Below, piece after piece: positions 1 through 64,000 of a DNA stretch of 64,000 nucleotides (its first letter is position 1; the number at the start of each line of letters is the position of its first letter). The notes beneath the pieces were generated by a model. The model had not been told where the DNA came from. It made no database searches and was given only the letters and a program-made list of their open reading frames with translations. Both the position numbers and the translations under genes were made by a program. The stretch comes from Candidatus Uhrbacteria bacterium. GTDB taxonomy: Bacteria; Patescibacteriota; Patescibacteriia; 2-12-FULL-60-25. The stretch spans positions 40,524 to 104,523 of the forward strand of contig JBAXJG010000002.1 in assembly GCA_037137975.1 (NCBI GenBank), given 5' to 3'.

Positions 1-1
1 T

Positions 2-910
2 GAACCGATTGAGAACAAGATTCTCACGCGTTCTCTTGCGGCCGCACAAAAGAAGGTTGAAGGACATAACTTCGATATTCGTAAGCACTTGCTTGAGTAT
101 GATGATGTGCTCAACAAGCATCGTGGCGTGGTGTATAAGAAGCGCCGCGAAATTTTGAAAGCGGCTGGTCAGCGTACAGAAAATAATATTAGTCCGCTCG
201 AACCAATCGTTTTGGAGATGATTGAAGATGAGATTGAGCAAATTGTCTCGTTCCATACGAGTGCGGATGATATGAATGCGTGGGATTATGAAAAGATGGA
301 ATCGGCTTGTCGCGCGATCTTGCCCGCCGGTACGGATGTAAAGGGACCGATTGATGCGGTAGAAGCGAATGAGAGTCCAGTTTTGTTACGCACGGCTTTA
401 ATTGAAGCCATCATGAAGCTTGTTCGTGAGGCGTATGCGCAGTTTTCTGGAAATCTTGGAGATACGGGTATGCAAATGGAGGTAGAAAAAGTGGTTGTCA
501 TTCGTGCACTTGATGATCTTTGGATTAATCACCTTGAGGCTATTGATTATTTGCGTCATGGCGTTGGATTTCAGGGATATGGCCAGCGTGATCCGCTTGT
601 TGAGTATAAGCGTGAAGCCTATCGCTTGTTCCAGAATTTGCTCGCGATGTTAAATCAGCGCGTGAGTCAGATGATTCTCAAGGTGAATGTGACACGCGAA
701 AAAGCACCTGATGATCTGTTGAAAGACAATCCAATGGCGCAGGGTTTGATGATGACGGGTCCATCAAAAGAGATGGAAAAGGCGAGTAATACGACTGTTA
801 CTGGCGTTACGGGTCAGAGCGATGCCTCCTACAAAGATGTGGGCCGCAATGAGCCATGTCCATGTGGATCAGGAAAGAAATTCAAGAAGTGCCACGGAGC
901 GAATGCGTAG
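2..910 (+). CDS. secA: Preprotein translocase ATPase SecA, C-terminal part (5' end outside window)
   Basis: Frame is open from position 2. [36 protein letters not shown] matches the conserved SecA segment. The protein ends with the SecA zinc-finger tail [14 protein letters not shown]. Confidence 0.92.
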
Positions 911-912
911 GT

Positions 913-1335
913 ATGTCTGATGCCCTTCGTCCTAAGGTCGGTATCGGCGTCATGATTCTTAAGGACGGAAAGGTATTGCTGGGAAAACGAAAAAGTTCAC
1001 ATGGAGCTGGGGAGTATTCTTTTCCAGGTGGACATTTGGAATACATGGAATCGTTTGAGGAGTGCGCAAAACGTGAAACACGCGAAGAATGTGGCGTTGA
1101 GATCGAGAATGTTCGATTTCTTTTTCTGGGAAATCTCAAATCATATGCGCCAAAGCATTATGTGCAGATTTCGTTCGTAGCCGATTGGAAAAGCGGGGAG
1201 CCGCAAGTGCTTGAACCTGAAAAGATGGCGGATTGGGCTTGGTATCCTATCGACGAAATTCCGAAGCCGCATTTTACGATGATTCCAAACGTGATTGAAG
1301 CGTATAAAACAGGACGTAATTATTTTGACGCGTAG
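913..1335 (+). CDS. NUDIX hydrolase (MutT-like)
   Basis: Nudix box GGHLEYMESFEECAKRETREECGV (GX5EX7REUXEEXGU). The ATG at 913 lies just after the secA stop; the longer ORF from 856 overlaps secA. Confidence 0.8.
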   Translation: MSDALRPKVGIGVMILKDGKVLLGKRKSSHGAGEYSFPGGHLEYMESFEECAKRETREECGVEIENVRFLFLGNLKSYAPKHYVQISFVADWKSGEPQVLEPEKMADWAWYPIDEIPKPHFTMIPNVIEAYKTGRNYFDA

Positions 1336-1381
1336 GAAAAGTCTTGACACCGTGTTTGAAATATGGCACGCGGTGTAGAGT

Positions 1382-1906
1382 ATGAATATGAAACAAACAG
1401 CTGCCGATGCCTCGATTAACGATGTATTAGCCGAGGTCCGTGCTATTAACGGGCGAATCGATAATGAAATTTTAACCGAGGTCCGTGCTTTGAACGGACG
1501 GTTTGATCGTGTAGATGGCCGATTAGATGTTGTGGATAAACGTTTGGATGGTATTGATAGTCGTTTTGACGGTCTAGAGGGACGGTTTGATGGTTTGGAG
1601 AACCGTTTTGATGGTTTGGAGAACCGTTTTGATGTAGTAGACGTTCGTTTGAGTAGCTTGGAAAAAGTGACTGAATCTATTGTTGAGCGCGTGGATGATC
1701 TCGCGGAAGCTGTTCAGGGCCTTGCGACTCATGTGGATAAGACAATGGTGACAAAAGATGAATTTCATTCTGAAATGGATAAACTTGAGACGAGGGTTGT
1801 TTCAAAGGAATACTTAGACAGAAAACTGGATATTCATCATAGCGATTTGGTTTTACGCATGCAAAAGGAAGATAGAAAAACGTTAGAAATGGCAAAGACT
1901 CGGTAA
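1382..1906 (+). CDS. Coiled-coil protein with eight consecutive R-[F/L]-D heptads; function unknown
   Basis: 174-aa ORF. Residues 39-94 read GRFDRVD GRLDVVD KRLDGID SRFDGLE GRFDGLE NRFDGLE NRFDVVD VRLSSLE, giving a canonical a/d hydrophobic spacing. Confidence 0.6.
   Translation: MNMKQTAADASINDVLAEVRAINGRIDNEILTEVRALNGRFDRVDGRLDVVDKRLDGIDSRFDGLEGRFDGLENRFDGLENRFDVVDVRLSSLEKVTESIVERVDDLAEAVQGLATHVDKTMVTKDEFHSEMDKLETRVVSKEYLDRKLDIHHSDLVLRMQKEDRKTLEMAKTR
1496..1663 (+). repeat. In-frame 21-nt tandem repeat array encoding the heptads
   Basis: aaccgttttgatggtttggag at 1601-1621 is followed by aaccgttttgatg at 1622-1634. Flanking units are diverged copies. Confidence 0.9.
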
Positions 1907-1913
1907 TCGCTTC

Positions 1914-2393
1914 ATGAATATGAAACATGTCATTCTCACATTGGTTCTTATTCGGCGTGATAACCAGATCTTGCTTGGCCTAAAGAAGACGGGTTTTGGA
2001 ATGGGAAATTGGAATGGGCCCGGAGGAAAGGTTGAGGCGGGTGAGGGAATAGAGGCCGCAGCAAAACGCGAATGTCGAGAAGAATTTGGCGTGGATGTTG
2101 GTGATTTGAAGAAGATTGGTGTGGTTACGTGTGAGTATCGCGATGTGGATGAACCGAAAGATATGGAGGTTCACATTTTTGAAACAAGAGATTTTTATGG
2201 CGAACCGATTGAGACGTCTGAAATGCGCCCGCGATGGTTCCTTGTTTCAAAATATCCTTTTGAAAAAGCATGGCCAGATGATCAGTATTGGTTTCCATGG
2301 TATCTCGAAGGCAAGACGTTTCGTGGAAGATTCAGATTTTTTGGGTATAAAAAAATTGTTGAGCATGAGCTTGTAGAAGTATCTGATTTGTAG
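1914..2393 (+). CDS. NUDIX hydrolase (8-oxo-dGTPase/MutT-MTH1-like)
   Basis: Nudix box GGKVEAGEGIEAAAKRECREEFGV in a 159-aa ORF. Confidence 0.8.
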   Translation: MNMKHVILTLVLIRRDNQILLGLKKTGFGMGNWNGPGGKVEAGEGIEAAAKRECREEFGVDVGDLKKIGVVTCEYRDVDEPKDMEVHIFETRDFYGEPIETSEMRPRWFLVSKYPFEKAWPDDQYWFPWYLEGKTFRGRFRFFGYKKIVEHELVEVSDL

Positions 2394-2397
2394 AGAT

Positions 2398-3093
2398 ATG
2401 TCTCTTTCTTTTTCGATGTTCGATCGTGTTTCTGGAATCCGTTATGGAATGTCCGAACGATCGGATGGTTCTCTACGCCTCAATCAACCATGCACTGAAC
2501 AGAATCGACGTGCGTATCTTGAGCCGCTAGATATTCCGTTTGAATCACTTGTATCAGCGGATCTTGTGCATAAAACGCATATTCATGTAGCACAGGCCGT
2601 TGATACGAGTCATACGATACTTGCATGCGATGGATTTGTTACGGCTGAAACAGGGATCACATTAACGGTAACAGGGGCTGACTGTTTTCCTGTCTTTGTT
2701 GTTGATCCTGTGCGACGAGTGATTGGGATCGTGCATGCAGGATGGAAGGGGATTGCGGCTGGGATTGTTTCAAAACTCGTTCAAGAAATGGAAAAACTTG
2801 GTGCGACAAAAGAGAATTTGTTATTTGGAATAGGTCCCGGAATACGCGCCTGTCATTTTGAAGTCAAGGAAGATGTGAGTTCAGTGTTTCCGGATAAAGA
2901 ATCGATTCATAATTCGCATATTGATTTGCCAGCGAGTATCACAAGGCAGTTGGAAACTTTGGGGATTGCTCGTACGCAGATTGAGGATTGTGGATTGTGC
3001 ACTGCTTGTTTATCAGATCGATATTTTTCTTATCGACGTGATAAGCCTGAAATTATTGAGGCGATGATGGCCTATATTCGGTTGGATAAATAA
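2398..3093 (+). CDS. pgeF: YfiH/PgeF family (DUF152, laccase-domain) peptidoglycan editing factor
   Basis: Family-typical motifs TGADCFPVFVVDP and GIVHAGWKG, plus a C-terminal CTAC..RYFSYRRD. Confidence 0.8.
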   Translation: MSLSFSMFDRVSGIRYGMSERSDGSLRLNQPCTEQNRRAYLEPLDIPFESLVSADLVHKTHIHVAQAVDTSHTILACDGFVTAETGITLTVTGADCFPVFVVDPVRRVIGIVHAGWKGIAAGIVSKLVQEMEKLGATKENLLFGIGPGIRACHFEVKEDVSSVFPDKESIHNSHIDLPASITRQLETLGIARTQIEDCGLCTACLSDRYFSYRRDKPEIIEAMMAYIRLDK

Positions 3094-3095
3094 AA

Positions 3096-3123
3096 ACGGT
3101 CGTTGCGCGAGCGCGACGACCGT
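3096..3123 (-). terminator. GC-rich hairpin terminator between convergent pgeF and the 2H gene
   Basis: ACGGTCGT(T)GCG / CGC(G)ACGACCGT forms a stem of about 12 bp. On the minus strand TTTTTA follows it. Confidence 0.7.
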
Positions 3124-3126
3124 GTG

Positions 3127-3777
3127 TTAGATGAGGATCTCTTCGATCTTGCCCCACTCGCCCATGCGCGCGAGCACGACGCGCGAGGCCGAGCTGATGA
3201 GCGCTTCCTGCGTGGGCTTGAACTTCTTGAAGCCCTTCGTGTTCGCGGCCAGCGTGATGTGCGGGAGATAGTCCTCGCCCACGAGCGTGTGGCCGAACAC
3301 TCGCTTGTTCGTGCAGAGCTTGCGCTCGCGCTGCTGCCGCTTCTCAGACATCTCAGCGATGCGACGCTCGAGCGACGCTTCGTCTTCGGCGGAGGGGTCG
3401 ACCCAGGCGCTCAGCGCGAGGCTCATGCCGTGCGCGTCCATCAGGCGGCCATGCTTCTTGGTTCGGTCGATGTTCCAGAACAGATACTGTTCATTGTCCT
3501 GGTACGGCTTGATGTCGAGCATGTACAGGAGCAGCTCTCCGGCACGGTTTGAGACGAGGAACTCGTTCAGCTTCGCCACCAGCTTCTCTGCGACGCTGAC
3601 GGGCATCTGCTTGAAGTTCCGCGCTTGGTAGAGCGTGATGTGCACGCCCTCGGGCTTCACGCGATATTCTGCGTGACGCACGCCCTTGGTATCGGTAAGC
3701 TGTGCAGCCGCTTGTGTGGCGTACACATCGGGGAGAATGAGTACTCCGAGAAACCCACTGAGAACGCGTTTCGCCAT
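3127..3777 (-). CDS. Exported 2H-superfamily phosphoesterase (LigT / cyclic phosphodiesterase-like), GC-rich island gene
   Basis: Two H-x-T-x motifs (GVHITLYQ and LPHITLAAN) are about 125 aa apart. N-terminal signal-like MAKRVLSGFLGVLILPDVYATQAAA. AAGGAG sits 5 nt upstream of the ATG. GC is about 61% versus 43-48% in the flanks by hand count. Confidence 0.55.
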   Translation of the reverse strand: MAKRVLSGFLGVLILPDVYATQAAAQLTDTKGVRHAEYRVKPEGVHITLYQARNFKQMPVSVAEKLVAKLNEFLVSNRAGELLLYMLDIKPYQDNEQYLFWNIDRTKKHGRLMDAHGMSLALSAWVDPSAEDEASLERRIAEMSEKRQQRERKLCTNKRVFGHTLVGEDYLPHITLAANTKGFKKFKPTQEALISSASRVVLARMGEWGKIEEILI

Positions 3778-3826
3778 ACCATCTCCTTTGTACGGGTATG
3801 TAGAGGCTGGCTGTGCTTAACAAAAA

Positions 3827-3849
3827 GCGGCCGTTTTGTCAACGGCCGC
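3827..3849 (-). terminator. Rho-independent terminator of the methyltransferase gene
   Basis: GCGGCCGTT / AACGGCCGC 9-bp stem with a 5-nt loop. On the minus strand TTTTTG follows it, directly after the stop at 3854. Confidence 0.8.
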
Positions 3850-3853
3850 ATCT

Positions 3854-4648
3854 CTAGATTTTACGAGCTCTTAACCCAAGAAACATTGGGATTTCTGCTC
3901 TGGCTACGTTTTCTGCTTTTGCCTTTGGTCCAGAGTCACTGGTTTTGTTTGAAACCCATTCTTCGAGTGCATCTACGACGAATCCGTATTTTACGAGTTC
4001 GGTTATGTAGACTGAGAGCGGTCGGTGATAGGAATACGTTTTTTCTTCTGGCGCGGATCCTGGATGCATCACGATCGGCATCGCGTAGCTTGAAAGATAT
4101 TTGTCTACGCGACGGTACTGGAGTTTTCGCTCTTCATCCCAACCCCATCCACTTTGGCGTGGTTGACGATAAGCGGGGTGGTTCATTGTTATTACGAAAC
4201 TTCCACCGGTTTTTAAGACTCGCGCCGCATCAGCGAATACAGCTCCGAGTGGATCAATATTTTGGATGGCGAGATTGCAGACGATCCCATCAAACGAAGA
4301 TGGTTGATAGAGAATAGCAAAACCGATCGCATCTCCAACCTGGAAGCGTGTGTTGTTTGGTGCCCCTTTTTTTGCAGCCTGAATCAAGCTGGGTGATGCA
4401 TCGAATCCTTCAATGAGTCGGCTTGTTTCTTTTGCGAGGCGTACCGAAAATGCTCCTTGTCCACAGGCAAGGTCGAGGTAATGTCCGCCTTTTACAGGCT
4501 TCAAGAGACGTTCGGCGCCAGGAAATACGATATCTCGTTGGAAGTCGCCACCTTCTTTTCCCATGTAGTCTTGATACCATCCGGCGACGTTTTCCCAACC
4601 GCGTTTTTGCTGTATAGGTCTTGGCATGTGCGTATGGTACACTTTCAA
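3854..4648 (-). CDS. Class I SAM-dependent methyltransferase
   Basis: Motif I LDLACGQGAFS and post-I/II pattern VGDAIGF...FDGIVCNLAIQNI. The start may be the internal MPRPIQQ at 4627. Confidence 0.75.
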   Translation of the reverse strand: MKVYHTHMPRPIQQKRGWENVAGWYQDYMGKEGGDFQRDIVFPGAERLLKPVKGGHYLDLACGQGAFSVRLAKETSRLIEGFDASPSLIQAAKKGAPNNTRFQVGDAIGFAILYQPSSFDGIVCNLAIQNIDPLGAVFADAARVLKTGGSFVITMNHPAYRQPRQSGWGWDEERKLQYRRVDKYLSSYAMPIVMHPGSAPEEKTYSYHRPLSVYITELVKYGFVVDALEEWVSNKTSDSGPKAKAENVARAEIPMFLGLRARKI

Positions 4649-4665
4649 TCACAAACGCCAAATAT

Positions 4666-4926
4666 ATGAGTCTGATCCTTCGCATTCTTCTTGGAGCTGC
4701 TATTGTCGCGGGTGGTGTCGCTTTCGTTATCAAGACAAGCGATATTGAGGGTTTTCTTGGCCCTGTTCCTTTTGCGGAAAAGTATATGGGTGGTGGGGGA
4801 ACGCGATTATTTTATAAATTGCTTGGGATCGTGTTTTGTCTTCTTGGTTTTTTGGTGATGACGAATATGTGGACGGCTTTTTTGCAGGCCACGCTTGGTT
4901 CGATGCTTCCGAAATCGACCCCTTAG
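4666..4926 (+). CDS. Small membrane protein, unknown function
   Basis: Two hydrophobic segments (ILLGAAIVAGGVAFVI and LLGIVFCLLGFLVM). ATG 4666 avoids overlap with the divergent gene; the ORF is open from 4621. Confidence 0.45.
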   Translation: MSLILRILLGAAIVAGGVAFVIKTSDIEGFLGPVPFAEKYMGGGGTRLFYKLLGIVFCLLGFLVMTNMWTAFLQATLGSMLPKSTP

Positions 4927-4929
4927 GGT

Positions 4930-5523
4930 ATGCGCCATAGCGGCAATGATCTCATTAATCCGTTTAAAACCCTTGAGCGGGCTGGTCTTCAGGAAGGCGA
5001 TACGATGGCTGACTTAGGAGCTGGTGCTCTTGGGCATTTTGTGTTTCCTGCGGCACAAATGGTTGGTCCTGGTGGTCGTGTGTATGCAGTTGATATCGAC
5101 AAACATGCATTGAAAGCGATCGAGCGTGCAGCGAAGCATGAACAATATTGGAATATTACGCCTGTCTGGTCTGATATTGAGGTGCTACGAGCAGCGCGCG
5201 TTCCTGATGCGAGTTGCCAGCTTGTTGTTGTAGCAAATAATTTATATTTATCGCAAAATCGCGCTGGACTTGTTTCTGAAGCGATGAGACTTTGTGCGCC
5301 AGGAGGACGGATATTGATGATCGAGTGGCAAGCGTGTCGCACGGCTATCGGCCCAGCACCTGAACATCGCATGCCTACCCATGAGGCAAAACGATATTTC
5401 GCTGATCCAAATTTATCGCTCGTGAGTGAATTTGATGCAGGGGATTGTCATTATGCGCTCTTGTATCAGATGAAAGGCAGGCCGGATCGTTCTATTGAGG
5501 TGGTAAATCAAGCAACACACTGA
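4930..5523 (+). CDS. Class I SAM-dependent methyltransferase
   Basis: Motif I MADLGAGALGHF followed by RVYAVDI, and a later GGRILMIEW. Confidence 0.7.
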   Translation: MRHSGNDLINPFKTLERAGLQEGDTMADLGAGALGHFVFPAAQMVGPGGRVYAVDIDKHALKAIERAAKHEQYWNITPVWSDIEVLRAARVPDASCQLVVVANNLYLSQNRAGLVSEAMRLCAPGGRILMIEWQACRTAIGPAPEHRMPTHEAKRYFADPNLSLVSEFDAGDCHYALLYQMKGRPDRSIEVVNQATH

Positions 5524-5524
5524 C

Positions 5525-5986
5525 TTGCGAAGCGTGATCTTGAGTGCTACAAACGTTGCCAATATGTTTAACTGGATTATCCCTCTTCTACGCCCTGGTT
5601 TCTGGTTTGATATGAATGCACAGCCATTTATGCCTTGGCTCGATAAAGCGTTGCCGATCTTTTTGGCATTTGTCCTTGTGGTTGGTATTGGATGTTTCGT
5701 ATTTGCTCGCTTCGTGAAGGGATTCGATAAGGATAACGTTCGCTTGATTAAGCGTTTGGGTTCGCTCTCCATTTGGGCGAGTTTATCTGGTTTGTTGATG
5801 TACGCATTCGTCTGGGAGCGTGTTCCAGTGCTTTCGATGCGTGTCTTGTGGGTTGTATGGGTAATAGGATTTGGTTGGTGGAAATTGGTGATATTGAACG
5901 AGCATTTCCGCAAGTTGCCTGCTGAGAAGTTGAGAACCAAAGAACGTGAAGCGTACGAGAAGTGGTTGCCGAAACCAAAGAAATAA
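5525..5986 (+). CDS. Membrane protein, unknown function
   Basis: ORF with 3-4 hydrophobic helices and a lysine-rich tail. The start is uncertain: TTG 5525 or ATG 5564. Confidence 0.45.
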   Translation: MRSVILSATNVANMFNWIIPLLRPGFWFDMNAQPFMPWLDKALPIFLAFVLVVGIGCFVFARFVKGFDKDNVRLIKRLGSLSIWASLSGLLMYAFVWERVPVLSMRVLWVVWVIGFGWWKLVILNEHFRKLPAEKLRTKEREAYEKWLPKPKK

Positions 5987-5990
5987 TTGA

Positions 5991-6350
5991 ATGGACTATC
6001 GAAAAGCGGACGGAAAGATCGGAGAAGATCTTGCGGCCGCTTTTTTGATTGGAAAGGGATTTCGAGTGATTGATCGAAACTGGTTGCATCGATTAGGTGA
6101 GATTGACTTAATTGTCGAGCGAGATGGGGAGATCCGTTTTGTGGAGGTGAAATATCGAAATACGCTTGAGTATGGCCGACCAGAAGAGGCGATCACGGGT
6201 AAGAAGCTTCGACATTTGGAGCGGGCGATCATACTTTGGTTAGAGGGACAGCGAAAACAGCCCGCGCGCTACCAAGCTGATGCTGTTGCTATTACCGCAT
6301 TATCTGGACGTGAACCTGAGTACTATTGGATAGAAAATATTTTTGGATAA
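5991..6350 (+). CDS. yraN: YraN family (UPF0102) endonuclease-like protein
   Basis: GEDLAAAFLIGKGFRVIDRNW...GEIDLIVERDGEIRFVEVKYR carries the family hallmark D-x(n)-E-V-K. Length is 119 aa. Confidence 0.8.
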   Translation: MDYRKADGKIGEDLAAAFLIGKGFRVIDRNWLHRLGEIDLIVERDGEIRFVEVKYRNTLEYGRPEEAITGKKLRHLERAIILWLEGQRKQPARYQADAVAITALSGREPEYYWIENIFG

Positions 6351-6388
6351 TTGGCTAATTGGCTAATTGTAGCGAATATATGAGGTTA

Positions 6389-6415
6389 GGGGATTGACAA
6401 AATCCCATTTTTTTG
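6389..6415 (+). terminator. Rho-independent terminator after yraN
   Basis: GGGATT-GACAA-AATCCC hairpin followed by ATTTTTTTG. Confidence 0.6.
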
Positions 6416-6443
6416 ATACGAAAGGTACCTATCCCCTTATCCC

Positions 6444-7628
6444 ATGCCTATGGTCATCGCGATGATTGGTCAAAAAGGCCTACCGGCTCGTTCCGGTGGT
6501 ATCGAACGCCACGTTGAAACGTTGGCGTCCGGTTTGGCGAATCGTGGTCATCGCGTAATTGTATTTGGTCGTGCGTGGTATGTGGGTGATGGTGTGGGCG
6601 TGCCATCTGGGGTCGAGCAGGTGATTACTTCTGGTATTCGTACGAAGCATCTTGATGCTATTACCCATAGTTTTACTGCGCTTTGGGCGGCTCGTAAGTT
6701 CCATCCAGATGTTGTTCATATTCATGGAGCGGGTATCGCTTTGCTTTCACCGCTTGCTCGTTTGATGCATCCTCGCGCATCCTTGGTGGTTACGTTTCAC
6801 TGTATTGATCGCGTTTTATCGAAGTGGGGGAGTTTTGCTCGATTGAGTTTCCGTATCGGTGAATGGTTGGCGTGTCATGTTCCACATCGTACGATCGCCG
6901 CTTCGCAGACCTTAGCGGTATATTGTCAGGAAACCTATGGCGTTCAGACGAGCTATGTAACGCATCCGATCCCGATGCCAACGCAGCCAACGATTGATGA
7001 AGTTGATCAGAAGCTCAAGCCGCATGGATTGATTCGTGATAAGTACTTTTTGTTTCTTGGACGTCTTATCCCTGATAAAATGGCTCATTTGTTGATCCAA
7101 GCTTATGCAATGGCTCGTTTAGAGCGCCCTGAATTATTTGCAGATAAGCCTTTGGTTTTGGTTGGTGGGGCTGCATGGACAGACAAATATGCGAGCTGGA
7201 TGTGTGCGTTAGCCGCAAAAACGCCTGGCGTGATTGTGTTAGGCGAGCGCAGTGGGGAAGAACTAAAATCTTTGCAAGCCGGAGCTTTAAGTCATGTGTT
7301 TCCCACGGTTAGTGAGGGTTTATCGCTTGCTGTTGTTGAGGCGTGTCAGTTTGCTCGCCTTGTGGTGGCGACGGATATTCAACCAAACGTGGAAGCGACT
7401 GGCGGCCACATGATTTCTGTACGTCCACTTGATGTGCATAGCCTCGTGAACGGTCTTATCCAGGCGGCTGAATTATCACTTGAGGATCGAGCACGAATTG
7501 CTGTTGCTGCTCAGAAACATGTCATCAACTCTCATCATACAGACGATCGTTTGGATGACATTGAGCGGATCTATCGTGAGAGCTGTGGCAAGTCGGCGGA
7601 AATGGTGAGTCAGGTGTCCGTTGCTTAA
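6444..7628 (+). CDS. Glycosyltransferase family 4 (GT-B)
   Basis: N-terminal GQKGLPARSGGIERHV, and a C-terminal FPTVSEGLSLAVVEA (E-x7-E-like) motif. Confidence 0.85.
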   Translation: MPMVIAMIGQKGLPARSGGIERHVETLASGLANRGHRVIVFGRAWYVGDGVGVPSGVEQVITSGIRTKHLDAITHSFTALWAARKFHPDVVHIHGAGIALLSPLARLMHPRASLVVTFHCIDRVLSKWGSFARLSFRIGEWLACHVPHRTIAASQTLAVYCQETYGVQTSYVTHPIPMPTQPTIDEVDQKLKPHGLIRDKYFLFLGRLIPDKMAHLLIQAYAMARLERPELFADKPLVLVGGAAWTDKYASWMCALAAKTPGVIVLGERSGEELKSLQAGALSHVFPTVSEGLSLAVVEACQFARLVVATDIQPNVEATGGHMISVRPLDVHSLVNGLIQAAELSLEDRARIAVAAQKHVINSHHTDDRLDDIERIYRESCGKSAEMVSQVSVA

Positions 7629-7645
7629 ATAAAGATACAGTATAT

Positions 7646-7675
7646 AAAAGTGGCTAATGTTAGCCACTTTTATTG
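7646..7675 (+). terminator. Rho-independent terminator
   Basis: AAAAGTGGCTAA / TTAGCCACTTTT perfect inverted repeat followed by ATTG. Confidence 0.7.
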
Positions 7676-7779
7676 TGTATAACTTTTCTTCACAATTTGG
7701 TTCCTGTGTGCGTTGTGAGCTTGCGGAAATTTGCGTTTTCGGCTAAGGTTAGCGACACGTTTTTTTTGCGGAGCCGTGG

Positions 7780-8373
7780 GTGTACGACCGCATGAATCAT
7801 CCTGTTGACAGGTTTTACCTATATCGTATTCGAACTCAGCGTGACGCTGAGGCTTTTGGGCGCTTGTATGATCGATATGTCGCCCAAATATTTCGCTTTG
7901 TTTATTTAAAATTACCTTCGCGAGAGGTTGCTGAAGATGTTACCTCTGAAACATTTTTGAAATTTTGGCAGCATATAGTGGCGAATAACGATGTTCGTCA
8001 TATCCGCGCCTTGCTCTATACGACCGCGAAAAATCTTGTGGTGGATTATTATCGAAAACAGGATTCGGGCGTGTCTTTGGACGTTGTAACGTTTTCGGAC
8101 GATGGAACGTCTACTGTTGATGAGCGTCCTTTGTCAGACCGTAATCGCCAGCGAGACCTCATGGAGGCCAAGGCCGATCTCTCAATCATTCTTGAGAAAA
8201 TCAGCCGATTGAAGGAGGACTTTAAAGACGTCCTCACTCTACGCTTGGTAGACGGGCTCGGATTCGGCGATATTGCCCGCATCCTCGACAAGACTCCTGG
8301 GCATGTTCGTGTGATTTACCATCGCGCGATGAAAGCTCTGGAAGCGTTCGACTCTAAAAAACCCTCGTTATGA
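7780..8373 (+). CDS. ECF-type sigma-70 family RNA polymerase sigma factor
   Basis: Region 2 (FGRLYDRYVAQIFRFVYLKL...AEDVTSETFLKFW) and region 4 HTH (LRLVDGLGFGDIARILDKTPGHVRVIYHRAMKAL). Start is GTG 7780 or ATG 7792. Confidence 0.85.
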   Translation: MYDRMNHPVDRFYLYRIRTQRDAEAFGRLYDRYVAQIFRFVYLKLPSREVAEDVTSETFLKFWQHIVANNDVRHIRALLYTTAKNLVVDYYRKQDSGVSLDVVTFSDDGTSTVDERPLSDRNRQRDLMEAKADLSIILEKISRLKEDFKDVLTLRLVDGLGFGDIARILDKTPGHVRVIYHRAMKALEAFDSKKPSL

Positions 8374-9542
8374 GCAAAAGAGAAATTCTCAAAAAGCTTT
8401 CGACGATTCGTCATGCGGAGCGCGGGATTGCGCCACAGACGGAATGGGTTTCGCGTACCCGCGCGTATGTAGTCGATTGCGTACAAAAAGATTTAGCATC
8501 AGGCGTGGTATTCCGTAAGCCTTCGGTTGTGACGGCGCGTCCGGAATTTGTTACACGTATCGCGCAGTGGATGCGTGCTCCAGCTTTGATTACCGCTTCT
8601 ATTATTACCACCGTGTTCGGTGGTTCTTTGCTTGGCGTTTCTGCTTCGGATCGTTCTGTACCGGGCGATTTTCTCTATCCAATCAAACTCGCAAGTGAAC
8701 AGACGCGTCTCGCGCTTACTTCTGACAAGGTTGATCGTTTGCGTTTAAAGACCGAATTCGTTGGTCGTCGTGTGGATGAAATCAAAACTATTTCTGCATC
8801 GCCAGACGCGAGCTCCTCTGATCGTGTGCGCCAGGCGGCTCAAGTATTGAAACGTGATCTCGATACGGTGAAAAATCAATTACAGGAAGTGAAACAGGAT
8901 ACACCGGGCGCAAAAGCAGTCGAAGTCGCTAAAATGGTTGATGAAAAGACCGATTCTGTTGCTTCTGAGTTAAAGTTCGTGAAAGAAAATGCTCCAGAAG
9001 ATGTTAAACCAAGTTTAGCTGAGGCTGAAGTAGCGGCTATCCATACGGGCGTGAGCGCTGTAGAGGTCATGATCGACGCAAATGGTTCACAAGATGGGCA
9101 AACAGTGATTTCTGATGCGGATGTCGCGCATGCAATTCAAAATAAAGTAGATGGAATTCAAGCCACATTAAATGGTGCAGCAGGATTGCTTCTTTTGCCA
9201 GGATCGGACGCGACGGGAACGGTTTCAGCCTTGTCGCATTTACAATCCGCGAGCTCCTCTGCGCTTCAGATCACGAATGCGAGTGCGACATTGCAAGAAG
9301 TTCGCAACTTGCTAGGGGAGAATAAATTAAATGAAGTAACAGGAAAATTGTTTGAGGCTGCTAAGACAGCGTTTCAGGCTGAGACAGATGCGAGCCTTGC
9401 TTCCGTTTCGAGCACTGCAGCCGCTCCCGTGACAACTACATCGTCCTCTGAACCGATTATTCCCGTTTCATCAACTTCGAGTGTGAGCGCGCCAGCATCT
9501 TCATCGACGCAAACATCATCCACGCGATTAACTCCACCATAA
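8370..9542 (+). CDS. DUF5667-like single-pass membrane protein with Ser/Thr-rich tail; candidate anti-sigma partner
   Basis: 4-nt overlap with the sigma gene and one TM (ALITASIITTVFGGSLLGV). PGDFLYPIKLASEQTRLAL...LKTEFVGRRVDEI resembles DUF5667. The tail reads TTTSSSEPIIPVSSTSSVSAPASSSTQTSST. Confidence 0.55.
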   Translation: MSKREILKKLSTIRHAERGIAPQTEWVSRTRAYVVDCVQKDLASGVVFRKPSVVTARPEFVTRIAQWMRAPALITASIITTVFGGSLLGVSASDRSVPGDFLYPIKLASEQTRLALTSDKVDRLRLKTEFVGRRVDEIKTISASPDASSSDRVRQAAQVLKRDLDTVKNQLQEVKQDTPGAKAVEVAKMVDEKTDSVASELKFVKENAPEDVKPSLAEAEVAAIHTGVSAVEVMIDANGSQDGQTVISDADVAHAIQNKVDGIQATLNGAAGLLLLPGSDATGTVSALSHLQSASSSALQITNASATLQEVRNLLGENKLNEVTGKLFEAAKTAFQAETDASLASVSSTAAAPVTTTSSSEPIIPVSSTSSVSAPASSSTQTSSTRLTPP

Positions 9543-9554
9543 CAAAATATTTAT

Positions 9555-9616
9555 TTGTTCTCCCGTCACACAGGGCGACCCTGCCACGCAGAGGCGTCCT
9601 GACAGCGGGAGAACAA
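9555..9616 (+). promoter_or_regulatory. Three-way-junction stem-loop element between the DUF5667 gene and the surface-protein gene
   Basis: TTGTTCTCCCG (9555-9565) pairs perfectly with CGGGAGAACAA (9606-9616). Inside are hairpins CAGGG-CGA-CCCTG and ACGC-AGAG-GCGT. No U-tract follows. Confidence 0.4.
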
Positions 9617-9673
9617 TATGTGCTTTCGCTCGTGCCTGTTACCCACCTTCGACACCCGGCAAATAAAAGTCGA

Positions 9674-9693
9674 CCTTCGATAATTATCGAAGG
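9674..9693. promoter_or_regulatory. Perfect 20-nt palindrome in the surface-protein leader (operator or RNA hairpin)
   Basis: CCTTCGATAATTATCGAAGG equals its own reverse complement. It lies 44 nt upstream of the ATG at 9737. Confidence 0.5.
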
Positions 9694-9736
9694 GCTGGGA
9701 GTCTCTATTCTTAGTGTCACAAACCTACATTCCCCT

Positions 9737-12700
9737 ATGGGAAACATTCTCAAAAAAGTTATTTCCAGCTTCGTTGCTTTGACGACGATCGCTTGGTCCG
9801 TCGGTGTTGGTACGTTTGCGCTTCCTAGCGTAGCGTCCGCTGCCGCCATGACTGGCGACCTTATCAAGGCCTCCGGTCCAGCCGTGTATTACTTCGCTGC
9901 TGACGGAAAGCGCTACGTTTTCCCTAACGAGAAGACGTATTTCTCTTGGTTCATGGACTTCTCGTCCGTGCGCACGATCTCGGACTCCGAGCTCGCTTCC
10001 TACATGATTGGTGGGAACGTCACGATCCGCCCAGGCACAAACTTGGTCAAGATCACGACAGATCCTAAGGTGTACGCCGTCTCCCTCGGAGGCGTATTGC
10101 ACTGGGTCGAATCCGAAGCAGTCGCCACGTCACTTTGGGGCTCCAACTGGGCTTCCAAGGTCGTCGACGTTGCTGACGGTTTCTTCGTGAACTACACGAT
10201 TGGTTCCTCGCTCTCATCCCCAGTTCACCCAGACGGTTCATTGATCACCTACGCTGGTGATGCAACCCGTTACGTGGTCTCTGGTGGCATGAAGCGCCGC
10301 ATCGCATCAGACTCCGTATTCGCAGCCAATGGATTCAACTCCATGTATGTGAACACGACAACGGTTTCGTACTCCAATGGTACAGACCTCACGGGCCGCG
10401 AATGCGCCCTTGCTGATGTTGTTGCTTTCTGTGGTGGCGCCCCAGTTGTTGGTGGTAGCCTCACAGCCACGCTCGCGTCTGACACCCCAGCCGCAGCAAC
10501 AGTGCCAAAGAACGCATCGAGCGTAACGCTCGCGAAGTACAACTTCACCGCCGGCTCCGCCGCTGCTGTGATCTCTGGCCTCCGCGTCCGCCGCATCGGC
10601 GTTGGTGCAACCTCAGACTTTGCGAACGTATACTTGTATGACGGTAACGGCACCCGTTTGACCACGGGCCGCACCATCAACTCGTCCACGAACGTCGTTG
10701 AATTCAACGGACTCACGATCAACGTGGCCGCTGGTGCAACAATCTCCCTCGTCATCGTTGGTGACTTCTCGTCCCCACTCACGACAGGTGGTCAGCACTC
10801 GTTCGAACTCTCTGACGCCGCTTCGGTGATCGTCACGGGTTCCGGCACGGTTTCCGGTTCGTTCCCAATCCGTGGCAACGTGTTCACGGTTGGTACGATC
10901 TCCGCTGGTCGTCTCGACATTTTGAAGGGAACAACGCCAACCAATCCGAACATCGGAGCGATGGATGTTGAAATCTCCAACTTCAAGATGACGGCCAACA
11001 CAAACGACATCGAAGTTCGCCGCATCACAATCCTTCAGGCCGGTTCGATCACGAACACGGACTTGTCGGACCTCAAGCTCTACCAGGGCTCGACCGTGGT
11101 TGCGACTGCTGCCGCTTTGTCTAACGACAAGATGGTTCTTAACTTCAGCCCGGCCTACGTGATCACGAATGGCACGACAAAGACGTTCTCGCTCCACGCG
11201 AAGATCGCCGGTCGCGCTGGTCGCACGATCAAGACCTACGTTGAATACACGACTGACGTGTACGCAGTCGATCGTTTGTACAACTCTGGCGCTTCGATTG
11301 ATATCGCCACGAACGGAACCTTTGATGGTTCTTCCACTGGTACGAAGTATATCGAAGTCACCACGCAAGGTGGTCAACTCACTGTTTCCTTCAATGGTCC
11401 AGTGACTGGCAACGTTGCCAAGGGTAGCCAGGACGTTGTCCTCTACAAGTTCTCCCTCCTTTCCCCAGACAACACGCTTGAAATCCGCAACGTTGATTTC
11501 AACTTGGTTTCTGTAAATAGTGGAAAGATCGTCGGTTCAGCTGGAACGAAGTATTTCCGCGACATCAAGATCAAGAATCTTGACACCGGAGAGACCTTCA
11601 TGGGTCCTACGGACCTTTCCTCTGCTTGTGTGACTGGCTCCACGACGTGTGCCGTCACGCTTACAGACTCCCGTAACATCGCAGCCGGCGCTGCACTCAA
11701 CCTCGCCATCACGGCTGATTTGAGCAATACGGAAGATGCTGCAAATGAATTCTTCGGTCTCAATACGAAGCAATATCGTATCGACCTCGGTGATGGAACG
11801 AACATCTTCGGATCTTCGGATGTCCGCATCGTGAGCACGGGCGAATTCTTGGACACCTCCAAGATCGTTCCAAACTCCATGATCAACGGCAATGCCCAGA
11901 CCGTGAAGTCTTCGAACCTCACTGTTGCTCTCGCTTCTTCCCCATCCGCAGGGACGGCCGTGAAGAAGGAAGCGATGATCCCAACCGCAGGTTTCGTGTT
12001 CACCGCTGGTGACCAAAGCGACGTAGCGATCAAGTCCGTGAAGATCACGGGTTCCGCTGCATTGCTCGTTGCCTACGATGCTTCCACGACCCGCTCGGTG
12101 GTCACTTCTTGTGCTTTGTTCGACGGTGCAACTCAGGTCGGCCTTTCACAGGCTCCTGACACCACGACAGGTGCAATGAACATCACCAACATGAACGTCA
12201 CCGTTCCAAAGGGCACTTCCAAGACGCTTGTCGCGAAGTGTACTGCGGACTCCGTTGTAGAAGGCGCTGCTGACTACATCGCTCTTGGTATCGCCCTCGC
12301 TGCGGACGTTTCTGCAGAAGACGCTGATGCCAACACAGTCACCCCATCCATTAACGCTGCTGTTTCTGCCAATGCTGGCGCCGCGCCATCACTTGTTCAG
12401 ACCATCCGCGCTGGTGGTACGCTCACTGTTTCCCCAGACAACTTGCGCCAGTCAACGATCCTCGTTGGCGACGGTGGTGCTGTTTGGCAGAACTTCGCGC
12501 AGTTCAAGGCAACCGCTCAGTACGAAGCTGTCGTGATCGACAAGATCGCTGTGACTTCGACGGGTGATGCTGCAAACTTCACGGAGATCGCTGTCGCTCA
12601 AGACGGCACAGTGAAGGGTTCCGCTCTCTTGTCCGCTGGTAACTCCAAGTCTAAGGACGTTACCCTCGGTGCTCCAATCACAGTTGCGAAGGATGGCTCT

Positions 12701-13606
12701 GCCACTTTCCAGTTGTGGGGTAAGCTCGCCACGGTCGTCTCGTCATCCACGGTCAGCGGCGCCACAGCTGGTGCAGCTCGCTCGGGTAACATGATGTCCC
12801 TTGGTCTCGACAAGAACATCACGACAGGCGACTGGGACACATCGTACGCTGGTATCTTGAACATCCATGCAAATGGACAGGCTTCCGGAGACCGCTTGTA
12901 CGCTGCCACCACGACGGTCACCAACGTAGGCAACTCGTTTGTCCTTCGTAAGACCAAGCCAGTTGTGACTCGTCAGGCCCTTTCGACCACCACCCTCACG
13001 GCTGGTCTCGACATGGACCTCTACAAGTTCCAGGTTTCAGCTGACAGCGCCGGCTCCGTGGCCCTTAAGAAGATTGTCTTCGCATGGTCCAAGGGTGACT
13101 CGAACGCCAGCTTCAGCCTCGCAAACTTCCGTCTCCGCAAGGGTTCCTCTGACATCGCCGCTGCTGATATCTCTATCACTTCTGCGACCAGCGTGAACTA
13201 CTACACGGGCGGTCCTGCCGCAGGTGAATTGTCCGGTAAGGTCGTCGTCTCGTTCACGAACGAAGAAACGATCGTTGGTTCTGGCAATGTCTACACCTTG
13301 CACGCTTCAGTCAGTGGCACGGTTGACTCGGGCGACTCCGTCTCCCTCAACTTCTTCCGTGATAACTCGATTGTTGCCCCAGTGACTGGTTATCTTACCG
13401 TCAACCCAATCGGTGGTATGGTTGGTGCTAACATCGACACATCCGTCGGTGGAACTGGCGTCGCCGCTGCTACTGGTACGTTTGTCTGGGCAGATAACTC
13501 GGAAATCCCACACTCCTATGCTTCGGGCACCGCTGGTGGCTCGATGGATTGGACACAGGATCTCTACCTCGAGGACCTCACTCAACAGTCCGTGTTGAGC
13601 CGTTAA
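9737..13606 (+). CDS. Giant secreted surface (S-layer-like) protein with tandem beta-sandwich-like modules
   Basis: Signal peptide MGNILKKVISSFVALTTIAWSVGVGTFALPSVASAAA. Two N-terminal repeat units (DLIKASGPAVYYFAADGKRYVFPNEKTY / SLITYAGDATRYVVSGGMKRRIAS) are followed by about 8-10 modules of roughly 110 aa, rich in T/S/A/V/G/N. Codons are strongly C-ending. The in-frame GTG at 9620 is judged less likely as the start. Confidence 0.75.
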   Translation: MGNILKKVISSFVALTTIAWSVGVGTFALPSVASAAAMTGDLIKASGPAVYYFAADGKRYVFPNEKTYFSWFMDFSSVRTISDSELASYMIGGNVTIRPGTNLVKITTDPKVYAVSLGGVLHWVESEAVATSLWGSNWASKVVDVADGFFVNYTIGSSLSSPVHPDGSLITYAGDATRYVVSGGMKRRIASDSVFAANGFNSMYVNTTTVSYSNGTDLTGRECALADVVAFCGGAPVVGGSLTATLASDTPAAATVPKNASSVTLAKYNFTAGSAAAVISGLRVRRIGVGATSDFANVYLYDGNGTRLTTGRTINSSTNVVEFNGLTINVAAGATISLVIVGDFSSPLTTGGQHSFELSDAASVIVTGSGTVSGSFPIRGNVFTVGTISAGRLDILKGTTPTNPNIGAMDVEISNFKMTANTNDIEVRRITILQAGSITNTDLSDLKLYQGSTVVATAAALSNDKMVLNFSPAYVITNGTTKTFSLHAKIAGRAGRTIKTYVEYTTDVYAVDRLYNSGASIDIATNGTFDGSSTGTKYIEVTTQGGQLTVSFNGPVTGNVAKGSQDVVLYKFSLLSPDNTLEIRNVDFNLVSVNSGKIVGSAGTKYFRDIKIKNLDTGETFMGPTDLSSACVTGSTTCAVTLTDSRNIAAGAALNLAITADLSNTEDAANEFFGLNTKQYRIDLGDGTNIFGSSDVRIVSTGEFLDTSKIVPNSMINGNAQTVKSSNLTVALASSPSAGTAVKKEAMIPTAGFVFTAGDQSDVAIKSVKITGSAALLVAYDASTTRSVVTSCALFDGATQVGLSQAPDTTTGAMNITNMNVTVPKGTSKTLVAKCTADSVVEGAADYIALGIALAADVSAEDADANTVTPSINAAVSANAGAAPSLVQTIRAGGTLTVSPDNLRQSTILVGDGGAVWQNFAQFKATAQYEAVVIDKIAVTSTGDAANFTEIAVAQDGTVKGSALLSAGNSKSKDVTLGAPITVAKDGSATFQLWGKLATVVSSSTVSGATAGAARSGNMMSLGLDKNITTGDWDTSYAGILNIHANGQASGDRLYAATTTVTNVGNSFVLRKTKPVVTRQALSTTTLTAGLDMDLYKFQVSADSAGSVALKKIVFAWSKGDSNASFSLANFRLRKGSSDIAAADISITSATSVNYYTGGPAAGELSGKVVVSFTNEETIVGSGNVYTLHASVSGTVDSGDSVSLNFFRDNSIVAPVTGYLTVNPIGGMVGANIDTSVGGTGVAAATGTFVWADNSEIPHSYASGTAGGSMDWTQDLYLEDLTQQSVLSR

Positions 13607-13621
13607 TCCTCAGTAGGAACC

Positions 13622-13653
13622 AAAACCCCGCCATTTGGCGGGGTTTTGTTTTT
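13622..13653 (+). terminator. Strong rho-independent terminator of the surface-protein gene
   Basis: AAAACCCCGCC-ATTT-GGCGGGGTTTTGTTTTT. Confidence 0.88.
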
Positions 13654-13678
13654 GGTGTTACGCTTGCGAACAAATTCT

Positions 13679-16018
13679 ATGACTCGTACTACTGCCATTA
13701 AGTTGTTCAAGGGGATTTCCCTTGTAGGTATCTACGGTGGGCTTCTTGTTCCGCTCATGTTTATTCCGGTCGTGATCTTTCCGTTCGTATTTTCTAAGAT
13801 CATTTTCTTTCAGATGTTAATCGGTTTGACGTTCCCAGCGTATCTCGCTTTGGCGTGGATGGATCCGCAGTATCGTCCAAACATTAAACACCAATTGTAT
13901 GTGGCTATAGCGGCGTATTTCGTTGCCGTGGCAGTTTCAGTAATATTTGCCGTGGATCCGTCTCGTGCATGGTGGGGGAATCAGGAGCGCATGAATGGGC
14001 TGTTCTCCCTCCTCCACTTCTTTGCTTGGATGACCATGATGGTTGGTGTCCTAAAGACATGGGAGGACTGGAAACGCTTGTTGATTTATGAAGTTGCGTT
14101 GTCGGCGATAATGGCGATCGTAGCCATGCTTCAGCGCTTGAACCCAGATTTACTGTTGTTTAAGGCGAGTGGTCGTGTTGGTGGTTTGGTGGATAACCCA
14201 ATCTACATGGCCGCCTATCAGATTTTTAATTTTTTCTTTCTCGCGTTGTTGTTCTGGAAAGTTCCGTCAAAGAGCGCTCGCATATGGTTTGTGATGTTCT
14301 TTTTGTGTGATGTGGTGGCGTTTATTCTAGCTCAATCGCGCGGCGCATTTATTGGGTTGGCTGCTGGTATCTTTGCGTTTGCTTTGTATATTGCGTTATT
14401 TAGCAAGAGTCGAAAATTGAAAGCAGGCGTATTTGGTGGCGTTCTCGTACTTGTTCTTGGATATGGTGGGTTGTATCTCGCAAAAGATACGGCGTTTGTT
14501 ATTAATTCGCCGCTTGGACGTCTTACAAACCTTACGACCACGGTTGATACGCGTCTTATCGCCTGGAAGATCGCGTGGCAGGGATTCGTAGAGCGACCAT
14601 TTGCAGGATGGGGATTCGATAACTTCCATATTTTGTTTAATCAAAAGTTTAATCCTGAGTCGTTACGATACGGTACCTACGAAACGTGGTTCGATCGTTC
14701 GCACAATACGGTTCTCGATGTGTTGTCGATGACGGGTATTTTGGGATTCTTTACGTTCTTCGCGATTTACGTTTGTATTTTCCTCGCAACGTGGAAGGCG
14801 TATAAGCAAAAGTGGATTGACCTTCCAATTGCAGCCATCCTTTTCTCTTTACCGGTAGCATACTTCGTTCAAAACCTTCTCGTGTTCGACCACCCAGCCG
14901 GCTTTACCATGAGCTTCATGCTTTATGCGTTGATTATCGCGGCAACAAAGGGCGAATTCGTTGGTGAGAAAGATAAGGCGGTTGTTGAAGCGGTAAAAGT
15001 CGAGGGACATCGCGATGCGCCATGGATTCTCTTCACAATAATTTTTGTGATGTTTGGTCTTTTAGTCTATCGCACCTCGTATTTGCCATTCACCGCTTCA
15101 CGTACAGCTATTCAGGCGAACGCTACGTTTAATGTGAATCCAGTATTGGGATATCAGCTGTTTAAGCAGGCTTCTGAAATTCCGACATTGTATAAAGATG
15201 AGCAGTCATTCTTGATGGCGCAAAATGTCATTGGGATGCTAGGAGCTGGAGTCTTCCAAAAGGTCCCGAATTACATGGATGTGTATGGACTCGCGAAGTC
15301 GCTTTCGGAAGAAGAGGTGACACGTCATCCACAAAACACGCATCCGCATTATATTTTTGCGCGCCTTGCTCAAGAGATGATGAGCGTTTCTTCTTCAGAG
15401 GCGCAGATTTCATTTGAAGAATATCAAAAAGCCATCGCAACAAGTCCAAAACGCCAGCAGCTTTGGTATGGACTTGCTCGTTTGTATCTTCAGACGGGGC
15501 AGTTGGATAAGGCAGTTGAAGTGTTTAAGAATGTGCGAGATTTTGATCCAGAAGACGGAATTGGGCCTTGGAATTATGGCTTGATTCTTATGTACGATAA
15601 GGCGGGTCAAACGAATGATTCAGCGATTCGTTTGGAGGGAGCGCAAGAAATTAAGAAGGCTATGGAAGTAAAGTGGGTGTATGGTTTATCAAGTGGTCGA
15701 GAGTTGTTGCCGCTCTTTGATGCGTACATTGTCTTGCAAGACACGCCAGGTCTGACAAAGTGGACGGAGAAGCTTGTGGACTTTCCACTCGCGGATGCCT
15801 CGACATACGCTCAGATCGCCATGAAAATGAATATCGTTCAGCTAAATGACTTGCGCGATAAAATCTTAACTATTGGTGAAAACCGGGCACCTGGAACGAA
15901 GGATGCGTTTGAAAAAATGTTGAATCCACTAGCTCCGACTCCGGCTGCTGCGGTGCCAAGTAATGAGCCGAATATGTTTAAGGCCGCAGCAACATCAACA
16001 AGCGGCGCAAGACGCTAA
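13679..16018 (+). CDS. Wzy_C (O-antigen ligase/polymerase/O-oligosaccharyltransferase-like) polytopic membrane protein with C-terminal TPR domain
   Basis: More than 10 TM helices with the Wzy_C-type loop AQSRGAFIGLAAG. The C-terminal soluble part has TPR-like repeats (LWYGLARLYLQTGQLDKAVEVFKNVRDFDPED). ATG 13679 lies downstream of the terminator. Confidence 0.7.
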   Translation: MTRTTAIKLFKGISLVGIYGGLLVPLMFIPVVIFPFVFSKIIFFQMLIGLTFPAYLALAWMDPQYRPNIKHQLYVAIAAYFVAVAVSVIFAVDPSRAWWGNQERMNGLFSLLHFFAWMTMMVGVLKTWEDWKRLLIYEVALSAIMAIVAMLQRLNPDLLLFKASGRVGGLVDNPIYMAAYQIFNFFFLALLFWKVPSKSARIWFVMFFLCDVVAFILAQSRGAFIGLAAGIFAFALYIALFSKSRKLKAGVFGGVLVLVLGYGGLYLAKDTAFVINSPLGRLTNLTTTVDTRLIAWKIAWQGFVERPFAGWGFDNFHILFNQKFNPESLRYGTYETWFDRSHNTVLDVLSMTGILGFFTFFAIYVCIFLATWKAYKQKWIDLPIAAILFSLPVAYFVQNLLVFDHPAGFTMSFMLYALIIAATKGEFVGEKDKAVVEAVKVEGHRDAPWILFTIIFVMFGLLVYRTSYLPFTASRTAIQANATFNVNPVLGYQLFKQASEIPTLYKDEQSFLMAQNVIGMLGAGVFQKVPNYMDVYGLAKSLSEEEVTRHPQNTHPHYIFARLAQEMMSVSSSEAQISFEEYQKAIATSPKRQQLWYGLARLYLQTGQLDKAVEVFKNVRDFDPEDGIGPWNYGLILMYDKAGQTNDSAIRLEGAQEIKKAMEVKWVYGLSSGRELLPLFDAYIVLQDTPGLTKWTEKLVDFPLADASTYAQIAMKMNIVQLNDLRDKILTIGENRAPGTKDAFEKMLNPLAPTPAAAVPSNEPNMFKAAATSTSGARR

Positions 16019-17115
16019 TCAAACAGCGCGGAGATGTTCCCTTCGTAGGTTTTGGAAAGCGGAAAGCGTGCCTCCACTTGGAGGCGCGCTTTTTGTGAAA
16101 GCTCGGATCGTAAGTTGTCGTCTCTCATAACTCGGAGCATGGCTTCTGCGAGAGCGACTGGATTCATGGCAGGGACAATCACGCCTCCATCCGCGAGCAT
16201 CCATTTAGCAGCGCCAACATCTGTAGCGATGCAGGGGAGTCGAGCAGCCATCGCCTCGAGCAGAGCAAAAGCCATACCTTCTTTTGAGCTTGGTAAAACA
16301 AAAGCATCAAAATCTTGCAAGATTGTTGAAGCGTCATCGCGGGCCCCTGGAAGTTGTACGGCTTGTTCTAATCCAAGTGCTTTACGTTTCGCTTCGATTT
16401 CTCCTCGTTGAGCTCCATCTCCTAAAATAAGAAACGTTGTATTAGGTTCAATGCTGTGGACGATTTTGCAGGCTTCAAGATAGCGAGGGAGGTCTTTTGG
16501 AGGATAGAAATTTGCGACTGTTCCGAACGTGAAACGTGAAGCTTGAAGCTTGAAACGTGGCTTTAGCGCTGCATCAAAACGATCGAGATCAATGCCGTTT
16601 GGGACGGACACAATTCGTTTGAATGGTTTAATGCCAACCTCGCGCGCAATAACTTCATCACCTGGGTGCACGCAAATAATTACGTCTTTATATTTTGCGG
16701 TTGTTTTTTCGATTGAGCGATAGAGCCATTTCTTTGTCGCTGGTAATTCTTCACGAAAAGTCCATCCGCCAATGCGATAGGTGACTTGAGAGATTCTGGC
16801 GAGATGCGCCGCGACTGAACCAAGTGCACCCATTTTGGCACTATTTAGATGTATTGCATCGGGACGGAGTTTTTTGAGGACGTCACGAAGCTCTAGGATC
16901 GCTGGGATATCACGTTTAGCACTGATCTCGCGTCCCATGAGTTTAAGCTTGATATAGGGTATTTCTAGGGCTTTGCAGCGATCTTGAAGCCAAGTCCCAT
17001 CACCCGAAATGATGGTTGCTTCATGCCCGAGTTGTTTTAAATGTAATGCAAAACCGACCAGGAACTGCTGGACGCCCCCTTGTTCGCCTAAAGTTACGGC
17101 GAAAGCAATTTTCAT
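16015..17115 (-). CDS. Glycosyltransferase family 4
   Basis: MKIAFAVTLGEQGGVQQFL N-terminus and C-terminal LPSSKEGMAFALLEAMAARLPCIATDVG. The ORF extension to 17238 would overlap asnB. Confidence 0.85.
   Translation of the reverse strand: MKIAFAVTLGEQGGVQQFLVGFALHLKQLGHEATIISGDGTWLQDRCKALEIPYIKLKLMGREISAKRDIPAILELRDVLKKLRPDAIHLNSAKMGALGSVAAHLARISQVTYRIGGWTFREELPATKKWLYRSIEKTTAKYKDVIICVHPGDEVIAREVGIKPFKRIVSVPNGIDLDRFDAALKPRFKLQASRFTFGTVANFYPPKDLPRYLEACKIVHSIEPNTTFLILGDGAQRGEIEAKRKALGLEQAVQLPGARDDASTILQDFDAFVLPSSKEGMAFALLEAMAARLPCIATDVGAAKWMLADGGVIVPAMNPVALAEAMLRVMRDDNLRSELSQKARLQVEARFPLSKTYEGNISALFD
16527..16561. repeat. Imperfect heptanucleotide tandem array inside the GT4 gene
   Basis: Units read directly: ACGTGAA ACGTGAA GCTTGAA GCTTGAA ACGTGGC. 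Confidence 0.9.
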
Positions 17116-17170
17116 TTTTGCGCTTTCCATAGCGATAAGATAGGCTTCAAATGACGAAAAAGTCAATCCT

Positions 17171-18946
17171 ATGTGCGGTATTGCTGGTCTTATTCGAGCA
17201 GATGGGCGGCCTGTAAATCGGGACCGCTTAGTCGGCATGTCTGAGGCAATAGTGCATCGTGGACCTGACGCAGAAGGGATGTGGATAGAGGGGGGGTGTG
17301 GTTTAGCTCATCGTCGCCTCGCGATCGTGGATTTGTCGCCAACTGGAGCCCAGCCAATGCGGTCTGGGGATGGTAGGTATGTCGTTACATTTAACGGTGA
17401 AATATATAATTATAAAGAGCTAAGACATGAGCTTGAATCGGCTGGAATCGTGTTGCGTTCAACGAGTGATACGGAAATTTTGGTAGAATTGTATGCTCGT
17501 TACGGCGAAGCGATGCTTGGTCGATTGCGAGGGATGTTCGCGTTTGCTATTTGGGACACGCAATCGCGTGTACTGTTTTTCGCGCGTGATCGTATTGGAA
17601 AGAAGCCCTTTTATTATTCTTTGCTGAATGATGAATTTGCATTCGCTTCTGAGCTCCCGGCTTTTTTCGCGTTATCTAAGGTGACGCCTGATTGGGATGC
17701 GATTGGGTTGTTTCTGGGTTTACAATATATTCCAAGTCCGTATACGGGATTTGAAGGGATTGTCTCGCTCTCACCTGGGAATTGTGGAACATGGAGCGAA
17801 GGGCGAATCACCATACGTCCGTACGTGGAATCGCCCTTGCCACCATTTTCTGGCACCTTCAATGAGGCCGTTACGGAAACGCGACGCTTATTGGATGAGG
17901 CCGTGCGTTATCGGATGATCGCCGACGTGCCGGTCGGATGTTTTTTGTCTGGAGGGATTGATTCGTCCGCGATCGCCGCACTTATGGCACGTCATTCGTT
18001 TTCGCCAATTAAGACGTTTACGATGGGATTTCCTGACTGGAAAGCAGATGAGCGAGACGAGGCGGCAACATTCGCAAAGCAAATTGGTGCCGAACATTAT
18101 TCGTTTGAAGCGAAAGCCGAAGATGCGGTTGCATTGGTGGATCGACTTGTGGATTTGTATGCCGCTCCGTATGCGGATTCGTCATGTTTGCCGACCTATC
18201 TTCTCGCGCAGGCAACATCGAAACATGTGAAGGCTGTGATGAATGGCGATGGGGGAGATGAGGCGTTCATGGGATATAAGCGGTATGCGTATTTTGCACA
18301 GGCAAAGCGATTTCGAGCCCTTGGGCATATCCCCGGTTTAAGCGCATTGAGTTTTGGAAATCCAAAAGTGAAGCGCATGCTGCGGACGATGGCTGCGCTG
18401 TCAGAAGGTGAGGCTGCAGGTTATGCGGAGATGTTCATGGGATCCTATTTTTCCGAGTTGGACCTACCTTCGTCGACGGCAAAAAAATTCATTATCGAGC
18501 ATATGCCCGATTTTGATCGTCGTTCGTATCTCCCAGACGATTTGTGCGTGAAGATGGATCGGGCGACCATGGCGCATGGTGTGGAGGCGCGTTCGCCTTT
18601 GCTTGATCAGGAATTAGTTCGTTTTGCAGCGAGCTTGCCTTTGGAATGGCATAGAAAAGGCGGAAAACAAAAAGCGGTGTTGCAGGCAGCGGTAGCTGAA
18701 TTTGTGCCAGAAAGCGTGTTAAATCGCCCAAAACGAGGGTTTCAGATACCGCTAGGGGCGTGGTTTCGTGGACCGCTCAAGCCATTGTTTGAGCAACGTT
18801 GTTTGGTGAGTGGTTCAAAACTTGAGCGTGTATGTCCTCAGGCGATTGTGCAAAAATATTTTGATGAGCATCAGCGCGGTCGAGATCATGGAAATCGTTT
18901 ATGGATGCTACTCACGCTCGCGACGTGGCTAGAGAAGCATGCATAG
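17171..18946 (+). CDS. asnB: Asparagine synthase (glutamine-hydrolysing) family amidotransferase
   Basis: N-terminal nucleophile MCGIAG, a GATase-2 domain, and the PP-loop SGGIDSSAIAA. Confidence 0.9.
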   Translation: MCGIAGLIRADGRPVNRDRLVGMSEAIVHRGPDAEGMWIEGGCGLAHRRLAIVDLSPTGAQPMRSGDGRYVVTFNGEIYNYKELRHELESAGIVLRSTSDTEILVELYARYGEAMLGRLRGMFAFAIWDTQSRVLFFARDRIGKKPFYYSLLNDEFAFASELPAFFALSKVTPDWDAIGLFLGLQYIPSPYTGFEGIVSLSPGNCGTWSEGRITIRPYVESPLPPFSGTFNEAVTETRRLLDEAVRYRMIADVPVGCFLSGGIDSSAIAALMARHSFSPIKTFTMGFPDWKADERDEAATFAKQIGAEHYSFEAKAEDAVALVDRLVDLYAAPYADSSCLPTYLLAQATSKHVKAVMNGDGGDEAFMGYKRYAYFAQAKRFRALGHIPGLSALSFGNPKVKRMLRTMAALSEGEAAGYAEMFMGSYFSELDLPSSTAKKFIIEHMPDFDRRSYLPDDLCVKMDRATMAHGVEARSPLLDQELVRFAASLPLEWHRKGGKQKAVLQAAVAEFVPESVLNRPKRGFQIPLGAWFRGPLKPLFEQRCLVSGSKLERVCPQAIVQKYFDEHQRGRDHGNRLWMLLTLATWLEKHA

Positions 18947-21137
18947 TATGAAAAGAGTTTTACTATTTTCAACAGCATATGCGCCGCTTCTCGGTGGAGC
19001 GGAGGTTGCGATTCGTGAAATCACAGATCGAGCAACGGATTTTGAATTTGATTTGATTTGCACCCGACTGATCCCAGGTTTGTCATCTACGGAAAAAATT
19101 GGACGTGTGCAGATTCATCGTGTTGGTTTTGGTTGTACGTTTGATAAATATTTGTTGCCCTTTCTCGGTCCGTTATACGCGATATTCGCAATTCGTTATT
19201 CGTCATTCGATCTCCTCTGGTCCATGCAGGCGAGCTATGGAGGATTCGCATCACTATTTTATTCTTGGATGAAGCCTCGTACTCGTTTTCTTTTGACGCT
19301 GCAAGAAGGTGATCCATTTGAGCAATACGCGAAGCGCGTTGGGATATTTGGTGGTTTGCACCGAGCGATTTTTCGTCGTGCGGACTTTGTTCAAGTTATT
19401 AGTAACTTTTTAGGTGATTGGGCATTAAAGATGGGTTTTGGCGGCAAGCCAAAATTGATTCCAAATGGTGTTGATGTTTCACGTTTTTTGTATCGAGAAC
19501 CTCATATTTCTGATCAGGTTACCCTTATTTCTGTTTCGCGTTTATCGCATAAGAATGGGATTGATCTTGTGATTCGAGCGATGCCGAGCTTGCCAGAGCG
19601 CGTAACATTACGTTTGGTTGGGGATGGCGAAGATAGGGTTATGCTTGAGAATTTGGCGAAAGAATTGCATGTTGAAAATCGTGTGGAGTTTCTTGGATCA
19701 AAAAATAATAGTGACATACCTGGATTGTTAGCGAGTGCTGATATATTCGTGCGACCGTCGCGCTCTGAGGGACAGGGGATTTCATTTCTTGAATCCATGG
19801 CTTGCGGATTACCTACGGTCGCGACTCCTGTTGGAGGTATCCCTGATTTTTTGAACTCTGAAACGGGTTGGTTATGCAAGCCTGAAGATCCTGAATCTAT
19901 CGCGTACGCAATCAATCAAATTATTACAACACCACAAGTAGAGGTGGCTCGTATTACACAGAATGCATCAAGGCTCGTTCGAGAGAGTTATGATTGGGAA
20001 AAGATTGGGAGAGAAATGTCGGATCTGTTTTCCGTAGTGTGTGCATCAAAACGTGTATTAATTGCGACAGGAATCTATCCTCCAGAGTCTGGTGGCCCAT
20101 CGCAGTATTCGTATGGATTTGCTCGTTCTTTGGAGCGTCTTGGTCATTGTCCCTCTGTGGTTGCCTATGGTGAGACCAAGGGCCGAGTGTCGCGTTCCGG
20201 TGGACCTGTTATTCGATATATTCGTTTTGCTTGGCGGTCTTGGAAGCTCGCGAGACGAAGTGATGTGTTGTTTTTGCAAGGGGCAGTATCAGAAGGATTT
20301 CCAGCAACAATCGTGGCAATGATAGCTCGAAAGCCAACTGTTCTTCGTTTACCAGGAGACTATGCTTGGGAGATGGCGCAACAATCCGGTGAAACGGATT
20401 TATTGGATGCGTTCCTTGCGAAAGCTCATACGGGCAAAATTGGATTGTATGAAAAGCTTGAACGCTTCGTAGCTCGACGCGCAAAGAGCGTTATCGCTCC
20501 TAGCCAGTATTTAAAATCCGTTGCTGAAAAATGGAGTGTGTCGTCAGAAAAAATTTCAGTTATTTGGAATGCGGAACATAGTTTGCCGACCGTTCATTCA
20601 AGAGATGAGGCTCGAGAATTGTTCGGTGTGTCTGATAAAATTGTTTGTCTGACGGTTGTGCGTGCCGTGCCATGGAAAGGGGTGGCTGAACTTATTGCAT
20701 GGTGGAAAGATATTCCATTGGACCATGTATTGATTGTGGGAGGCGATGGCCCAGAAACAGAAGCATGGAAAACACTCGCTGTTGAGCATTCATTAAGCGA
20801 TCGTGTTCGCTTTGTCGGGAGATTGAACCGTGAAGTCTTAGCTGATTGGTATCGTGCGAGCGATGTGTTTATTTTGCATTCAGGATATGAAGGATACCCT
20901 CATGTGGTCGCAGAGGCCGCGTCTTTAGGTGTTCCGTGCTTTGTGAGCGATCAAGGTGGGAATCCTGAAACAGAAGAAGTGTTTGGTGATTTGGTTCAGG
21001 TGTTTCCGTATCAAAATAAGGCTGTGTGGGTTGAAGCGTTGACTCGCGTATCTCGTCGTGAGGAGCGAGAATCAAGGCCACCGCGCTGGACACACGAACA
21101 GATGGTGGAGGCAGTTTTGAATGTATTGAATATCTAA
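18939..21137 (+). CDS. Double-domain glycosyltransferase (GT4 + GT4 fusion)
   Basis: There are two complete GT-B units. Unit 1 runs MKRVLLFSTAYAPLLGGAEV...RPSRSEGQGISFLESMACGLP. Unit 2 runs KRVLIATGIYPPESGGPSQY...LHSGYEGYPHVVAEAASLGVP. Confidence 0.8.
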   Translation: MHSMKRVLLFSTAYAPLLGGAEVAIREITDRATDFEFDLICTRLIPGLSSTEKIGRVQIHRVGFGCTFDKYLLPFLGPLYAIFAIRYSSFDLLWSMQASYGGFASLFYSWMKPRTRFLLTLQEGDPFEQYAKRVGIFGGLHRAIFRRADFVQVISNFLGDWALKMGFGGKPKLIPNGVDVSRFLYREPHISDQVTLISVSRLSHKNGIDLVIRAMPSLPERVTLRLVGDGEDRVMLENLAKELHVENRVEFLGSKNNSDIPGLLASADIFVRPSRSEGQGISFLESMACGLPTVATPVGGIPDFLNSETGWLCKPEDPESIAYAINQIITTPQVEVARITQNASRLVRESYDWEKIGREMSDLFSVVCASKRVLIATGIYPPESGGPSQYSYGFARSLERLGHCPSVVAYGETKGRVSRSGGPVIRYIRFAWRSWKLARRSDVLFLQGAVSEGFPATIVAMIARKPTVLRLPGDYAWEMAQQSGETDLLDAFLAKAHTGKIGLYEKLERFVARRAKSVIAPSQYLKSVAEKWSVSSEKISVIWNAEHSLPTVHSRDEARELFGVSDKIVCLTVVRAVPWKGVAELIAWWKDIPLDHVLIVGGDGPETEAWKTLAVEHSLSDRVRFVGRLNREVLADWYRASDVFILHSGYEGYPHVVAEAASLGVPCFVSDQGGNPETEEVFGDLVQVFPYQNKAVWVEALTRVSRREERESRPPRWTHEQMVEAVLNVLNI

Positions 21138-21138
21138 T

Positions 21139-23199
21139 ATGAAGATCTTGAGCGTTAGTTTAGATCGCCGAGTTTTAGATCCTACAACGGTTGTCGCTCA
21201 ACGACAGGCTGAATATTTTCGAGACCATGAAGTATCGTATATTATTTTGGATGACCCGAAGCGGTCGAAAGTAGTTCTGTTTCTTTCAGCGCTTTTCAAA
21301 GCATATACGTCAAAAGGGTTTGACGTTGTGACGACGCAAGACCCATTATTTTCAGGGATCATTGGCTATGTAGCTGCTCGTCGTTCCCGAGCTGGATTGC
21401 AGATTCAAGATCATAGCGGTGCATTTGGTCGTTCGGCTTTTAGTTGGAAGGAACGGTTACTTCGTCCGATATCAAAATATATTTTGAAACGAGCTGATCG
21501 TGTTCGGACGGTAAGCCTTCGTGGGAAGAATGGATTAATTGGTATCGGCGTTGCCGAGAATCGTATTGATGTAATTCCCATCGCGACCGACGTTTCACGT
21601 TTCACGCCTGCGTGCCAGAACGCACTTCGGCGTGCAGGCACGATTCACACTTCAAGAACGGGGAAAGAGATCGTTTGCGTGTCGCGTTTAGAAAAAGAGA
21701 AAGGCGTTGAAATATTGTTGGCAGCTTTTGATCGGTTGAAGCCTTCTCATCCTGAACTCATCTTAACCGTTGTGGGCGACGGTTCTTTGCGAACCACGCT
21801 GGATGTGGGGAAGAAGGATGTGAATTTTGTAGGAAATCAGACTGATGTACGTCCTTATCTCGATCGTGCGACGGTGTATGTTCAGCCTTCGTATTTTGAA
21901 GGATGGGGGATGGCTGTGGTTGAGGCGGCTGCATCAGGCGCGCCTATCGTCATGACAGACGTGGGTTTGGCTGGGGAAGTCATCTGTGATGAGGAGAGCG
22001 GTTTGGTGACCCCTGTGGGCGATCCAGAGGCGTTAGCGAAGGCAATTGAGCGGGTATTGGTAGATCGGGCATTAGGGGAGCGCTTGGCTATGCATGCACG
22101 AAAGGCGGTGGAGATGTTGCCGGCGCCAGAACGAGGAGTTGAGTTGGTACGCGAGGCGTTAAAGGCAAGCTGCAAGAAATTGCGGTTACTTATTATTACG
22201 CAAGCCGTTGATTTAGATGATCCTGTTCTTGGATTTTTTCATCATTGGATTGAGAAAATTTTAGTGCGTGCTTCAGTAACGGTTATCTGTTTGAAGCGCG
22301 GGGATCATCATCTCCCAGGTGTGGAAGTGTATTCTCTTGGGAAAGAGGATGGTGTTGGTAGATTGGGTCGTCTCATTCGTTTTGCTGTGGCCTTATGGCA
22401 ACTACGGGGTCAGTATGATTCGGTATTCGTACACATGAATGATGTGTACGTTGGCTTAGCTGGCTGGTGGTGGCGATTAACGGGAAAACATATCGGGTTG
22501 TGGCGTAATCACCCTCAGGGAACATGGATGACCCCAGTTGCTGCCTTTTTTTCGCATCGAGTGTTTTACACGTCTGTACTTGCTTATACGGCACGATATC
22601 GTAAAAGTTTGCGTATGCCAGCGGGAATTGACACGGATGTATTTAATCCTGGTTGTGCCGTGCGCATTTCAAAAACAATTTTATTTTTTGGACGTCTGTC
22701 CCGCATCAAGCATCCAGAGCTGTTGTTGCGTGCATTATCAAGAATACAAAATTTAGATTGGACCGCGAGGATTGTTGGCGACGCGTTACCTCAAGATAGA
22801 GATTTTGCAAAAGAGTTGCATGCACTCGCTGATGAGCTTGGTTTACGCGAACGAGTATCATTTGAGCCTGCGATTTCTCAAGACGAGGCGCCAGCATTAT
22901 TTGCGTCTTGTGATGTGTATGTGAATGCGACTCCTTCAGGGAGCTATGACAAGACTGTTATCGAGGCGATGGCGAGCGGATGTTTGGTGGCGGTTGGAAA
23001 TACGAATTTTGATGGAGAGATTCCTGCGGAATGTATTTGGAAAGAAGGGGATACTGAGTCGTTGTCACAAGCACTTGTTGGTTTGTTGAGTTTTTCTGTG
23101 GAGCAAGCTTCAATGATGCGACGTAAATTGCGTGAATATGCGGTTCAGAGGCATGGGCTTGATTCACTTGTGGGGGAGTTGCTCAAGGAACTCCGCTAA
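21139..23199 (+). CDS. Double-domain glycosyltransferase (GT4 + GT4-like fusion)
   Basis: Unit 1 ends in QPSYFEGWGMAVVEAAASGAPIV. Unit 2 starts LRLLIITQAVDLDDPVLGFF and ends NATPSGSYDKTVIEAMASG. Confidence 0.75.
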   Translation: MKILSVSLDRRVLDPTTVVAQRQAEYFRDHEVSYIILDDPKRSKVVLFLSALFKAYTSKGFDVVTTQDPLFSGIIGYVAARRSRAGLQIQDHSGAFGRSAFSWKERLLRPISKYILKRADRVRTVSLRGKNGLIGIGVAENRIDVIPIATDVSRFTPACQNALRRAGTIHTSRTGKEIVCVSRLEKEKGVEILLAAFDRLKPSHPELILTVVGDGSLRTTLDVGKKDVNFVGNQTDVRPYLDRATVYVQPSYFEGWGMAVVEAAASGAPIVMTDVGLAGEVICDEESGLVTPVGDPEALAKAIERVLVDRALGERLAMHARKAVEMLPAPERGVELVREALKASCKKLRLLIITQAVDLDDPVLGFFHHWIEKILVRASVTVICLKRGDHHLPGVEVYSLGKEDGVGRLGRLIRFAVALWQLRGQYDSVFVHMNDVYVGLAGWWWRLTGKHIGLWRNHPQGTWMTPVAAFFSHRVFYTSVLAYTARYRKSLRMPAGIDTDVFNPGCAVRISKTILFFGRLSRIKHPELLLRALSRIQNLDWTARIVGDALPQDRDFAKELHALADELGLRERVSFEPAISQDEAPALFASCDVYVNATPSGSYDKTVIEAMASGCLVAVGNTNFDGEIPAECIWKEGDTESLSQALVGLLSFSVEQASMMRRKLREYAVQRHGLDSLVGELLKELR

Positions 23200-23223
23200 G
23201 GTACGCTCCGCATCATATTGAAT

Positions 23224-24237
23224 ATGGAAAAGAAGACCATTTTCATCACGGGTGTTGCTGGTTTCCTTGGAAGCCATCTAGCTGACCGTCTTTTAGAAAA
23301 AGGACATCGCGTGATCGGAGTCGACAATTTGATTGGTGGATATCTTGATAACGTATCGCCAGGTATTGAGTTTTATCAATACGACTGTAACAACCATGAA
23401 GCCATGGTGAAGCTTATGCGTAATGTGGACCATGTCTATCATTGCGCGTGCACAGCGTATGAGGGATTGTCAGTATTTTCGCCTCATCTCATCACACAGA
23501 ATACGTACGGGAATACGGTATCTGTTTTGTCAGCTGCGATTGCAAACAAGGTGAAGCGTTTTGTGTATTGCTCAAGCATGGCGCGGTACGGAACGCAGGA
23601 TCGAGTGCCATTTACGGAGGACATGACGCCGAAGCCTCAGGATCCGTATGGGATTGCGAAGTTCGCCGCAGAGCTTACGGTTCGTGAATTGTGTGAGACG
23701 CATGAAATGGAATATGTCATCGCTGTCCCACATAACATCATTGGACCACGTCAAAAATACGATGATCCATATCGAAACGTTGCATCAATCATGATGAATT
23801 TGATGCTTCAGGGACGTCAGCCGATTATTTATGGTGACGGATTGCAGAAACGCTGTTTTTCCTTCGTGCAGGACGTTATAGACCCGTTGGAGCGCTTAGG
23901 AACGGATCAAGCTGTATTAGGGCAAGTGATAAATGTTGGGCCAGATGAGGAATTCATCACGATCAATCAATTAGCGGAAACGATTGCGAAATTGTTAGAT
24001 TTTCCATTGAAGCCAATTTACATGCCGGATCGTCCACGTGAGGTAAAGTTGGCGACATGCTCTGCTGATAAGGCGCGCACACTCCTTGGATATTCCACGA
24101 GTCATACGCTTGAGCAGGGTTTGATGGAAATGATTGAATATATAAAGCGCCGTGGTGTAAAGCCGTTTCATTATCATCTTCCATTAGAGATCGTGAGCGA
24201 AAAGATTCCACGGACTTGGAAAGATCGATTGTTTTGA
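23224..24237 (+). CDS. NAD-dependent sugar-nucleotide epimerase/dehydratase (extended SDR)
   Basis: Rossmann motif ITGVAGFLGSHL and catalytic YGIAK (YxxxK). Confidence 0.85.
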   Translation: MEKKTIFITGVAGFLGSHLADRLLEKGHRVIGVDNLIGGYLDNVSPGIEFYQYDCNNHEAMVKLMRNVDHVYHCACTAYEGLSVFSPHLITQNTYGNTVSVLSAAIANKVKRFVYCSSMARYGTQDRVPFTEDMTPKPQDPYGIAKFAAELTVRELCETHEMEYVIAVPHNIIGPRQKYDDPYRNVASIMMNLMLQGRQPIIYGDGLQKRCFSFVQDVIDPLERLGTDQAVLGQVINVGPDEEFITINQLAETIAKLLDFPLKPIYMPDRPREVKLATCSADKARTLLGYSTSHTLEQGLMEMIEYIKRRGVKPFHYHLPLEIVSEKIPRTWKDRLF

Positions 24238-24238
24238 T

Positions 24239-24940
24239 ATGTATCGGAATCGTCGCGTGTCTATTGTCTTTCCGGCCTATAATGAGGAGCCGAATATTCG
24301 ACGCGCGATAGAGGATTTTTTTCAGCATCCAGCCGTGGATGAGATTATTGCAGTGGACAATCGTTCTACGGATAAGACGAAGCAAGAAATTCAGATTACT
24401 CGGGCGAAGTATGTGTACGAGGAGATCCCGGGGTATGGTTCGGCATTAATGCGTGGCATGAAAGAGGCGACAGGAGATTTGATTGTTACGGTTGAACCGG
24501 ATGGAACGTTCATGTCGCAGGACTTGGAAAAGCTCCTGATTTACAGTGACGATTTTGATGTAGTATTTGGAACACGTACATCGCGCTCATTGATTTGGTC
24601 TGGCGCGTATATGCCATTTTCTGTAAGGATGGGAAATTGGGCTGTTGCAAAATTTCTTGAATATTTATTTAATGGTCCTTCGCTTACGGATGTTGGGTGT
24701 ACGTATAAGCTCATAAAGCGTACGGCTTACGAAAAGATCAAAGATCGTCTTTCGGTGAATGGTTCCCATTTTTCTCCTGATTTTATGTTACAGGTGTTAC
24801 GAGCAAAAATTTCATGTGTTGAGATTCCTGTTCATTACGGAACGCGCATTGGAGAATCGAAGATCACGGGAGGCGCTTGGCGCGCCGCAAAACTTGGGTT
24901 TCGTATGATTTGGTTTATTTTGTATGAGCGATTATTTTAA
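24239..24940 (+). CDS. GT2 glycosyltransferase (polyprenyl-phosphate glycosyl synthase-like)
   Basis: VSIVFPAYNEEPNI, IIAVDNRSTD and VTVEPDG (DxD-like), at about 233 aa as in Dpm1/GtrB-type enzymes. Confidence 0.8.
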   Translation: MYRNRRVSIVFPAYNEEPNIRRAIEDFFQHPAVDEIIAVDNRSTDKTKQEIQITRAKYVYEEIPGYGSALMRGMKEATGDLIVTVEPDGTFMSQDLEKLLIYSDDFDVVFGTRTSRSLIWSGAYMPFSVRMGNWAVAKFLEYLFNGPSLTDVGCTYKLIKRTAYEKIKDRLSVNGSHFSPDFMLQVLRAKISCVEIPVHYGTRIGESKITGGAWRAAKLGFRMIWFILYERLF

Positions 24941-25559
24941 CGTGCGATTAAAAGAAGATGCCCGACGTCCGATTGTCTGGCGTGAAGTGGTACGTTATCT
25001 CAGGCCTTGGATCGGGGGACGCGAGCGTGTGCTTGAGATTGGTGCTGGGTATTGTTCGTTTATTAATGAGATCAGCGCGTCGGAACGTACCGCGATGGAC
25101 CGAGATCCAATTGTCAGACAATACGCTTTGGAAGGGGTTCGTACTGTGGTTTCGGATTTACGCGAAGGATTGCAAGGTGTCGGCTCATTTGATTTGGTGC
25201 TTGCGAGTAATCTATTCGAACATTTTACGACCGAGGAATTCGAGATGTTGGTTAAGAGCGTAAAAGCGGTTCTTGTGAGTGGCGGACGCCTTGTGATTAT
25301 TCAACCAAATTTCCGTTTTTCATTTCGTACCTATTTTGACGATTACACTCATAAGAAGATTTTCACCGATGAGGGTTTGTGTGGGGCGCTTGAAGCTGAA
25401 GGTTTTCGAATTGTGCGTCGTGAGGCACGTTTTTTACCGTTTTCGCTCAAGTCGTCGCCTGGATGGATTCCACTGTTGTCGTTTATCGTTCGATGCTATT
25501 TGAATTCTCCATGGCGTCCAAAGGCTGGGCAAATGTTGGTAATTGCCGAAAAAACATGA
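24924..25559 (+). CDS. Class I SAM-dependent methyltransferase
   Basis: Motif I VLEIGAGYCSF plus FDLVLASNLFEHF and GGRLVIIQP. Confidence 0.7.
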   Translation: MSDYFNVRLKEDARRPIVWREVVRYLRPWIGGRERVLEIGAGYCSFINEISASERTAMDRDPIVRQYALEGVRTVVSDLREGLQGVGSFDLVLASNLFEHFTTEEFEMLVKSVKAVLVSGGRLVIIQPNFRFSFRTYFDDYTHKKIFTDEGLCGALEAEGFRIVRREARFLPFSLKSSPGWIPLLSFIVRCYLNSPWRPKAGQMLVIAEKT

Positions 25560-27181
25560 AACAAAAACATTGGCTGATCGCCTGCGTATTATTGTTTGTT
25601 CTGTTTGTGGGATTACGTTTGCCATTGTTATCGCAGATATATCATCAGGACGAGTATAAGTGGGCGCAGATCGAAGATCCGAAATATGGTTTACAGGGTT
25701 CGATCCCGCACCCGCCCCTTGTGGAAACGTTATATCGCGCATGGGGAGGTGTGTTTGGTTACGACTATTTGCGTGGTCTGCCCCTGTTGGTTACTTGTGT
25801 AAATATTTTACTCGGTATGTTTTTGGTTCGCCGTTGGTTCGGAGAGAAAGCGGCATTGTGGTACGGGCTTATTCTCACGGTTATGACTGCCTCGCTTCAA
25901 GCTTCGACACAGATTGATATTGATGGGGCGTTTCTGCCTCTATGGAGTCTTATAGCGTTTTGGGGTGCGACCGACATTAAGGACCCGAAGCTTCGCAAGC
26001 GAGGTATTGTTATTTTAGCGATAGCGATGTTTGGAGGATTTATTACAAAAATATCCTATATTCTGGTTCCGATTGTCCTTATCGCTGAAGCGCTGTTCGA
26101 TGGTCGTTTGAAGGTTAAGCGATCCTATTTGATTAGTGCTTTCACATTTAGCATTCTCGCTGTTGTATTGTGGATTTCTCCTGTTTTAAATGGTATCGGT
26201 TTTGTCACGTATGCAAAGTCCTTTGGATTTTTGAATATTCATCGTGATTATTTTGAGTTGTTGTTGCTTTGTTTAAAATCGACGGTATTGCTCGGACCGG
26301 TTGCAGTGGTGGCACTTTTGTCTGCATTTAAGCAACCGAAAAGGTACATGTTCCAGATTTTGCTCGTTGTATCCCAGTTGTTGTTCTATATAGTGATATT
26401 TGATTTTACGCATCGTACACTTGAGAGGTATTTGCTTGCACTCGCCCTGCCAATTGCAATGGTCGCTGGTGATGCGTTAAGTCAGTGGATGGATCGTGAG
26501 GCGATACGTTCTAAGGGTGGTTGGATCGGGGCTTTGATCGTTCTCGCTTTGTTTTCGGGCTTGACTTTCGTGCTACCAAAAGAGGCGATCCCATTACATC
26601 CGAAGGAACAGTTTGTGCAGAAAGTTGTGCATATGGACCTCGGTTTCCTAATCCCGATTAGTGGTGGTTCTGGTCCGATTGGATTTTTCGTGCCGACAGA
26701 TGTTACGATATTTTCTTTTGCGATCGTAATGATCTTATGCGCATTTTTGGTATTCAAAAAACAAGATAAGCGTCTTATTTTACCTTTGATTTTGCTGCTA
26801 TTCGCATTTCCGTTATTAGCTGATGAAGAATTCTCTTTTGGTAAACTCTTTGGTAACGCTTCACGCCTCGCTATTGATGCGACAGCTTGGGTGAATAACA
26901 ATCCGGATATTAATCAAGTGATTACTTACAATGACATTGGCGGTTGGGAGCTCGGAGAAAGTAAAAAGTACTATAAACGTTTTTATCTTAATCCTGAGTT
27001 TCAGAACTCTACGCGTAAAAAGATGACGGAGTTTGATGGGTATTATTTGGTGGTTGGCATGCCGCCACTTCCGCCGGAGGATCCTTCCATGAAATATTTT
27101 GAACAATGTAGAGATGTATACCATCAAACAGATCAAAAGATCTCGGCGGATGTGTATGATTGTAGGGGGGTAGAGTATTAG
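25556..27181 (+). CDS. GT-C-like polytopic glycosyltransferase (GT39/ArnT-PMT-like)
   Basis: ATGA overlap with the upstream stop. About 12 TM helices, with the acidic loop-1 motif YHQDEYKWAQIED right after TM1 as in ArnT/PMT enzymes. Confidence 0.55.
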   Translation: MKQKHWLIACVLLFVLFVGLRLPLLSQIYHQDEYKWAQIEDPKYGLQGSIPHPPLVETLYRAWGGVFGYDYLRGLPLLVTCVNILLGMFLVRRWFGEKAALWYGLILTVMTASLQASTQIDIDGAFLPLWSLIAFWGATDIKDPKLRKRGIVILAIAMFGGFITKISYILVPIVLIAEALFDGRLKVKRSYLISAFTFSILAVVLWISPVLNGIGFVTYAKSFGFLNIHRDYFELLLLCLKSTVLLGPVAVVALLSAFKQPKRYMFQILLVVSQLLFYIVIFDFTHRTLERYLLALALPIAMVAGDALSQWMDREAIRSKGGWIGALIVLALFSGLTFVLPKEAIPLHPKEQFVQKVVHMDLGFLIPISGGSGPIGFFVPTDVTIFSFAIVMILCAFLVFKKQDKRLILPLILLLFAFPLLADEEFSFGKLFGNASRLAIDATAWVNNNPDINQVITYNDIGGWELGESKKYYKRFYLNPEFQNSTRKKMTEFDGYYLVVGMPPLPPEDPSMKYFEQCRDVYHQTDQKISADVYDCRGVEY

Positions 27182-27215
27182 TCGCAGTGATTCGATTCTT
27201 ATCGTCTCGACTCGC

Positions 27216-27244
27216 TTGACGTTAGGACGAAAATTGAGGTAATT
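27216..27244 (+). promoter_or_regulatory. Candidate sigma-70 promoter for gmd
   Basis: TTGACG, 17 nt, then GTAATT. AGGTGA Shine-Dalgarno (27248-27253) precedes ATG 27256. Confidence 0.35.
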
Positions 27245-27255
27245 TTTAGGTGATT

Positions 27256-28245
27256 ATGCAGCAAAAAAAAGTCGCTCTTATAACGGGTATTCTTGGTCAG
27301 GATGGCCCATATCTTGCAAAGTTATTGCTAAGCAAGGGTTATAAGGTGTATGGAATGGTCCAGAGTTATTCCAATTCAAATTTTAGTAATACGGATTATC
27401 TAGGGGTGACGGATGATGTTGAGTTCGTGATGGGTGATCTTACCGACGAAGCATCAATTTCACTTCTCATTAAACGACTTCAGCCAAGCGAAGTTTACAA
27501 TCTTGCGGCGCAGTCGTTCGTCGGTGCATCGTGGGACTTGGCGAAGCTCACGACCGAGTCAAATGCACTTGGGGTTTTGTATTTTTTGAATGCGATTAAG
27601 TCATTTTCCCCACTAACACGTTTTTATCAGGCGTCAACAAGCGAAATGTTTGGTAACAGCGCTAAAGATGGATTGCAATCAGAAGACACGCCGTTTCGTC
27701 CGCGTAGTCCGTATGCTGTTTCGAAGCTGTATGGTCATTGGATAACAATAAATTATCGTGAGAGCTATGGTTTATATACGGCGTGTGGCATTTTATTCAA
27801 TCACGAATCGCCTATTCGTGGTCTTGAGTTTGTGACACGCAAGATTACTGATGGTGTCGCACGTATCAAGCTAGGCTTGGCGGATGAAATCCGATTAGGC
27901 AATCTTGATAGCAAACGCGATTGGGGTTTTGCTGGTGATTATGTCGAAGCAATGTGGATGATGCTCCAACAAGATACCCCAGATGATTATCTTATTTCGA
28001 CAGGGGAGACGCATTCTATTCGCGATTTTTTAACTGCCGCTTTTGCGCGCGCTGGTATTGCTGATTGGGAACAGTACGTGCAGACAGACCCGAGGTTTAT
28101 ACGTCCTGCTGATGTCGTTGCTTTACACGGGAAATCTTCAAAAGCGAAAGATAAATTAGGTTGGGAGCCTAAAATGAAGTTTATTGAATTGGTGAACATG
28201 ATGGTAGACGCTGACCTTGAGCGTCTTGCAAAGCAAGTGAAGTAA
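27256..28245 (+). CDS. gmd: GDP-mannose 4,6-dehydratase
   Basis: KVALITGILGQDGPYLAKLLLSKGYKVYG, QASTSEMFG, SPYAVSKLYGHW and ILFNHESPIRG are all classic Gmd signatures. Confidence 0.9.
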   Translation: MQQKKVALITGILGQDGPYLAKLLLSKGYKVYGMVQSYSNSNFSNTDYLGVTDDVEFVMGDLTDEASISLLIKRLQPSEVYNLAAQSFVGASWDLAKLTTESNALGVLYFLNAIKSFSPLTRFYQASTSEMFGNSAKDGLQSEDTPFRPRSPYAVSKLYGHWITINYRESYGLYTACGILFNHESPIRGLEFVTRKITDGVARIKLGLADEIRLGNLDSKRDWGFAGDYVEAMWMMLQQDTPDDYLISTGETHSIRDFLTAAFARAGIADWEQYVQTDPRFIRPADVVALHGKSSKAKDKLGWEPKMKFIELVNMMVDADLERLAKQVK

Positions 28246-28258
28246 ATAAGAAAAATTT

Positions 28259-29197
28259 TTACACTTCGGTAAATGGAAGATGCTTGATTTGATCCCATTG
28301 CTGCTCTTGTGTGAGATTTGCGATGCGGCGTGCTTGTGGATAGAATCCTTGTTCAGAAGTCACGCTTTCGATTTTACCTTGCGCGATATCTGATCGGACG
28401 AAAAAAGCATTCACCCCTCCTGAGGATTCGCATCCGACAAACGTGTAGCCTTTTTCTTTCCCAAGTTTTACAGCTGCTGGGAGCGAGGTTCCGTAATATA
28501 ATCCTCCTGCATGATGTTCGAAACGACGGAAATCGGGATTGTAGGATACGGTGATTGGTTTGTTGTTCCCAAGAACACCGTTGTATTCAAGTACGACCAC
28601 GCGAGGCGAGATTGTGTTTATCGCTTTCCAAACCCAATAATCGTTGCTGTCGATATCAACTGAAAGCAAATCTATTTCTCCTGTGACTTTGTTATCGCGC
28701 AAGAGGTTATTGATGTTTTCTGCGGTAACCATAGCGCGGGCGATTTTCATTCGTTCCGCGGCTGGGCCAGGAAGCATGCTTCTGTAGAAATCAACAGCTG
28801 ATCGGTGTGTGGCTGGGTCTCCCTCGATCCCGAATCCGTTCCATCCAAAATTAAGAAGAAGATTCGTTGAGATATTTTCACGCCCATCGCTTACGCCGAA
28901 TTCAACAAAGAATCGATTTGTAGTGCCAAGTTTGGAGAAGAGATAGAGCAGAATGCCGTCTTCACCAAATTGGGAATAGATTTTGGCCTCATGATTGTTA
29001 ATCTCAGCTTTTACCGATTTTGGAGCAAGAAGCTCCGGATAAGTCTTTATGAGTTGCTGTTCGGCGATACCACGAATAGAGCGCTCGTCGTAGCCAAGAC
29101 GACGGAGTGTAAATTCCATGTCTGATGTGAATACGAGTTTCGCATTTCTATAAATACGACGAAGTTTCGCAGGTACCATTTTTCTAAAATCGATCAT
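28259..29197 (-). CDS. Hypothetical protein, possibly FkbM-like methyltransferase
   Basis: FVEFGVSDGRENIS and IDLLSVDIDSNDYWVWKAI...PRVVVLEYN resemble FkbM-type proteins. It is the only minus-strand gene within a long plus-strand run. Confidence 0.4.
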   Translation of the reverse strand: MIDFRKMVPAKLRRIYRNAKLVFTSDMEFTLRRLGYDERSIRGIAEQQLIKTYPELLAPKSVKAEINNHEAKIYSQFGEDGILLYLFSKLGTTNRFFVEFGVSDGRENISTNLLLNFGWNGFGIEGDPATHRSAVDFYRSMLPGPAAERMKIARAMVTAENINNLLRDNKVTGEIDLLSVDIDSNDYWVWKAINTISPRVVVLEYNGVLGNNKPITVSYNPDFRRFEHHAGGLYYGTSLPAAVKLGKEKGYTFVGCESSGGVNAFFVRSDIAQGKIESVTSEQGFYPQARRIANLTQEQQWDQIKHLPFTEV

Positions 29198-29260
29198 ATG
29201 GCAAGAAGCATGCCTTGGCTACCAGATTCTTTCAAGGCATGATAACGTCTGCTGATCTCT

Positions 29261-30055
29261 ATGCTGATACGGGCGCTCAAGGCATTTAATCGTTTGCCAG
29301 TTAATTTAACTGTTAAACACATCCAGACGTTTGGAAATCAAACGAATATACTTAAAGATCAAAAACTTGATTCCCCAGAGGCATGGGATGAGCTTCGTCG
29401 TGCACATCCGCAGTTTTCGATTGCTCAAGATCGTGAAGAATGGTTGCGCGCATGTAATATCGAGGTGAAAAAAGATGGCCAAGATGGTGGATTGATCGTG
29501 CGCGCGAAAGCAATTGCTCAATTTTTGACAGAAAAAGGTATAACGAGAGTATTTTCGGTTGGAGTAGGGGGAGCTGGATTGGAATATCAGTTAAAAAGAC
29601 TTTTGCCAGAACTCAAAGTGATTGCGACCGAGTATGCGCCAGAGAATGTAGAGATGTTACGACGAGTATTTACAGAATGTGATGATATTCACACATTTGA
29701 TATATTGCGTGGTAATTGGAATGAAGTTTCCGATACAGCAATGCCAACGATGCTCATAATGTATCGCGTCGATCCGCATTTCACTGATCAAGAATGGCGT
29801 ACGATATTTGCCAATATGCATACTGCAGGCGTGGAGGATATTCTCTATATTCCTTGCGGCTTTTTGACGATGCGCTCTCTCGTTCAGCGGAAGTTGCGCA
29901 TTTTGCGTTTACGGTTTAGGGGGCAGCAATTTGTATTTTCTGGTTATTTACGTACAGCGAAAGTATTTGCCTCGTTTTGGACACGGCTGTATTCGGCACA
30001 GACTAGGGATTTTGGAGGGTTAACAGGGTATGCTTTGCATCGAGAGGATAAATAG
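29261..30055 (+). CDS. Hypothetical protein, weak SAM-methyltransferase-like glycine motif
   Basis: VFSVGVGGAGLEYQL...VIATEYAPENV resembles motif I/II. No other recognisable domain. Confidence 0.35.
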   Translation: MLIRALKAFNRLPVNLTVKHIQTFGNQTNILKDQKLDSPEAWDELRRAHPQFSIAQDREEWLRACNIEVKKDGQDGGLIVRAKAIAQFLTEKGITRVFSVGVGGAGLEYQLKRLLPELKVIATEYAPENVEMLRRVFTECDDIHTFDILRGNWNEVSDTAMPTMLIMYRVDPHFTDQEWRTIFANMHTAGVEDILYIPCGFLTMRSLVQRKLRILRLRFRGQQFVFSGYLRTAKVFASFWTRLYSAQTRDFGGLTGYALHREDK

Positions 30056-30071
30056 GTAGGATGGATTTTGT

Positions 30072-30458
30072 ATGAATATCATCAAAACGAAGGTAAATTT
30101 TCATGATCATCGCGGTGATATCCGTGACATCGTTTCTGATGTACAGGTCAGTTCAATCGCGCTTATGACTTGTGAGACTGGTTCAGTTCGTGGAAACCAC
30201 TATCATATCGCTACTACGCATTATGATTATATTTTGAAGGGTTCATTTGAGTTGTATACGCGTACAGAACCAGATGGGATAGTTGAAAGGACGATTGTTG
30301 CGGCGGGAGATGTGGTGATGAGTCCGCCAGGGGAATCGCGCGCCTTTAAGGCACTTGAATATGGCGAATACTTATCTTGTACGCATGGTCCTTCACGGAG
30401 CAACCCAGAAGATTTTAAAAAAGACACAATTCAATTAAGTGAACCGCTTGTAACCTAA
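30072..30458 (+). CDS. Cupin-fold sugar-nucleotide isomerase/epimerase (WxcM/FdtA-like)
   Basis: 128 aa with HDHRGDIRDI and SVRGNHYH motifs, in a gene context of amino-deoxysugar synthesis. Confidence 0.55.
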   Translation: MNIIKTKVNFHDHRGDIRDIVSDVQVSSIALMTCETGSVRGNHYHIATTHYDYILKGSFELYTRTEPDGIVERTIVAAGDVVMSPPGESRAFKALEYGEYLSCTHGPSRSNPEDFKKDTIQLSEPLVT

Positions 30459-30469
30459 TAGCATTTATT

Positions 30470-31606
30470 ATGATGATGCGCGTTCCTGTTTCACGACCAT
30501 TGGTGGGTCAAGAAGAGGCCGAGCTCGCTCGAGAGGCGGTTGCTCGAGGAGATATTTCAGGAATATTTGGGGCGTATCTACAAGAGTTTGAACAATCGTA
30601 TGCTGCATATTGTGGAACAAAGTATGCAATCACAGTGAGTAACGGTACAACAGCTCTACATCTTGCACTTGCAACGCTAGGCATTGGAGCAGGAGATGAA
30701 GTACTTGTGTCTTCATTTACGAACATGGCTACTTTTTTTGCCGTGTTGTATCAAGGTGCGGTTCCGATCCCGATTGATATCGAAGAAGACACTTGGAATA
30801 TCGATCCGAGTTTATTAGAGTCAAAGATCACGTCGCGTACAAAAGCGATTTTGGTTGTGCATATTTATGGGCATCCAGTGGACATGGACCCAGTGCTTGA
30901 GATAGCGAAAAATCATAACTTGTTCGTAGTAGAAGATGTCGCAGAAGCACATGGGGCTGAATACAAAGGGCGTCGTACGGGTTCGCTTGGGGATATTGGA
31001 TGTCATAGTTTTTACGCGAACAAAATTATTACGACAGGCGAGGGTGGAATGTTGACGCTCAATAATGACGAATTGTGTGAGCGAGCAAAATCACTCAAGT
31101 CTTTAGCGTTTGGAAAGCAGAATAAATTTTTGCATGATGATATTGGATACAATTATCGATTGACGAATGTGCAGTGTGCGATTGGGGTAGCTCAATTGCG
31201 CAAAATCGATGAGATTCTGCGCCGTAAACAGGAGATGGCTTCATATTATTTAGAAGCGTTTTCTGGTATGGAAGATGTTGTTCTTCCGGTGCAAAGAGAG
31301 TATGCGAAGAATGTATATTGGATGTTTTTACTTGTTTTGACTGGTTCGTTATCGGGGAAGCGCAGTCAGATAATGGCAGCTCTCAAAGAACGTGGTATTG
31401 AATCGCGTGAGAGTTTTATTCCGTATGATCAGCAGGAAGTCATTTTTCAAAAACATGGGATGGTAAAACCACAGGCCTGCCCAGTAGCGGATCGTATCGG
31501 GGCTAATGGTTTTTATATTCCAAGTGGAACTGATATTAGTAATGAAGAATTAGCTTATACCGCTCAGCACGTGAAAGAAGTGATAGGACTTTGTCGAGCT
31601 TCGTGA
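30470..31606 (+). CDS. DegT/DnrJ/EryC1/StrS family PLP-dependent sugar aminotransferase
   Basis: VSNGTTALHLAL, DVAEAHGA and SFYANKIITTGEGGM (PLP lysine context). Confidence 0.9.
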   Translation: MMMRVPVSRPLVGQEEAELAREAVARGDISGIFGAYLQEFEQSYAAYCGTKYAITVSNGTTALHLALATLGIGAGDEVLVSSFTNMATFFAVLYQGAVPIPIDIEEDTWNIDPSLLESKITSRTKAILVVHIYGHPVDMDPVLEIAKNHNLFVVEDVAEAHGAEYKGRRTGSLGDIGCHSFYANKIITTGEGGMLTLNNDELCERAKSLKSLAFGKQNKFLHDDIGYNYRLTNVQCAIGVAQLRKIDEILRRKQEMASYYLEAFSGMEDVVLPVQREYAKNVYWMFLLVLTGSLSGKRSQIMAALKERGIESRESFIPYDQQEVIFQKHGMVKPQACPVADRIGANGFYIPSGTDISNEELAYTAQHVKEVIGLCRAS

Positions 31607-31611
31607 TTGGT

Positions 31612-32889
31612 ATGAAGATTTTGATAACGGGTACAACTGGAGAGAGCATGCCGCCACCATACGGTGGTGTCCCAAAAGTCTCGTTGTTGTATGCGCGAGA
31701 ATGGAAGCGAATGGGGCACGAAGTAGCGATTACGTTTGTTTACCGTCCTGAAACACCTGATGATTTGGGGGCGAATGCGAAATATTATTTTGAATTCTCT
31801 CAAAAGCCAAATGCTTTGATCAAGCTGATATTTTTGTTACGGTATGCATTTGCAAGGCCCTTGTTGTTCGCAAAACTTGTGAGCGGATATTTAAAAATTT
31901 ACCCTCGTTTGAAGTTTGAGGTATTTCTATACGCCGCTTACGGAATATATTTAGACGGCGTACTGAAGGATTTTGTGCCAGACTTAGTGCTGGGAGAAGC
32001 GACACTTATCAAATCATATATGGCGGCGCAGGTCGCTAAACTTCGTGGTATCCCTGTTGTATTCGATACATATGCAGAAATCCATGACCAGGGGATGGGT
32101 GTAAATAAATGGTTGAATCGTCAACAGCAAAAAAAATATTGGGAGTCATTTTTATCCCTTGGTGAATTAACAATTACGATTAGTAATTGTTGCGTTGGCG
32201 CCCAAGCATATCTTCCGCTTGAGAAAGTTAAGGTGTTTTATGATACGTGCGATTTTAGTTGTTTTCAAGTTGATGTTGTTGAGCGCAGAGAACAGATGCG
32301 TGCGCAGATGAGCTTGCCAAAGGATATTTTTCTCGTGGGTACGGTAGGGGCATTTGAGCATCGCAAAGGCCATGATCACTTGATAAAGGCTGTTGCTTTG
32401 CTTGTGAAGAAAGGATGTAATGTCGGCGCGGTAATATGTGGTGGTTCGGGTGATGAGACGAAATGGCGAGAATTGGCAATTCAAGAGGGGGTTGTTGATC
32501 GGATATTCTTCTTAAAAAGAATATCGGAGTTAGAACTGGTTACATTACATAAATCTATCGATCTTTACGTGAATTTGTCATATACACCGCGTAGTTGTGG
32601 ATTAGATCTTGCATTGCTTGAGGGGATGGCTGCAGCCCATCCGATTATCGTGTATAACTACGCTGGGCTTCCAGAAGCTATTCCAAATGGTGAAAATGGT
32701 ATTTTGGTGCCGGTAAACGATATTCCTGCGGTCGCTGATGCCATTCAGACGATTTCGCAACTTTCTGTAGAGCAGCGCGAGTACATGGGAAGGATGAGCC
32801 GTGAGATTGCGTTAAAGTCAGATATTCGGAATACTGCGGTTATTAAGCTTGGTTGGTTTAATGATATTCTTACGCAAAAGCATGTCTAA
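31612..32889 (+). CDS. Glycosyltransferase family 4
   Basis: MKILITGTTGESMPPPYGGV N-terminus and C-terminal GLDLALLEGMAAAHPIIV. Confidence 0.8.
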   Translation: MKILITGTTGESMPPPYGGVPKVSLLYAREWKRMGHEVAITFVYRPETPDDLGANAKYYFEFSQKPNALIKLIFLLRYAFARPLLFAKLVSGYLKIYPRLKFEVFLYAAYGIYLDGVLKDFVPDLVLGEATLIKSYMAAQVAKLRGIPVVFDTYAEIHDQGMGVNKWLNRQQQKKYWESFLSLGELTITISNCCVGAQAYLPLEKVKVFYDTCDFSCFQVDVVERREQMRAQMSLPKDIFLVGTVGAFEHRKGHDHLIKAVALLVKKGCNVGAVICGGSGDETKWRELAIQEGVVDRIFFLKRISELELVTLHKSIDLYVNLSYTPRSCGLDLALLEGMAAAHPIIVYNYAGLPEAIPNGENGILVPVNDIPAVADAIQTISQLSVEQREYMGRMSREIALKSDIRNTAVIKLGWFNDILTQKHV

Positions 32890-32893
32890 CTAT

Positions 32894-33907
32894 ATGATGT
32901 TCCAAAAACGCGCTTTGATTACGGGTATTACTGGTCAGGATGGTGCCTATCTTGCAAAATTTCTTGTTGAGAAGGGCTATAAGGTATTTGGAGCGTATCG
33001 TCGGTCTTCGACGCGTAATTTTTGGCGTCTTCATTATTTAGACGTCAAAAAAGATATTGAGCTATTACCAGTTGATCTTATTGATCAAACATCCATTCAT
33101 CAGGCTATTAAGGACGCTCAACCTGACGAGGTATATAATTTAGCTGCACAAAGTTTTGTGGGGGATTCATTTAGTGAGCCGATTGCAACTGCTGAGATTA
33201 GCGGTATTGGTGTTGTGCGTTGTCTAGATGCCATTCGACAAATAAATCCAAAGATTAAGTTCTATCAGGCTTCAACAAGTGAAATGTTTGGAAATTCAAG
33301 TAATACAAAACAAAACGAAGATACGCCTTTTCAGCCTGCGAGCCCATATGCAGCGGCAAAGCTTTATGGACATTCGATCGTTCGTCATTATCGTACAGCT
33401 CACTCGATTCATGCGAGTTCCGGAATATTGTTTAATCATGAATCTCCTATTCGAGGTGTTGATTTCGTTACGAAGAAAATCACAGATTCGGTGGCGCGAA
33501 TTAAGCTTGGGACATCGGAATATGTTGCGCTTGGGAATTTGGAAGCGAAGCGTGATTGGGGATTTGCTGGTGACTATGTAAAAGCGATGTGGTTGATGTT
33601 GCAGCAAAAAGAGGCGGATGATTATGTGATTGCAACAGGAGAATGTCATACCGTACGAGAATTTTGCGAGGTAGCATTTTCGCATGTGGGTTTAGATTAT
33701 AAAAAATACGTGAGGCAGGATAAGGCTTTTTATCGTGCGCATGAAGTGAATTATCTTCAGGGGGATTCAAGCAAAGCGCAACGTGTGCTTGGCTGGAAGC
33801 AGAATGAGACTGGATTTGAAACGTTAGTGAAGATGATGGTAGATGCTGATATGGAAAAGTATCAGAACCCAGAGCGATTCATGAAGCATTTTCTAAAGCA
33901 CGTTTAG
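32894..33907 (+). CDS. gmd: GDP-mannose 4,6-dehydratase paralog
   Basis: KRALITGITGQDGAYLAKFLVEKGYKVFG, QASTSEMFG, SPYAAAKLYGH and ILFNHESPIRG. An alternative ATG lies at 32882. Confidence 0.85.
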   Translation: MMFQKRALITGITGQDGAYLAKFLVEKGYKVFGAYRRSSTRNFWRLHYLDVKKDIELLPVDLIDQTSIHQAIKDAQPDEVYNLAAQSFVGDSFSEPIATAEISGIGVVRCLDAIRQINPKIKFYQASTSEMFGNSSNTKQNEDTPFQPASPYAAAKLYGHSIVRHYRTAHSIHASSGILFNHESPIRGVDFVTKKITDSVARIKLGTSEYVALGNLEAKRDWGFAGDYVKAMWLMLQQKEADDYVIATGECHTVREFCEVAFSHVGLDYKKYVRQDKAFYRAHEVNYLQGDSSKAQRVLGWKQNETGFETLVKMMVDADMEKYQNPERFMKHFLKHV

Positions 33908-33917
33908 AATACTGGCG

Positions 33918-35081
33918 GTGAATATTATGCAAATTCAATATATTGCCAATATTCGCTTTCCAACGGGATGGGCTCATGGATACCAGATTGCAAAAACTTG
34001 CCAAGCTCTGGTTGGCTCTGGGGCGAGTGTTGAATTGGTTGTTTCAGACATGGGCGATCCAACTATTCGGAAAAGTGCTTTTGAGCATTACGGAATTATA
34101 GACCGTCAATTTTCGGTGGTTCGTCTCAAGGTTATAGATTTTGGAGTGCGAGTTCCAAGAATGTTTCAGCGTGTGACTTTTTTTCTTGAGAGATGGACGT
34201 TCATGCGTTCATTGGGTCGATACTTCTCAAGGTCCGCTCCTTCTCGTGTTATGTATGTTCGAGATGCGTATCTCGCAAAACAATTGTTGCAAATACCTTC
34301 TTCGAGGGTGTATTACGAAATTCATTCGATGCCATCAAGGGAGGACGTAATGAGTTTGAATGGCATTGCTGGTTTTGTGTGTCTTACACGCGCACTAGAG
34401 GCTCGTGTAAAGGAGGTATTACCAGATGCGAAAACGATTGTTATTCCTGATGCGGTTGATTTGGTAGAATTTAATTTACCGCTTACTCGGTCCCAAGCTC
34501 GTGAGCAGTTGGGAATCCCTCAAGATTCATTTGTTGTAGCGTACGGTGGGAACTTTTCCACCTATGGTAATCGAAAGGGGATTGGAGATCTTGATCGTGC
34601 TGTTGAGTCGCTTCGTATACATCACCCGGAAATACACCTATGTATCGTTGGGGGAACGGTAAAAGAGTTTGAAGCGATTGAAGGTCGCAAACCCTCAGAG
34701 CGATCATTTTGTATCCCATATGGTCCCCGGGAGCAGTTGGCGTTATACTATCGCGCTGCCAATGTGCTAGCGATGCCATTTCCAAATACTCCACATTACG
34801 CATTCGCTATGTCTCCGCTAAAGATGTTTGAATATATGGCTAGTGGCACAACGATTATTGCTTCTGATTTGCCGTCGGTACGGGATGTACTGGATGACAC
34901 AAATGCGTTGTTTTTTCATCCTGATGATGAGGCATCGCTTACGGAAACACTTGAAAAGGCACTCAATCTTGAGTCAGAGCGCCTTGAGTCTTTTGGACGT
35001 CGGGCTCAAGAGAAGTCGAGGCTTTATTATACGTGGGATGCACGAGCGAATCGTATTTTGGCGTTTATCAATCAATCGTAA
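33918..35081 (+). CDS. Glycosyltransferase family 4
   Basis: C-terminal PLKMFEYMASGTTIIASDLP and the GT-B layout. Start is GTG 33918 or ATG 33927. Confidence 0.75.
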   Translation: MNIMQIQYIANIRFPTGWAHGYQIAKTCQALVGSGASVELVVSDMGDPTIRKSAFEHYGIIDRQFSVVRLKVIDFGVRVPRMFQRVTFFLERWTFMRSLGRYFSRSAPSRVMYVRDAYLAKQLLQIPSSRVYYEIHSMPSREDVMSLNGIAGFVCLTRALEARVKEVLPDAKTIVIPDAVDLVEFNLPLTRSQAREQLGIPQDSFVVAYGGNFSTYGNRKGIGDLDRAVESLRIHHPEIHLCIVGGTVKEFEAIEGRKPSERSFCIPYGPREQLALYYRAANVLAMPFPNTPHYAFAMSPLKMFEYMASGTTIIASDLPSVRDVLDDTNALFFHPDDEASLTETLEKALNLESERLESFGRRAQEKSRLYYTWDARANRILAFINQS

Positions 35082-35133
35082 AGTATCTGTTTTTAAGCTG
35101 GATTTATTGAGAGTCTTAGTTTACACTTCGCAC

Positions 35134-35865
35134 ATGAGACGTAATAACTTCATTGTTATACCGACATATAATGAGCGCAAAACCATTATTGCGCTCGTTC
35201 CTCGTATTGTGGAAGCTTTGCCAGAGGTGCGGATTTTGGTCGCTGATGACAATTCGCCCGACGGAACTCAAGAAGCTGTTAAGGAGCTTATGTTGACATA
35301 CCCTCAACTTGAGCTGTATCCGCACAATATGAAGGCGGGTTATGCAAAAGCATGTATTGATGCAATATTGCTTTTACTCGCGCGTGAACCAGACCTTTAC
35401 TCCGTTACGATGATGGATGCTGATCTGTCTCATGACCCTTCATATCTTCCAGAAATCATGAATCGGTTAGAGACGCACAATATTGTTATTGGTTCTAGAT
35501 ATGTGCGAGGTGGTGGTGTGTCTGGATGGGAATGGTGGCGTCGAATGTTAAGTGCGGGTGGCAATATTTATTATCGCACGGTAAGCGGATTGCCAGTTCA
35601 TGACATTACGGCGGGTTTTAATGCGATACAGGCTGATCTTTTACGAAAGCTTGGTCTTGGTAATGCGGAGGCTACGGGTTACGCTTTTACTTTTCTGTTG
35701 AAGTATCGAGCCTACATGACCAATGAAGCGAAGTTTTTTGAGGTCCCGATTATTTTTAAGAACCGGGAAGAGGGTGAGTCTAAAATGCATTTACGTATCA
35801 TTCTTGAAGCATTACGCATGCCATGGAAATATCCGAGAATCAAGCGCACACGTCGTGCCCCTTAG
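35134..35865 (+). CDS. Polyprenol-phosphate mannosyl/glycosyl transferase (GT2, Dpm1/Ppm1-like)
   Basis: FIVIPTYNERKTI, VADDNSPDGT, MDADLSHDP and the GSRYVRGGG signature. The long ORF from 34828 is an upstream extension overlapping the previous gene. Confidence 0.85.
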   Translation: MRRNNFIVIPTYNERKTIIALVPRIVEALPEVRILVADDNSPDGTQEAVKELMLTYPQLELYPHNMKAGYAKACIDAILLLLAREPDLYSVTMMDADLSHDPSYLPEIMNRLETHNIVIGSRYVRGGGVSGWEWWRRMLSAGGNIYYRTVSGLPVHDITAGFNAIQADLLRKLGLGNAEATGYAFTFLLKYRAYMTNEAKFFEVPIIFKNREEGESKMHLRIILEALRMPWKYPRIKRTRRAP

Positions 35866-38501
35866 ACGGCAGCTCAGCGCGTTTTTGGATACGCGTTGAT
35901 GGCTATCAGATTCATCGCTGCACGAAATGCGGATTTGGTTTCGTGTATCCAACTCCAGATGTCTCCAAGCAGCTGTATGGAGAAGATTATTTTTTTGGAT
36001 CTACACAAGGATTTGGATATGTTGATTACGATTCTGATAAGCAAGCAATGGCCGGCGAGCTGCGTCGTATTTGCCGAACGTTAGCTTCGCGTCTTGGAAA
36101 GGTGGGGACGCTCCTAGACGTTGGAGCTGCGACTGGGTATTTTGTTGAGCTCGCATCGCAGGAAGGGTGGGATGCGGAGGGCATTGAATTATCAGAGGAA
36201 GCAGTACGTGTGGGGCAGCAGAAAGGGAGAAGGCTTGCGACCGGTACAATCGATTCTATTGAGGGAGAGGCACGTTTTGATACGATTACGCTACTCGATG
36301 TTTTGGAACATATTCCAGATCCAGTAGCTGCGGTTCGTGAGGCGTATAGACTATTGAAGCCAGGCGGTATTCTATTGGTTAATGTTCCAGACTTTGGAAG
36401 TGTTTTTGCAAGACTAATGTCCAGCCGTTGGCAGGCGATTGTTCCACCAGAGCATTTGTCGTATTTTACGCGTTCGAGTTTACGCATTGCTTTTGGATCT
36501 GTTGGATTCGAATGTGTTGAATTCTATAAACCGATTAAGACATTTCGTTTACGATATATTATTTCGATGTTGTCGCGCCAAAAAACTTGGAAGTTCTTAC
36601 GGCATGTTCAGCCTTGGTTGGAGCATTCTTGGATTGGAAAATGGATATTACCAGTACCTGTTTTTGATAATTTGCAAGCGGTCGGAAGAAAGCCCGCAAG
36701 TCAGCAGACTCATCAGGCTTTGTGCCCACCAACCAAGAAGTCGAGATGGCTTCCAATAGCTACCTTGTTTGGAGTTATAACTTTCATTTTTCTTGTACCG
36801 ATCGTGAATGTGCGGTGGATTGCCGGTACGAATTGGCGTGGCGTCGTACCAACTGTTGTAGATGATGATGTTTACTATTATGCGCGTGTCCATGAGATCT
36901 TGGATGGGCATTCGTTGATAGGGAATCCATATTTTTACGAACATCGCGATGAGATTAGTCCTGCATTCTTTGGAGCGGATTGGTTGGCATCACCTCCATA
37001 TTATTTTTTTTCTTTCGCTGTTGCGGCCGCTTGGAATATTCTTTTTTGGTCTCTCGTGACTACTTTGCTAGCTTATTGGTTGCTCCGACGGTTGGGTGCT
37101 AGTCCTTGGTGGGCGGTTTTGGGGGCAATTGTTGTTGATTTAACTTCGTATGGAGTGTTGGTTCGCCCAACTTCGATGCAGGTCGTGTTGCCTGCCTTAT
37201 TATGTTATTGGTTGGCTCTTCATGCATGGATTCGTAAACCAACACTTCGGTCTATGGTCTGGTTGGTGATCGCTACCGCTTTTCAATTTTATATATATTC
37301 ATACCTGTGGTTGGTCGCTGGTGGGACGTTTATTGCGCTTGGAGCCTTTTTTGTTTTTTCACGTCGTTGGCGAGATATTATATCGCTTTTCTATTGCGGC
37401 TTCGCTTCGTTGATTTTGGCTGGACCTGCTTTATGGATGTCTCGTCTTCAGTTGAGTAATCCTTGGTATTGGGAGACGATGTTACGTATTGGGTTGGTGA
37501 AAACGCACTTCCCTCCGTTCCTTGCGTTTACCTTGTCTGCTTGGATTATTGCCGTGTGTTTACTTTGGTCGATTTTTTACGTGCAAGCGAAAAAGGATCA
37601 TGTTGAGCGTCGAAAAGAGGTAGTGATATTTTTATTTGCTGCTGGCTTAGGTCTTGTTGTGGTCATGTTGAGCCCAATCGTGAGTGGCCAAGAGTTAGCC
37701 ACTGCAAACCATTTGTTTCGTTTTGCTGCGCCATGGGGGGTTATCCTGTTGGCGGTTTTAGCCTCTCAATATCATGCCATTGGACCGCGATGGGCACGTA
37801 TGAGTGGCGTGTTACGACTATTAGCTATGAGTCTTGTGTTCGTTGCTATTTCATATCCCTTGTCTGACTTTTGGGCTATTCCCGCTTTTGCGTTGATCCC
37901 TGCATTAGAAACAAGGAAGCATATTTCAGAAGTGCAAACATATGCCGCGCCTGCTGCGTGGCTTGAATCGCAAGCGACAAGTACAACAGTTGTTTTAGCA
38001 AACTCTCTATTTAGTGATTTTGTACCGATATTGACGCGGCATTATGTTTTATTTAATTCGTTCGGGACACTGCATTTGCTATCAACAAGAGAAGCAGAAG
38101 ATCGATACCTTGTTGCAAATATTTTTCACTCGCCAGACGTTGTTTCTTTAGCTGCTCAATATCGAGCATATGGGGGAACTGGGAATGCTATCGATCAGCC
38201 CATGACGCGAAATCGTGAAGTTCGTATCTGTCGATTATTTCATTTATCTTGGTTTGGTATAGACTGTGGATCGACAGTTTCGGATGTCGTGGCTTGGAAG
38301 GGTGCTGAGTATTTTGTTAGTCTAGAACAGCGGTATAAAATGGAGATCGCGCCAGATATTCTTGGCGCATTACATCGATTGAATGTTGGATATCTTGTGA
38401 GAGATAAACAGAGGGATGAAGCATGGGATATGTCAAAAATACCTACCGCAATCAAGCAATATGATGATGGCAAATTTGAAATATATCAAATTAGTCCCTG
38501 A
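35823..38501 (+). CDS. Fusion protein: zinc-ribbon + class I SAM methyltransferase domain joined to a large GT-C-like polytopic membrane domain
   Basis: N-terminal CPLDG...HRCTKCGFGF, then motif I LLDVGAATGYF and FDTITLLDVLEHI. From about residue 300 there are more than 12 TM helices, with the acidic motif VVDDDVYYYARVHEI after the first helix. Confidence 0.7.
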   Translation: MEISENQAHTSCPLDGSSARFWIRVDGYQIHRCTKCGFGFVYPTPDVSKQLYGEDYFFGSTQGFGYVDYDSDKQAMAGELRRICRTLASRLGKVGTLLDVGAATGYFVELASQEGWDAEGIELSEEAVRVGQQKGRRLATGTIDSIEGEARFDTITLLDVLEHIPDPVAAVREAYRLLKPGGILLVNVPDFGSVFARLMSSRWQAIVPPEHLSYFTRSSLRIAFGSVGFECVEFYKPIKTFRLRYIISMLSRQKTWKFLRHVQPWLEHSWIGKWILPVPVFDNLQAVGRKPASQQTHQALCPPTKKSRWLPIATLFGVITFIFLVPIVNVRWIAGTNWRGVVPTVVDDDVYYYARVHEILDGHSLIGNPYFYEHRDEISPAFFGADWLASPPYYFFSFAVAAAWNILFWSLVTTLLAYWLLRRLGASPWWAVLGAIVVDLTSYGVLVRPTSMQVVLPALLCYWLALHAWIRKPTLRSMVWLVIATAFQFYIYSYLWLVAGGTFIALGAFFVFSRRWRDIISLFYCGFASLILAGPALWMSRLQLSNPWYWETMLRIGLVKTHFPPFLAFTLSAWIIAVCLLWSIFYVQAKKDHVERRKEVVIFLFAAGLGLVVVMLSPIVSGQELATANHLFRFAAPWGVILLAVLASQYHAIGPRWARMSGVLRLLAMSLVFVAISYPLSDFWAIPAFALIPALETRKHISEVQTYAAPAAWLESQATSTTVVLANSLFSDFVPILTRHYVLFNSFGTLHLLSTREAEDRYLVANIFHSPDVVSLAAQYRAYGGTGNAIDQPMTRNREVRICRLFHLSWFGIDCGSTVSDVVAWKGAEYFVSLEQRYKMEIAPDILGALHRLNVGYLVRDKQRDEAWDMSKIPTAIKQYDDGKFEIYQISP

Positions 38502-38511
38502 ATAATTTTTC

Positions 38512-40128
38512 ATGATTTCTATTTCGCGAATTTTTGGGTTTGTGCGGTCTCACTGGGAGGACGTCGTATTTTCTATGCTTGTTATAGGGTGTGTGGTTGG
38601 TGTGTGGCATGCGCTTCCTTTAACAAATATTGTGAATGATGAGATGTATTTTGTCGGGGGAGTGTTCCGTGCATTGCAGCAGAAAAGCATATTCCCGTTA
38701 CCGGGGGATGTTCCGTATGGGACGATCACATTTTGGTCGAATTATTTCGTATTTAGTGTCTTGCTAGCAGGCTTGTTTGCCATCTTCCGTTTTCAGGTGT
38801 CTATCGTAAAAGAGTTCGTGGTACAGCACGTTGGCTGGATGTATGTCGTACCCCGTTTGGTGAGTGCTGGTATTGCTATCGGTCTGCTTTTTTTCGTGAG
38901 AGACATCCTACGTCGTATAGGTTTGAATAAGCGTGAGCAGCTATCTCTACTTGTTATATTATTCACAAATTTGACGATGTCAGCGGTACTACACACTGGG
39001 AAAGTGTGGGTATTAAGTACATCCTTAGTTGTGATTTCTATTGGATACCTGCTGCGTTCCATAAACACGCGGGTGCAAACGCGACGAAATATTTTTTGCA
39101 GCATTCTGACGGCTTTTCTTGCATTTGCGAATTTTCCATTGTGCGGTTTTGCATTAATTGTTATTCCGTTATTGATTTGGTTTCATCGACATGAGAGACG
39201 ATTACTCTTGACAGTCGTGTATAGTGTCATTTGTAGTATTTTTGTTTCTTTTTTCGTGTTTTTAGCAAATTCGCACAATATCATTACGCAAGTAACGGAT
39301 ATATTTACTGCATATCATCCGCTTACTTCAACGAATGGCTCGCTATCTACGAGTATTGGATTTTGGCGATCGCTTGGTCTTCATGCCCAGCAGGTTGTAA
39401 GTATATTTCCTTTGTCTATCTTGTTAATAGTTGTTGGTTTTAGAAATGGCGTCCGTCATAAGTCGCTCATGTATATCGCTTCTGCCTATGCGTGCGTATA
39501 TTTCCTTTTGATTACCATCCTTGTGACATGGACGAATGATAGTAGTTCGAACATAAGATATCTATTTCCGCTTGGGTTCTTTCTAATTTTTATTGTTGCA
39601 GCTTTTCGTCCACCTAATCATAAATGGCTGTATGTCCTAGGAGGCATTTCTCTTATCCCGTATTTTTTGTTTCTGTATCATTTGTCCGTTCCAACAACGT
39701 ATAATGAGGCTACTTCTTGGATTTTGGCTCACGCAAACAAAGAAGATGTGGTGGTCATCAATCAAATGAATCCCATATTGACTTTGCCGAAAAATGCTAA
39801 GTCGTATAGCTTCGTACAAGAAAAATTTTGCGCAACTATCTGCCAAGAGGCGCTTAAGTCCAATCTTAATTCAGAGATCAAATTCTTTCTCTTAGATTCG
39901 GAATCGATTGCAGTTACAACCTCACAAGTTGGGTACGACGTTTATCGAGTATCAAGCTCAACAGATATTTTTCCTCATGAAAAACTTATTAAGACGTTTG
40001 TGACTGGTGCGGGCAATCCGCCCGAGTTTGACATTGATTACAATATTGGAAGCTATTTTGATTGGCGATTTTACACCATTCGTAAATTTGGGAAAGGAAT
40101 ATACATCTATCACGAGCAAAAGAATTAA
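38512..40128 (+). CDS. Polytopic membrane protein, GT-C-like
   Basis: About 11 TM helices, with loop-1 acidic motif NIVNDEMYFVGGVFRAL and a C-terminal soluble domain. Confidence 0.45.
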   Translation: MISISRIFGFVRSHWEDVVFSMLVIGCVVGVWHALPLTNIVNDEMYFVGGVFRALQQKSIFPLPGDVPYGTITFWSNYFVFSVLLAGLFAIFRFQVSIVKEFVVQHVGWMYVVPRLVSAGIAIGLLFFVRDILRRIGLNKREQLSLLVILFTNLTMSAVLHTGKVWVLSTSLVVISIGYLLRSINTRVQTRRNIFCSILTAFLAFANFPLCGFALIVIPLLIWFHRHERRLLLTVVYSVICSIFVSFFVFLANSHNIITQVTDIFTAYHPLTSTNGSLSTSIGFWRSLGLHAQQVVSIFPLSILLIVVGFRNGVRHKSLMYIASAYACVYFLLITILVTWTNDSSSNIRYLFPLGFFLIFIVAAFRPPNHKWLYVLGGISLIPYFLFLYHLSVPTTYNEATSWILAHANKEDVVVINQMNPILTLPKNAKSYSFVQEKFCATICQEALKSNLNSEIKFFLLDSESIAVTTSQVGYDVYRVSSSTDIFPHEKLIKTFVTGAGNPPEFDIDYNIGSYFDWRFYTIRKFGKGIYIYHEQKN

Positions 40129-40143
40129 TGTTGGTTTCTGTAT

Positions 40144-41451
40144 CTATTCGACTTGTAATGGTTGGTCCTTTGATCGTTGTAAAATTGTGTGTGCGGTAAA
40201 GTACATCAATGTCCGTGCTCCGATGCGAGCTATAATAACTCCCCATAGCCCATAGAGCCATGCGCCAAGGAGGAGAAGTACGATTTGTATCGTATAGTTG
40301 ATTGTATTGAATTGCGCCGTCTCTTTCTTTAAACCCTTCGCTTGAAATATTGTTGAGATGAGAGAGCCGGGCATCCCGAAAATTAATGACAAGCTGTATA
40401 TTTGAGAATAGGGGACAGAGCTACTGTATGCTGGAAAAAATAGTTTAAAAAAGAATGGGATTAAGATAATGTATACGATGATTGTACCTGTAACACCAGC
40501 AGCAAATAGGAAAATTTTTGGACCTATTGTTTTACGAGTTTCTGAAATTTGATTAACCGCGAATTTCGGTAGTGCAATTGATTGGACGGATTTCATGAAT
40601 CCTTTGAGTTGTTCGACGGGGATTGTTGCGAATGAATATATGGCGAGTGCTGGCGCGCCTAGAAAATGAAATACAAGAATGCTATCGATGCTGTTCGCGA
40701 TTGTGCCGAGAATATCGATAATGGACATGTGCGTTCCAAACGACAGCATATCTTTTCCTACTTTGTTATTTTCGCATTTACGTTTTGCGATGTAGTAGCT
40801 AACGAGCAATACGCTACTAGTTCCTAGGAACGCTGCGAATAACAGTACGGGATCTTTTATAAATATAAATGCAGCTGCCATTCCTAAGGATGAGAAGATG
40901 CTGCTCGCGATGTTAATTTTTGTATATTCGGCAAATAACTTTTTTCCCGTGAACAAGCTGCTGTACACGTTGGACGCGTAAATCCAAGGGGCAAATATTG
41001 AAAGGAGAATTAGGGCTATGGTGAGATCATTACGTCCTTGAAAAGCATAGTATCCGGCACCAATAATCGAAATGATTGAACCAAGAATGCCGCCAATGAG
41101 TTTTCGTCGAAATCCGACACTGATACCTCCGTCATTTCCATTCGCGACATCGCGCGCAACAGCAAGCTCTATGCCGGAAAATGTTGTAAGTGAAAACAAT
41201 GAAAAGAGAGAAAGAAAGTATTTATACTGGCCATAGGTTTCTTTTGAAAGAAAATGAGCGATTAGTATGTATATAACGACTCCATTGAATACATTAACCG
41301 CTTGGACAAGAATAACGAGTGATGTATTTTTCGCGAGATAGATATTGTCGGTACGCGTATATTTTTCTAAATGCCGCAATATCTTTGAGATTTGCGCAGA
41401 AAATGAATGGAGCGAATATTTACCCATAATTTCAATGGGTCGACTTTTCAT
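40144..41451 (-). CDS. wzx: Wzx-type polysaccharide flippase (MOP/PST family)
   Basis: 435 aa with about 12 TM helices, typical PST-family composition, and glycan-locus context. Confidence 0.75.
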   Translation of the reverse strand: MKSRPIEIMGKYSLHSFSAQISKILRHLEKYTRTDNIYLAKNTSLVILVQAVNVFNGVVIYILIAHFLSKETYGQYKYFLSLFSLFSLTTFSGIELAVARDVANGNDGGISVGFRRKLIGGILGSIISIIGAGYYAFQGRNDLTIALILLSIFAPWIYASNVYSSLFTGKKLFAEYTKINIASSIFSSLGMAAAFIFIKDPVLLFAAFLGTSSVLLVSYYIAKRKCENNKVGKDMLSFGTHMSIIDILGTIANSIDSILVFHFLGAPALAIYSFATIPVEQLKGFMKSVQSIALPKFAVNQISETRKTIGPKIFLFAAGVTGTIIVYIILIPFFFKLFFPAYSSSVPYSQIYSLSLIFGMPGSLISTIFQAKGLKKETAQFNTINYTIQIVLLLLGAWLYGLWGVIIARIGARTLMYFTAHTILQRSKDQPLQVE

Positions 41452-41541
41452 CGACCGTGGTCTAAGTTGTGCTTAACTCTATTCGTAAGGTACGTATTTA
41501 TCAAGTTTTAGAATATTATGAAGTATATATAGGTATTGTAT

Positions 41542-42207
41542 ATGCGCAATCAACTCATATCGTATATAAAAAATAAGTTCATTTATTCACGTAAATTCAG
41601 GAAACCGCGAATTTGGTCAAATCAAATTTTACGCCAGGTAGCCTCCTCATGTAGCGGAGACGTTATTAATGTTTCAGGTTGGGACGACAATGATAAAGAC
41701 GGTGGTTGTTATCGCGATTATTTTGTAAACGCATCCTCGTATTGCGTTTCAAATTTTCCAGGAGAACGAGGTTTTCAAGGACGCGACAATGAGATTTTGC
41801 TAGATTTGGAGCAGCCTTTGGACGCGCGCTTGCTAAATCGTTTTGACACGGTATTTAATCATACAACGCTTGAACATATCTATGATGTGAATACTGCTTT
41901 TCGCAATCTTTGTTTAATGAATAGGGAAAAGGTAATTATCGTTGTGCCATTCGCTCAGGAGATGCATTTCAATAAATCATTTAAAGATTATTGGCGATTT
42001 TCGCCTTACGTCATAGAACGAATGTTTCGAGACAACGGGATAACATTGATTTACATCACAGCCAATGAGATACCTCGACAAAGTATATATATTGTTGCAG
42101 TAGGAACGAAGAAGCCGAATAAAAATATCGAGCAAGATACCCAGAGCGCTTTGTTAGATGAAAGAGTTTTTAATCACTTAGGTGAGCGGCTATTTTCCCC
42201 GTTTTGA
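41542..42207 (+). CDS. Putative SAM-dependent methyltransferase
   Basis: VINVSGW.. and FDTVFNHTTLEHIYDV...REKVIIVVPF resemble the Methyltransf_11/23 layout. Confidence 0.45.
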   Translation: MRNQLISYIKNKFIYSRKFRKPRIWSNQILRQVASSCSGDVINVSGWDDNDKDGGCYRDYFVNASSYCVSNFPGERGFQGRDNEILLDLEQPLDARLLNRFDTVFNHTTLEHIYDVNTAFRNLCLMNREKVIIVVPFAQEMHFNKSFKDYWRFSPYVIERMFRDNGITLIYITANEIPRQSIYIVAVGTKKPNKNIEQDTQSALLDERVFNHLGERLFSPF

Positions 42208-42274
42208 AATCCGTTTTTTGATAAATATAGTTTGATGTTGATTTAGTTTTAACTTCTGAGTAAGGTAGCCTCCT

Positions 42275-43993
42275 ATGGATCGCATCGCCATCATGGGGAC
42301 GGGAATGGTCGGGGGAGCCCTCGATCGCTTTTTCCGTATGCAGAACGTTTCGGCTGGGTTGTATGACCCGCCGAAAGGCCTTTCAGATACTGGTGTTTTA
42401 GCCTCTGCTGACGTGATTTTTATCGCTGTACCTACCCCATACTATCTCGACGGAAACGGGTTCGATGAGTCCTATCTCCGAGCCGCGATTCAGGCGATTC
42501 CTGCTCCGGGAAAGACGATTGTCCTCAAATCCACCATCCTACCGGGAACGACCGAGCGCATGCAGGCGGATTATCCGCAGCATCGTTTCTTGTTCAATCC
42601 AGAGTTTTTGACTGAGACGACTGCGGATCGCGACATGCAATTTCCGACGCGTCAGATCGTCGGATATACAGCTCAGAGTCGTGTGGACGCTGAGCGCGTA
42701 CTTGGACTTTTGCCACGCGCACCATTTGAGAAGATCATCCCATCGCGTGAAGCGGAATTGGTGAAATATTTTGGGAATGCATTTTACGCGCTGAAAGTTG
42801 CGTATGCGAACCAGATGTTTGATCTCACCAAAGCAATTGGAGCGGATTATGAAGTCGTGAAGGAATGCGCAAAAGCAGAACCTTGGATGGGAACGCACCA
42901 CTGGGAGATTTTTCATAAGGGGTATCGTGGCTATGGTGGAAAGTGTCTTCCAAAAGACGCACGTGCCATCGTGCAACTTGGCGAGCGCTATGGAATCGAT
43001 TTGAGTCTGTTGAAGCAGGCTGAACAATATAATAATGATTTGTGTAAGAGTCAGGGTTTGAATATCCAATGGGAAGAGGGCTCACCGAAGAAGGGGAAAA
43101 GCTATCTCGTGACGGGTGGTGCAGGATTTATTGGTTCGCATTTAGTGGAGGCGCTGATTGCCGATGGCCATCGTGTGCGTGTGATTGATAACCTTTCAAC
43201 GGGAAAGCGCGAGCGTGTGCATCCACAAGCGGAATTTATTTTGGCGGACTTCACGAATCTTGAAGAGATCAAACCACACTTTGTGGGAATTGACGGTGTG
43301 TTTCATGTCGGCGCTTTGCCACGTATTCCATACTCGATTGAACATCCGGTCCCAGCTGCTGAAGCGAATGTCATGGGTACATTAAACGTATTCGTTGCGG
43401 CTCGTGATGCCAATGTGAAGCGCGTAGTGTACAGCGCATCATCGTCAGCATATGGAAATCAATCGGAATTGCCGCTCCGTCCAGACATGCCACCAAATCC
43501 GATGAATCCGTATGCATTGCACAAATACATCGGTGAAAAGATCGCAGAACAGTTCAATCGCTTCTACGGGATGGAGACTGTCTCTTTGCGCTATTTTAAC
43601 GTGTATGGTCCTCGTATGGCTGATGAGGGCGCATATGTGACCGTGATCTCGCATTTCAAGCGTCAGGCTTTAGCAGGAATCCCAGTGGAGATTCATGGAG
43701 ACGGCGAACAAACTCGCGACTTTACGCATGTCTCGGATGTGGTTCGCGCGAATATGTTGGCTATGGATTCTGCAAAGGTTGGTCAGGGGCAAGTACTGAA
43801 TGTGGGCGCAGGGGAGCGTTGGTCCATCAATTTTATTGCCGATATGTTTGGAGGTCCGCGTCGTTATGTGGAGGGCCGTAAAGGCGAAGCTCGCGATACT
43901 CAGGCTGATTTTTCAAAGACCACTGAGCTTATCGGATGGATTCCTCAGGTGAAGTTTGCGGATGGGTTGCGCCGGTTGTTGAATGGGGAGTAA
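42275..43993 (+). CDS. Fusion: UDP-glucose/GDP-mannose dehydrogenase N-terminal + central domains (no C-terminal UDP-binding domain) joined to an extended-SDR epimerase/dehydratase
   Basis: IAIMGTGMVGGAL, NPEFLTE and GYGGKCLPKD (catalytic Cys context) come first. From about residue 276 follow YLVTGGAGFIGSHL and YALHKYIGE (YxxxK). Confidence 0.75.
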   Translation: MDRIAIMGTGMVGGALDRFFRMQNVSAGLYDPPKGLSDTGVLASADVIFIAVPTPYYLDGNGFDESYLRAAIQAIPAPGKTIVLKSTILPGTTERMQADYPQHRFLFNPEFLTETTADRDMQFPTRQIVGYTAQSRVDAERVLGLLPRAPFEKIIPSREAELVKYFGNAFYALKVAYANQMFDLTKAIGADYEVVKECAKAEPWMGTHHWEIFHKGYRGYGGKCLPKDARAIVQLGERYGIDLSLLKQAEQYNNDLCKSQGLNIQWEEGSPKKGKSYLVTGGAGFIGSHLVEALIADGHRVRVIDNLSTGKRERVHPQAEFILADFTNLEEIKPHFVGIDGVFHVGALPRIPYSIEHPVPAAEANVMGTLNVFVAARDANVKRVVYSASSSAYGNQSELPLRPDMPPNPMNPYALHKYIGEKIAEQFNRFYGMETVSLRYFNVYGPRMADEGAYVTVISHFKRQALAGIPVEIHGDGEQTRDFTHVSDVVRANMLAMDSAKVGQGQVLNVGAGERWSINFIADMFGGPRRYVEGRKGEARDTQADFSKTTELIGWIPQVKFADGLRRLLNGE

Positions 43994-44051
43994 TTTCAAT
44001 AGGCGGAACATAGATCCGCGTCACGTCCGCTAGGAAAGATCGGAGGCAATC

Positions 44052-44936
44052 GTGTCTGTTCTCGGCCTCTTGTTCGCATTCGCGAATGCTTTCCTAGAGT
44101 CACTCATGGACGTGGCAAGGAAGCGAAGCGGGGAGGAATTCAACAAGTGGACGGCGGCGTGGGGAATGCGGTTTTTCGCTGCACTCATTCTTGTGCCGTT
44201 CGCACTGTTCATTCGACCAGAGGGGTTTCCGCATGATCATTGGTTTTGGATCGCAACGCTCGGAAGCGTGGCGATCAATACCGTGACGTCGGTTCTCTAC
44301 ATGCACGCAGTCCAGATTGCGCCGCTCTCGCTCGTGCTACCGATCGTCACGCTGTCGCCCGTTTTCATGCTGGTGACATCGCCGCTCATCAATCACGAGA
44401 TGCCTAGCTGGCTCGGGGTTCTTGGCATTCTTCTCACAACGTGTGGGACCTATGCGCTGAATCTCCACAAGACGTCTGAAGGTGTGTTCGCACCAATTAC
44501 GTCGCTGTGGAAAGAAGAGGGGACGCGCTCCATGTTGATTGTCGCGGTTCTGTGGGGCGTGAGTGCTCCATTGGACAAGCTGGCGATTAAACATGCGGAT
44601 CCGTACTGGTACACCGCGGTTTCGCATTCGATCCTCGCGATCGTTCTCTTCCCGTTCATGCTTCGTTTCGGTCAAACGAAACTCGCCATGAGCCAAAGGG
44701 GATTGAAATATCTTGTACCGATCGGACTTTTGTCCGCCGCCTCATCACTTTGCCAGTTTATGGCATTCTCCATGATCCTTGTGCCGTATGCCGTTGGCAT
44801 CAAGCGGACTTCGGTCTTGTGGGGAGTCCTGTTCGGCAAGCTGGTCTTCAAGGAAGACAAAATCCGCGCGCGTCTCGTCGCTGCGCTTCTCATGGTTGCA
44901 GGAACGGTCGTCATTCTGATCTCAGCCATGAAGTAA
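44052..44936 (+). CDS. EamA/DMT-superfamily transporter
   Basis: 10 TM helices in two EamA-like halves. GGAGG sits 6 nt upstream of GTG 44052. Confidence 0.75.
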   Translation: MSVLGLLFAFANAFLESLMDVARKRSGEEFNKWTAAWGMRFFAALILVPFALFIRPEGFPHDHWFWIATLGSVAINTVTSVLYMHAVQIAPLSLVLPIVTLSPVFMLVTSPLINHEMPSWLGVLGILLTTCGTYALNLHKTSEGVFAPITSLWKEEGTRSMLIVAVLWGVSAPLDKLAIKHADPYWYTAVSHSILAIVLFPFMLRFGQTKLAMSQRGLKYLVPIGLLSAASSLCQFMAFSMILVPYAVGIKRTSVLWGVLFGKLVFKEDKIRARLVAALLMVAGTVVILISAMK

Positions 44937-44971
44937 ACAAAAACCCTCGATTGCTCGAGGGTATTTTATTT
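44937..44971. terminator. Bidirectional rho-independent terminator between convergent genes
   Basis: CCCTCGA-TTGC-TCGAGGG hairpin, flanked by AAACAAAAA on the 5' side and TATTTTATTT on the 3' side. Confidence 0.8.
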
Positions 44972-44979
44972 GCTTCACA

Positions 44980-46368
44980 TTACGTTCCCTGTCTGCGTAG
45001 CAGCACTCCAATCGTTTTAAGCAGAATCAACGCATCGAGCAAGAGCGAGCGGTTTTTGATGTAGTACAAATCGTATTGGAGTTTTTTGAGGTTGTCGTCG
45101 ACGGTGGAGTTTGGGGTGAGATAGCGAACCTGTGCCCAGCCTGTGAGTCCTGGTCGTGTGAGATGTCGTAATGCGTAGTATGGCATGCGCTCAAGAAGCG
45201 GATTTACGAATTCAGGACGCTCTGGGCGAGGACCGATGAATGACAAATCTCCTTTGAGAACATTCCAGACCTGTGGAAGCTCATCAATACGCATACGACG
45301 CATGAAGCGACCAAAAGGGAACAGACGTGGATCTGTTTTGGCATCTGATGTGAATTGCGGACCATTTGGTTCGCTGAGTCCGCCTGCACTTAATACTTTC
45401 ATGCTGCGGAATTTGTAGAACGTGAAAGGCTTTCCGCCTTTTCCTACGCGGATCTGACTGATGAAGATTGGGCCTGGTGAAGCCATCTTCGTGAAGAGGG
45501 CAACAAAGGGAATCGCGATGGCTGTCACAACGCCGACGGGAAATGAGAGAGCGATGTCTATGCCGCGCTTCACGCTTTCAAACCAAGCTTTTTCCGATTC
45601 TTTCAAATGATGAAGGAACCAAGTTTCCGTAACATAAGAAAGGGGAATGCGGCCTGTGGCAATTTCTTCGATTTCTGCGCGATCAAGAATATCAACTGGT
45701 GTAAAGAGAGATTGGTACAAGACGGATTTTAATTCTGGAATTTCATCTGGACGTACGCCAAGCACGACCGTAGTGATCTGATGCATCTTGAGAGCATCTG
45801 CGAATGCATGAAGCCCTGGTAGCCATACAATATCGTTGTAGCGATAGGTATCACCTGAGGTTGCGATAGCGGCCACGACATCTGCTCCGAGTGAGCTTTC
45901 ACGGAGGAGCTCATCCATTTTACGAAGTTCTTCTGCAGGTCCAATAAAGAGGATGCGGAGGCGAGAAAATTTCGATTGAACAAAACGACCAGCAATAAGC
46001 CGCCATCCATATCCGATCAATAGACTGGTCGCGAAGAACAAGAAGAGAATGGCGCGTGGAGCCAGGCCAACGGGGAACAAATAGAAAAAAGCGAGCGCGA
46101 CGGCGAGGTTTGCGATCATTCCCTCGAGGTATGTCCGAAACATGCGAAACGGTTCGCGTAGCAATGTGAGCTCGTAGAGACCGGCGATATAAAATCCAAT
46201 GATCCACGCAAAAGATACGACGGTGAATGCGGGGAGGTTCACCATCCAGAGACCTTTATCAAATCCACCGTATCGAACGGTGATGGTAAGTAGGAGTGCG
46301 AGTTCAAATGCCACAAGGTCTCCCGTGAGAATCAGGAGGCGTTTGGCGAGTTGGCTGGTGTGTAGCAT
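44980..46368 (-). CDS. Undecaprenyl-phosphate sugar-1-phosphate transferase (WbaP/Bac_transf family), initiating enzyme
   Basis: N-terminal TM block, then PGPIFISQIRVGKGGKPFTFYKFRSM and DELPQVWNVLKGDLSFIGPRP. Confidence 0.9.
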   Translation of the reverse strand: MLHTSQLAKRLLILTGDLVAFELALLLTITVRYGGFDKGLWMVNLPAFTVVSFAWIIGFYIAGLYELTLLREPFRMFRTYLEGMIANLAVALAFFYLFPVGLAPRAILFLFFATSLLIGYGWRLIAGRFVQSKFSRLRILFIGPAEELRKMDELLRESSLGADVVAAIATSGDTYRYNDIVWLPGLHAFADALKMHQITTVVLGVRPDEIPELKSVLYQSLFTPVDILDRAEIEEIATGRIPLSYVTETWFLHHLKESEKAWFESVKRGIDIALSFPVGVVTAIAIPFVALFTKMASPGPIFISQIRVGKGGKPFTFYKFRSMKVLSAGGLSEPNGPQFTSDAKTDPRLFPFGRFMRRMRIDELPQVWNVLKGDLSFIGPRPERPEFVNPLLERMPYYALRHLTRPGLTGWAQVRYLTPNSTVDDNLKKLQYDLYYIKNRSLLLDALILLKTIGVLLRRQGT

Positions 46369-46410
46369 GAGTGTGGCGGGATGATCTTCGCTCAGGTAAG
46401 CTTGTCCCCG

Positions 46411-47562
46411 ATGCGTTTTTCCGTCAAACGGCTTCTCGCTTTCTCTTTCATTTCTTGTCTGGGGAGTCTTGTGTTTGGCGTATCAACTCATGCAGAGACT
46501 CTCCCTTCACCAAATGATCCTTTATTCCCGCAACAATGGGATTTACGCCAGATTCATGCGCAAGAGGCATGGGCCGTGACGACAGGTACTCATTCGGTGA
46601 CGGTTGCGATGATTGATTCTGGGGTGGATTTTCAGCATCCTGATTTGGCGGGGATTCGAGTAGAGGATGGATGGAATTTCATCACTAATACTTCGGATAC
46701 GACGCCGATGGTTGGGCCTGATCAGGACGATGACGCGATGTCACATGGCACGATCATGACCTCGTTACTAGCGGCACAAGGAAATAATGGAATTGGGATG
46801 GCTGGCATGGCCTGGAATATTAATGTGATGCCGCTTGTGGTGTTGGATATGAATGGCGCGGGTTCGGTTGATCATATTACGGCTGCCATTCGGTATGCAG
46901 TGAATCATGGAGCGGAAATCATCAATATAAGTCTTGTTGGATTTGAGCCAGATGATGATATGGATCGTGCAATCAAAGAAGCGGCTGATGCGGGCGTTCT
47001 TGTCGTAGCGGCAGCAGGGAATACGAGTGGTTGGAAGGATGGACTCGATCTTGATCAGCAACCGATGTATCCAGCGTGTAGCTTGGCCGGTTCATCTGCG
47101 ATATTAACGGTGAGTGCCACGGACCCGCTTGATCAAAAAGCGCCGTATGCCAATTTTGGACGTACGTGTGTTGGGATTTCTGCGCCTGGTCATGAAATGT
47201 TGGGAGCGCATCCGTTTCATGGCGCTGCGCGCGATGCAAGTTCGACGCAATATATCGCTGGTGTGACGGGAACGTCTGCGGCTGTACCACTCGTAAGTGG
47301 AACAGCGGCGCTTATCAAGAGCATTCGTCCTGATTGGGGTCCTGCGCAGATTCGAGCGCGCTTAATGGTGACTGCAGATCCGATTGATCCAGTTCAAAAG
47401 TCAGATGTGCGATATAAACTGGGAAGCGGTCGTTTGAATGCTGGCCGTGCCTTGCAAGGATTGGTTGCGCCCCGCGTTTCTCAAGGGGATGGTATCCAGA
47501 AACTTGGTTTGGCGGCGTTTTCATTGCTTTCGAGATTTCATATATTTCTTCCGTCGCTATGA
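46411..47562 (+). CDS. Secreted subtilisin-like serine protease (S8)
   Basis: Signal peptide MRFSVKRLLAFSFISCLGSLVFGVSTHA. Catalytic triad contexts are VAMIDSGVD, SHGT and GTSAAVPLVSG. Confidence 0.85.
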   Translation: MRFSVKRLLAFSFISCLGSLVFGVSTHAETLPSPNDPLFPQQWDLRQIHAQEAWAVTTGTHSVTVAMIDSGVDFQHPDLAGIRVEDGWNFITNTSDTTPMVGPDQDDDAMSHGTIMTSLLAAQGNNGIGMAGMAWNINVMPLVVLDMNGAGSVDHITAAIRYAVNHGAEIINISLVGFEPDDDMDRAIKEAADAGVLVVAAAGNTSGWKDGLDLDQQPMYPACSLAGSSAILTVSATDPLDQKAPYANFGRTCVGISAPGHEMLGAHPFHGAARDASSTQYIAGVTGTSAAVPLVSGTAALIKSIRPDWGPAQIRARLMVTADPIDPVQKSDVRYKLGSGRLNAGRALQGLVAPRVSQGDGIQKLGLAAFSLLSRFHIFLPSL

Positions 47563-47987
47563 TCCATCGAGTTTCAAGATTCGCCAAAGCCGAGGGCGGT
47601 ACGTTTGCCCGGTTCTTGGTTGTTGGTGGTTTATCGTTTTTGATAAATATCGGCGTGTATGCGCTTTTGTCGCGTGTACTGTTCCCGAATGGGAATCGTC
47701 TTATAGAAAGTGTGGCGGCGAATGGAATTGCTATTTTGTTTAATTTTCTTTTGCACAAAATTTGGACTTTTGGTGGGGCGGTAAAGAAAGATCATTTTCA
47801 AATGGTTCGATACGGGATTGTGGTTGCAGGCGCGGCTGCGTTACAAGCGTGTATTTTTGCCTTTGGTCATGGGCGCTTTGGAATCAATGATTTCCTTGTG
47901 ATTGCCGTCGCAACAGGCATCTGTGCGATCTTCACTTTTTTTGCCCACAGATTCTTTACCTTCAAGCGTTTGCAAGACGTGGTATAA
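47559..47987 (+). CDS. gtrA: GtrA-family membrane protein
   Basis: 142 aa with 4 TM helices, FARFLVVGGLSFLINIGVYALL and the C-terminal HRFFTF motif. Confidence 0.8.
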   Translation: MIHRVSRFAKAEGGTFARFLVVGGLSFLINIGVYALLSRVLFPNGNRLIESVAANGIAILFNFLLHKIWTFGGAVKKDHFQMVRYGIVVAGAAALQACIFAFGHGRFGINDFLVIAVATGICAIFTFFAHRFFTFKRLQDVV

Positions 47988-47994
47988 TCACCGC

Positions 47995-49020
47995 ATGCCT
48001 GCCTCTAGGCCTCTTTTCAACAAGAAAAACATTCTCGTCACGGGCGGTGCCGGTTTTATCGGTTCGCATCTTTGTGATGCGCTCGTGAAAGACAACCACG
48101 TGATCTGTTTGGATAATTTTTCTACAAGTTCCGTCGCAAACGTGGAGCATCTTCTTCAAAATCCAAATTTTGAGTTCATTAATCATGATATTGTTCAGCC
48201 TTTTGATTTGAATGATTATCCAGAGCTTGATCGTTTTAAGGTGAAATTTCAGGGGATTCAGGAGATCTATCATCTCGCCTGTCCAATCTCGAAGCGGCAT
48301 TTTGAGGATTTTAAGATTGCGATGGTTTTGACGAATTCCATCGGCATGAAGAATGTGTTGGATGTAGCTGTTTCCAATCAGGCAAAGATATTGTTTGCTT
48401 CCTCTTCTTCTTTGTATGGCCCACGTCGAGCGGATCATCCATATGTTTCAGAGTCTGATCCTTGCGTGTTGGATCATTTGACACCACATGGTTCCTACGA
48501 TGAGGGAAAACGTTTTGGTGAGTCGGTTTTGTATACCTATCAAGACGTGTATCACGTAGATGTAAAAATCGCGCGTGTGTTTCGAACGTATGGCCCTCGC
48601 ATGAAATTGTTTGATGGAAATTTGTTGCCTGACATGATTAACAATGCGCTTGATGGAAAAGATATCGAGCTTTCATTTCCAGAAGATGCGCGCATTGGTT
48701 TATGTTATGTGTCAGATATTGTGGATGGATTGGTTCGTCATATGAATTCATCTATCGATGTGACGGTTTTGAATCTTGGGTCTGATCAGGAGCAGTATCT
48801 TTCTTCGGTAGCAGGTCAGATTATCAAATTAACAGATAGTGTTTCTCGTGTGCGTTTCGAGCCGACGACAAATGTGTATGGGGAGGCTGGATTGCCTGAT
48901 ATTGGGAAGGCGCGCCAAGTATTAGGATGGCTTCCATTAGTTCGCACGGAAGACGGACTGCGTCGCATGATTGAATACGCGCGTTCGCATCGTCAGCTTA
49001 CGCATTCTTTTGGATCTTAA
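47995..49020 (+). CDS. UDP-glucuronate decarboxylase-like extended SDR (UXS-like), paralog 1
   Basis: ILVTGGAGFIGSHLCDAL, IYHLACP, YDEGKRFGE (YxxxK) and ARVFRTYGPRM. Confidence 0.78.
   Translation: MPASRPLFNKKNILVTGGAGFIGSHLCDALVKDNHVICLDNFSTSSVANVEHLLQNPNFEFINHDIVQPFDLNDYPELDRFKVKFQGIQEIYHLACPISKRHFEDFKIAMVLTNSIGMKNVLDVAVSNQAKILFASSSSLYGPRRADHPYVSESDPCVLDHLTPHGSYDEGKRFGESVLYTYQDVYHVDVKIARVFRTYGPRMKLFDGNLLPDMINNALDGKDIELSFPEDARIGLCYVSDIVDGLVRHMNSSIDVTVLNLGSDQEQYLSSVAGQIIKLTDSVSRVRFEPTTNVYGEAGLPDIGKARQVLGWLPLVRTEDGLRRMIEYARSHRQLTHSFGS
48232..48286 (+). repeat. 54/55-nt tract identical to 49256-49310 in the adjacent paralog
   Basis: cgttttaaggtgaaatttcaggggattcaggagatctatcatctcgc (47 nt identical), one mismatch, then tgtccaa. 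Confidence 0.95.
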
Positions 49021-49024
49021 TCGT

Positions 49025-50053
49025 ATGGAGAATCCAGTTTTTGAAAAAAAGATCGTTCTCGTCACCGGTGGTGCTGGTTTTATTGGTTCACATCTTTGCG
49101 AATCGCTCTTGAAAGACTCGCGAGTCATTTGTCTTGATAATTTTGCTACGAGTCAAGAATCAAATATTGATACGCTGTTGCGCCATCCAGATTTTGAATT
49201 TATTCGTCATGATATTAATTCTCCGTTTGATCCAGAAGCGTTTCCTGAGCTCGCGCGTTTTAAGGTGAAATTTCAGGGGATTCAGGAGATCTATCATCTC
49301 GCGTGTCCAACAAGTCCAAAACGTTTCGAGCAGCATCGCATGCAGACATTGTATGCGAACTCGCTTGGCATGAAGCATGCACTTGATTTGGCCGTGCGAT
49401 ATAAATCACGATTTGTGCATGGTTCGACTTCGACCGTGTACGGTCCACGTCCTACTGATAACCACGCATTTCGTGAAGATGAAATCGGTTCACAAGATAC
49501 CTTGAGTCCGCGCGCTTGTTACGACGAAGGAAAACGCTTCGCAGAAACGTGTTGTGCGACGTATACCCAGGTTCATGGCGTCGATGCACGCATCGCTCGT
49601 ATCTTTCGTACCTTTGGTCCGCGTATGCCTTTGTTTGATGGACAGATGGTTCCGGATTTTGTCACGAATGCGCTCGATGGAACTGATATTGAAATATTCG
49701 GTGATGCAAATTTCACTACATCGCTTATTTTTGTCACGGATGTGGTGGATGGACTGATGAAGCTCATGGGCGCTGCAGAGAATATTGGTCCAGTGAATAT
49801 CGGAAGTGATATCGATATGCCTTTGGTTGAGGTGGCAAATCGCATCATTGAGATGACAGGTTCTTCATCAAAGATCGTGTTCCGAGACGCGCTTTTGTTC
49901 ATGACTCAACTTGGTTTGCCAGATCTTACAAAAGCGAAAGAAAAACTTGGATGGTTGCCGCTCGTGACGCTTGATGATGGTTTGAAAAAGGCGATTGATT
50001 ATACGATTGCAAATAAGACTCTTTTGTCGGGGTTTAGGAGCTTTGGCCAGTAA
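49025..50053 (+). CDS. UDP-glucuronate decarboxylase-like extended SDR (UXS-like), paralog 2
   Basis: IVLVTGGAGFIGSHLCESL, IYHLACP, YDEGKRFAE and ARIFRTFGPRM. Confidence 0.78.
   Translation: MENPVFEKKIVLVTGGAGFIGSHLCESLLKDSRVICLDNFATSQESNIDTLLRHPDFEFIRHDINSPFDPEAFPELARFKVKFQGIQEIYHLACPTSPKRFEQHRMQTLYANSLGMKHALDLAVRYKSRFVHGSTSTVYGPRPTDNHAFREDEIGSQDTLSPRACYDEGKRFAETCCATYTQVHGVDARIARIFRTFGPRMPLFDGQMVPDFVTNALDGTDIEIFGDANFTTSLIFVTDVVDGLMKLMGAAENIGPVNIGSDIDMPLVEVANRIIEMTGSSSKIVFRDALLFMTQLGLPDLTKAKEKLGWLPLVTLDDGLKKAIDYTIANKTLLSGFRSFGQ
49256..49310 (+). repeat. Second copy of the 54/55-nt identical tract
   Basis: Direct comparison with 48232-48286. Confidence 0.95.
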
Positions 50054-50091
50054 CTTGTACGTAATATCAAAATTAGGCTAAGGTTTGAGAG

Positions 50092-50781
50092 ATGAAGGTC
50101 ATTGCCGTCATGCCAGCTTTTCGTGAAGAAACCCGCATAACTGCGGCGATTTCTGGTATTTTGCCTTTGGTGGATCAGATCGTGGTGGTGGATGATGGTT
50201 CCTGCGATGCGACGCCAGAAAGGGCAAAAGAAACGGGAGTGGTTGTTTTGCGGCATGTGTTGAACCGAGGGCAGGGCGCGGCATTAAGAACGGGGACAGA
50301 AGCGGCTCTAAAACTCGGAGCGGATATTATCGTGCATATCGACGCCGATGGTCAGCATGCGCCGGAATCTCTTCCAAGTTTGCTCGCTCCCTTGAAGGAA
50401 GGAAAAGCAGATGTGGTTTTTGGTTCTCGCTTTCTTGGATTGTCATCGGAAGGAATGCCATTCGCGCGCCGCGTGCTTCTCGTGGCGGCAAAACGGTTTA
50501 ATGCGCTGGCGCTCGGCGTGCCACGTAAGGTCACGGATCCTCAAAGTGGATTGCGTGCGATGACCGCCGAAGCCGCTCGAGTTGTCGATTTCCGTCAGGA
50601 TCGCATGGCGCATTGTTCGGAGATTTTGCGCTTGGTGACGCGTTCGAAGTTGCGATGGACAGAAGTGCCGGTGCGCATTCGCTATACGGCCGAGACACTC
50701 GCAAAAGGACAAAATGGAATATCACCACCGCTCGCAGCATTTAAAATTGCGTGGGAATTATTTATCGGTGCCTTCTCCTAA
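50092..50781 (+). CDS. GT2 polyprenyl-phosphate glycosyltransferase (GtrB-like)
   Basis: VIAVMPAFREE, VVVDDGSCDAT and HIDADGQH (DxD), at 229 aa. Confidence 0.85.
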   Translation: MKVIAVMPAFREETRITAAISGILPLVDQIVVVDDGSCDATPERAKETGVVVLRHVLNRGQGAALRTGTEAALKLGADIIVHIDADGQHAPESLPSLLAPLKEGKADVVFGSRFLGLSSEGMPFARRVLLVAAKRFNALALGVPRKVTDPQSGLRAMTAEAARVVDFRQDRMAHCSEILRLVTRSKLRWTEVPVRIRYTAETLAKGQNGISPPLAAFKIAWELFIGAFS

Positions 50782-50784
50782 TCT

Positions 50785-51117
50785 ATGACTATCATTCAAA
50801 TATTTTTGTTGGTCGCATTTTGCGCGGGGCTTGTCCTGGCGTGGAAGCGAGCCAAGCAAGGAGCGATTAGTCGACGCGAGGCGGTTGCCTGGAGCGGGCT
50901 TTGGATTGTGGCGGCCGCAGTCGTGATTCGTCCAGAGATTTCGAGTTTGCTTGCACATAGCGTGGGTATTGGTCGTGGATCTGACTTGGCGATGTATCTC
51001 GCGGTCATCATTTTGTTTGTGATGGTGTTTAATTTGTTTGTGCAACATCATCGTCAACAACGTGAAATTACAGATTTGGTGCGTCGTGAAGCGCTCAAAG
51101 ATATTGATCACGTATGA
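50785..51117 (+). CDS. Small 3-TM membrane protein (DUF2304-like GT2 partner)
   Basis: 110 aa and hydrophobic. It lies immediately after a GtrB-like GT2 gene, an arrangement I recall for DUF2304. Confidence 0.5.
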   Translation: MTIIQIFLLVAFCAGLVLAWKRAKQGAISRREAVAWSGLWIVAAAVVIRPEISSLLAHSVGIGRGSDLAMYLAVIILFVMVFNLFVQHHRQQREITDLVRREALKDIDHV

Positions 51118-52226
51118 AGATTGCTCACGTGTGCTGCGTAGTCCCACCGGCCGGCGGAATGGGAACGGTTGCATTTCGTGAAGTGACTGGGCTTCGTGCG
51201 CGTGGTGTAGAGGCGACACTGTTCACACCCGAATCACGAATCACGAATAACGAATCGCGCTCGTTTGTAAAATTCATTCCGACAGCATGGCAGTACGGGA
51301 ACGCGGCTTGGTTAAAGGGGATTGTGAGTTCGTTGAAAGAGTTCGATGTGATCCATTTGCATTATCCCTTTTACGGAACTGCAGAGCGTATTCTTGCCGC
51401 TTCCGATTCCTTGCCGCCAATCGTTGTGTCGTTTCACATGGATGCGACGGCACCGTCTTGGAAGGGAATAATATTTCGTTTGCATCGTGTACTCGTGCAG
51501 CCTTTCTTATTTTCTCACGCAAAAAAAATTCTCGTTGCGTCTTATGATTATGCGGCGAGTTCATCCATCAAATCGATGATCGATCGTGTGATTGAGTTAC
51601 CATTCGGTGTTGATCTAGATCGCTATACGCCAGGACCTTCTGTGAAAGCGCGTTTCTCCGTACCAGAAGAGGCACCGATCATTTTGTTTGTCGGCGGTCT
51701 TGATAAAGCGCATGCCTTCAAAGGGATTGATGTTTTGTTGAAAGCGACTGCGCAACTTGATGCGAAAACGCATTTGTTAATTGTTGGAGATGGCGATCTT
51801 CGTGCCACCTATGAAGAAGAAGCAAAGCGACTCGGGATTGATCGTCGTACGCATTTTCTTGGTCGTGTAGACGACGCGACCGTGATTGACGCGTATCGCA
51901 GTGCGGATGTGTTTGCTTTTCCTTCTACGAATGGGGCAGAGGCATTTGGATTGGTAGCGCTTGAAGCACAAGCTTGTGGGTTGCCTGTGGTCGCATCTGA
52001 TTTACCAGGATTGCGCACGGTTGTTCGTCCGCAAGAGACGGGGATTTTGGTGAAGCCAAGTTCGGTGGAGGAACTCGCGCAGGGCTTGTATCGCGTCTTA
52101 TCAGATCGAGGTTTCCGTCAGCGCTTATCAGAAGCGGGAATCAACCATGCGCGGCATTTTTCTTGGGATGCTCATCTCGATGGATTGCAAAAGGTGTATA
52201 AAGAAGTATGCGTGTTGCGGTCTTAA
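51114..52226 (+). CDS. Glycosyltransferase family 4
   Basis: MKIAHVCCVVPPAGGMGTV N-terminus and C-terminal FPSTNGAEAFGLVALEAQACGLPVVASD. Confidence 0.85.
   Translation: MKIAHVCCVVPPAGGMGTVAFREVTGLRARGVEATLFTPESRITNNESRSFVKFIPTAWQYGNAAWLKGIVSSLKEFDVIHLHYPFYGTAERILAASDSLPPIVVSFHMDATAPSWKGIIFRLHRVLVQPFLFSHAKKILVASYDYAASSSIKSMIDRVIELPFGVDLDRYTPGPSVKARFSVPEEAPIILFVGGLDKAHAFKGIDVLLKATAQLDAKTHLLIVGDGDLRATYEEEAKRLGIDRRTHFLGRVDDATVIDAYRSADVFAFPSTNGAEAFGLVALEAQACGLPVVASDLPGLRTVVRPQETGILVKPSSVEELAQGLYRVLSDRGFRQRLSEAGINHARHFSWDAHLDGLQKVYKEVCVLRS
51231..51258. repeat. Imperfect heptanucleotide tandem repeat inside the GT4 gene
   Basis: GAATCAC GAATCAC GAATAAC GAATCGC. Confidence 0.9.
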
Positions 52227-53200
52227 CAAATGCATTTCCACCTGTGATGCGAGGCGGCGCTGGTCGCATCGCCGAACTTCAGGTACAGATTTTGGAAGCG
52301 GCTGGATGCGAAGTACGTGTATGGCGACCTGAGGTCTCCTGGTTTTCCTGGATCGCTCCTGTGCGCTTGTTTGCACATCTAGCGGATTTATTACCACAGA
52401 CAGCTATCGCAAAAGAGATTGTTGATTGGGAGCCGCATGTGATATTGACGCACAATCTTACGGGATGTGGGTTTGGAACGCCGACACTTGTTCAGAAACA
52501 GGGCGTTCGGTGGGTACATGTTTTGCATGATGTGCAATTGTTTGAACCGTCTGGTCAATTGAAAGACGCGACAAACATTAGTACTTGGCAAAAGATGTGG
52601 TCATGGCTTCGTCTGCGCAGTTTTGGAAAACCAAATCTGACTATTTCTCCAACGGCTTGGTTGCTTGAACAGCATGAGCGTCGTGGATTTTTTGTGGATG
52701 CGAGAACTCAGGTGTTGCCGAATCCTGCGCCACCAGTCGCTTTTGCGATGCGTGCGCCACGCGAGATACTCCAACTTTTATTGATTGGTGGTACGAAAGA
52801 AAAGGGGAGAGAATTCGTGACTCGTCTTGAATCGCAAATTTCGCATCAGGTGAATGTATTGGAGCATGTCTCCCAAGAGCTGGTGGTGGAGGCGATGCGT
52901 GAAGCGGATATTTTGTTATTCCCTTCGCAGATCATGGAAAATCAACCGACGGTCATTCTCGAAGCGGCCTCTGTTGGATTGCCCGTTATCGCATCAAATG
53001 TTGGAGGAGTGTTTGAGACGCTAGATGGTGCTGGTATCGTTGTTCCAAAAGATGATGTGCAGGCGTGGATTGAGGCGATTCAGTTTTTGGTTGACCCAGA
53101 TCATTATCGCGATCAAACAACGCAGATGTACGAACTTGCGAAACAACACGATCCAGACGTGTACGCCAAGCGATTCAGCGATTTGATTAAGGAAGGGTAA
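52208..53200 (+). CDS. Glycosyltransferase family 4-like
   Basis: MRVAVLTNAFPPVMRGGAGRI N-terminus and C-terminal FPSQIMENQPTVILEAASVGLPVIASNVGG. Confidence 0.65.
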   Translation: MRVAVLTNAFPPVMRGGAGRIAELQVQILEAAGCEVRVWRPEVSWFSWIAPVRLFAHLADLLPQTAIAKEIVDWEPHVILTHNLTGCGFGTPTLVQKQGVRWVHVLHDVQLFEPSGQLKDATNISTWQKMWSWLRLRSFGKPNLTISPTAWLLEQHERRGFFVDARTQVLPNPAPPVAFAMRAPREILQLLLIGGTKEKGREFVTRLESQISHQVNVLEHVSQELVVEAMREADILLFPSQIMENQPTVILEAASVGLPVIASNVGGVFETLDGAGIVVPKDDVQAWIEAIQFLVDPDHYRDQTTQMYELAKQHDPDVYAKRFSDLIKEG

Positions 53201-55232
53201 ATTTATAGACGCGATCTGCGCCATTTCCAAATGATTGCTGCGCTTGAGAGAGGCCGGCGAGCGATTCACTGACTCTTGAAGCGTCCCACCAGTAGTCATT
53301 GAGAACGACATAGATCAGTTTGCTTTGTCCGAGTTCGCTCGCATCATGCAATGTGTCCGCGTTGATTTCTGTTCCAACCATCCGGAGGAACACTTGATAG
53401 AGCGGACCACCTGTTGGAATTGGATAAAAGAATACATCTTTTGCATAACGCTTGAAGCCGAGTTCACGAACGGCTATGGCGCTCACGCTTTGATTTGCCA
53501 GAACGACATAGGGTTCAATCCCTGCATCACGATCGATCCAGCGCACGGCTTCAAGGTCAGATGCACTTGAGCTCCAGCCATGGCTTGCAACAGACGCATC
53601 AAAGCGTGGAAGTGCGTTATAAGCTTGTGCGGCATGCCATGAGAACAGGCCGAGCAAGAGCGTAATCGCGGTGATTGCTGAGGCGCGTTTCATGCGTTCG
53701 AGTATGAGTGATACTCCCGTAGCGGCAGGTGCAAGCAAGAAGAGTGTGGAGATCACAAACAATCGGTCCGCGTAATTGCCGCGTTCGTATTCGATAAGAA
53801 ATGCAAACTCGCCGGCTCCTTTTAAGAAGATGCCAGCGATGATCATGCCAATGCCTAGGATGCTCAACAGAATCCAGTCGCGACGTCGTTCAAGATCGTG
53901 TTTAATGGCGACTCCTGCGGCGATGAGCATCATCCAAGGCGAAAGGAATGCAACCATAGAGGCCCAATCAGCCCAGAGAGCGACGCGATTTTGTGGGGGA
54001 ACCATGGCGGAGAAAAACGCTTGAATTGTCTGCGCATCCCACAGATTTGCGATGTTCCAGGTGATGGAGGCTTGTGAGGTATTCAAGAATGCGAATGCGG
54101 TTGGAATGGATGCGATGGCGCCAATCGCGAATAGATATTTGAGACGTGGAAACAGAATCGCCGCACAGCCGAGTGCGAGTGGGAGACCGGCGAGTGGGTG
54201 AATACACAATGCCCACACCGCGAAAGAAATCGGCACGGCGGGATGCCACTTGTTTTCTCGCGAGACCAGAGCGGTGATAACAGCAACCAAGCCAATGAGA
54301 TAGGCGAATGCTTGTGGGGTTGTCACAACAAGCGTTGCGATTGGGAGAAAGAGAAGAACCGCCACAGGAAATGCGCGGTATTTTTTCGAAAGCGGAATTA
54401 AAAAGAACAGAAGAGCGGCTGCGGCAAGAGGCACAAGAAAGCGGTCGATCGTTTCAAGATTGAATTGTGTGAGTCGTGTAAACCAGGTAACGAAGACGTA
54501 TTGTCCAATATAATATGGAGGTTTTGGCGAGAGCGTTCCGGTGTTCAAAAGAATGGTTTCGCTTGCTTGATGCAAAAAGCCATCAAATCCAAAACCAACA
54601 GAATAGACAAGTGGCGCAATCAGCGTGACGGAAATGAGTGAGAGGGCTGCGAGTGAAGTGACTAGCACGCGTGATTTTGTTTTCCAAGCGGCGAGCCATG
54701 CGGCGATAGCGGGGAGAATACAGGCGACAAGCGTTCCAATGGGTAAAAGCGGCCAAGGGGTTCTGATCGCGAGATCAGTCGCAACACCGCTTGAAGCTTT
54801 TATGGCGTATCCAAAAGCAATGAGAGAAGGGATGAGAAGTGTCAGAATCCAAATGATCTCTTTTTTGTTGCTTGTTACTTCTTCTACTTCTGCTGGTTCG
54901 TGCGTTGTTTCTTCAGGAAGAATCGCGATTAAAAGCGTGAGTGTGAGTCCGAGGCTAGTTGCGTCAGTGACAGAGTTGAGACTCCATCCAAGATAATAAA
55001 ACAGGGTTTGGATGATGCTTTGGCCGGCGAGAATGACCGTGAGTCCGACGAAGGTTGCTGCTATCCCTTGATTGCGCTTTATGAGACGGCTTCCAAGAGT
55101 TACAGCATGATAGAGGACGCAGAACGCTAAAGCGACCGCTCCAAAGAGTGGATTTGCGTTGAGCCAGGCGTTTGCGAGCGCCGCACCAACGGTACATATG
55201 AGGATGAGCGCTTCGATCCACCGGCTGTGCAT
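53187..55232 (-). CDS. Large polytopic membrane protein with C-terminal soluble domain (possible GT-C or polymerase)
   Basis: 681 aa with about 15 TM helices. The last 170 aa or so are soluble. No diagnostic motif was recognised. Confidence 0.45.
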   Translation of the reverse strand: MHSRWIEALILICTVGAALANAWLNANPLFGAVALAFCVLYHAVTLGSRLIKRNQGIAATFVGLTVILAGQSIIQTLFYYLGWSLNSVTDATSLGLTLTLLIAILPEETTHEPAEVEEVTSNKKEIIWILTLLIPSLIAFGYAIKASSGVATDLAIRTPWPLLPIGTLVACILPAIAAWLAAWKTKSRVLVTSLAALSLISVTLIAPLVYSVGFGFDGFLHQASETILLNTGTLSPKPPYYIGQYVFVTWFTRLTQFNLETIDRFLVPLAAAALLFFLIPLSKKYRAFPVAVLLFLPIATLVVTTPQAFAYLIGLVAVITALVSRENKWHPAVPISFAVWALCIHPLAGLPLALGCAAILFPRLKYLFAIGAIASIPTAFAFLNTSQASITWNIANLWDAQTIQAFFSAMVPPQNRVALWADWASMVAFLSPWMMLIAAGVAIKHDLERRRDWILLSILGIGMIIAGIFLKGAGEFAFLIEYERGNYADRLFVISTLFLLAPAATGVSLILERMKRASAITAITLLLGLFSWHAAQAYNALPRFDASVASHGWSSSASDLEAVRWIDRDAGIEPYVVLANQSVSAIAVRELGFKRYAKDVFFYPIPTGGPLYQVFLRMVGTEINADTLHDASELGQSKLIYVVLNDYWWDASRVSESLAGLSQAQQSFGNGADRVYKFTLP

Positions 55233-55235
55233 AGG

Positions 55236-55583
55236 TTATTCTTCCTCACCCCAAATATTGCCGATCATTGTTTTAAAGAATCCTTTTTTTGGTTTTGGTC
55301 TTGGCCCTGTAGCGGCTGGAAACATTCCTTCTGGGTGTTCATCCCTTCTAATGGTGACGGTAGGTTCAAAATTTTCAATATTTGTTTTTAGATCTTTGGT
55401 TGTCGTGGCGTCTATTTTAGACGATTCACGTTTTGCTGCGTCCTGTGTTTTGCTAAATTTATCCATCAGGGCTCGTTGTTCTGGTGTAAATTGCTCGTAT
55501 ACATCAGCGATATTATGCATTCCCGCGTTCATTTTATGATCAGGAGTATGAGATTTACCCCCTCCAGTTGATATATTCTCCAT
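55236..55583 (-). CDS. Hypothetical soluble protein
   Basis: 115-aa ORF tightly coupled upstream of the membrane-protein gene, with no recognisable motif. Confidence 0.35.
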   Translation of the reverse strand: MENISTGGGKSHTPDHKMNAGMHNIADVYEQFTPEQRALMDKFSKTQDAAKRESSKIDATTTKDLKTNIENFEPTVTIRRDEHPEGMFPAATGPRPKPKKGFFKTMIGNIWGEEE

Positions 55584-55652
55584 ATATTCTTTAGGGTATC
55601 ACGCGGCTGAATATTCGCCAGTCTTGCCCAATTCCCGTATCCTTTAGGGGCG

Positions 55653-56234
55653 ATGTTGATGACGAACGAGAATATCGTGCTTGCGCCTCATGATCGCTTC
55701 ATGGGGGCGGTGTTTGTGCGTTGGTTGCCACGGTTTTTGCGACCGAATCACTTTACGGTTCTTCGTATCATCCTTACGCCGTTTGTATTAGGGCTTCTTT
55801 GGACAAAGCATTGGCCGGCGGCATTGGCATTGTTCTTGTTTGCAGCGCTTACGGATGCAATTGATGGTTCTATGGCGCGCTTGCGAAAACAAATTACGTT
55901 GTGGGGGACAATGGCTGATCCAGTTGCAGATAAGTTGTTGATCGGGTCTGCGGTAATAGTATTTGTCGCACGTGAGGTAAATATGTCATTTGCTGTGGTG
56001 ATGGTCTTGGTTGAATTGTTGATCATTGCAGGCGCTTTATACCGGCGAAGACAAGGGAGGTATGCGTCAGCGAATCACTATGGCAAGATCAAAATGTTGT
56101 TACAGGTTATTGGGGTTGCTCTATTGATTCTTGCAAAACTAGCCGGTTTACATCTGGTGGCTCCATTTGGAGTGGGGGTTTTGTCACTGGCGATCGTGTT
56201 TGCCGTTCTCTCGTTGCTAACGTATTCATCCTGA
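55653..56234 (+). CDS. CDP-alcohol phosphatidyltransferase (PgsA-like)
   Basis: Signature DAIDGSMARLRKQITLWGTMADPVADKL, i.e. D(x)2DG(x)2AR(x)8G(x)3D(x)3D. Confidence 0.88.
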   Translation: MLMTNENIVLAPHDRFMGAVFVRWLPRFLRPNHFTVLRIILTPFVLGLLWTKHWPAALALFLFAALTDAIDGSMARLRKQITLWGTMADPVADKLLIGSAVIVFVAREVNMSFAVVMVLVELLIIAGALYRRRQGRYASANHYGKIKMLLQVIGVALLILAKLAGLHLVAPFGVGVLSLAIVFAVLSLLTYSS

Positions 56235-56235
56235 T

Positions 56236-57501
56236 ATGTTGAATCAACTCAAAAAAATAATTCCAGCTCCTGCAATTGGTGCGTATCATTATGTGTTGGC
56301 TCGTGTGGCTCAGTTTGCGTATGGAAATCCATCAAAGGACTTGGTGGTGATTGGTGTGACGGGGACGAATGGAAAAACGAGTACCACATATCTTTTAGCA
56401 AAAGTACTTGAAGCGACTGGGGCTAAAACGGGTTGTACGACGACGGCGATCATGAAAGTCGCAGACAAAGAATGGTTGAATAAAACCAAGATGACCATGC
56501 CAGGGCGTTTCTTTTTGCAGAAAACCTTGCGCGACATGGTTCGTGCAGGTTGTACCTATGCGGTAATTGAAACTTCTTCACAGGGGTTGATTCAGCATCG
56601 ACATGTGGGGATTAATTATCAGGTGGGCGTGTTTACGAATCTGACTCCAGAACATATTGAAGCGCATGGCGGATTTGAGAACTATAAAAAAGCAAAGCGT
56701 ATTTTATTTGAAGTAGTTCGGACGGCGGTAGTTAATGCAGACAGTGAATTTGCAGATTACTACGCTGAGACGCCAGGATTAGAACGTGTTGAGCGATTTG
56801 GTATTGGAGAAGGGAAGGGGCTTCGTGCGAAAGGTGTGCAGATGCGTGCGGATGGTTCCTCGTTTACGGTTGATGGAATCCCGGTATCGTTGCGATTGCC
56901 TGGTGAATATAATATTTCGAATGCGCTTGCCGCTCTTGCGACGTGTCGTGCATTAGATCTTGATTTGAAAAAGCCTATCGCTGGTTTGTCAGAAGTGAGT
57001 CGAATCCCTGGGCGGTTTGAGCGCGTGGACGTTGGTCAGCCTTGGACGGTGATCGTTGATTATGCCCCTGAACCAGAGTCGTTTCGTCGTTTATATGAAG
57101 CGCTTGCCTTGATCCCAAAGACGCGCACGATTCATGTGCTCGGTTCTTGTGGAGGAGGCCGTGATATTGCGCGTCGTCCGATTCTTGGGCGTATGGCTGC
57201 CGAGCATGCCGATATTGTGATTGTGACGAATGAGGATCCGTATGATGATAATCCGCAAGAAATTATTGACCAGGTCGCTGAAGGGGCGATCGCGGGTGGA
57301 AAAAAGGATGGACAGAATCTGTTCCGCGTATTGGATCGTCGTGAGGCAATCATGAAAGCGATGGCACTCGCAAGACCTGGCGATTTGGTTGTATTGACCG
57401 GAAAGGGCTGTGAGCCGTGGATCTGCCTCTCCAATGGGCGTAAGCTACCTTGGGACGAGGTCAGGACCGCCACCGAGGCGATTCATACGGCCCTGTCTTA
57501 A
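56236..57501 (+). CDS. murE: Mur ligase family protein (MurE-like UDP-MurNAc-tripeptide synthetase)
   Basis: P-loop VIGVTGTNGKTSTTYLL and FTNLTPEHIEAHGGFENYKKAK. It is shorter than canonical MurE because the N-terminal domain is reduced. Confidence 0.75.
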   Translation: MLNQLKKIIPAPAIGAYHYVLARVAQFAYGNPSKDLVVIGVTGTNGKTSTTYLLAKVLEATGAKTGCTTTAIMKVADKEWLNKTKMTMPGRFFLQKTLRDMVRAGCTYAVIETSSQGLIQHRHVGINYQVGVFTNLTPEHIEAHGGFENYKKAKRILFEVVRTAVVNADSEFADYYAETPGLERVERFGIGEGKGLRAKGVQMRADGSSFTVDGIPVSLRLPGEYNISNALAALATCRALDLDLKKPIAGLSEVSRIPGRFERVDVGQPWTVIVDYAPEPESFRRLYEALALIPKTRTIHVLGSCGGGRDIARRPILGRMAAEHADIVIVTNEDPYDDNPQEIIDQVAEGAIAGGKKDGQNLFRVLDRREAIMKAMALARPGDLVVLTGKGCEPWICLSNGRKLPWDEVRTATEAIHTALS

Positions 57502-57506
57502 TCTCT

Positions 57507-58022
57507 ATGTTATCCGTACATGACATCTTGCAGCTTCAAGAAGGAGAGCGTGTGGTGGCGGTGATTCGCCGACACGCATCTTCAGTGATTCCAGGCTTGG
57601 TTGCTGCTGGGTTGTGTATCGCGTTGCCGTTTTTCTTTCTCTTTCCACTTATTCGATTGGGCTTTATTGGGGCGGTTATTATCAGTTTGTTTTTGGCGGG
57701 CGGATTGTTTTTCGCTTTAAAAACTTTGCTTTTGTGGGATACGAATGCGTTAGTCGCAACAGATGCTCGTGTTGTTATTGTTCGTCAGAAAAGTCCTTGG
57801 GATCGTCAAGTAACAGAGTGGCCACTGTATGGAATGAGTATCACGGTTGAGCGTCACGGTATGCTCGATTCAATGTTTCGTACGGGGAGTATTTCTTTGT
57901 TGGGCGCGGGCGCATCGATCCCCGCGGTCATTTCTGGCGTAGCAGGTCCAGATCAAGTGGCAGCTTTATTACAAAAACTTCGTGACGGTCGAAATCCAAA
58001 CTTCAAAGTCAAAGAGCTCTAG
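57507..58022 (+). CDS. Membrane protein, bacterial PH-domain-like (YdbT-like) candidate
   Basis: Two TM helices follow GERVVAVIRRHASSV. This is a weak resemblance only. Confidence 0.4.
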   Translation: MLSVHDILQLQEGERVVAVIRRHASSVIPGLVAAGLCIALPFFFLFPLIRLGFIGAVIISLFLAGGLFFALKTLLLWDTNALVATDARVVIVRQKSPWDRQVTEWPLYGMSITVERHGMLDSMFRTGSISLLGAGASIPAVISGVAGPDQVAALLQKLRDGRNPNFKVKEL

Positions 58023-58040
58023 TGCTATACTGTCGAGGAC

Positions 58041-58475
58041 ATGCGCCGGAGCAAGCCACACGTAGCACGTAGTACACAGCACAAGAAATGGCTGTGGCCA
58101 TTAGCTGTTGCAGCAAGTGGCGCGCTTTGTTTACTCGTTGGCGTTTCTACGGTTCGCGAAGGTTTGAGTCAGTGGAAAGTGGATCAAGAGATTGGACATA
58201 TGCAAGCTGAGGTGGAAAAACTTGAAGGGAAGAAACTCGCTTTGTCAGAATTGATTCAGCGTCTTGATTCGCCAGAGGCACTTGATAAAGAAGCGCGAAC
58301 ACGACTGGACTTGCGTCAACCTGGAGAGCGGGTAATTATTCTTCGCGGAATGGGTGATCCTGGTTCTTGGAACGATGATATCGGCGATCAGCCAGCCCCA
58401 ACGGTTCCTGTTGAAGACACGCGTCCAAACTCGCAGCGATGGATTGATTATTTTTTTCCGAAGCCAACCAATTAA
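58041..58475 (+). CDS. Septum formation initiator (FtsB/DivIC-like)
   Basis: One TM helix, a coiled coil (QAEVEKLEGKKLALSELIQRL) and the family-typical EARTRLDLRQPGERVIIL. Confidence 0.65.
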   Translation: MRRSKPHVARSTQHKKWLWPLAVAASGALCLLVGVSTVREGLSQWKVDQEIGHMQAEVEKLEGKKLALSELIQRLDSPEALDKEARTRLDLRQPGERVIILRGMGDPGSWNDDIGDQPAPTVPVEDTRPNSQRWIDYFFPKPTN

Positions 58476-58478
58476 CAT

Positions 58479-59144
58479 ATGAAGCACGTCCATTTGCATT
58501 TCGAAAAGGTTATAAAGAATCCGAGAATGCTTCTCATGGTTGTTGTGGGTGTTGTTCTTGTTCTCGTGGCATTTGGAGGGATCGCCGCTTCGGGATACGT
58601 GTATCACGTCGAGAAGCCGCCAATTGCCTCTATGATTGGTTGGATGCCTGCGGCTCGCGTTGGTTCACAGACTGTGACGTATGCGGAGTACTTAAAGCAT
58701 GTTGAAGCCCAGCGTACGTTTATTGAGGGACCAGCAAGTCAGGCGCAGGGCGTGACCAGCACGTTTGGAGATCCAGAACGTTCTGCGGCTCTTGAGCGTG
58801 CAATTCGTATCGCGGCCATTGATGATCTTGCGTTTAAGGCGGGAATGCAGGTTACGCAACTCGATGTGGAGCGTGCGTATCTCGGGTTGGTTGATCGTGC
58901 AGGAACTTCAACGACACCGCAGGAGATTCGTGATTTTTTGCATGACCAATTCGGAATGGATGAAGTCGCGTTTAAGGAGATGGTCGTGCGCCCAGCTCTA
59001 CTTGAAGACACGCTACGCGCAAAGAGCAGCCAAGAGTCGGGGGATGCCCAGGCTTTTGATAAGACGCTTGAAGAACGTTTGAAACAATCGGATGTTGTTC
59101 GATACGTGAAGTTTAAGAGCCTTGCCAACGAACCCGCGTCTTGA
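58479..59144 (+). CDS. Membrane-anchored hypothetical protein (SurA-N-like chaperone domain candidate)
   Basis: N-terminal TM helix, then a helical domain with a weak resemblance to SurA N-terminal-type proteins. Confidence 0.35.
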   Translation: MKHVHLHFEKVIKNPRMLLMVVVGVVLVLVAFGGIAASGYVYHVEKPPIASMIGWMPAARVGSQTVTYAEYLKHVEAQRTFIEGPASQAQGVTSTFGDPERSAALERAIRIAAIDDLAFKAGMQVTQLDVERAYLGLVDRAGTSTTPQEIRDFLHDQFGMDEVAFKEMVVRPALLEDTLRAKSSQESGDAQAFDKTLEERLKQSDVVRYVKFKSLANEPAS

Positions 59145-59158
59145 TAGGATCGCGCGGC

Positions 59159-59226
59159 GCCAGCCTTCGCTCAAGCTTCGGCTGGCATGCTTGGCGGGCC
59201 CAGCCCGCCGTAGCTCCAGTAGGAGC
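59159..59226 (+). other. Three consecutive GC-rich hairpins upstream of tRNA-Gly
   Basis: GCCAGCC...GGCTGGC (59159-59186), GGCGGGC-CCA-GCCCGCC (59193-59209) and GCTCC-AGTA-GGAGC (59213-59226). Confidence 0.6.
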
Positions 59227-59230
59227 GTAG

Positions 59231-59305
59231 GCGGGTATCGTATAGTGGCTATTATGAATGCTTCCCAAGCATTAAAGAGGAGTTCGATTCTCCTTACCCG
59301 CTCCA
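59231..59305 (+). tRNA. tRNA-Gly (anticodon CCC), CCA encoded
   Basis: Manual cloverleaf: acceptor GCGGGTA/TACCCGC, anticodon stem AATGC/GCATT with loop TTCCCAA, T arm AGGAG-TTCGATT-CTCCT, discriminator U, then CCA. Confidence 0.9.
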
Positions 59306-59341
59306 TCACCCTGCGCACCTAACGGTGCTATGGGTGATTCC

Positions 59342-59417
59342 GCCGATGTAGCTCAGCTGGTAGAGCAGTGCTTTCGTAAAGCAAAGGTCGCCGGTTCAAA
59401 TCCGGCCATCGGCTCCA
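59342..59417 (+). tRNA. tRNA-Thr (anticodon CGU), CCA encoded
   Basis: Manual cloverleaf: acceptor GCCGATG/CATCGGC, D arm GCTC-AGCTGGTA-GAGC, anticodon loop TTCGTAA, T arm GCCGG-TTCAAAT-CCGGC, then TCCA. Confidence 0.9.
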
Positions 59418-59420
59418 TGT

Positions 59421-59455
59421 AAAACACCGCCCATTCGGGCGGTGTTTTGTTTTGA
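59421..59455 (+). terminator. Rho-independent terminator of the tRNA operon
   Basis: ACACCGCCC-ATTC-GGGCGGTGT followed by TTTTGTTTTG. Confidence 0.88.
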
Positions 59456-59476
59456 GGATTTCCCACTGTGGAACAG

Positions 59477-59617
59477 GAGTAGGTTCGCACCACCCCGGCC
59501 ACTTCTGTGGCCACCCCTCCTCTGGGAGGAGGGGATTTTCGGAAAAAGATCTCCTCCTCTCAGAGGAGGAGAAAGCAAGAGGCGGTGCGAGCCCATCTCC
59601 CTGATGTGAACCTACTC
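59477..59617. ncRNA. Candidate structured RNA or MITE-like element: closed four-way junction with two CCUCCUC/GAGGAGG hairpins
   Basis: Outer stem GAGTAGGT/ACCTACTC and inner stem TCGCACCACC/GGCGGTGCGA (1 mismatch) enclose three hairpins. These are GGCCAC-TTCT-GTGGCC, CCCCTCCTC-TGG-GAGGAGGGG and TCTCCTCCTC-TCA-GAGGAGGAGA. Strand is undetermined. Confidence 0.35.
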
Positions 59618-59661
59618 GTTTCTATTGCCTCTGTTCTGTTTCTGTTCTATATTTGTTCGGT

Positions 59662-60891
59662 ATGGAATTCCCGCGTTCACAACGGTTGATTGCTCATGTG
59701 GATATGAATTCGTATTTTGCGTCTGTTGAGCAGCAGGCAAATCCGCATCTACGCGGAAAACCATTGGGAGTGTGTGCGTATTTAAAAGAATATGGTTGTG
59801 TGATTGCAGCGTCCGTGGAAGCAAAAAAGATGGGAATGAAAGTTGGCATGACGGTGAAAGAAGCGCGTGAAATCGTGCCATCGGCAAAGTTTGTGGAAAA
59901 TGATCCAGCGAAATATCGCGCAGTCACTTCACGTGTCTTCGCTTTGTTCCACGAGATTTCAGATTGTGTAGAACATTATTCTATTGATGAAGCGTTTTTA
60001 GATTTGACGGGTTGGTATCGTGATGCGGCAGAAGCGTCGTTTGCATTGTCGCGTGTAAAGCGACGTATCACAAATGAGATCGGGGATTGGTTGCGTTGTT
60101 CGGCCGGTATCGCTCCAACGCGTTTTCTCGCGAAGACCGCCTCTGATCTGAAAAAACCGGACGGGCTTTCGATCATCACGCATGAAAATTTAGATGAGAT
60201 CCTTTCGCGACTTGATCTGGAGGATGTATGCGGAATTGGTCCGCGCATGCGGCGTCGTCTTGAGCGGATTGGATTTATGACATTGCTGCAAATCAAAAAT
60301 GGTCCTACGGCGAATTTGATGCGAGAGTTTGGAGTGAACGGATATTTTCTTCAGGCAAAACTACAAGGGCTTGATGTGGAGATGGTTGAACCTGCGGGTG
60401 AGCGTATTCCAAAATCATTTGGGCATTCGTATTGCGTTCCAGATCGAGTGAATCGTGAAGGAAAGGTGCCAGCTACGCTGATGCGTTTGGTGGAGCGTGC
60501 AAGTCGACGGATGCGGAGTTTTGGATTATCAGCTTCCGGTATTGCGGTTATTGTTGGTGAGTCTTCTTCTCATGCACGGCTTGGCGAACCGGCGAATGAT
60601 TCATTTACGCTTATCGGAAAAACACTTGAATTATTGCGAGAACTTTGGCATGGAGAACGTGTGAGATTTCTTGCGGTTACGTTGTTTGAATTGTCGCCGC
60701 CAAATCGGCAGGTTGATTTTGGATTTCAAGCAAATCGTCGATTAGCCGTATCTCGTGCGGTTGATTTAGTGAAAGATAAATACGGGGAGAGATCTGTTTC
60801 GTTCGGCTCTATGATCTCGTTGGATGATGAAGCTCCAGATCGAATTGGATTTAGAAAAACTGAGGGTGTGGATATTACTCGAGTAACATGA
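59662..60891 (+). CDS. dinB: DNA polymerase IV (Y-family)
   Basis: IAHVDMNSYFASVEQ, SIDEAFLDLTG and the GIGPRMRRRLERIGF HhH motif. Confidence 0.9.
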   Translation: MEFPRSQRLIAHVDMNSYFASVEQQANPHLRGKPLGVCAYLKEYGCVIAASVEAKKMGMKVGMTVKEAREIVPSAKFVENDPAKYRAVTSRVFALFHEISDCVEHYSIDEAFLDLTGWYRDAAEASFALSRVKRRITNEIGDWLRCSAGIAPTRFLAKTASDLKKPDGLSIITHENLDEILSRLDLEDVCGIGPRMRRRLERIGFMTLLQIKNGPTANLMREFGVNGYFLQAKLQGLDVEMVEPAGERIPKSFGHSYCVPDRVNREGKVPATLMRLVERASRRMRSFGLSASGIAVIVGESSSHARLGEPANDSFTLIGKTLELLRELWHGERVRFLAVTLFELSPPNRQVDFGFQANRRLAVSRAVDLVKDKYGERSVSFGSMISLDDEAPDRIGFRKTEGVDITRVT

Positions 60892-62008
60892 TGCCTGCGT
60901 CTTTCGCAACTGTGCCGCGACGACGGACAGCTACACTCTGTGCGAGTCCAATACAGACGAACACGATCAAAAGGTAGGAAGCAGCGGCGGAAAGAAAAGG
61001 CATCGGAATTCCCGTGATTGGTAAGATGCCTAAATTCATACCCGCGTTCACAAAAAGGTGAATCAAGAAGATGGCGGCAAGACCCGCAAGAAGATAGGCG
61101 GCAAAGTCATCTTCGGATTCATATCCAAGACGGATAAAGCGCACGAGCATCAATAAAAAGAGGCCGAAGATAAAACAGATGCCGACCAAGCCCATCTCTT
61201 CACCGACAACAGCAAAGATAAAGTCGGTAGCTGCGGCTGGGAGGAAGCGTAGGCGGGCCTGAGAGCCTTCACCAATGCCTTTTCCGAACCATCCGCCCGA
61301 TCCGATGGCGATACGTGCCTGAATCGCGTTATAGCCCGATCCGCGTGGGTCGCTGTTTGGATCGAGGAAACTTACGATACGGTCGTGCTGATATGGTTTG
61401 AGTCCAACCGTCCAAATGAGACCACCACTTACCAGTAGGATCAGAGGAAGAATGATCCAAGCGCGTCTTGGAAGTCCGGTAAATGCGGATATTGCTCCCC
61501 AAATTAGAATCAGTACGACGGCTGATCCGAAGTCAGGCTGCGCCATCACGATGAGCGCATAGATACCCGTAGCAACTCCGCCCATAAAAAATGTTGTCCA
61601 GGTGAGTCGCCCTCGCCCGCGTTTTGCGTAGAGAGCGGCAAGATAGACGGTTAAAAATATCTTTGCGAGTTCTACGGGCTGGAAAGAAAGGACGCCGACA
61701 CGGAACCAGCCGCGTGTGCCATTTACTTCGATGCCAAGGAGGAGCACGCCGAGGAGCATGATCCCGCCGAAGATGTATAAGAAAAATCCATAGGCTCGAA
61801 GATGGCGATAATCCAGAAACATGAGGGCGAGCAGCACAAGAATCCCCACGGCGGCAGTGATGGATTGTTTTTGAAACAAAAACAAATCACTTGGATTTTG
61901 CGAGATCCCAATTCCGTAAATCGCAACAAGACCGATAGACGTCAAGGTGACGGCTGCGGCAAGCAGCATCCAGTCGATGCGTTGGAATAACTCAACAATT
62001 CGGCCCAT
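60875..62008 (-). CDS. SEDS-family peptidoglycan glycosyltransferase (FtsW/RodA)
   Basis: 10-TM protein with QPVELAKI, QPDFGSAVV, GSGGWFGKGIGEGSQ and DFIFAVVGEEMGLVG motifs. Confidence 0.9.
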   Translation of the reverse strand: MGRIVELFQRIDWMLLAAAVTLTSIGLVAIYGIGISQNPSDLFLFQKQSITAAVGILVLLALMFLDYRHLRAYGFFLYIFGGIMLLGVLLLGIEVNGTRGWFRVGVLSFQPVELAKIFLTVYLAALYAKRGRGRLTWTTFFMGGVATGIYALIVMAQPDFGSAVVLILIWGAISAFTGLPRRAWIILPLILLVSGGLIWTVGLKPYQHDRIVSFLDPNSDPRGSGYNAIQARIAIGSGGWFGKGIGEGSQARLRFLPAAATDFIFAVVGEEMGLVGICFIFGLFLLMLVRFIRLGYESEDDFAAYLLAGLAAIFLIHLFVNAGMNLGILPITGIPMPFLSAAASYLLIVFVCIGLAQSVAVRRRGTVAKDAGIMLLE

Positions 62009-62023
62009 GGGGGCACGTTAGCA

Positions 62024-62074
62024 AAGGAAAGGAGAAGAAGGAAAGGAGAAGCTAGAAGTTAGAAGTTAGAAGTT
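62024..62074. repeat. 7-nt-periodic purine-rich tandem repeats (pyrimidine-rich on the rodA-leader strand)
   Basis: AAGGAAAGGAGAAG x2 (62024-62051), then AGAAGTT x3 (62054-62074) spanning the stop of the upstream minus-strand gene. Confidence 0.9.
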
Positions 62075-62961
62075 GGGAGGAAGGAGGATGGGTTGAGAAT
62101 ATTCACATTAGCCTGGATATCGGTTTTGCTGACGCCGCCTAAATTATCAAACCAGTTAATGCTGATTGGGGTGCGTTGACCGGGCTTGATCTCTGTCTGT
62201 GAAATCGTAGTGACGCCGACAGGGGTGGTGCCACGGAACAGAAGAACGGTGAGATCGATATTCCAGTAACCGTAGGCGCTTTCATTTACGAAATCGAACG
62301 TGGTTTGTCCGACAGTATTTGTACCGAACATAAGATCGTGGGCGTAGGCGACGTTTTCGAATGCGAATTGAGTTCGTGCATTGGCAAAATCAGCGTAATT
62401 ACTCCCGACTATTTTTGGGTCGGTTCGATGCCAGCGGATGTTGTCGACAACAAGCCGTGCCGTTCTTGAAGATGTTTTTGGCGAATAGCCGAGCTGCGTG
62501 AGGTAGCGTTGACTTTTTGGAAGAATATAGCCACGGGTCACAGGGGTCATTTCACCAGCAACGTCAAAGCGATAATCGAATTCCGCCCACCACATGATGT
62601 TTGGATTTGAGAGTTCTACTAGGTAGTCCTGATGATTATCGAGAGTATCAAAAACGGAAGTTTCACTAGGTTGAATGGCTTTTGGAGCTGAGGCGGCCAA
62701 TCCTTGAACGGAAAGCTGATTTTGAATGATATGCGTGAGAACGCGGCTTTCGCGTGGATAAGAGATGGCATAGGCATCTAATAAAGACCATGCGACAAAA
62801 AGCCAACAGACAGCGGAGAAGGCGATTAAGCTTCCGTATCCGAGGCGTCGCCATAAAAGGCGATTTCGAACCCAAAAAGACGCGAGCTCTAATTGTTGAT
62901 CGGTCATCCCTGATCCGATGACGTGGTCTGCAGACATGGTGGTATTGTAACATGTCTTCAT
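62059..62961 (-). CDS. Membrane-anchored hypothetical protein
   Basis: 300-aa ORF with one TM helix (LIAFSAVCWLFVAWSLL) and a beta-rich extracytoplasmic domain, located upstream of ftsW/rodA. Confidence 0.45.
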   Translation of the reverse strand: MKTCYNTTMSADHVIGSGMTDQQLELASFWVRNRLLWRRLGYGSLIAFSAVCWLFVAWSLLDAYAISYPRESRVLTHIIQNQLSVQGLAASAPKAIQPSETSVFDTLDNHQDYLVELSNPNIMWWAEFDYRFDVAGEMTPVTRGYILPKSQRYLTQLGYSPKTSSRTARLVVDNIRWHRTDPKIVGSNYADFANARTQFAFENVAYAHDLMFGTNTVGQTTFDFVNESAYGYWNIDLTVLLFRGTTPVGVTTISQTEIKPGQRTPISINWFDNLGGVSKTDIQANVNILNPSSFLPTSNF

Positions 62962-62986
62962 TGTTGTTAGATTCTTGCCATTCCCT

Positions 62987-64000
62987 ATGGCAAAAAATGA
63001 CGAGAAAAAGAAGCAGGCTGGTGCGTACGGAGCTGAGCAGATCTCGGTTCTTGAAGGTCTTGAACCGGTACGTAAGCGTCCGGGTATGTATATTGGCTCT
63101 ACGGGGCCAGATGGATTATTTCATTTATTGCGCGAAGTTGCGGATAACTCTTTTGATGAAGCAATGGCTGGTCACGCAGATGAAATTATCGTGACGCTTT
63201 TGCCAGATGATAAGGTTTCGGTTTTTGATAATGGTCGTGGTATTCCAGTAGAAATTCACAAGCAATATAAAGTTTCTGCACTCGAACTTGTTCTCACGAA
63301 GCTGCATGCAGGTGGAAAATTTGGTGGTGATGAAAGTGGTTATAAAATTTCTGGTGGTTTGCACGGCGTGGGTGTGTCTGTTGTGAATGCGTTGTCTGAT
63401 GAGCTTGAAGTGACAGTTGAGCGTGATGGTGGAATGTGGAAGCAGACATATCATCGTGGAAAGCCAGCAGCTCCAGTGAAAAAAGTTGGAACGAGCAAAC
63501 GCCATGGAACCACGGTTCTGTTTCAGCCAGATAAATCCATTTTCACGGAAGGGACGAGATTCGATTTTCAACGCGTTTTAGATCATTATCGTCAGCAGTG
63601 CTATCTCACAAAGGGGATTAAGCTCGTGGCGATTGATGCACGCGAACCTGGCCAGCACGATGCATACGCCTTCTATTTTGAGGGAGGTGTTGCTTCGTAT
63701 GTACGTCATTTGAACCACAAGAAACAACCAAAGCACGAGAATATTTTCTTCGTAGAAAAGCAGGAGGGGAAATCTGAGGTTTCGATTGGATTGCAATATA
63801 CGGATGATTATCAGGAGACATTGTTTGCGTTTACGAATAATATTATTAACCCAGAAGGGGGTACGCACGTTCAGGGATTCCGTGCTGCCGTGACGCGTGT
63901 GTTGAATGCGTATGCTCGCACCAAGGGATATTTGAAAGAGAAGGATGACAACTTGTCTGGTGAAGATGTGCGCGAAGGAATGACCTGTGTCATCTCTATT
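62987..64000 (+). CDS. gyrB: DNA gyrase subunit B, N-terminal part (3' end outside window)
   Basis: Hand translation gives YGAEQISVLEGLEPVRKRPGMYIGSTG, EVADNSFDEAMAG, DNGRGIPVEIH, LHAGGKFGG..YKISGGLHGVGVSVVNALS. It is not in the ORF track because no stop occurs within the window. Confidence 0.95.
   Translation, partial: MAKNDEKKKQAGAYGAEQISVLEGLEPVRKRPGMYIGSTGPDGLFHLLREVADNSFDEAMAGHADEIIVTLLPDDKVSVFDNGRGIPVEIHKQYKVSALELVLTKLHAGGKFGGDESGYKISGGLHGVGVSVVNALSDELEVTVERDGGMWKQTYHRGKPAAPVKKVGTSKRHGTTVLFQPDKSIFTEGTRFDFQRVLDHYRQQCYLTKGIKLVAIDAREPGQHDAYAFYFEGGVASYVRHLNHKKQPKHENIFFVEKQEGKSEVSIGLQYTDDYQETLFAFTNNIINPEGGTHVQGFRAAVTRVLNAYARTKGYLKEKDDNLSGEDVREGMTCVISI

Follow-up and report, generated by a model that had tools for sequence, protein, structure and literature searches.

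We describe the GC-rich segment at 3096-3849 of the window (the whole 64-kb stretch of Uhrbacteria DNA analysed here) as one small transcription unit. It probably represents a resident, separately transcribed Patescibacteria gene for a cytoplasmic 2H phosphoesterase, with conserved high G+C content at third codon positions (GC3), and is not a recent import. The first-pass annotation, made from the letters of the sequence, had proposed a horizontally acquired cassette that encodes an exported enzyme and is insulated by two terminators. The features of the locus are collected in Table 1.

Table 1. Features at the 2H phosphoesterase locus (positions in the window)
Feature	Position	Strand	Basis or context
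PgeF/YfiH family gene (Pfam Cu-oxidase_4)	2398..3093	+	Pfam E 1.8e-53; convergent with 2H gene
2H terminator, hairpin then UUUUUAUUUAU	3096..3123	-	Fold; between convergent 2H and PgeF genes
Predicted 2H phosphoesterase CDS, P0001, 216 aa	3127..3777	-	ORF, AF2 model, Foldseek, homologs
Distal HxT motif, codons H173-I-T175-L	3250..3261	-	Conservation in A1 and A2
Proximal HxT motif, codons H46-I-T48-L	3631..3642	-	Conservation in A1 and A2
Hydrophobic N-terminal segment, residues 5-16 (VLSGFLGVLILP)	3730..3765	-	Predicted beta-strand 1 of fold
Shine-Dalgarno AAGGAG	3783..3788	-	Sequence; 5 nt before ATG
Putative 2H promoter	3814..3842	-	Motif conserved in 11/11 orthologs
MT1 terminator hairpin, 9-bp stem then TTTTTG	3827..3849	-	Fold and terminator scan
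Class I SAM methyltransferase MT1	3854..4648	-	Pfam Methyltransf_31/25/11; upstream of 2H gene

Motifs, fold and family of the protein

The AF2 model of P0001 (pLDDT 94.4, pTM 0.90) has a bilobed alpha+beta fold with two facing antiparallel sheets. When this model is compared with the PDB by Foldseek, the top 20 or so matches are all 2H enzymes, as are nearly all of the top 49. The best matches are LigT/ThpR (5ldm), drCPDase (5h7e), TT0787 (1iuh) and Acb1 (7t27), and the 16 PDB chains found at E <= 1e-3 are all 2H proteins (LigT/ThpR, drCPDase, TT0787, Acb1 and plant CPDase). A viral structure library also yields 2H enzymes, more weakly matched, with viral 2'-5' phosphodiesterases among them. 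The resemblance is at the level of the fold: P0001 shares only about 10-16% identity with any solved 2H structure, and a sequence search of the PDB with P0001 alone returned chance matches only.

The two HITL motifs noticed at first sight are borne out: each half of the protein has one, at residue 46 and at residue 173. We used two alignments, one of 18 sequences (17 close homologs plus P0001; A1) and one of 63 family members linked by phmmer (A2). In both, H46 is invariant; T48 is conserved to 90% or more in A1. P172 and H173 do not vary in A1 or A2, and T175 reaches at least 90% conservation in both. In the DNA, a 12-mer overlapping the codons of the motifs, AGCGTGATGTGC, is found with the same letters at 3632-3643 and 3251-3262. 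Further positions are conserved specifically in this family (Q51, F100-W101, H116 and G162), and a charged two-helix insert lies between the lobes (residues about 126-161) and is deleted in P0017 and P0018.

Searching representative proteins with P0001 gives 54 matches at E <= 0.001, the query counted in. Against Pfam, P0001 alone matches LigT_PEase with E 0.032 (14.8 bits; gathering cut-off 23.3) and Acb1 (PF23474) with E 0.08 (13.1 bits; cut-off 27), the latter match covering the distal HxT region. Among the 63 members of A2, 36 match PF13563 (E down to 2e-12), 35 match PF02834 and 27 match DUF1045. Model and homologs together support the proposed membership of the product in the 2H phosphoesterase superfamily. 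By profile comparison the P0001 family appears to be a small lineage-specific subfamily, closest to the YjcG / '2_5_RNA_ligase2' group. A Patescibacteria 'hypothetical protein' family without a Pfam call can now be named as a 2H phosphoesterase.

Export of the enzyme had been proposed on the strength of its hydrophobic N-terminus. The sequence MAKR, followed by a hydrophobic run and AAA-Q, does bear a superficial likeness to a Sec signal. We rejected a signal peptide: in the AF2 model, residues 5-16 are a DSSP strand (block-mean pLDDT 86-98) that forms core strand 1, and the N-terminus of P0001 aligns with strand 1 ('KYGIVLFPSKK') of B. subtilis YjcG (2d4g). The segment is conserved in the 63 homologs, G8 and G11 being nearly invariant across A2, and in many homologs it is preceded by polar extensions. 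The claim of export is thus unsupported, and we infer from the model and the homologs that the enzyme is cytoplasmic.

Transcription signals around the gene

Two strong hairpins flank the ORF, as first noted. Both fold at -17 to -22 kcal/mol (z -4.2 to -4.6), and 0/200 shuffles fold equally well. The idea that they insulate the gene stands in part: both are minus-strand terminators, but the upstream one is that of MT1 and overlaps the 2H promoter. This upstream hairpin (-20.5 kcal/mol, z -4.6) is also a minus-strand hit of the terminator scan, and the -35 box of the putative 2H promoter lies inside its loop. In orthologs preceded by MT1 the stem is often kept, with arms that have changed yet remain complementary (GCGGCCG/CGGCCGC versus CAGCCG/CGGCTG); orthologs with a divergent upstream gene are without a stem of this type. 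The downstream hairpin folds at -17.3 kcal/mol on the minus strand and -21.7 kcal/mol on the plus strand (z -4.4), and a hairpin with a T-run is found just past the 2H stop codon in 8 of the 11 orthologs.

The putative promoter consists of a perfect -35 box (TTGACA, 3842->3837), a 17-nt spacer with an extended -10 TG at its end (3822->3821), and a -10-like TAAGCA (3819->3814). A scan for the strict consensus did not pick it up, owing to the weak -10 box. The pattern TTGAC[AG]-17 nt-TAnnn[AT] is present in every ortholog, 34-43 nt ahead of the start codon, and this conservation suggests that it works as the promoter of the 2H gene. The strong ribosome-binding site described earlier is present (3788->3783), and the orthologs have GGAG/GAGG-type boxes at the corresponding site. 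RNAalifold finds no conserved structure in the 5'-UTR, and Rfam has no match in 2800-4100. As it has a terminator and a conserved putative promoter to itself, the 2H gene would form a separate transcription unit.

Base composition of the island

The segment has 60.3% GC. Our recount agrees exactly with the hand counts of G+C in the first-pass annotation: 73/120 at 3121-3240, compared to 29/60 at 2941-3000 and 26/60 at 3901-3960. The sliding-window and codon comparison that it had suggested places the highest-GC 651-nt stretch of the window at 3101 (0.614; window mean 0.470, sd 0.042), a deviation of +3.4 sd, and locates the excess at third codon positions. The GC of the 2H ORF is 61%, and its values by codon position are 0.63 (GC1), 0.37 (GC2) and 0.82 (GC3). 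This GC3 compares to 0.33 in PgeF, 0.42 in MT1 and a genome median of 0.47, and ranks 11th of 1126 ORFs. The borders are sharp, since in both flanking genes GC3 remains low through the final 50 codons (0.36 and 0.34); these borders lie within about 30 nt of the 2H transcription unit. GC-richness is limited to third codon positions and to this unit. The antisense ORF at 3103-3552 is present and codon usage alone predicts its length, in line with the early view of such shadow ORFs as a by-product of high GC. The host genome contains many further GC-rich islands, one of which is 48 kb long with recombinase genes.

The gene and its relatives in the genus

We compared the window's genome (G000, 53 contigs) with five congeners (G001-G005) and with metagenome contigs. 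The gene order MT2-small-MT1-2H-PgeF-NUDIX-SecA is found in congeners G002, G004 and G005 and in metagenome contigs L022-L024 and L026-L029. PgeF is the syntenic partner of the 2H gene in all relatives, and MT1 lies upstream in most. Same-GC orthologs at the same locus in all relatives had been named as an observation that would argue against acquisition, and the data largely bear this out. Such orthologs are found in the methyltransferase-2H-PgeF slot of three of the five congeners and of seven further metagenome contigs (eight lineages beyond the genus representatives), and are missing from two of the five congeners, G001 and G003, which leaves the gene in 4 of 6 genus species. The slot is variable; for example, G003 carries a guanylate kinase there. 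No strong-similarity 2H match occurs in the other 31 genera of the family, and the wider 2H family is present in 32 of 401 genomes of the class.

The orthologs are diverged: they are 46-68% identical within the genus, compared to about 70-79% for the neighbours, the closest homolog of P0001 being 68% identical. Yet their GC3 is 0.80-0.91 in 11/11, at loci whose other ORFs have a median of 0.43-0.71, and in GC-richer relatives the excess over the local median is +0.2 to +0.3. In the 228 reciprocal-best-hit pairs between G000 and G004, no G000 gene deviates more in GC3 than the 2H gene (0.82; mean 0.48, sd 0.07), and its G004 ortholog reaches 0.89 (mean 0.69, sd 0.07). We take high GC3 as characteristic of this ortholog throughout the genus, and not as a scar of recent transfer.

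Residency or transfer

At 4-fold sites, the identity of the 2H gene between G000 and G004 is 0.10 above composition expectation. The genome mean is 0.083 +/- 0.069, and there is no sign of recent exchange because this excess is about the genome average. In every ortholog pair the 4-fold identity is near composition expectation (for L022, 0.56 observed and 0.42 expected), which indicates that the silent sites of the 2H orthologs are saturated.

These data bear on the reading of the island as a cassette of foreign origin, acquired recently from a GC-rich donor and coding for an exported enzyme. Such a cassette would suit the atypical composition (in both the window and the GC3 ranking), a unit with promoter, ribosome-binding site and terminator of its own, the patchy distribution in genus and class, and a genome rich in other GC-rich islands, including the 48-kb one. 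It is hard to square with the same slot and the same GC3 in relatives down to 46-68% identity, with saturated silent sites and with an N-terminus that is a core beta-strand. In addition, neither direct repeats bracketing the island nor mobility genes among its neighbours were found, and the 2H protein has no match in PHROG or PADLOC. We give a foreign cassette very little probability, and as a recent event horizontal acquisition is unsupported.

We regard it as unlikely, too, that an allele was replaced within the genus, the lineage having lost GC genome-wide and later taken its 2H allele from a GC-richer syntenic congener. All sampled congeners are indeed GC-richer (locus GC 0.51-0.63 compared to 0.47-0.49 here), and the codon usage of the 2H gene is like that of the genome's other GC-rich genes. 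The trees also disagree: the 2H tree joins the window to L022 (92/90) and the flank tree joins it to L029 (99), a window+L029 clade being rejected, though weakly, by the 2H data (p-AU 0.025; L029 has a long branch), so that some allele exchange within the genus may have taken place. PurH, the other extreme GC3 outlier, has a 4-fold excess of 0.22, near the 99th percentile of the genome, and exchange may therefore occur in the genus. For the 2H gene, however, even the closest homolog is only 68% identical, and 4-fold identity is near expectation for all pairs and average for the genome against G004. The GC3 excess is shared by every GC-richer relative, so that a swap in one lineage is insufficient, and borders within about 30 nt of the unit, with unenriched flank ends, are unlike homologous-recombination tracts.

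An assembly or binning artefact, by which a fragment of a GC-rich relative was joined into a lower-GC contig, has a practically negligible probability. While the assembly is in 53 contigs and heterogeneous in GC, gene order and composition contrast are alike in at least 10 independent assemblies, which come from different samples and sources. Moreover, the junctions consist of functional elements that the neighbours share: the -35 box lies within the MT1 terminator loop, and the 2H terminator begins 3 nt past the PgeF stop codon.

With residency as the preferred reading, the locus is a clean counter-example to the practice of reading recent horizontal transfer from GC or codon deviation, since diverged orthologs share the deviation as a stable trait of the gene.

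What might hold GC3 high

We considered several causes for the high GC3. Expression-linked codon bias was rejected. A proxy set of highly expressed genes (30 ORFs from the ribosomal-protein/EF-Tu/EF-G clusters on contigs C13 and C6) has a GC3 of 0.5-0.66 and prefers CCA, GGT and GAA, codons that the 2H gene avoids (CCA 0/7, GGT 0/12, GAG 65%). Its main proline codon is CCC (5/7), and the matching tRNA-Pro(GGG) is not in the genome.

An overlapping antisense gene was likewise rejected as the cause. The antisense open frames do not exceed in length those obtained by shuffling synonymous codons, and codon usage by itself keeps the codon-aligned antisense frame open. The sense +2 frame is fully open in 5 of the 11 orthologs but broken in the window (94 codons), and so does not qualify as a conserved gene. 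Selected mRNA structure, the third candidate, shows a weak trend at most: compared with synonymous shuffles, the minimum free energies of 7 orthologs have z-scores of -0.85, +0.62, -1.69, -1.25, -0.57, -0.11 and -2.61.

Tentatively, the gene may exemplify a conserved Uhrbacteria class of stand-alone units whose silent sites are kept near G/C saturation by a transcript-bounded process. The class would be independent of genome GC (GC3 from 0.47 to about 0.8 across the genus) and of translational codon preference; we consider this proposal less likely than not. A/U-specific endoribonucleases create RNA ends with 2',3'-cyclic phosphates. One speculative candidate is selection on mRNA composition, by which the 2H message, itself coding for an enzyme that would handle such ends, would be hardened against these endoribonucleases; alternatively, gene-targeted GC-biased conversion or another process may maintain GC3. 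If selection on the mRNA or targeted conversion does hold GC3 at 0.8-0.9 in certain genes of these tiny genomes, it would add a new factor to those that shape the composition of bacterial genomes, and it would lead to false calls of genomic islands in Candidate Phyla Radiation (CPR) genomes. Conserved GC3 is not addressed as a topic in a paper on horizontal transfer in Patescibacteria (PMC12455944).

Likely reaction

H46 (HITL) and H173 (PHITL) would serve as general acid and general base in the cleavage of a cyclic or 2'-linked phosphodiester. In the reaction that we consider most likely, 2',3'-cyclic phosphates carried by mononucleotides or by the 3' ends of RNA would be hydrolysed to a phosphomonoester in the cytoplasm, and the product would enter nucleotide salvage or house-cleaning. 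This expectation of substrate draws on the superfamily and on a loose neighbourhood of separately transcribed genes. A nucleotide-housekeeping role is suggested because the surrounding genes fit it: two NUDIX genes and PgeF/YfiH here, and Ham1/ITPase, MazG, pyrophosphatase and guanylate kinase in relatives. Such a neighbourhood suits organisms obliged to scavenge nucleotides.

The same fold could serve immune signalling or counter-defence. An Acb1-like enzyme or 2'-5' phosphodiesterase would degrade cyclic oligonucleotide or 2'-5'-linked messengers, used by an episymbiont against host or phage defence or to reset its own system. The fold matches include Acb1 (7t26, 7t27) and viral 2'-5' phosphodiesterases, and 7 of the 63 family members have a match to the Pfam Acb1 model at E < 0.01. 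The fast evolution of the protein relative to its neighbours and the variable slot are also consistent with this role. Cellular LigT/CPDase enzymes, on the other hand, outscore Acb1 (TM by query length 0.57 compared to 0.44), and P0001 is about 70 residues longer, with a helical insert. Genes of CBASS, CRISPR type III, Thoeris and Pycsar were not seen among the Pfam-annotated neighbours, and a phage or defence affiliation was rejected as the 2H protein matches neither PHROG nor PADLOC. This makes an immune role quite improbable, and hydrolysis of 2',3'-cyclic phosphates in the cytoplasm the role that we favour.

Comparison with known systems

The best PDB profile match of the family is YjcG of B. 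subtilis (E 2.5e-4, N-terminal half only). The alignment runs from the N-terminal strand ('KYGIVLFPSKK' in YjcG, 'SLGIVILPDEE' in P0001) through the first HxTL motif. Like P0001, YjcG is a small single-domain protein, its strand 1 has no leader ahead of it, and it is without the extended HxTxxF and HxTxxR motifs (PMC4201822), which P0001 lacks as well. In contrast to YjcG, P0001 is about 45 residues longer, with the charged two-helix insert and conserved positions of its own.

The best structural match is E. coli ThpR/LigT (4qak, 5ldm; Foldseek E 1.4e-4), with a TM of 5ldm against P0001 of 0.57 by query length and 0.69 by target length. Both proteins have two HxT motifs on facing beta-sheets. 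In ThpR, histidines provide general acid/base catalysis on the 2',3'-cyclic phosphate to give a 2'-phosphomonoester; Arg130 (HxTxxR) is catalytically essential and Phe48 (HxTxxF) stacks on the base (PMC4201822). By analogy, a ThpR-type mechanism is expected for P0001. Its motifs are HITLYQ and HITLAA, in which Phe48 and Arg130 are replaced and Q51 and A178 are invariant in A1, and this places it outside the ThpR/LigT subfamily marked by HxTxxF and HxTxxR together. Transition-state stabilisation and base binding would therefore go through other residues, W101 and H116 being candidate replacements.

Phage Acb1 (7t26/7t27, PF23474), an anti-CBASS phosphodiesterase of cyclic nucleotides, shares the 2H fold (Foldseek E 7e-4). 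The P0001 gene differs in being chromosomal, syntenic and cellular: a sub-threshold match to PF23474 is found here in a longer protein, at a conserved chromosomal locus in place of a phage context.

Finally, the locus invites comparison with the amelioration framework for islets of horizontal transfer. Like such islets, it consists of one gene, deviant in GC3 and codon usage, that has expression signals of its own and lies in a variable slot. Unlike in that framework, the deviant composition is common to orthologs in the same locus across the genus. Since it is shared although silent sites are saturated, we read this composition as an equilibrium state and not as that of an un-ameliorated import.

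A single gene accounts for the GC-rich island

The first-pass annotation described 3096-3849 as a horizontally acquired GC-rich cassette, and its account of the island was right in all checkable details. The hand G+C counts (73/120, 29/60 and 26/60) are exact on recount. The AAGGAG ribosome-binding site is present 5 nt ahead of the ATG of the two-histidine (2H) phosphoesterase gene, and HITL motifs are found at residues 46 and 173 of its product, P0001.

GC reaches 60.3% at 3096-3849 compared to a window mean of 47.0%, and the highest-GC 651-nt stretch of the entire 64 kb falls within it. The whole excess sits in the third codon positions of one ORF (3127-3777, minus strand): GC1/GC2/GC3 are 0.63/0.37/0.82 in the 2H gene, against GC3 of 0.33 in the PgeF gene and 0.42 in the methyltransferase gene. 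The borders are sharp (GC3 of 0.36 and 0.34 in the last 50 codons of the two neighbours). By GC3, the 2H gene is 11th of the genome's 1126 ORFs (genome size 1.21 Mb; median GC3 0.47).

By quarter along the gene (3127-3777, minus strand), GC3 is 0.65, 0.85, 0.87 and 0.94. The first quarter is also the lowest in the lower-GC relatives L022, L024, L026 and L023, in L029 no climb is seen before the last quarter, and GC-richer relatives have no first-quarter dip.

The 2H gene is a compact transcription unit

Compared to shuffled sequences, both hairpins are strong (z of about -4.2 to -4.6), and both are terminators on the minus strand. The two terminators read earlier as insulating the gene are thus real, but the upstream one ends the methyltransferase gene. 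A hairpin and T-run just past the stop codon are found in 8/11 orthologs of the 2H gene.

Transcription features at the 2H gene
Feature	Position	Strand	Sequence	Remark
2H gene terminator	3123->3096	-	hairpin then UUUUUAUUUAU	3 nt past PgeF stop codon
Methyltransferase gene terminator	3849->3827	-	hairpin then TTTTTG	
Predicted 2H promoter	3842->3814	-	TTGAC[AG], 17-nt spacer, TAnnn[AT]	upstream alignment of 11 orthologs

Across the 11 aligned orthologs, the spacer of the conserved promoter motif ends in TTTTGA or TTTTGT, corresponding to an extended -10 TG, and the motif lies 34-43 nt from the start codon. The window's own -35 box (TTGACA, 3842->3837) is the loop of the methyltransferase terminator, whose T-run provides the promoter spacer. 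With the divergent upstream gene of G002, G005 (two other species of the genus) and L027 (an orthologous locus), the stem is lost and the promoter motif is retained. With a conserved promoter motif, of predicted activity, and a terminator of its own, the 2H gene makes up a compact transcription unit that is complete in itself.

At 3814-3849, the predicted promoter is superimposed on the methyltransferase terminator; the stem arms vary among orthologs L019-L029 with complementarity kept. In the 5′ UTRs of several orthologs (window 3778-3813), a CCUC or CUUCC element precedes the GGAG/GAGG Shine-Dalgarno box by 15-25 nt and could pair with it. RNAalifold found no consensus structure in these poorly alignable 5′ UTRs.

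Genome-wide, the TTGAC[AG]-17-TAnnn[AT] pattern, which often reads TTGACAAAAC, is found upstream of 6/38 high-GC3 ORFs compared to 43/977 others (Fisher p = 0.008; GC3 >= 0.70 genes outside the large island region C1:7,000-125,700 on contig C1, with approximate ORF starts).

An old gene at a variable site

The slot of the 2H gene is downstream of a class I methyltransferase (MT1) and convergent with PgeF, in the order MT2-small-MT1-2H-PgeF-NUDIX-SecA. The gene occupies it in G002, G004 and G005, three of the five congeners, and in independent metagenome contigs (L022-L024, L026-L029), and is missing from G001 and G003. A guanylate-kinase gene fills the slot in G003 (L018:8270-8787) and stands together with the 2H gene in L029 (L029:3056-3574). 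Just upstream of the 2H gene, G002, G005 and L027 carry a different 229-aa gene, which takes the place of MT1 in G002 and G005. The slot between the methyltransferase and PgeF genes is variable, a minor hot spot where genes turn over, but the 2H gene is old in the genus.

Ortholog GC3 is 0.80-0.91 in all 11 lineages, and the 2H ortholog is the top or joint-top GC3 ORF of each locus (median of the other ORFs, 0.43-0.71). For 228 reciprocal best hits between this genome and 400 kb of G004, GC3 is correlated (r = 0.60). The 2H gene is the leading outlier in this genome (0.82; mean 0.48, sd 0.07) and close to the top in G004 (0.89; mean 0.69, sd 0.07). The few GC3 outliers with G004 orthologs (2H, PurH, C4:24455 and C6:12255) are outliers in G004 as well. 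In the 2H gene, 4-fold-site identity lies 0.10 above what composition predicts, compared to 0.083 +/- 0.069 genome-wide; its silent sites are saturated.

Given the conserved high GC3 and the saturated silent sites, the composition is an equilibrium property and not an un-ameliorated scar, contradicting a recent acquisition. The first-pass annotation had itself held that orthologs of the same GC at the same locus in all relatives would argue against acquisition, and equally GC-rich orthologs are what the relatives carry there, G001 and G003 lacking the gene. GC3 is ordinary in more distant homologs from other families of the class (~30% identity; 0.47 in L050, 0.30 in L051). High GC3 is a trait of this clade's gene, not of the wider protein family.

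Candidate causes of the GC3 excess

Expression-linked codon bias is present in the genome: GC3 is 0.55-0.66 in genes for ribosomal proteins, EF-Tu and RNA polymerase, and a proxy set of highly expressed genes favours CCA, GGT, CGT and GAA. The 2H gene uses CCC/CCG (CCA 0/7), GGC (GGT 0/12) and GAG, so that such bias does not explain its GC3. The genome has no tRNA-Pro(GGG) for the main proline codon of the gene. Folding of the 2H mRNA was also rejected as an explanation, its energy being only marginally under that of synonymous shuffles (mean z about -0.9, 7 orthologs). No Rfam element is present.

Antisense ORFs across the gene are as predicted from its codon usage. The sense +2 frame is open over the full gene in 5/11 orthologs (L026, L024, L021, L019 and L020), exceeding most synonymous shuffles (p = 0.00-0.21 each); in the window's copy it is broken, at 94 codons.

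The main rival is an exchange of the 2H allele within the genus, which we consider improbable. The 2H tree does place the window with L022 and not with its flank sister L029 (p-AU = 0.025; L029 is a long branch), but it is for the most part congruent with the flank tree. Furthermore, the ends of the flanking genes next to the 2H gene show no GC enrichment. This argues against ordinary recombination tracts, which makes simple replacement of the allele less likely and GC-biased conversion of the whole locus likewise. What stays odd about the gene is its GC3 excess, which is gene-specific, transcript-bounded and evolutionarily stable.

Other GC-rich segments of the genome

A region of ~48 kb (C1:63,500-112,000) reaches a GC of 0.73 in a genome of 49.5% GC. 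Among its ORFs are N-termini resembling those of a serine recombinase and a tyrosine integrase. The region may represent an integrated element, or else a chimera of binning or assembly. Across the genome, about 80 more sliding-window segments, several of which overlap, have GC >= 0.58.

A PurH-like gene (C14:3521-5068) is the other extreme GC3 outlier, at 0.82 in this genome and 0.92 in G004. Between these two copies, 4-fold-site identity is 0.22 above expectation, near the genome's 99th percentile, a hint that the gene was shared more recently within the genus. The ORF C2:194267-194605 has only 40% amino-acid identity to its best G004 hit, yet the two agree at 26/27 of their shared 4-fold sites. 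What is read as an ORF here may be a conserved non-coding element; alternatively, the segment may have been shared recently.

P0001 is a predicted 2H phosphoesterase

Taken singly, P0001 has two sub-threshold Pfam matches (LigT_PEase, E = 0.032, first half; Acb1, E = 0.08, second half) and no meaningful match in a PDB search. Its 17 close homologs are 40-68% identical to it, and two of these carry the name Patescibacteria or Candidatus Uhrbacteria; phmmer against representative proteins gives 54 matches at E <= 0.001, counting P0001 itself. H46 and H173 are invariant in alignments of 18 and 63 sequences, and T48 and T175 nearly so.

The AlphaFold2 model built from the 18-sequence alignment is confident (pLDDT 94.4, pTM 0.90). 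Its best PDB matches are without exception 2H enzymes, including E. coli LigT/ThpR, Deinococcus CPDase, Thermus TT0787, Acb1, plant CPDase and archaeal LigT-like proteins. In a viral structure library it matches 2H proteins only, with lower TM-scores. Scanned singly, the 63 family members match PF13563 (2_5_RNA_ligase2; 36/63), LigT_PEase (35/63), DUF1045 (27/63) and Acb1 (7/63), and the family profile matches B. subtilis YjcG (2d4g, E = 2.5e-4). Together with the invariant histidines, these matches make the predicted 2H assignment secure, as first proposed.

The same 12-mer, AGCGTGATGTGC, occurs at 3251-3262 and at 3632-3643, in each case overlapping the codons of a HITL motif. Either the internal duplication of the 2H fold is echoed here, or identical residues encoded with the same codon bias happen to coincide.

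Export of P0001, proposed from its hydrophobic N-terminus, is not supported by the model or the alignments. Residues 5-16 (VLSGFLGVLILP) form the first beta-strand of the modelled fold (block-mean pLDDT 86-98), so that cleavage would remove a core strand, and they pair with 'KYGIVLFPSKK', the extreme N-terminus of YjcG, in the profile alignment. The segment is conserved over the 63 homologs (G8 and G11 nearly invariant, then PD), many of which carry polar extensions of 10-30 residues ahead of it.

By homology, the general acid and base would be H46 and H173, acting on a cyclic or 2′-linked phosphodiester. The most likely activity is cytoplasmic hydrolysis of 2′,3′-cyclic phosphates, on nucleotides or RNA ends: the best structural matches are cellular LigT and CPDase-type enzymes, and genes for nucleotide house-cleaning and salvage abound in the conserved neighbourhood (in the window, two NUDIX genes and PgeF/YfiH; in relatives, additionally Ham1/ITPase, MazG, pyrophosphatase and guanylate kinase). 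The association with these neighbours is weak because they are separate transcription units.

ThpR has the extended motifs HxTxxF and HxTxxR, with an essential Arg (PMC4201822). P0001 instead reads HITLYQ and HITLAA, which rules out membership in the ThpR subfamily. Since the Arg and Phe are missing, its substrate contacts must differ, and the nearly invariant F100-W101 and H116 are candidates. P0001 is an enzyme of an ordinary kind, new as a member of the 2H superfamily and specific to its lineage.

Follow-up and report, generated by a model that had tools for sequence, protein, structure and literature searches.

Protein O-oligosaccharyltransferases (O-OTases) and other Wzy_C ligases are not separable by sequence; WaaL depends on an Arg/Arg/His set that PglL also conserves, and 21 of 31 predicted pglL genes adjoin the gene of their target (PMC3643930). 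A C-terminal TPR motif has been reported for PglL and for the S-layer O-OTase WsfB, while WsaB has a TPR protein as its neighbor, and the S-layer glycosylation (slg) cluster of Paenibacillus alvei includes WsfA, an asparagine-synthase homologue (PMC2943079). Imaged CPR cells have an S-layer and no outer membrane, and CPR bacteria live as episymbionts attached to their hosts (bioRxiv 10.1101/2020.05.14.094862).

The DNA examined here comes from Candidatus Uhrbacteria (Patescibacteria/CPR); the Uhrbacteria lineage consists of ultra-small bacteria. All positions refer to the window, i.e. the whole stretch of 64,000 nt that was analyzed. The locus described below represents a variant form of the S-layer glycosylation locus known from other bacteria. 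An asparagine-synthase-like gene close to it parallels WsfA.

Results

Four co-oriented open reading frames, for an ECF sigma factor, a DUF5667 protein, a big surface protein and a Wzy_C-TPR protein, were confirmed with small coordinate corrections. An earlier, sequence-only reading had described them as a coherent block and a candidate S-layer module with its own O-OTase, and overall it was partly borne out. Among related species with sufficient flanking sequence, 51 of 53 keep the gene order, more than expected by chance. The DUF5667 gene and the big gene are separated by a structured RNA, likewise conserved, so that the block has five parts and not the four originally listed. Conservation of the enzyme-target adjacency held within the clade, the big gene lying less than 1 kb upstream of the Wzy_C gene in 68 of 75 loci, but not beyond it. 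More distant Patescibacteria keep the sigma, DUF5667 and surface-protein trio without an adjacent Wzy_C gene, and the adjacency is thus clade-specific. In one close relative (L022) the Wzy_C gene is present and the other block genes are absent within 10 kb.

The ECF-type sigma factor (7792..8373, +; 193 AA) has its public gene call at ATG 7792, in a reading frame (7780-8373) that is open from GTG 7780. Pfam recognizes Sigma70_r2 (6e-13) and r4_2 (4e-9) and no other domains in it; the protein lies above the NCBIfam sigma70-ECF cut-off, with a BldN-like group as the top subfamily (7e-30). A sigma-70-type promoter candidate (CTTGCGG, N17, GCTAAGGT) precedes the gene at 7720..7749 (+). Of 52 related loci, 49 carry the motif TTGnnn-N16-18-TAnnnT ahead of sigma, compared with 11 of 280 control windows. 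Around the DUF5667 stop, upstream of the big gene, it occurred in none of 56 loci; as the big gene has no detectable promoter, its earlier description as monocistronic is unsupported.

The DUF5667 protein (8370..9542, +; 390 AA; Pfam DUF5667 2e-11) is, as proposed, translationally coupled to sigma and single-pass. The two genes overlap by 4 nt, its ATG lying across the sigma stop, and most loci show either this overlap or a distance within ~35 nt. The one TM segment spans residues ~70-88; a cytoplasmic patch (residues 22-36) and the juxtamembrane ectodomain are conserved. Ser and Thr make up 21% of the whole protein and 24-66% of its tail across 53 of 53 species, so that the Ser/Thr-rich tail noticed earlier (residues ~341-390, nt 9390-9539; low in complexity) is a conserved compositional feature. 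The protein is a candidate anti-sigma factor or envelope sensor; Pfam and NCBIfam gave no domain-level support for the anti-sigma role.

Between the DUF5667 and surface-protein genes (9543..9736, +) we found an undescribed structured leader RNA, a new finding beside the four genes, with zero matches in Rfam. Its sequence blocks are kept in ~55 species. P1 is formed by pairing of 9557-9565 with 9606-9614 and P2 is a hairpin at 9571-9601; the 3′ strand of P3 lies at 9627-9633, and P4 (9655-9699) bears the single-stranded motif AAAAGUCGA at 9665-9673, with a conserved CUAUUCUUA following at 9705-9713. In a plain MAFFT alignment P2 and P3 were 94% paired, compared with 42-46% when the partner columns were slid. 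Compensatory changes were seen in 12 pairs, and none of 500 shuffles reached the observed value. The P4 fold forms in 52 of the 57 leaders, each position showing 4-6 types of base pair. When 1.46 Mb was searched on both strands, ~35 of 40 matches of the structured motif fell in the leader.

The big gene (9737..13606, +) encodes a secreted surface protein of 1289 AA (1290 in the first reading), an S-layer candidate that starts at ATG 9737, not 9734, and is identical to database protein P0121. A signal peptide (residues 1 to ~35, ...VASA|AA) is followed by a three-unit anchor-like module (residues ~40-230, nt 9854-10426) and then by approximately nine beta-sandwich domains of Ig-like type; a conserved stretch of ~55 AA lies at the C-terminus. 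The label 'repeat protein' holds at the level of fold but not of sequence: the AlphaFold2 model is an all-beta string of sandwich domains (pLDDT 87, with a low pTM of 0.46), and BLASTP of the protein against itself revealed no internal repeats. No sequence match was obtained in Pfam, NCBIfam or PDB. Foldseek returned only generic Ig-domain strings, without specific likeness to solved S-layer proteins, and PrgB, AspA, SpaP and FnBPA, all adhesins, rank among the best structural matches. Orthologues across the clade are full length (1290 +/- ~40 AA) and 44-81% identical. The N-terminal module is common to 4906 protein clusters and is located at the N- or C-terminus of exported proteins of various kinds, subtilases and Ig-array proteins among them; in other lineages, proteins with this module have no adjacent Wzy_C gene. 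At one locus (L049) the gene directly upstream of Wzy_C encodes another protein, which carries this module at its C-terminus.

As had been stated, the surface protein is rich in Ser and Thr (22%, compared with 10-11% in the sigma and Wzy_C proteins). Its gene has an ENC of 37.1 vs. 44.8-54.1 for 22 other window genes, and is the lowest among its neighbors in 52 of 54 species; so extreme a bias in codon use suggests a structural protein made in bulk. A strong intrinsic terminator (13621..13655, +), with a 12-bp stem containing 8 G-C pairs and then a T-run, separates the gene from that of the Wzy_C-TPR protein, and an equivalent hairpin with T-run follows the surface gene in 58 of 67 related loci. 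Judged from the sequence, codon bias and downstream terminator are in keeping with a coat protein of very high abundance and a candidate for an S-layer.

The last gene of the block (13679..16018, +) encodes a predicted WaaL-fold glycan ligase of 779 AA (not 780) with an extracytoplasmic TPR domain. TTG 13646 is inside the terminator, and the true start is therefore ATG 13679; the product is identical to database protein P0001. The presence of a Wzy_C domain with TPR repeats was confirmed by Pfam (Wzy_C 1e-18, region nt ~14297-14761; TPR_19 3e-8), with no PglL_A motif found. The AlphaFold2 model (pLDDT 84, pTM 0.81) has as its top Foldseek match WaaL 7tpg (TM-score 0.65 on target), the enzyme's sole solved relative. 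Invariant R221, R292 and H342 align with R215/216, R288 and H338 of E. coli WaaL, i.e. with the Arg/Arg/His residues that WaaL and PglL have in common. The topology agrees with the positive-inside rule, and in the model a 13th helix (TM13, residues 449-484) is predicted to put the TPR-like domain (residues 488-748, nt 15140-15922) outside the cell. Full-length versions of the enzyme, 42-80% identical, occur in the genomes of at least 111 species.

The block adjoins, as described before, a glycan locus with an initiator and a flippase, which contains many GT4 and GT2 genes, epimerases and DegT. A GT4 gene (6444..7628, +; Pfam Glyco_transf_4, Glycos_transf_1) is the conserved upstream neighbor; many related loci have a homologue of it immediately ahead of sigma. 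Downstream, a convergent GT4 gene (16015..17238, -; Pfam GT4) has a convergent homologue at most 1.5 kb away in 63 of 69 loci, and the asparagine-synthase-like amidotransferase gene (17171..18946, +; Pfam GATase_7, Asn_synthase) is conserved in most loci. Farther away lie genes for a Wzx-type flippase (40144..41451, -; Pfam Polysacc_synt, Polysacc_synt_3) and a WbaP/WcaJ-like polyprenyl glycosylphosphotransferase (44980..46368, -; Pfam Bac_transf; NCBIfam TIGR03025, 324.7 bits vs. a cut-off of 295.6 bits). Pfam recognized no other Wzy in the glycan locus, where two unannotated polytopic proteins are encoded at 38512-40128 (11 TM, adjoining Wzx) and 53187-55232 (~15 TM). The window also holds Pfam-assigned genes for a PMT_2 GT-C enzyme (25556-27181, ~10 kb from the surface gene), an adjacent GT2 (24239-24940) and a GtrA-like protein of the GtrA_DPMS_TM family (47559-47987). 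Distal glycan genes differ among species carrying the Wzy_C-TPR enzyme. The earlier remark that lipid A and core genes are absent stands for the called genes of the window, and as CPR cells have no outer membrane a WaaL (lipid A-core) role is implausible.

Discussion

The surface protein is probably the major cell-surface coat (S-layer) protein, and the most likely role of the adjacent enzyme is to link preassembled sugar chains to protein. The best explanation of the whole, to which we give about an even chance, is a major coat protein glycosylated en bloc by the Wzy_C-TPR enzyme with the use of the neighboring glycan locus. Synteny, codon bias, the terminator, export and the all-beta architecture of the surface protein, its anchor-like module, the S-layers seen in CPR cells, the WaaL fold, TPR placement, the Arg/Arg/His residues, conservation of the enzyme and the presence of initiator and Wzx in the window argue for it, as do the TPR and adjacency precedents, the parallel to WsfA and the L049 locus. 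Arguments against it are the missing PglL_A motif, the trio without nearby Wzy_C in distant Patescibacteria, the L022 locus, the PMT_2 route and the lack of specific similarity to solved S-layer proteins. The initiator phosphotransferase and GT4/GT2 enzymes would build a glycan on undecaprenyl pyrophosphate, and Wzx would turn it outward as the donor. The Wzy_C-TPR enzyme would then move the glycan en bloc onto Ser/Thr (or Tyr) of an exported protein held by the TPR domain, the prime target being the adjacent surface protein and the second candidate the Ser/Thr-rich DUF5667 tail. With only part of transcription passing the terminator, structural protein would be plentiful and the enzyme scarce. 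The level of coat-protein synthesis may be tuned by the leader RNA together with sigma and DUF5667, likely a sigma/anti-sigma pair.

It is possible, though we consider it rather unlikely, that the big protein serves as a fibrillar adhesin or spacer made in large amounts, e.g. for host attachment, and does not form an S-layer lattice, the rest of the module being unchanged. The beads-on-a-string model with its low pTM, the adhesins among the top structural matches and the host-attaching life of CPR bacteria speak for this. Host-binding adhesins usually diversify, and the length and sequence of this protein are unusually conserved; the codon bias suggestive of bulk abundance also argues against an adhesin, and the Bacilli S-layer proteins dealt with in PMC13635256 are, too, beads-on-a-string arrays of Ig-like domains. 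Sequence and fold cannot tell a protein O-OTase from an anchoring-glycopolymer ligase. In the latter role, for which the generic ligase character of its fold and catalytic residues speaks, the enzyme would transfer the lipid-linked glycan to an acceptor other than protein (membrane glycolipid or wall polymer), much as TacL, the Wzy_C-family lipoteichoic-acid ligase of Streptococcus pneumoniae, uses a membrane glycolipid. We regard this as doubtful, and give the same weight to its companion proposal that the glycopolymer product is the ligand of the surface protein's N-terminal module, much as SLH domains bind secondary cell wall polymer and RsaA binds O-antigen. The module behaves as an anchoring domain common to many unrelated exported proteins, and the L049 arrangement fits a link of Wzy_C to this module, not to glycosylation, equally well. 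High conservation of the enzyme would suit a conserved lipid or wall acceptor, and the account of Caulobacter in PMC6978808 has its S-layer anchored to O-antigen. Against this, TPR domains outside the cytoplasm typically serve protein-protein recognition and are reported for WsfB and PglL (PMC2943079), anchor-module proteins of other lineages lack a Wzy_C neighbor, and no specific glycolipid-anchor synthase was found, the GT4 matches to such families being weak.

Protein O-glycosylation could alternatively proceed through the PMT_2 enzyme from polyprenyl-phosphate monosaccharides, with the Wzy_C-TPR enzyme serving another glycoconjugate; we think this improbable, and equally so that the donors are made by the GT2 and flipped with the help of the GtrA-like protein. 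All three genes are inside the window, and in Actinobacteria PMT-family enzymes O-mannosylate Ser/Thr-rich secreted proteins, but the PMT_2 gene is distant from the surface gene, family members also act on lipids and polysaccharides, and the PMT_2 and Wzy_C-TPR routes are not mutually exclusive. Very improbable, in our estimate, is a Wzy-type polymerase of capsule or exopolysaccharide repeat units whose adjacency to the surface gene has no functional meaning. The Wzy_C domain also occurs in some polymerases, PDB 7tpg was deposited as a 'polymerase/ligase', and the glycan locus has no other recognizable Wzy. Yet the three ligase-essential residues are invariant, either polytopic protein could fill the polymerase role, and synteny with the surface gene is extensive. 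Wzy polymerases normally diverge along with repeat-unit structure, and the present enzyme is conserved although the distal glycan genes vary between species.

The block as a whole is best explained as the probable cell-surface coat module of Uhrbacteria, a single-membrane lineage of the CPR/Patescibacteria.

Conservation of the gene block

The four co-oriented genes described by the sequence-only reading are all present in the window, and its family assignments were borne out by Pfam: Sigma70_r2 and r4_2 domains were found in the ECF-type sigma factor, and both the DUF5667 protein and the membrane protein with Wzy_C and TPR regions were recognised. The genes are real, but the starts of three of them needed correction. 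The large surface-protein gene (9737-13606) has its ATG at 9737 and a product of 1289 aa; the Wzy_C-TPR gene spans 13679-16018 from ATG 13679 (779 aa), the TTG at 13646 falling within the terminator hairpin; and the sigma gene was called from ATG 7792. The sigma stop codon and the DUF5667 ATG overlap by 4 nt. Ser and Thr together account for 22% of the large protein, 21% of the DUF5667 protein and about 10% of the sigma factor and of the Wzy_C-TPR enzyme.

The host lineage is Patescibacteria group, Parcubacteria group, Ca. Uhriibacteriota. The synteny check proposed by the earlier reading was run across its relatives. A scan for enzyme relatives with one genome per species gave 111 genomes, and the best 80 of these loci were taken with 10 kb flanks. 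The order and orientation of sigma, DUF5667, large protein and Wzy_C-TPR genes were kept in 51 of the 53 loci having more than 6.5 kb upstream, and in 68/75 loci the distance from the end of the large gene to the enzyme gene downstream was under 1 kb. Downstream, a convergent GT4 gene was found in 63 of 69 loci and an AsnB-like gene in most. Locus L022 was the sole one with ample flanks that lacked the partner genes. Conservation extends over the full length of the large protein (44-81% identity) and of the enzyme (42-80%). The block is thus confirmed and far from a chance arrangement.

Distant lineages retain the sigma, DUF5667 and surface-protein genes, with no adjacent Wzy_C gene in the downstream DNA covered; an unannotated 800-aa protein encoded downstream in locus L087 was considered as a Wzy_C-TPR relative and rejected as unrelated on testing. 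Many public MAG records carrying the module (L001, L003, L008, L011-L016 and others) are titled 'uncultured Gammaproteobacteria bacterium', and these are evidently mislabelled TPA assemblies.

The large surface protein is a candidate coat protein

In translation, the large protein starts with a Sec signal peptide (KK, a hydrophobic core and VASA/AA), and no lipobox, sortase signal or C-terminal TM segment was found in it. Neither Pfam nor NCBIfam gave a family, and no SLH, CWB2 or other wall-anchoring domain was detected by Pfam at E <= 5 in the N-terminal 200 aa. The AlphaFold2 model of residues 36-1235 (pLDDT 87; pTM low, 0.46) comprises three N-terminal alpha/beta units of about 60 aa followed by about nine beta-sandwich domains. 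Foldseek against the PDB returned no specific relative, only generic Ig-domain arrays such as PrgB, integrins, alpha-2-macroglobulin and streptococcal adhesins. The description of this product as a repeat protein is therefore true at the level of the fold but not of the sequence, as self-BLASTP revealed no internal sequence repeats. Outside the modelled region, the C-terminal ~55 aa (about 13442-13603) are nearly invariant across 52 orthologues, with the pattern F.W.D.SE.PHS...GS.DWT.D.Y.EDLTQ..LSR.

The abundance of the protein was judged by two proxies, codon bias (ENC) and a strong terminator. The large gene has an ENC of 37.1 and a GC3 of 0.64, vs. 44.8-54.1 and 0.36-0.53 for 22 other genes of the window, and this extreme bias explains the GC bump at 10-14 kb. 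Its ENC is the lowest among the neighbouring genes in 52 of 54 species (median 36.8 vs. 48.1 for the enzyme gene). A canonical intrinsic terminator (13621-13655) lies 3′ of the large gene in the window, and likewise in 58/67 loci. Imaging of CPR cells, of a lineage not known, showed a periodic surface layer and no outer membrane (bioRxiv 10.1101/2020.05.14.094862). Taken together, the codon bias, the terminator and the imaged surface layer make the large protein, as judged from its sequence, the best candidate for the lineage's major coat (S-layer) protein; a protein of these properties could possibly also be an abundant fibrillar adhesin.

The N-terminal units form a widespread module

The three N-terminal units, each of about 60 aa, form a module encoded at 9854-10426 (residues about 40-230). 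In a library of 1.8 billion proteins it is present in 4906 clusters (50% identity), 1514 of which score below 1e-30. It is placed at the N- or C-terminus of proteins 186-1562 aa long, fused among others to subtilases, Big_1/Big_5/Big_12 arrays and DUF3048. No Pfam match was obtained for the module even at relaxed E-values, and its profile gave only spurious 16-residue matches to designed 'Bagel' proteins among PDB sequences. A weak resemblance to the EccB repeat region, seen at 4e-10 for a 13-repeat relative and at 0.016 for a single family member, was taken as insufficient for an assignment. The module has not been described previously, and its distribution suggests that it is likely a shared envelope-anchoring domain.

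Loci encoding proteins with the module at the C-terminus are without both the sigma/DUF5667/surface-protein set and a nearby Wzy_C gene. A separate case is locus L049, in which the gene directly upstream of Wzy_C-TPR (14-1387) encodes a different, Ser/Thr/Gly-rich protein; its anchor module is at the C-terminus, not the N-terminus, and is the sole feature it has in common with the large protein. Subtilase genes recur beside genes for module-bearing proteins, as seen for a Peptidase_S8 gene in the window (46381-47562), in two of the compared loci (L087, 12420-13712; L088, 4183-5724) and for P0330, and some subtilases are fused to the module. They may be a processing protease for surface proteins.

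The sigma factor, the DUF5667 protein and transcription of the block

The sigma factor consists of regions 2 and 4 only and matches the sigma70-ECF model TIGR02937 with 71.7 bits (cut-off 42.9). Its partner, compared in 53 species, has a short conserved cytoplasmic patch (residues 22-36), one TM segment and a conserved helical ectodomain; the C-terminal 50 aa contain 24-66% Ser+Thr, a composition that is kept while the sequence is not. No anti-sigma domain of Pfam or NCBIfam was found in the DUF5667 protein, and no literature on DUF5667 was found. An anti-sigma role is plausible for this protein, which is single-pass and translationally coupled to sigma.

A sigma-70-type promoter motif precedes the sigma gene in 49/52 loci (7720-7749 in the window). 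The same motif was present in none of 56 loci from 150 nt before to 30 nt after the DUF5667 stop codon, and in 4 of 56 leaders, vs. 11 of 280 control windows. Nor did the search for a promoter of the large gene reveal a conserved k-mer over the final 100 nt of DUF5667 or where the leader starts. The claim that the large gene is monocistronic is thus unsupported, as no sigma-70-type motif was found for it. Because no such promoter motif was found and RNA structure starts ~14 nt past the DUF5667 stop, two routes of expression are left for the large gene: co-transcription with sigma and DUF5667 followed by processing or stabilisation of the RNA, or a promoter of its own that escaped recognition and is perhaps ECF-dependent.

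A structured leader RNA precedes the surface-protein gene

The interval between the DUF5667 and large genes (9543-9736 in the window) varies from 190 to 590 nt across loci and holds conserved sequence blocks, namely CAGGG, CCUGAC, GGGCGGGGGA, CCGCUCGU, AUCCUCGCCA, AAAGGUCGA and UUAUUCA. The conserved structure starts about 14 nt past the DUF5667 stop codon. RNAalifold, applied to an unfitted MAFFT alignment, predicted a long hairpin (P2) and a second helix (P3), for which 94% of cells were paired vs. 42-46% in slid controls. Compensatory changes occur in twelve pairs of P2/P3, and the observed covariation was reached by 0 of 500 shuffles. As proposed by eye, the 5′ strand at 9557-9565 can pair with GGGAGAAC (9606-9614), which would give either a pseudoknot with P3 or a structure alternative to P3.

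In a further, 3′ element, P4 (9655-9699), the invariant AAAGGUCGA stays unpaired, with an outer helix on one side and an inner hairpin on the other. This fold was obtained for 52/57 leaders; the helix positions show 4-6 pair types each, the pairs being taken from predicted folds and hence 100% paired by construction. As MAFFT failed to register the variable hairpins, a motif-plus-folding scan replaced a covariance model of P4. Over 1.46 Mb, both strands, it gave 40 structured matches, about 35 of them within the leader. The P4 motif also lies upstream of the surface-protein gene in three of four distant sigma/DUF5667 loci beyond Uhrbacteria (L087, about 3850-3910; L089, about 3842; L091, about 6440-6500).

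Rfam covariance models found nothing credible for the leader at E <= 10 in 9400-9800, and at gathering scores they recovered two tRNAs only in the whole window. Three other explanations of the conserved blocks were rejected. An ECF promoter (GAAC-N16-CGT in the window) is incompatible with a spacer that ranges from about 12 to 31 nt across species and takes up hairpin insertions; a hammerhead ribozyme, suggested by the CUGANGA-like CCUGACGAG, has variable core positions; and AAAGGTCGA is not a -10 element, since covariation is seen in the helices that flank it, the strand on its upstream side included. The leader may be a cis-regulator that binds a protein or a ligand, an element for RNase processing and stability, or a ribosome standby site.

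The Wzy_C-TPR protein has the ligase fold

The enzyme scores 67.7 bits against Pfam Wzy_C (PF04932; cut-off 31.7, E = 1.2e-18). Its AlphaFold2 model (pLDDT 84, pTM 0.81) consists of a 12-TM core, a charged cytoplasmic linker (423-448), TM13 (449-484) and an all-helical TPR-like domain (488-748). Loop charges fit an N-in topology by the positive-inside rule; in this topology the outer face carries the large TM9-TM10 loop (268-344) as well as the TPR domain. The best Foldseek match was WaaL (7tpg_B, E = 3.5e-5, TM-score 0.65 on the target), and 7TPG was the sole membrane-protein match in the PDB, by sequence or fold; the TPR domain of OGT was also among the Foldseek matches. Sequence similarity to WaaL is marginal (E = 2e-4 across about 90 residues).

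R215, R288 and H338 are essential residues of E. coli WaaL, and PglL conserves them as R224, R298 and H349 (PMC3643930). In a weak hhalign alignment of the family profile with K-12 WaaL (E = 0.009), R221 of the enzyme falls on R216 (R215 in the literature), R292 on R288 and H342 on H338, and these three residues are invariant in 32 enzyme sequences. Given the WaaL fold and the invariant R221/R292/H342, we conclude that the Wzy_C-TPR protein is a bona fide member of the ligase superfamily and, on sequence and model, is probably catalytically active. In the window the terminator lies 30 nt from the enzyme ATG, a spacing that makes read-through the simplest putative source of a low enzyme level.

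The adjoining glycan locus

The remainder of the window is a large glycan locus with numerous GT4 and GT2 genes, epimerases, dehydratases, a DegT aminotransferase and methyltransferases, and it also encodes an AsnB-like amidotransferase and a PMT_2 GT-C enzyme. A Wzx flippase gene lies at 40144-41451 (- strand), and a polyprenyl glycosylphosphotransferase, a WbaP-like initiator that exceeds the TIGR03025 cut-off, at 44980-46368 (- strand). No LPS genes (lipid A, core) were found among the called genes of the 64-kb window. Two polytopic membrane proteins without a Pfam or NCBIfam family, one of about 11 TM that adjoins Wzx (38512-40128, + strand) and one of about 15 TM (53187-55232, - strand), are candidates for a Wzy-like polymerase or for further GT-C enzymes.

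Two GT2 genes (24239-24940 and 50092-50781), the PMT_2 GT-C gene (25556-27181) and a GtrA-like gene (47559-47987) encode components of a polyprenyl-phosphate-sugar/GT-C glycosylation route. Such a route could act apart from the Wzy_C enzyme, either in the O-glycosylation of proteins or in the decoration of polymers.

The GT4 and AsnB-like amidotransferase genes (16015-18946) and the initiator (44980-46368) have their best NCBIfam matches among families of PEP-CTERM/XrtA exopolysaccharide loci. Except for TIGR03025 of the initiator, these XrtA-system matches are under the cut-off; the AsnB-like protein also passes the generic asparagine-synthase model of NCBIfam, and no exosortase was seen within the window. 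The far end of the window (55653-62961) is outside the glycan locus and carries cell-wall and division genes (CDP-alcohol phosphatidyltransferase, Mur ligase, DivIC, FtsW/RodA) together with a Y-family polymerase; tRNA-Gly(CCC) and tRNA-Thr(CGU) are at 59231-59417.

The acceptor of the Wzy_C-TPR enzyme

A role as WaaL in the strict sense is implausible: the CPR cell has a single membrane and the 64-kb window contains no LPS genes, so that lipid A-core is unavailable as an acceptor. Simple, BLAST-level sequence analysis cannot separate WaaL from PglL and other O-oligosaccharyltransferases (O-OTases) (PMC3643930), and in our searches the enzyme matched no curated subfamily profile for an O-OTase, a ligase or a polymerase. 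The PglL_A motif (PF15864) had no match in it at E <= 0.01. [quoted passage not shown] Genes for O-OTases often adjoin the target gene in the same orientation (21/31 cases; PMC3643930). Here, the enzyme gene adjoins, and is co-oriented with, the surface-protein gene in 68/75 loci, which is circumstantial and not a defining property of the PglL type.

Several observations favour a protein acceptor. The TPR domain is predicted outside the membrane, and WsfB and PglL carry a C-terminal TPR motif; the enzyme gene holds a stable position behind the surface-protein gene, as O-OTase genes often lie beside their targets; the locus shares an AsnB homologue and a WbaP-like initiator with the slg cluster of Paenibacillus alvei; and the enzyme is far more conserved than is usual for polymerases. 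We regard the joint model, in which the enzyme would be an O-oligosaccharyltransferase and the large protein a coat protein, as evenly balanced between right and wrong. The same fold and genomic context would be seen if the enzyme were a ligase producing an anchoring glycopolymer, and the neighbour protein in L049, which shares the anchor module only, also speaks for such a ligase; we consider this possible, if rather unlikely. Certainty about a protein acceptor is further lowered by the distant lineages that keep sigma, DUF5667 and the surface protein without an adjacent Wzy_C gene, and by the proteins with a C-terminal module, which lack both neighbour sets. The PMT_2, GT2 and GtrA-like set offers another route to protein O-glycosylation in the same window. 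To a Wzy-type O-antigen or capsule polymerase we give little weight. The enzyme had no polymerase-specific match in NCBIfam or Pfam, its high conservation across species argues against that role, and other polytopic candidates exist within the locus. The overall interpretation offered by the sequence-only reading is reasonable and holds in part: a WaaL role is set aside, the enzyme looks active, its TPR domain is predicted to face outward and the synteny is conserved.

Comparison with known systems

The closest parallels are the S-layer glycosylation (slg) loci of P. alvei (SpaA, WsfB, WsfA, WsfP) and Geobacillus stearothermophilus NRS 2004/3a (SgsE, WsaB, WsaA, WsaP). In the former the Wzy_C transferase WsfB carries a TPR motif, and in the latter the TPR protein WsaA accompanies the Wzy_C transferase WsaB (PMC2943079). 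The likeness to WsfB/WsaB is one of architecture, Wzy_C plus C-terminal TPR, set against the published description (PMC2943079). The slg loci also share a WbaP-like initiating phosphotransferase and a glycan locus tied to the S-layer structural gene, and the asparagine-synthase homologue WsfA of P. alvei is matched by the AsnB-like gene (PMC2943079). On the other hand, the host phylum (CPR) is unrelated, and for the surface protein neither an SLH domain nor any similarity to SpaA, SgsE or Pfam families was detected. G. stearothermophilus has a Wzm/Wzt ABC transporter (PMC2943079) where a Wzx flippase is encoded here. The enzyme described here is extended by a 13th TM helix and by about 260 residues that form a helical ectodomain, and the sigma/DUF5667 pair and the structured leader RNA belong to the block.

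PglL and PilO/TfpO are likewise of the Wzy_C family, and PglL R224/R298/H349 correspond to R221/R292/H342 (PMC3643930); a C-terminal TPR motif has been reported for PglL (PMC2943079). They differ in that PF15864 was not detected in our enzyme, its neighbour is not a pilin and its host has a single membrane. WaaL of E. coli and Cupriavidus (7TPG) shares the 12-TM core, the large outward TM9-TM10 loop and equivalents of the essential residues, but lacks TM13 and the TPR ectodomain, and its lipid A-core acceptor is ruled out here. The eukaryotic TMTC1-4 O-mannosyltransferases and OGT resemble the enzyme by analogy, as glycosyltransferases fused to a TPR array on the substrate-facing side of the membrane; their catalytic folds and donors are different and the catalytic part is non-homologous. 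Long structured 5′ leaders are found upstream of highly expressed S-layer genes, such as slpA of Lactobacillus and of Thermus. Like these, the leader of the block is structured and precedes a coat-protein gene with the marks of very high expression. Unlike them, it has an internal loop, AAAGGUCGA, that is conserved in sequence and framed by two covarying helices, as well as a clade-specific 5′ domain; it starts ~14 nt past the stop codon of the preceding gene and belongs to no Rfam family.

Implications for the CPR envelope

We regard the system as a further version of the S-layer glycosylation locus known from Firmicutes, with an undescribed anchor module and an undescribed RNA motif as additions. 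CPR/Patescibacteria may be a large share of bacterial diversity, and their envelope is the interface of an episymbiotic lifestyle. No report naming a CPR S-layer protein was found in the literature searched. Were all of its elements to hold jointly, the block would provide the first molecular description of a CPR/Patescibacteria S-layer system, a reading that we put forward as tentative. It would comprise a new coat-protein family, a new phylum-wide wall-anchoring module and a dedicated O-oligosaccharyltransferase of the WaaL fold, whose extracellular TPR domain would grasp the coat protein. The DUF5667 protein as an envelope sensor, the ECF sigma factor and the new cis-regulatory RNA would then form a feedback circuit that adjusts how much coat protein is made to the condition of the envelope. 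The RNA in this circuit would be the AAAGGUCGA internal-loop motif, which appears conserved well beyond Uhrbacteria.

A ligase-TPR fusion acting on a folded coat protein could interest the bioconjugate field. For the organisms themselves, if this reading is true, it would give one large lineage a concrete and very abundant candidate coat protein and a candidate enzyme that glycosylates it, together with an anchoring module marking thousands of CPR surface proteins and an unreported structured RNA linked to surface-layer genes.

Follow-up and report, generated by a model that had tools for sequence, protein, structure and literature searches.

A probable BoxC/PIT/TM-type palindromic DNA repeat inserted upstream of dinB in a Candidatus Uhrbacteria genome, with putative involvement of DUF559 nucleases

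Results

The dinB locus and the fold of the element

The window analysed here is a 64,000-nt stretch from a Candidatus Uhrbacteria bacterium (GCA_037137975.1, JBAXJG010000002.1:40524-104523), whose genome (G000) comprises 1.21 Mb in 53 contigs. Positions are counted from the first letter of the window. The element under study (59477-59617) lies between a tRNA-Gly/tRNA-Thr pair and dinB, and the neighbours of the site are a 221-aa ORF, dinB and an FtsW/RodA-family gene. Its surroundings are as follows:

59421-59448, plus strand: intrinsic terminator of the tRNA-Gly/tRNA-Thr pair, conserved in the congener G003 and just left of the insertion
59452-59624, plus strand: inserted segment, absent at the orthologous tRNA-Thr/dinB site of G003 by pairwise alignment (boundaries +/- a few bases)
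59625-59653, plus strand: dinB promoter-like site TTGCCT-17-TATATT, a few bases past the element and the only promoter-like site
59633-59658, plus strand: two GTTC-N7-GTTC SOS-like boxes, overlapping the dinB promoter
59662, plus strand: dinB ATG, within the context segment 59625-59664

A first-pass annotation, made from the sequence alone, had described a closed four-way junction with an outer stem, an inner stem and three hairpins. We located all of the listed pairings, including 8 bp between 59477-59484 and 59610-59617 and nine of ten positions between 59485-59494 and 59581-59590. The two long hairpins (59514-59534 and 59550-59572) were near-duplicates as described, with 85% identity over 20 nt. 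The MFE of 59470-59625 was -89.3 kcal/mol compared with -54.2 +/- 4.2 kcal/mol for 200 dinucleotide shuffles (z = -8.35), and the minus strand of the same segment gave z = -7.2, which bears out the earlier statement that such complementarity is very unlikely by chance. Both strands fold nearly equally well, and the fold therefore fits an inverted-repeat DNA element rather than a strand-specific RNA. As the single best structure, however, the closed four-way junction was ruled out, since it scored -71.4 kcal/mol against an MFE of -85.0 kcal/mol, that is, 13.6 kcal/mol above the MFE. This difference arises because the near-duplicate long hairpins can also pair with each other; in the MFE structure they do so, forming a single hairpin of ~24 bp. 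The short ORFs called across the element are by-products, in agreement with the annotation.

The element sequence was unchanged in the independent assembly ENA ERZ27300037 and identical in a Logan contig of SRR7053541; it is therefore no assembly artefact. The Logan contig ends within the right hairpin, and the element acts as a repeat in assembly.

Two inverted triplex-motif units

The element consists of two units in inverted orientation, with the following parts (percentages refer to paired cells in the family alignment described below):

59477-59496, plus strand: left terminal repeat GAGTAGGTTCGCACCACCCC (family consensus GTGGGTTCGCACCACC)
59488-59496, plus strand: 3' part of the left terminal repeat, CACCACCCC, which complements the third strand of the left unit, GGGGTGGTG
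59497-59512, plus strand: mini-hairpin GGCCAC-TTCT-GTGGCC of 6 bp, the left-unit linker between third strand and hairpin
59514-59534, minus strand: left Y/R hairpin CCCCTCCTC-TGG-GAGGAGGGG of 9 bp, 98% paired (helix 4)
59535-59549, no strand assigned: central loop ATTTTCGGAAAAAGA of 15 nt, occupied by a DUF559 ORF (~350 nt) in the gene-bearing copy at G000 C2:181782-182237
59550-59572, plus strand: right Y/R hairpin TCTCCTCCTC-TCA-GAGGAGGAGA of 10 bp, 100% paired with two compensatory pairs (helix 5)
59573-59587, plus strand: linker AAGCA and right third strand AGAGGCGGTG, in purine-motif code
59581-59596, plus strand: right terminal repeat, copy 1, GGCGGTGCGAGCCCAT, which complements the left terminal repeat (the former inner stem)
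59603-59617, plus strand: right terminal repeat, degenerate tandem copy 2, GATGTGAACCTACTC (the former outer stem)

Read on the plus strand, the right unit runs from pyrimidine arm TCTCCTCCTCT through the loop to purine arm AGAGGAGGAGA, linker AAGCA and third strand AGAGGCGGTG. The left unit, read on the minus strand, runs from arm CCCCTCCTC through loop CCA to purine arm GAGGAGGGG, a 17-nt linker that is the mini-hairpin itself, and third strand GGGGTGGTG. In the purine-motif code (G.G, A.A, T.A), the antiparallel third strand lies 3' of the purine arm. The left third strand fitted this code at 9/9 positions, and the right one at 10/10 positions in the family consensus AGAGGTGGTG and 9/10 in the window copy (T>C at 59583), which carries point changes in the right third strand and the right terminal repeat. 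The third strands of the two units are mutually complementary (CACCACC vs GGTGGTG) and therefore act as terminal inverted repeats, by which the structure is closed. There is one left terminal repeat but a tandem pair on the right, and partial pairing of the former with either member of the pair gives rise to separate outer and inner stems; tandem GGTGCGAACCYAC units are also found at the right end of the C8 and C3 copies.

The CCTCCTC and GAGGAGG strings, previously taken for anti-Shine-Dalgarno-like and Shine-Dalgarno-like sequences held against each other, are indeed present. Their resemblance to such signals follows from the polypurine/polypyrimidine arms, whose composition is explained by the triplex code, and sequestration as a function at the window locus was rejected, no ORF following the left hairpin.

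Covariation of stems and third strands

The family alignment comprised seven compact copies, in which 89% of cells were paired compared with 48-59% when the partners were slid. The mini-hairpin was paired in 89-100% of cells (helices 2 and 3), and the terminal repeats in 77%, with four compensatory pairs (helix 1). Changes on both sides were observed at seven pairs versus 3.0 in shuffles, a number reached by 1/500 shuffles. In the variant copies, stem and third strand vary together, as read directly from the sequences:

most copies: purine arm GAGGAGGAGA, third strand AGAGGTGGTG
C11 copy of G000: purine arm GAGGGAGAGA, third strand AGAGAGGGTG
C12 copy of G001: purine arm GAGGGAGGG, third strand GGGAGGGTG
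copy in G017: purine arm GAGGGGGAG, third strand GAGGGGGTG

A blind test covered 481 unique hairpin sides from G000 and every fetched locus; 44% of them carried a third strand of 8 nt or more, compared with 9% for reversed flanks, 8% for the flank of another hairpin and 11% for the parallel register. According to PMC4666352, RNA cannot adopt a purine-motif triplex, and the constraint seen in the three-strand covariation therefore points to DNA, or to a protein that reads this DNA geometry. The joint variation of both stem strands and the third strand argues for selection on triplex-type geometry itself.

Copies, empty sites and in-frame insertions

BLAST and motif scans revealed multiple further copies in G000 and its relatives, as the first-pass annotation had proposed to check. 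G000 has four compact copies. Two precede genes, namely dinB and a UvrD-like helicase gene, and two are inserted in frame, one within dnaX and one within mnmA; the three besides the window copy lie at C8:21678-21810, C3:127683-127829 (minus strand) and C11:10763-10865. These copies were 85-91% identical to the window copy, and the subfamily has therefore not spread recently. At a fifth locus, C2:181682-182397, the two halves occur separately. Related copies were present in the congeners G001, G002 and G005 and in G017, which belongs to another genus, and sister copies occurred in both orientations.

In the congener G003, the locus likewise comprises tRNA-Gly, tRNA-Thr, terminator, promoter and dinB, with no element among them; this empty orthologous site identifies the element as an insertion of ~170 nt. 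Upstream of dinB, the element was absent in all six relatives compared (G001, G003, G004, G005, G007 and G017), with a small zinc-ribbon-like ORF at the tRNA-Thr/dinB site in G001 and G004 instead, and other sequence in G005, G007 and G017. At the single G000/G003 empty/filled pair, no target-site duplication could be clearly defined, and the junctions were T-rich only (TTTTG.../...GTTTC). The suggestion of a tRNA integration hotspot proved unneeded, as no integrase-sized ORF flanks the site. A tRNA-linked integration island was ruled out by the lack of a nearby integrase and by the insert being only ~170 nt long.

The reading frame of dnaX runs through the C8 copy, which occupies the variable linker of the protein and is translated as ...TPATSVATPPLGGGDVRKDLLLPEEEKARGGANPPP...; G001 shares this insertion with G000, and it is missing from G003, G004 and G005. 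In MnmA there are two in-frame insertions: one, near the C-terminus, is of the window type, and the other is a C4-type element translated as PINSL repeats. At the same site of mnmA, G002 has a form with a single hairpin.

The family shares with MITEs its terminal inverted repeats, a size below ~300 bp, the lack of coding capacity, multiple copies and presence/absence polymorphism at orthologous sites (dinB, dnaX). An autonomous cognate element with a transposase and the same ends was not among the copies; no transposase was found for the element family, and the sole gene between the same ends was a DUF559 nuclease gene. The earlier proposal of a MITE-like element holds in substance, given the multiple copies, the empty site and the compensated symmetry, but strict membership is not supported, since neither a clear target-site duplication nor a transposase turned up.

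Association of the repeats with DUF559 nuclease genes

At C2:181782-182237, a left unit (97% identical to that of the window) and a right unit (96%) bracket a DUF559 gene. The ORF, at C2:181847-182194, encodes a 105-residue DUF559 domain (Pfam PF04480, E = 6e-31). DUF559 is a Vsr-like PD-(D/E)XK nuclease family, whose catalytic D, E-x-D and H residues are invariant in our alignment, where they are numbered D42, E53, D55 and H59, and its profile matched PDB 3hrl and the homing nuclease I-Bth0305I (3r3p, E = 1.5e-4). Since the same two units occur both in the window and around a DUF559 gene elsewhere in G000, the layout parallels that of REPIN doublets and a RAYT gene.

All four DUF559 genes of G000 were bracketed by Y/R hairpins plus terminal repeats, at least three of them with their own flank sequences. 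The six DUF559 genes examined in G001, G005 and G017 were likewise bracketed (6/6; 10/10 with those of G000), and most of these ten had their own terminal-repeat sequence. A genome-wide scan of G000 found 43 Y/R hairpins, nearly all of which come two together. A second subfamily (C4-type) comprised 11 gene-less doublets with 95.5% mutual identity and one gene-bearing copy, whose DUF559 domain lies at C4:35371-35676, and its doublets contained varying numbers of 24-nt subterminal tandem repeats.

We extended the comparison to 80 fetched loci from Bacteroidota, cyanobacteria, Patescibacteria and other groups, 58 of which, together with the 10 from relatives, gave 68 full-length DUF559 loci. Y/R hairpins were present on both sides of 37/68 loci compared with 0/136 control segment pairs, and on at least one side of 60/68 compared with 7/136. 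Flanking inverted repeats of at least 24 bits were found at 31/68 loci compared with 2/129 controls. Nuclease distance was correlated with hairpin distance (Mantel r = 0.23, p = 0.001). Across the 41 nearest genomes, the hairpin-pattern count had a median of 22 in the 18 genomes with DUF559 and of 2 in the 23 that lack it, an association (Mann-Whitney p = 7e-5; Fisher 2x2 p = 7e-5) that is not corrected for phylogeny. Some of the nearest DUF559 matches came from Minisyncoccia and Uhrbacteria MAGs, and the genomes of class-level relatives measure 0.7-1.6 Mb; both point to a probable Patescibacteria/CPR-like placement of G000.

These results have to be weighed against a view in which the repeat spreads or persists without DUF559, by replication slippage or template switching at hairpin/triplex stalls, by host recombination or by another enzyme, with the nuclease genes as passengers homing into or trapped between repeats; the window element would then still be a selfish or neutral repeat, and the nuclease would not be its partner. 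One solo TM hairpin is present 13 times in G006, and G027 has two TM-type families of ~six copies each; DUF559 was not detectable in either genome, so repeats can persist, and perhaps spread, without it; strict dependence of the repeats on DUF559 is thereby ruled out. G003 and G004 retain ~five hairpins each without the gene, and the variable tandem subterminal repeats in the flanks are slippage-like. The right half of the 11 C4-type doublets differs from that of the present gene-bearing copy, and they are therefore no simple deletion derivatives of it. A DUF559 gene is kept between uvrA and uvrC in G000, G001 and G017, and the same position in two genera looks vertically inherited rather than mobile. 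Against this view, most nuclease genes have their own flanks, hairpin similarity tracks nuclease similarity, an adjacent Y/R hairpin is far more frequent at DUF559 loci than at controls, hairpin load correlates strongly with gene presence, and near-universal symmetric bracketing is unexpected for a pure passenger. We consider spread without DUF559 possible, though on the unlikely side.

Repeat-rich genomes without DUF559 numbered two or three. A DUF559 gene also lies upstream of a uvrB-like gene in G005 and G017, this gene being called uvrB-like by its N-terminal sequence and not by a profile scan.

The element and dinB expression

The dinB promoter and SOS-like boxes are conserved in relatives without the element, and dinB regulation therefore needs no element; the GTTC-N7-GTTC box also precedes a lexA-like gene. 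With the promoter-like site at 59625-59653 and the ATG at 59662, dinB looks nearly leaderless, and its mRNA would not include the element.

The host might nevertheless have domesticated the element, either as a DNA- or RNA-level insulator or terminator that separates the tRNA operon from dinB, or as a modulator acting from upstream on the dinB promoter. Its exact position between the tRNA-Thr terminator and the dinB -35 box would suit such a role, the minus-strand right hairpin is followed by a T-rich run with a terminator-like score, and several family members adjoin genes of replication or repair, among them dinB, uvrA/uvrC, recG, radA, dnaB and the genes for the UvrD-like helicase and an exonuclease III-like protein. 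However, every orthologous dinB locus examined lacks the element while keeping promoter and SOS-like box, a normal terminator is already present upstream, the T-run is not conserved among copies, and in E. coli neither promoter nor terminator activity was seen for PIT/TM elements (earlier work cited in PMC4666352). Domestication is improbable on this evidence.

An Rfam 15 scan of 58500-60500 in E-value mode, the first of the checks that had been suggested for a structured RNA, returned tRNAs only, plus chance microRNA-type hairpin matches; the best non-tRNA score was 31.7 bits against a gathering score of 92 (microRNA hairpin model). A novel structured sRNA, or a cis-acting dinB leader in which the SD-like and anti-SD-like strings sequester each other, could claim the very stable predicted fold (on both strands), the compensatory changes and, in the gene-bearing copy, a GGAGG arm ~11 nt upstream of the DUF559 ATG that could be an RBS, but both are highly improbable: they are largely refuted by the empty site, and they fail on the position upstream of the -35 box, outside the transcript and without conservation at dinB orthologues, on the mixed orientations and in-frame sister copies, and on a third strand that covaries with the stem by a DNA code.

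Discussion

We interpret the element as a gene-less, dispersed palindromic DNA repeat of two inverted BoxC/PIT/TM units, inserted upstream of dinB, with putative involvement of DUF559 nucleases; we place the probability of this reading at about 75%. That it is a selfish TM-type palindromic repeat and not an RNA is well supported, and a non-autonomous, REPIN/MITE-like selfish repeat is the best reading of its type. For the window copy itself, the role of a neutral passenger is the most likely one; directly downstream of it, the dinB promoter and SOS-like box are intact.

The proposed course of events begins with insertion between the tRNA-Thr terminator and the dinB promoter, which would have occurred after the lineage split from G003. 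Each unit provides a polypyrimidine arm, a loop, a polypurine arm and a linker plus a G/T third strand in the antiparallel purine-motif code, and the structure would matter at the DNA level, as a hairpin, cruciform or intrastrand triplex formed upon unwinding. A cognate DUF559 nuclease may recognise or cut the folded ends, and subsequent repair may copy the repeat to new sites or homogenise it. We put the chance that such a nuclease mobilises the repeat at about one in three.

The cataloguing of BoxC/PIT/TM repeats goes back to the 1990s and covers hundreds of bacterial genomes. In the TM motif, as described by Holder et al. (2015, PMC4666352), a pyrimidine arm and a purine arm are separated by a loop and followed, after a short linker, by a third strand rich in G that can fold back in purine-motif register. 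Such TM/BoxC repeats occur in many copies, which mark variable loci, and they have been shown to form triplexes in vitro; the surroundings of TMECO sites have never yielded a mobility function, and BoxC/PIT/TM repeats have been given no origin, function or mobility gene (PMC4666352). Judged from its sequence, the window element resembles the BoxC/PIT/TM repeats of E. coli (TMECO) and other bacteria in unit architecture, with Y/R hairpin arms and an antiparallel purine-motif third strand. It also resembles them in being multicopy at variable loci without a nearby transposase or integrase, and the solo units of the relative G006 carry the TTA linker reported for TMECO type A. The TMECO consensus CCCTCNCCC-N3-6-GGGNGAGGG-N3-GGGNGAGGG is not matched, as arms, linkers (5 and 17 nt) and third strand differ: compared with the CCCTCNCCC...GGGNGAGGG of TMECO, the window has CCTCCTC/GAGGAGG arms and a GGTGGTG third strand and represents another sequence subfamily. 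Unlike TMECO, the window element is a 140-nt palindrome of two head-to-head units with the third strands as terminal inverted repeats, and its family has a 17-nt mini-hairpin linker, tandem subterminal repeats, in-frame sister copies and a physical link to DUF559 genes, for which we found no precedent in print.

The REP/REPIN and RAYT system (Bertels & Rainey 2011, PMC3116915) offers a parallel in layout, with inverted doublets of short palindromic units that form a long hairpin, mostly intergenic dispersal, a few enzyme genes bracketed by inverted units, and several enzyme/repeat pairs per genome. The window family likewise has inverted doublets and a flanked enzyme gene, but this enzyme is a Vsr-like PD-(D/E)XK DUF559 protein (PF04480) and not an HUH/Y1 tyrosine transposase of the RAYT type. 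Its units are triplex motifs rather than GTAG/CGTC-tagged REPs, and the system is known here from sequence alone.

Rickettsia palindromic elements and other bacterial MITEs (reviewed in PMC10969869) are similar in being palindromic, ~100-150 bp long and resident in reduced host genomes. The Rickettsia elements, like the present family (dnaX, mnmA), have in-frame copies in housekeeping genes that are translated as loops, in addition to intergenic copies (PMC10969869). By comparison, no target-site duplication was found for the window family, its candidate partner is a nuclease instead of an IS transposase, and the window copy is intergenic. We know of no sequence relationship between the two groups.

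I-Bth0305I, a Vsr-like 'EDxHD' homing endonuclease (PMC3239194; PDB 3r3p), is related by its match to the DUF559 profile and exemplifies a selfish Vsr-fold nuclease gene that targets conserved DNA-metabolism genes. It differs in residing in a group I intron and in having extra DNA-binding domains, whereas the genes described here have hairpin/triplex ends and no intron or intein. DUF559 has been grouped with Vsr (PMC3424549), and a 14-fold enrichment of its genes has been reported for predicted inversion targets (PMC9881135). In a full-text literature search on DUF559, that row of the inversion-target table aside, no link to flanking repeats was found.

The element is a known kind of repeat in a new variant, and its physical and evolutionary coupling to DUF559 was not found in print. 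More tentatively, and as an idea we hold to be rather doubtful, DUF559 (Vsr-like) nucleases could be the missing protein partners of BoxC/PIT/TM repeats, in a transposase-free, REPIN/RAYT-like layout widespread across phyla. If so, the nuclease would recognise the end folded from hairpin and third strand, and the three-way covariation would have its explanation in this; the nuclease would then drive the copying or homogenisation of gene-less doublets, the one upstream of dinB among them, including the in-frame colonisation of housekeeping genes. G000, with four nuclease genes and 11 gene-less doublets in one subfamily, would then be a compact natural test bed. With a clean empty site, three-way covariation and a gene-bearing DUF559 copy, the locus makes an old descriptive puzzle testable at the bench. 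For annotation, the case suggests that very stable 'junction' folds beside genes should not be labelled sRNAs or leaders.

A literature search on palindromic in-frame repeats in Patescibacteria returned nothing relevant. The in-frame dnaX and mnmA copies show how repeats add loops to essential proteins in reduced genomes.

Element loci beside replication and repair genes

In the source genome (G000; contigs are denoted C2, C3 and so on), we inspected the genes adjoining the element loci. The results showed that about seven of the 17 loci adjoin replication or repair genes, namely dinB, a UvrD-like helicase gene, dnaX, uvrA/uvrC, dnaB, an exonuclease III-like gene, and recG with radA. The loci concerned were as follows:
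Window, 59477-59617: element upstream of dinB
C2:181682-182397
C2:195764
C2:234105
C3:56920
C3:127683
C8:21678
Given that the genome holds about 1200 genes, this number of repair and replication neighbours looks higher than chance would give.

Promoter and coding region of dinB

The dinB promoter of the window contained the following features:
59633-59658: two overlapping GTTC-N7-GTTC boxes (GTTCTGTTTCTGTTCTATATTTGTTC), within the promoter spacer
59653: end of the -10 hexamer TATATT
59662: dinB ATG
The gene thus appears almost leaderless (59625-59664); the ORF list places its start at a TTG at 59653 instead of this ATG. The boxes upstream of dinB were retained in four related genomes (G001, G003, G004 and G005) and in G017, which belongs to another genus. 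In G000, a GTTCTnTTTnTGTTC box also lies 5' of a lexA-like ORF (C6, about 24381, minus strand), with further sites at C7:22134, C9:9522 and C2:185924. The GTTC-N7-GTTC box probably serves this lineage as its SOS/LexA box, and it resembles the alphaproteobacterial type.

Within the dinB coding region of G017 (L046, contig C12), we observed an in-frame doublet of triplex-motif (TM)-type hairpins (CCCCCTCCTTTCGAAGGAGGGG..., ...CCCCCTCCGAGAGGGGGAGG) at about codon 304 in the numbering of the window's dinB. At this point, G002-G005 carry another, unlike insertion that is about 21 residues long, and G000 has none.

Position and upstream block of the DUF559 gene

In three genomes representing two genera, a Vsr-like nuclease gene (DUF559) bracketed by such hairpins separates uvrA from uvrC; in two genomes, such a gene immediately precedes a uvrB-like gene. 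The DUF559/uvr loci were:
G000, C2:178448-183689
G001, L059
G005, L063
G017, L060 and L065
This conserved position could reflect a repair role or site-specific homing.

The DUF559 ORF at C2:181847-182479 of G000 lacks its own stop codon and runs on through the right unit, spacer and left unit, gaining 94 residues and overlapping the uvrC start at 182406; its G001 orthologue ends just past the right unit. Immediately 5' of G000 DUF559 ORFs from different subfamilies, a block of TTGACAA-N(about 13)-AAAAATATGGAACGCGGTAGAGAATG was conserved; the cassettes may have this promoter or operator in common:
C9:12364-12420
C2:114260-114318
C4:35310-35370
C2:181640-181675
At C2:181.6k, an inserted right-unit/spacer/left-unit block separates it from the ORF.

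Tandem repeats and a tRNA spacer

The second repeat subfamily (C4-type) occurs at C4:35257-35739 and in 11 doublets (e.g., C2:168519-168586 and C3:28902-28969). Tandem 24-nt subterminal repeats, numbering from one to six or more, border these doublets (left, CCGATTAACTCnnnnGTACCnn; right, CCGGAGGAGTTAtGGTCCnnGGtt); the repeats reiterate the third-strand tract, differ in copy number at each locus and, within mnmA, are translated as PINSL repeats. Additionally, the 3' end of C3 (127790-127911) and the 5' end of C14 (1-120) carry the same 47-nt tandem array, composed of a mini-hairpin and GTGGGTTCGCACCACCCC. C3 and C14 probably adjoin each other, with the array 5' of the UvrD-like helicase gene being longer than in the assembly.

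The spacer between tRNA-Gly(CCC) and tRNA-Thr(CGT) in the window measures 36 nt (59306-59341) and contains the inverted repeat ATCACCC...GGGTGAT. Because these tRNAs lie 1 nt apart in G001, G003 and G004, the spacer represents a second small lineage-specific palindromic insertion.
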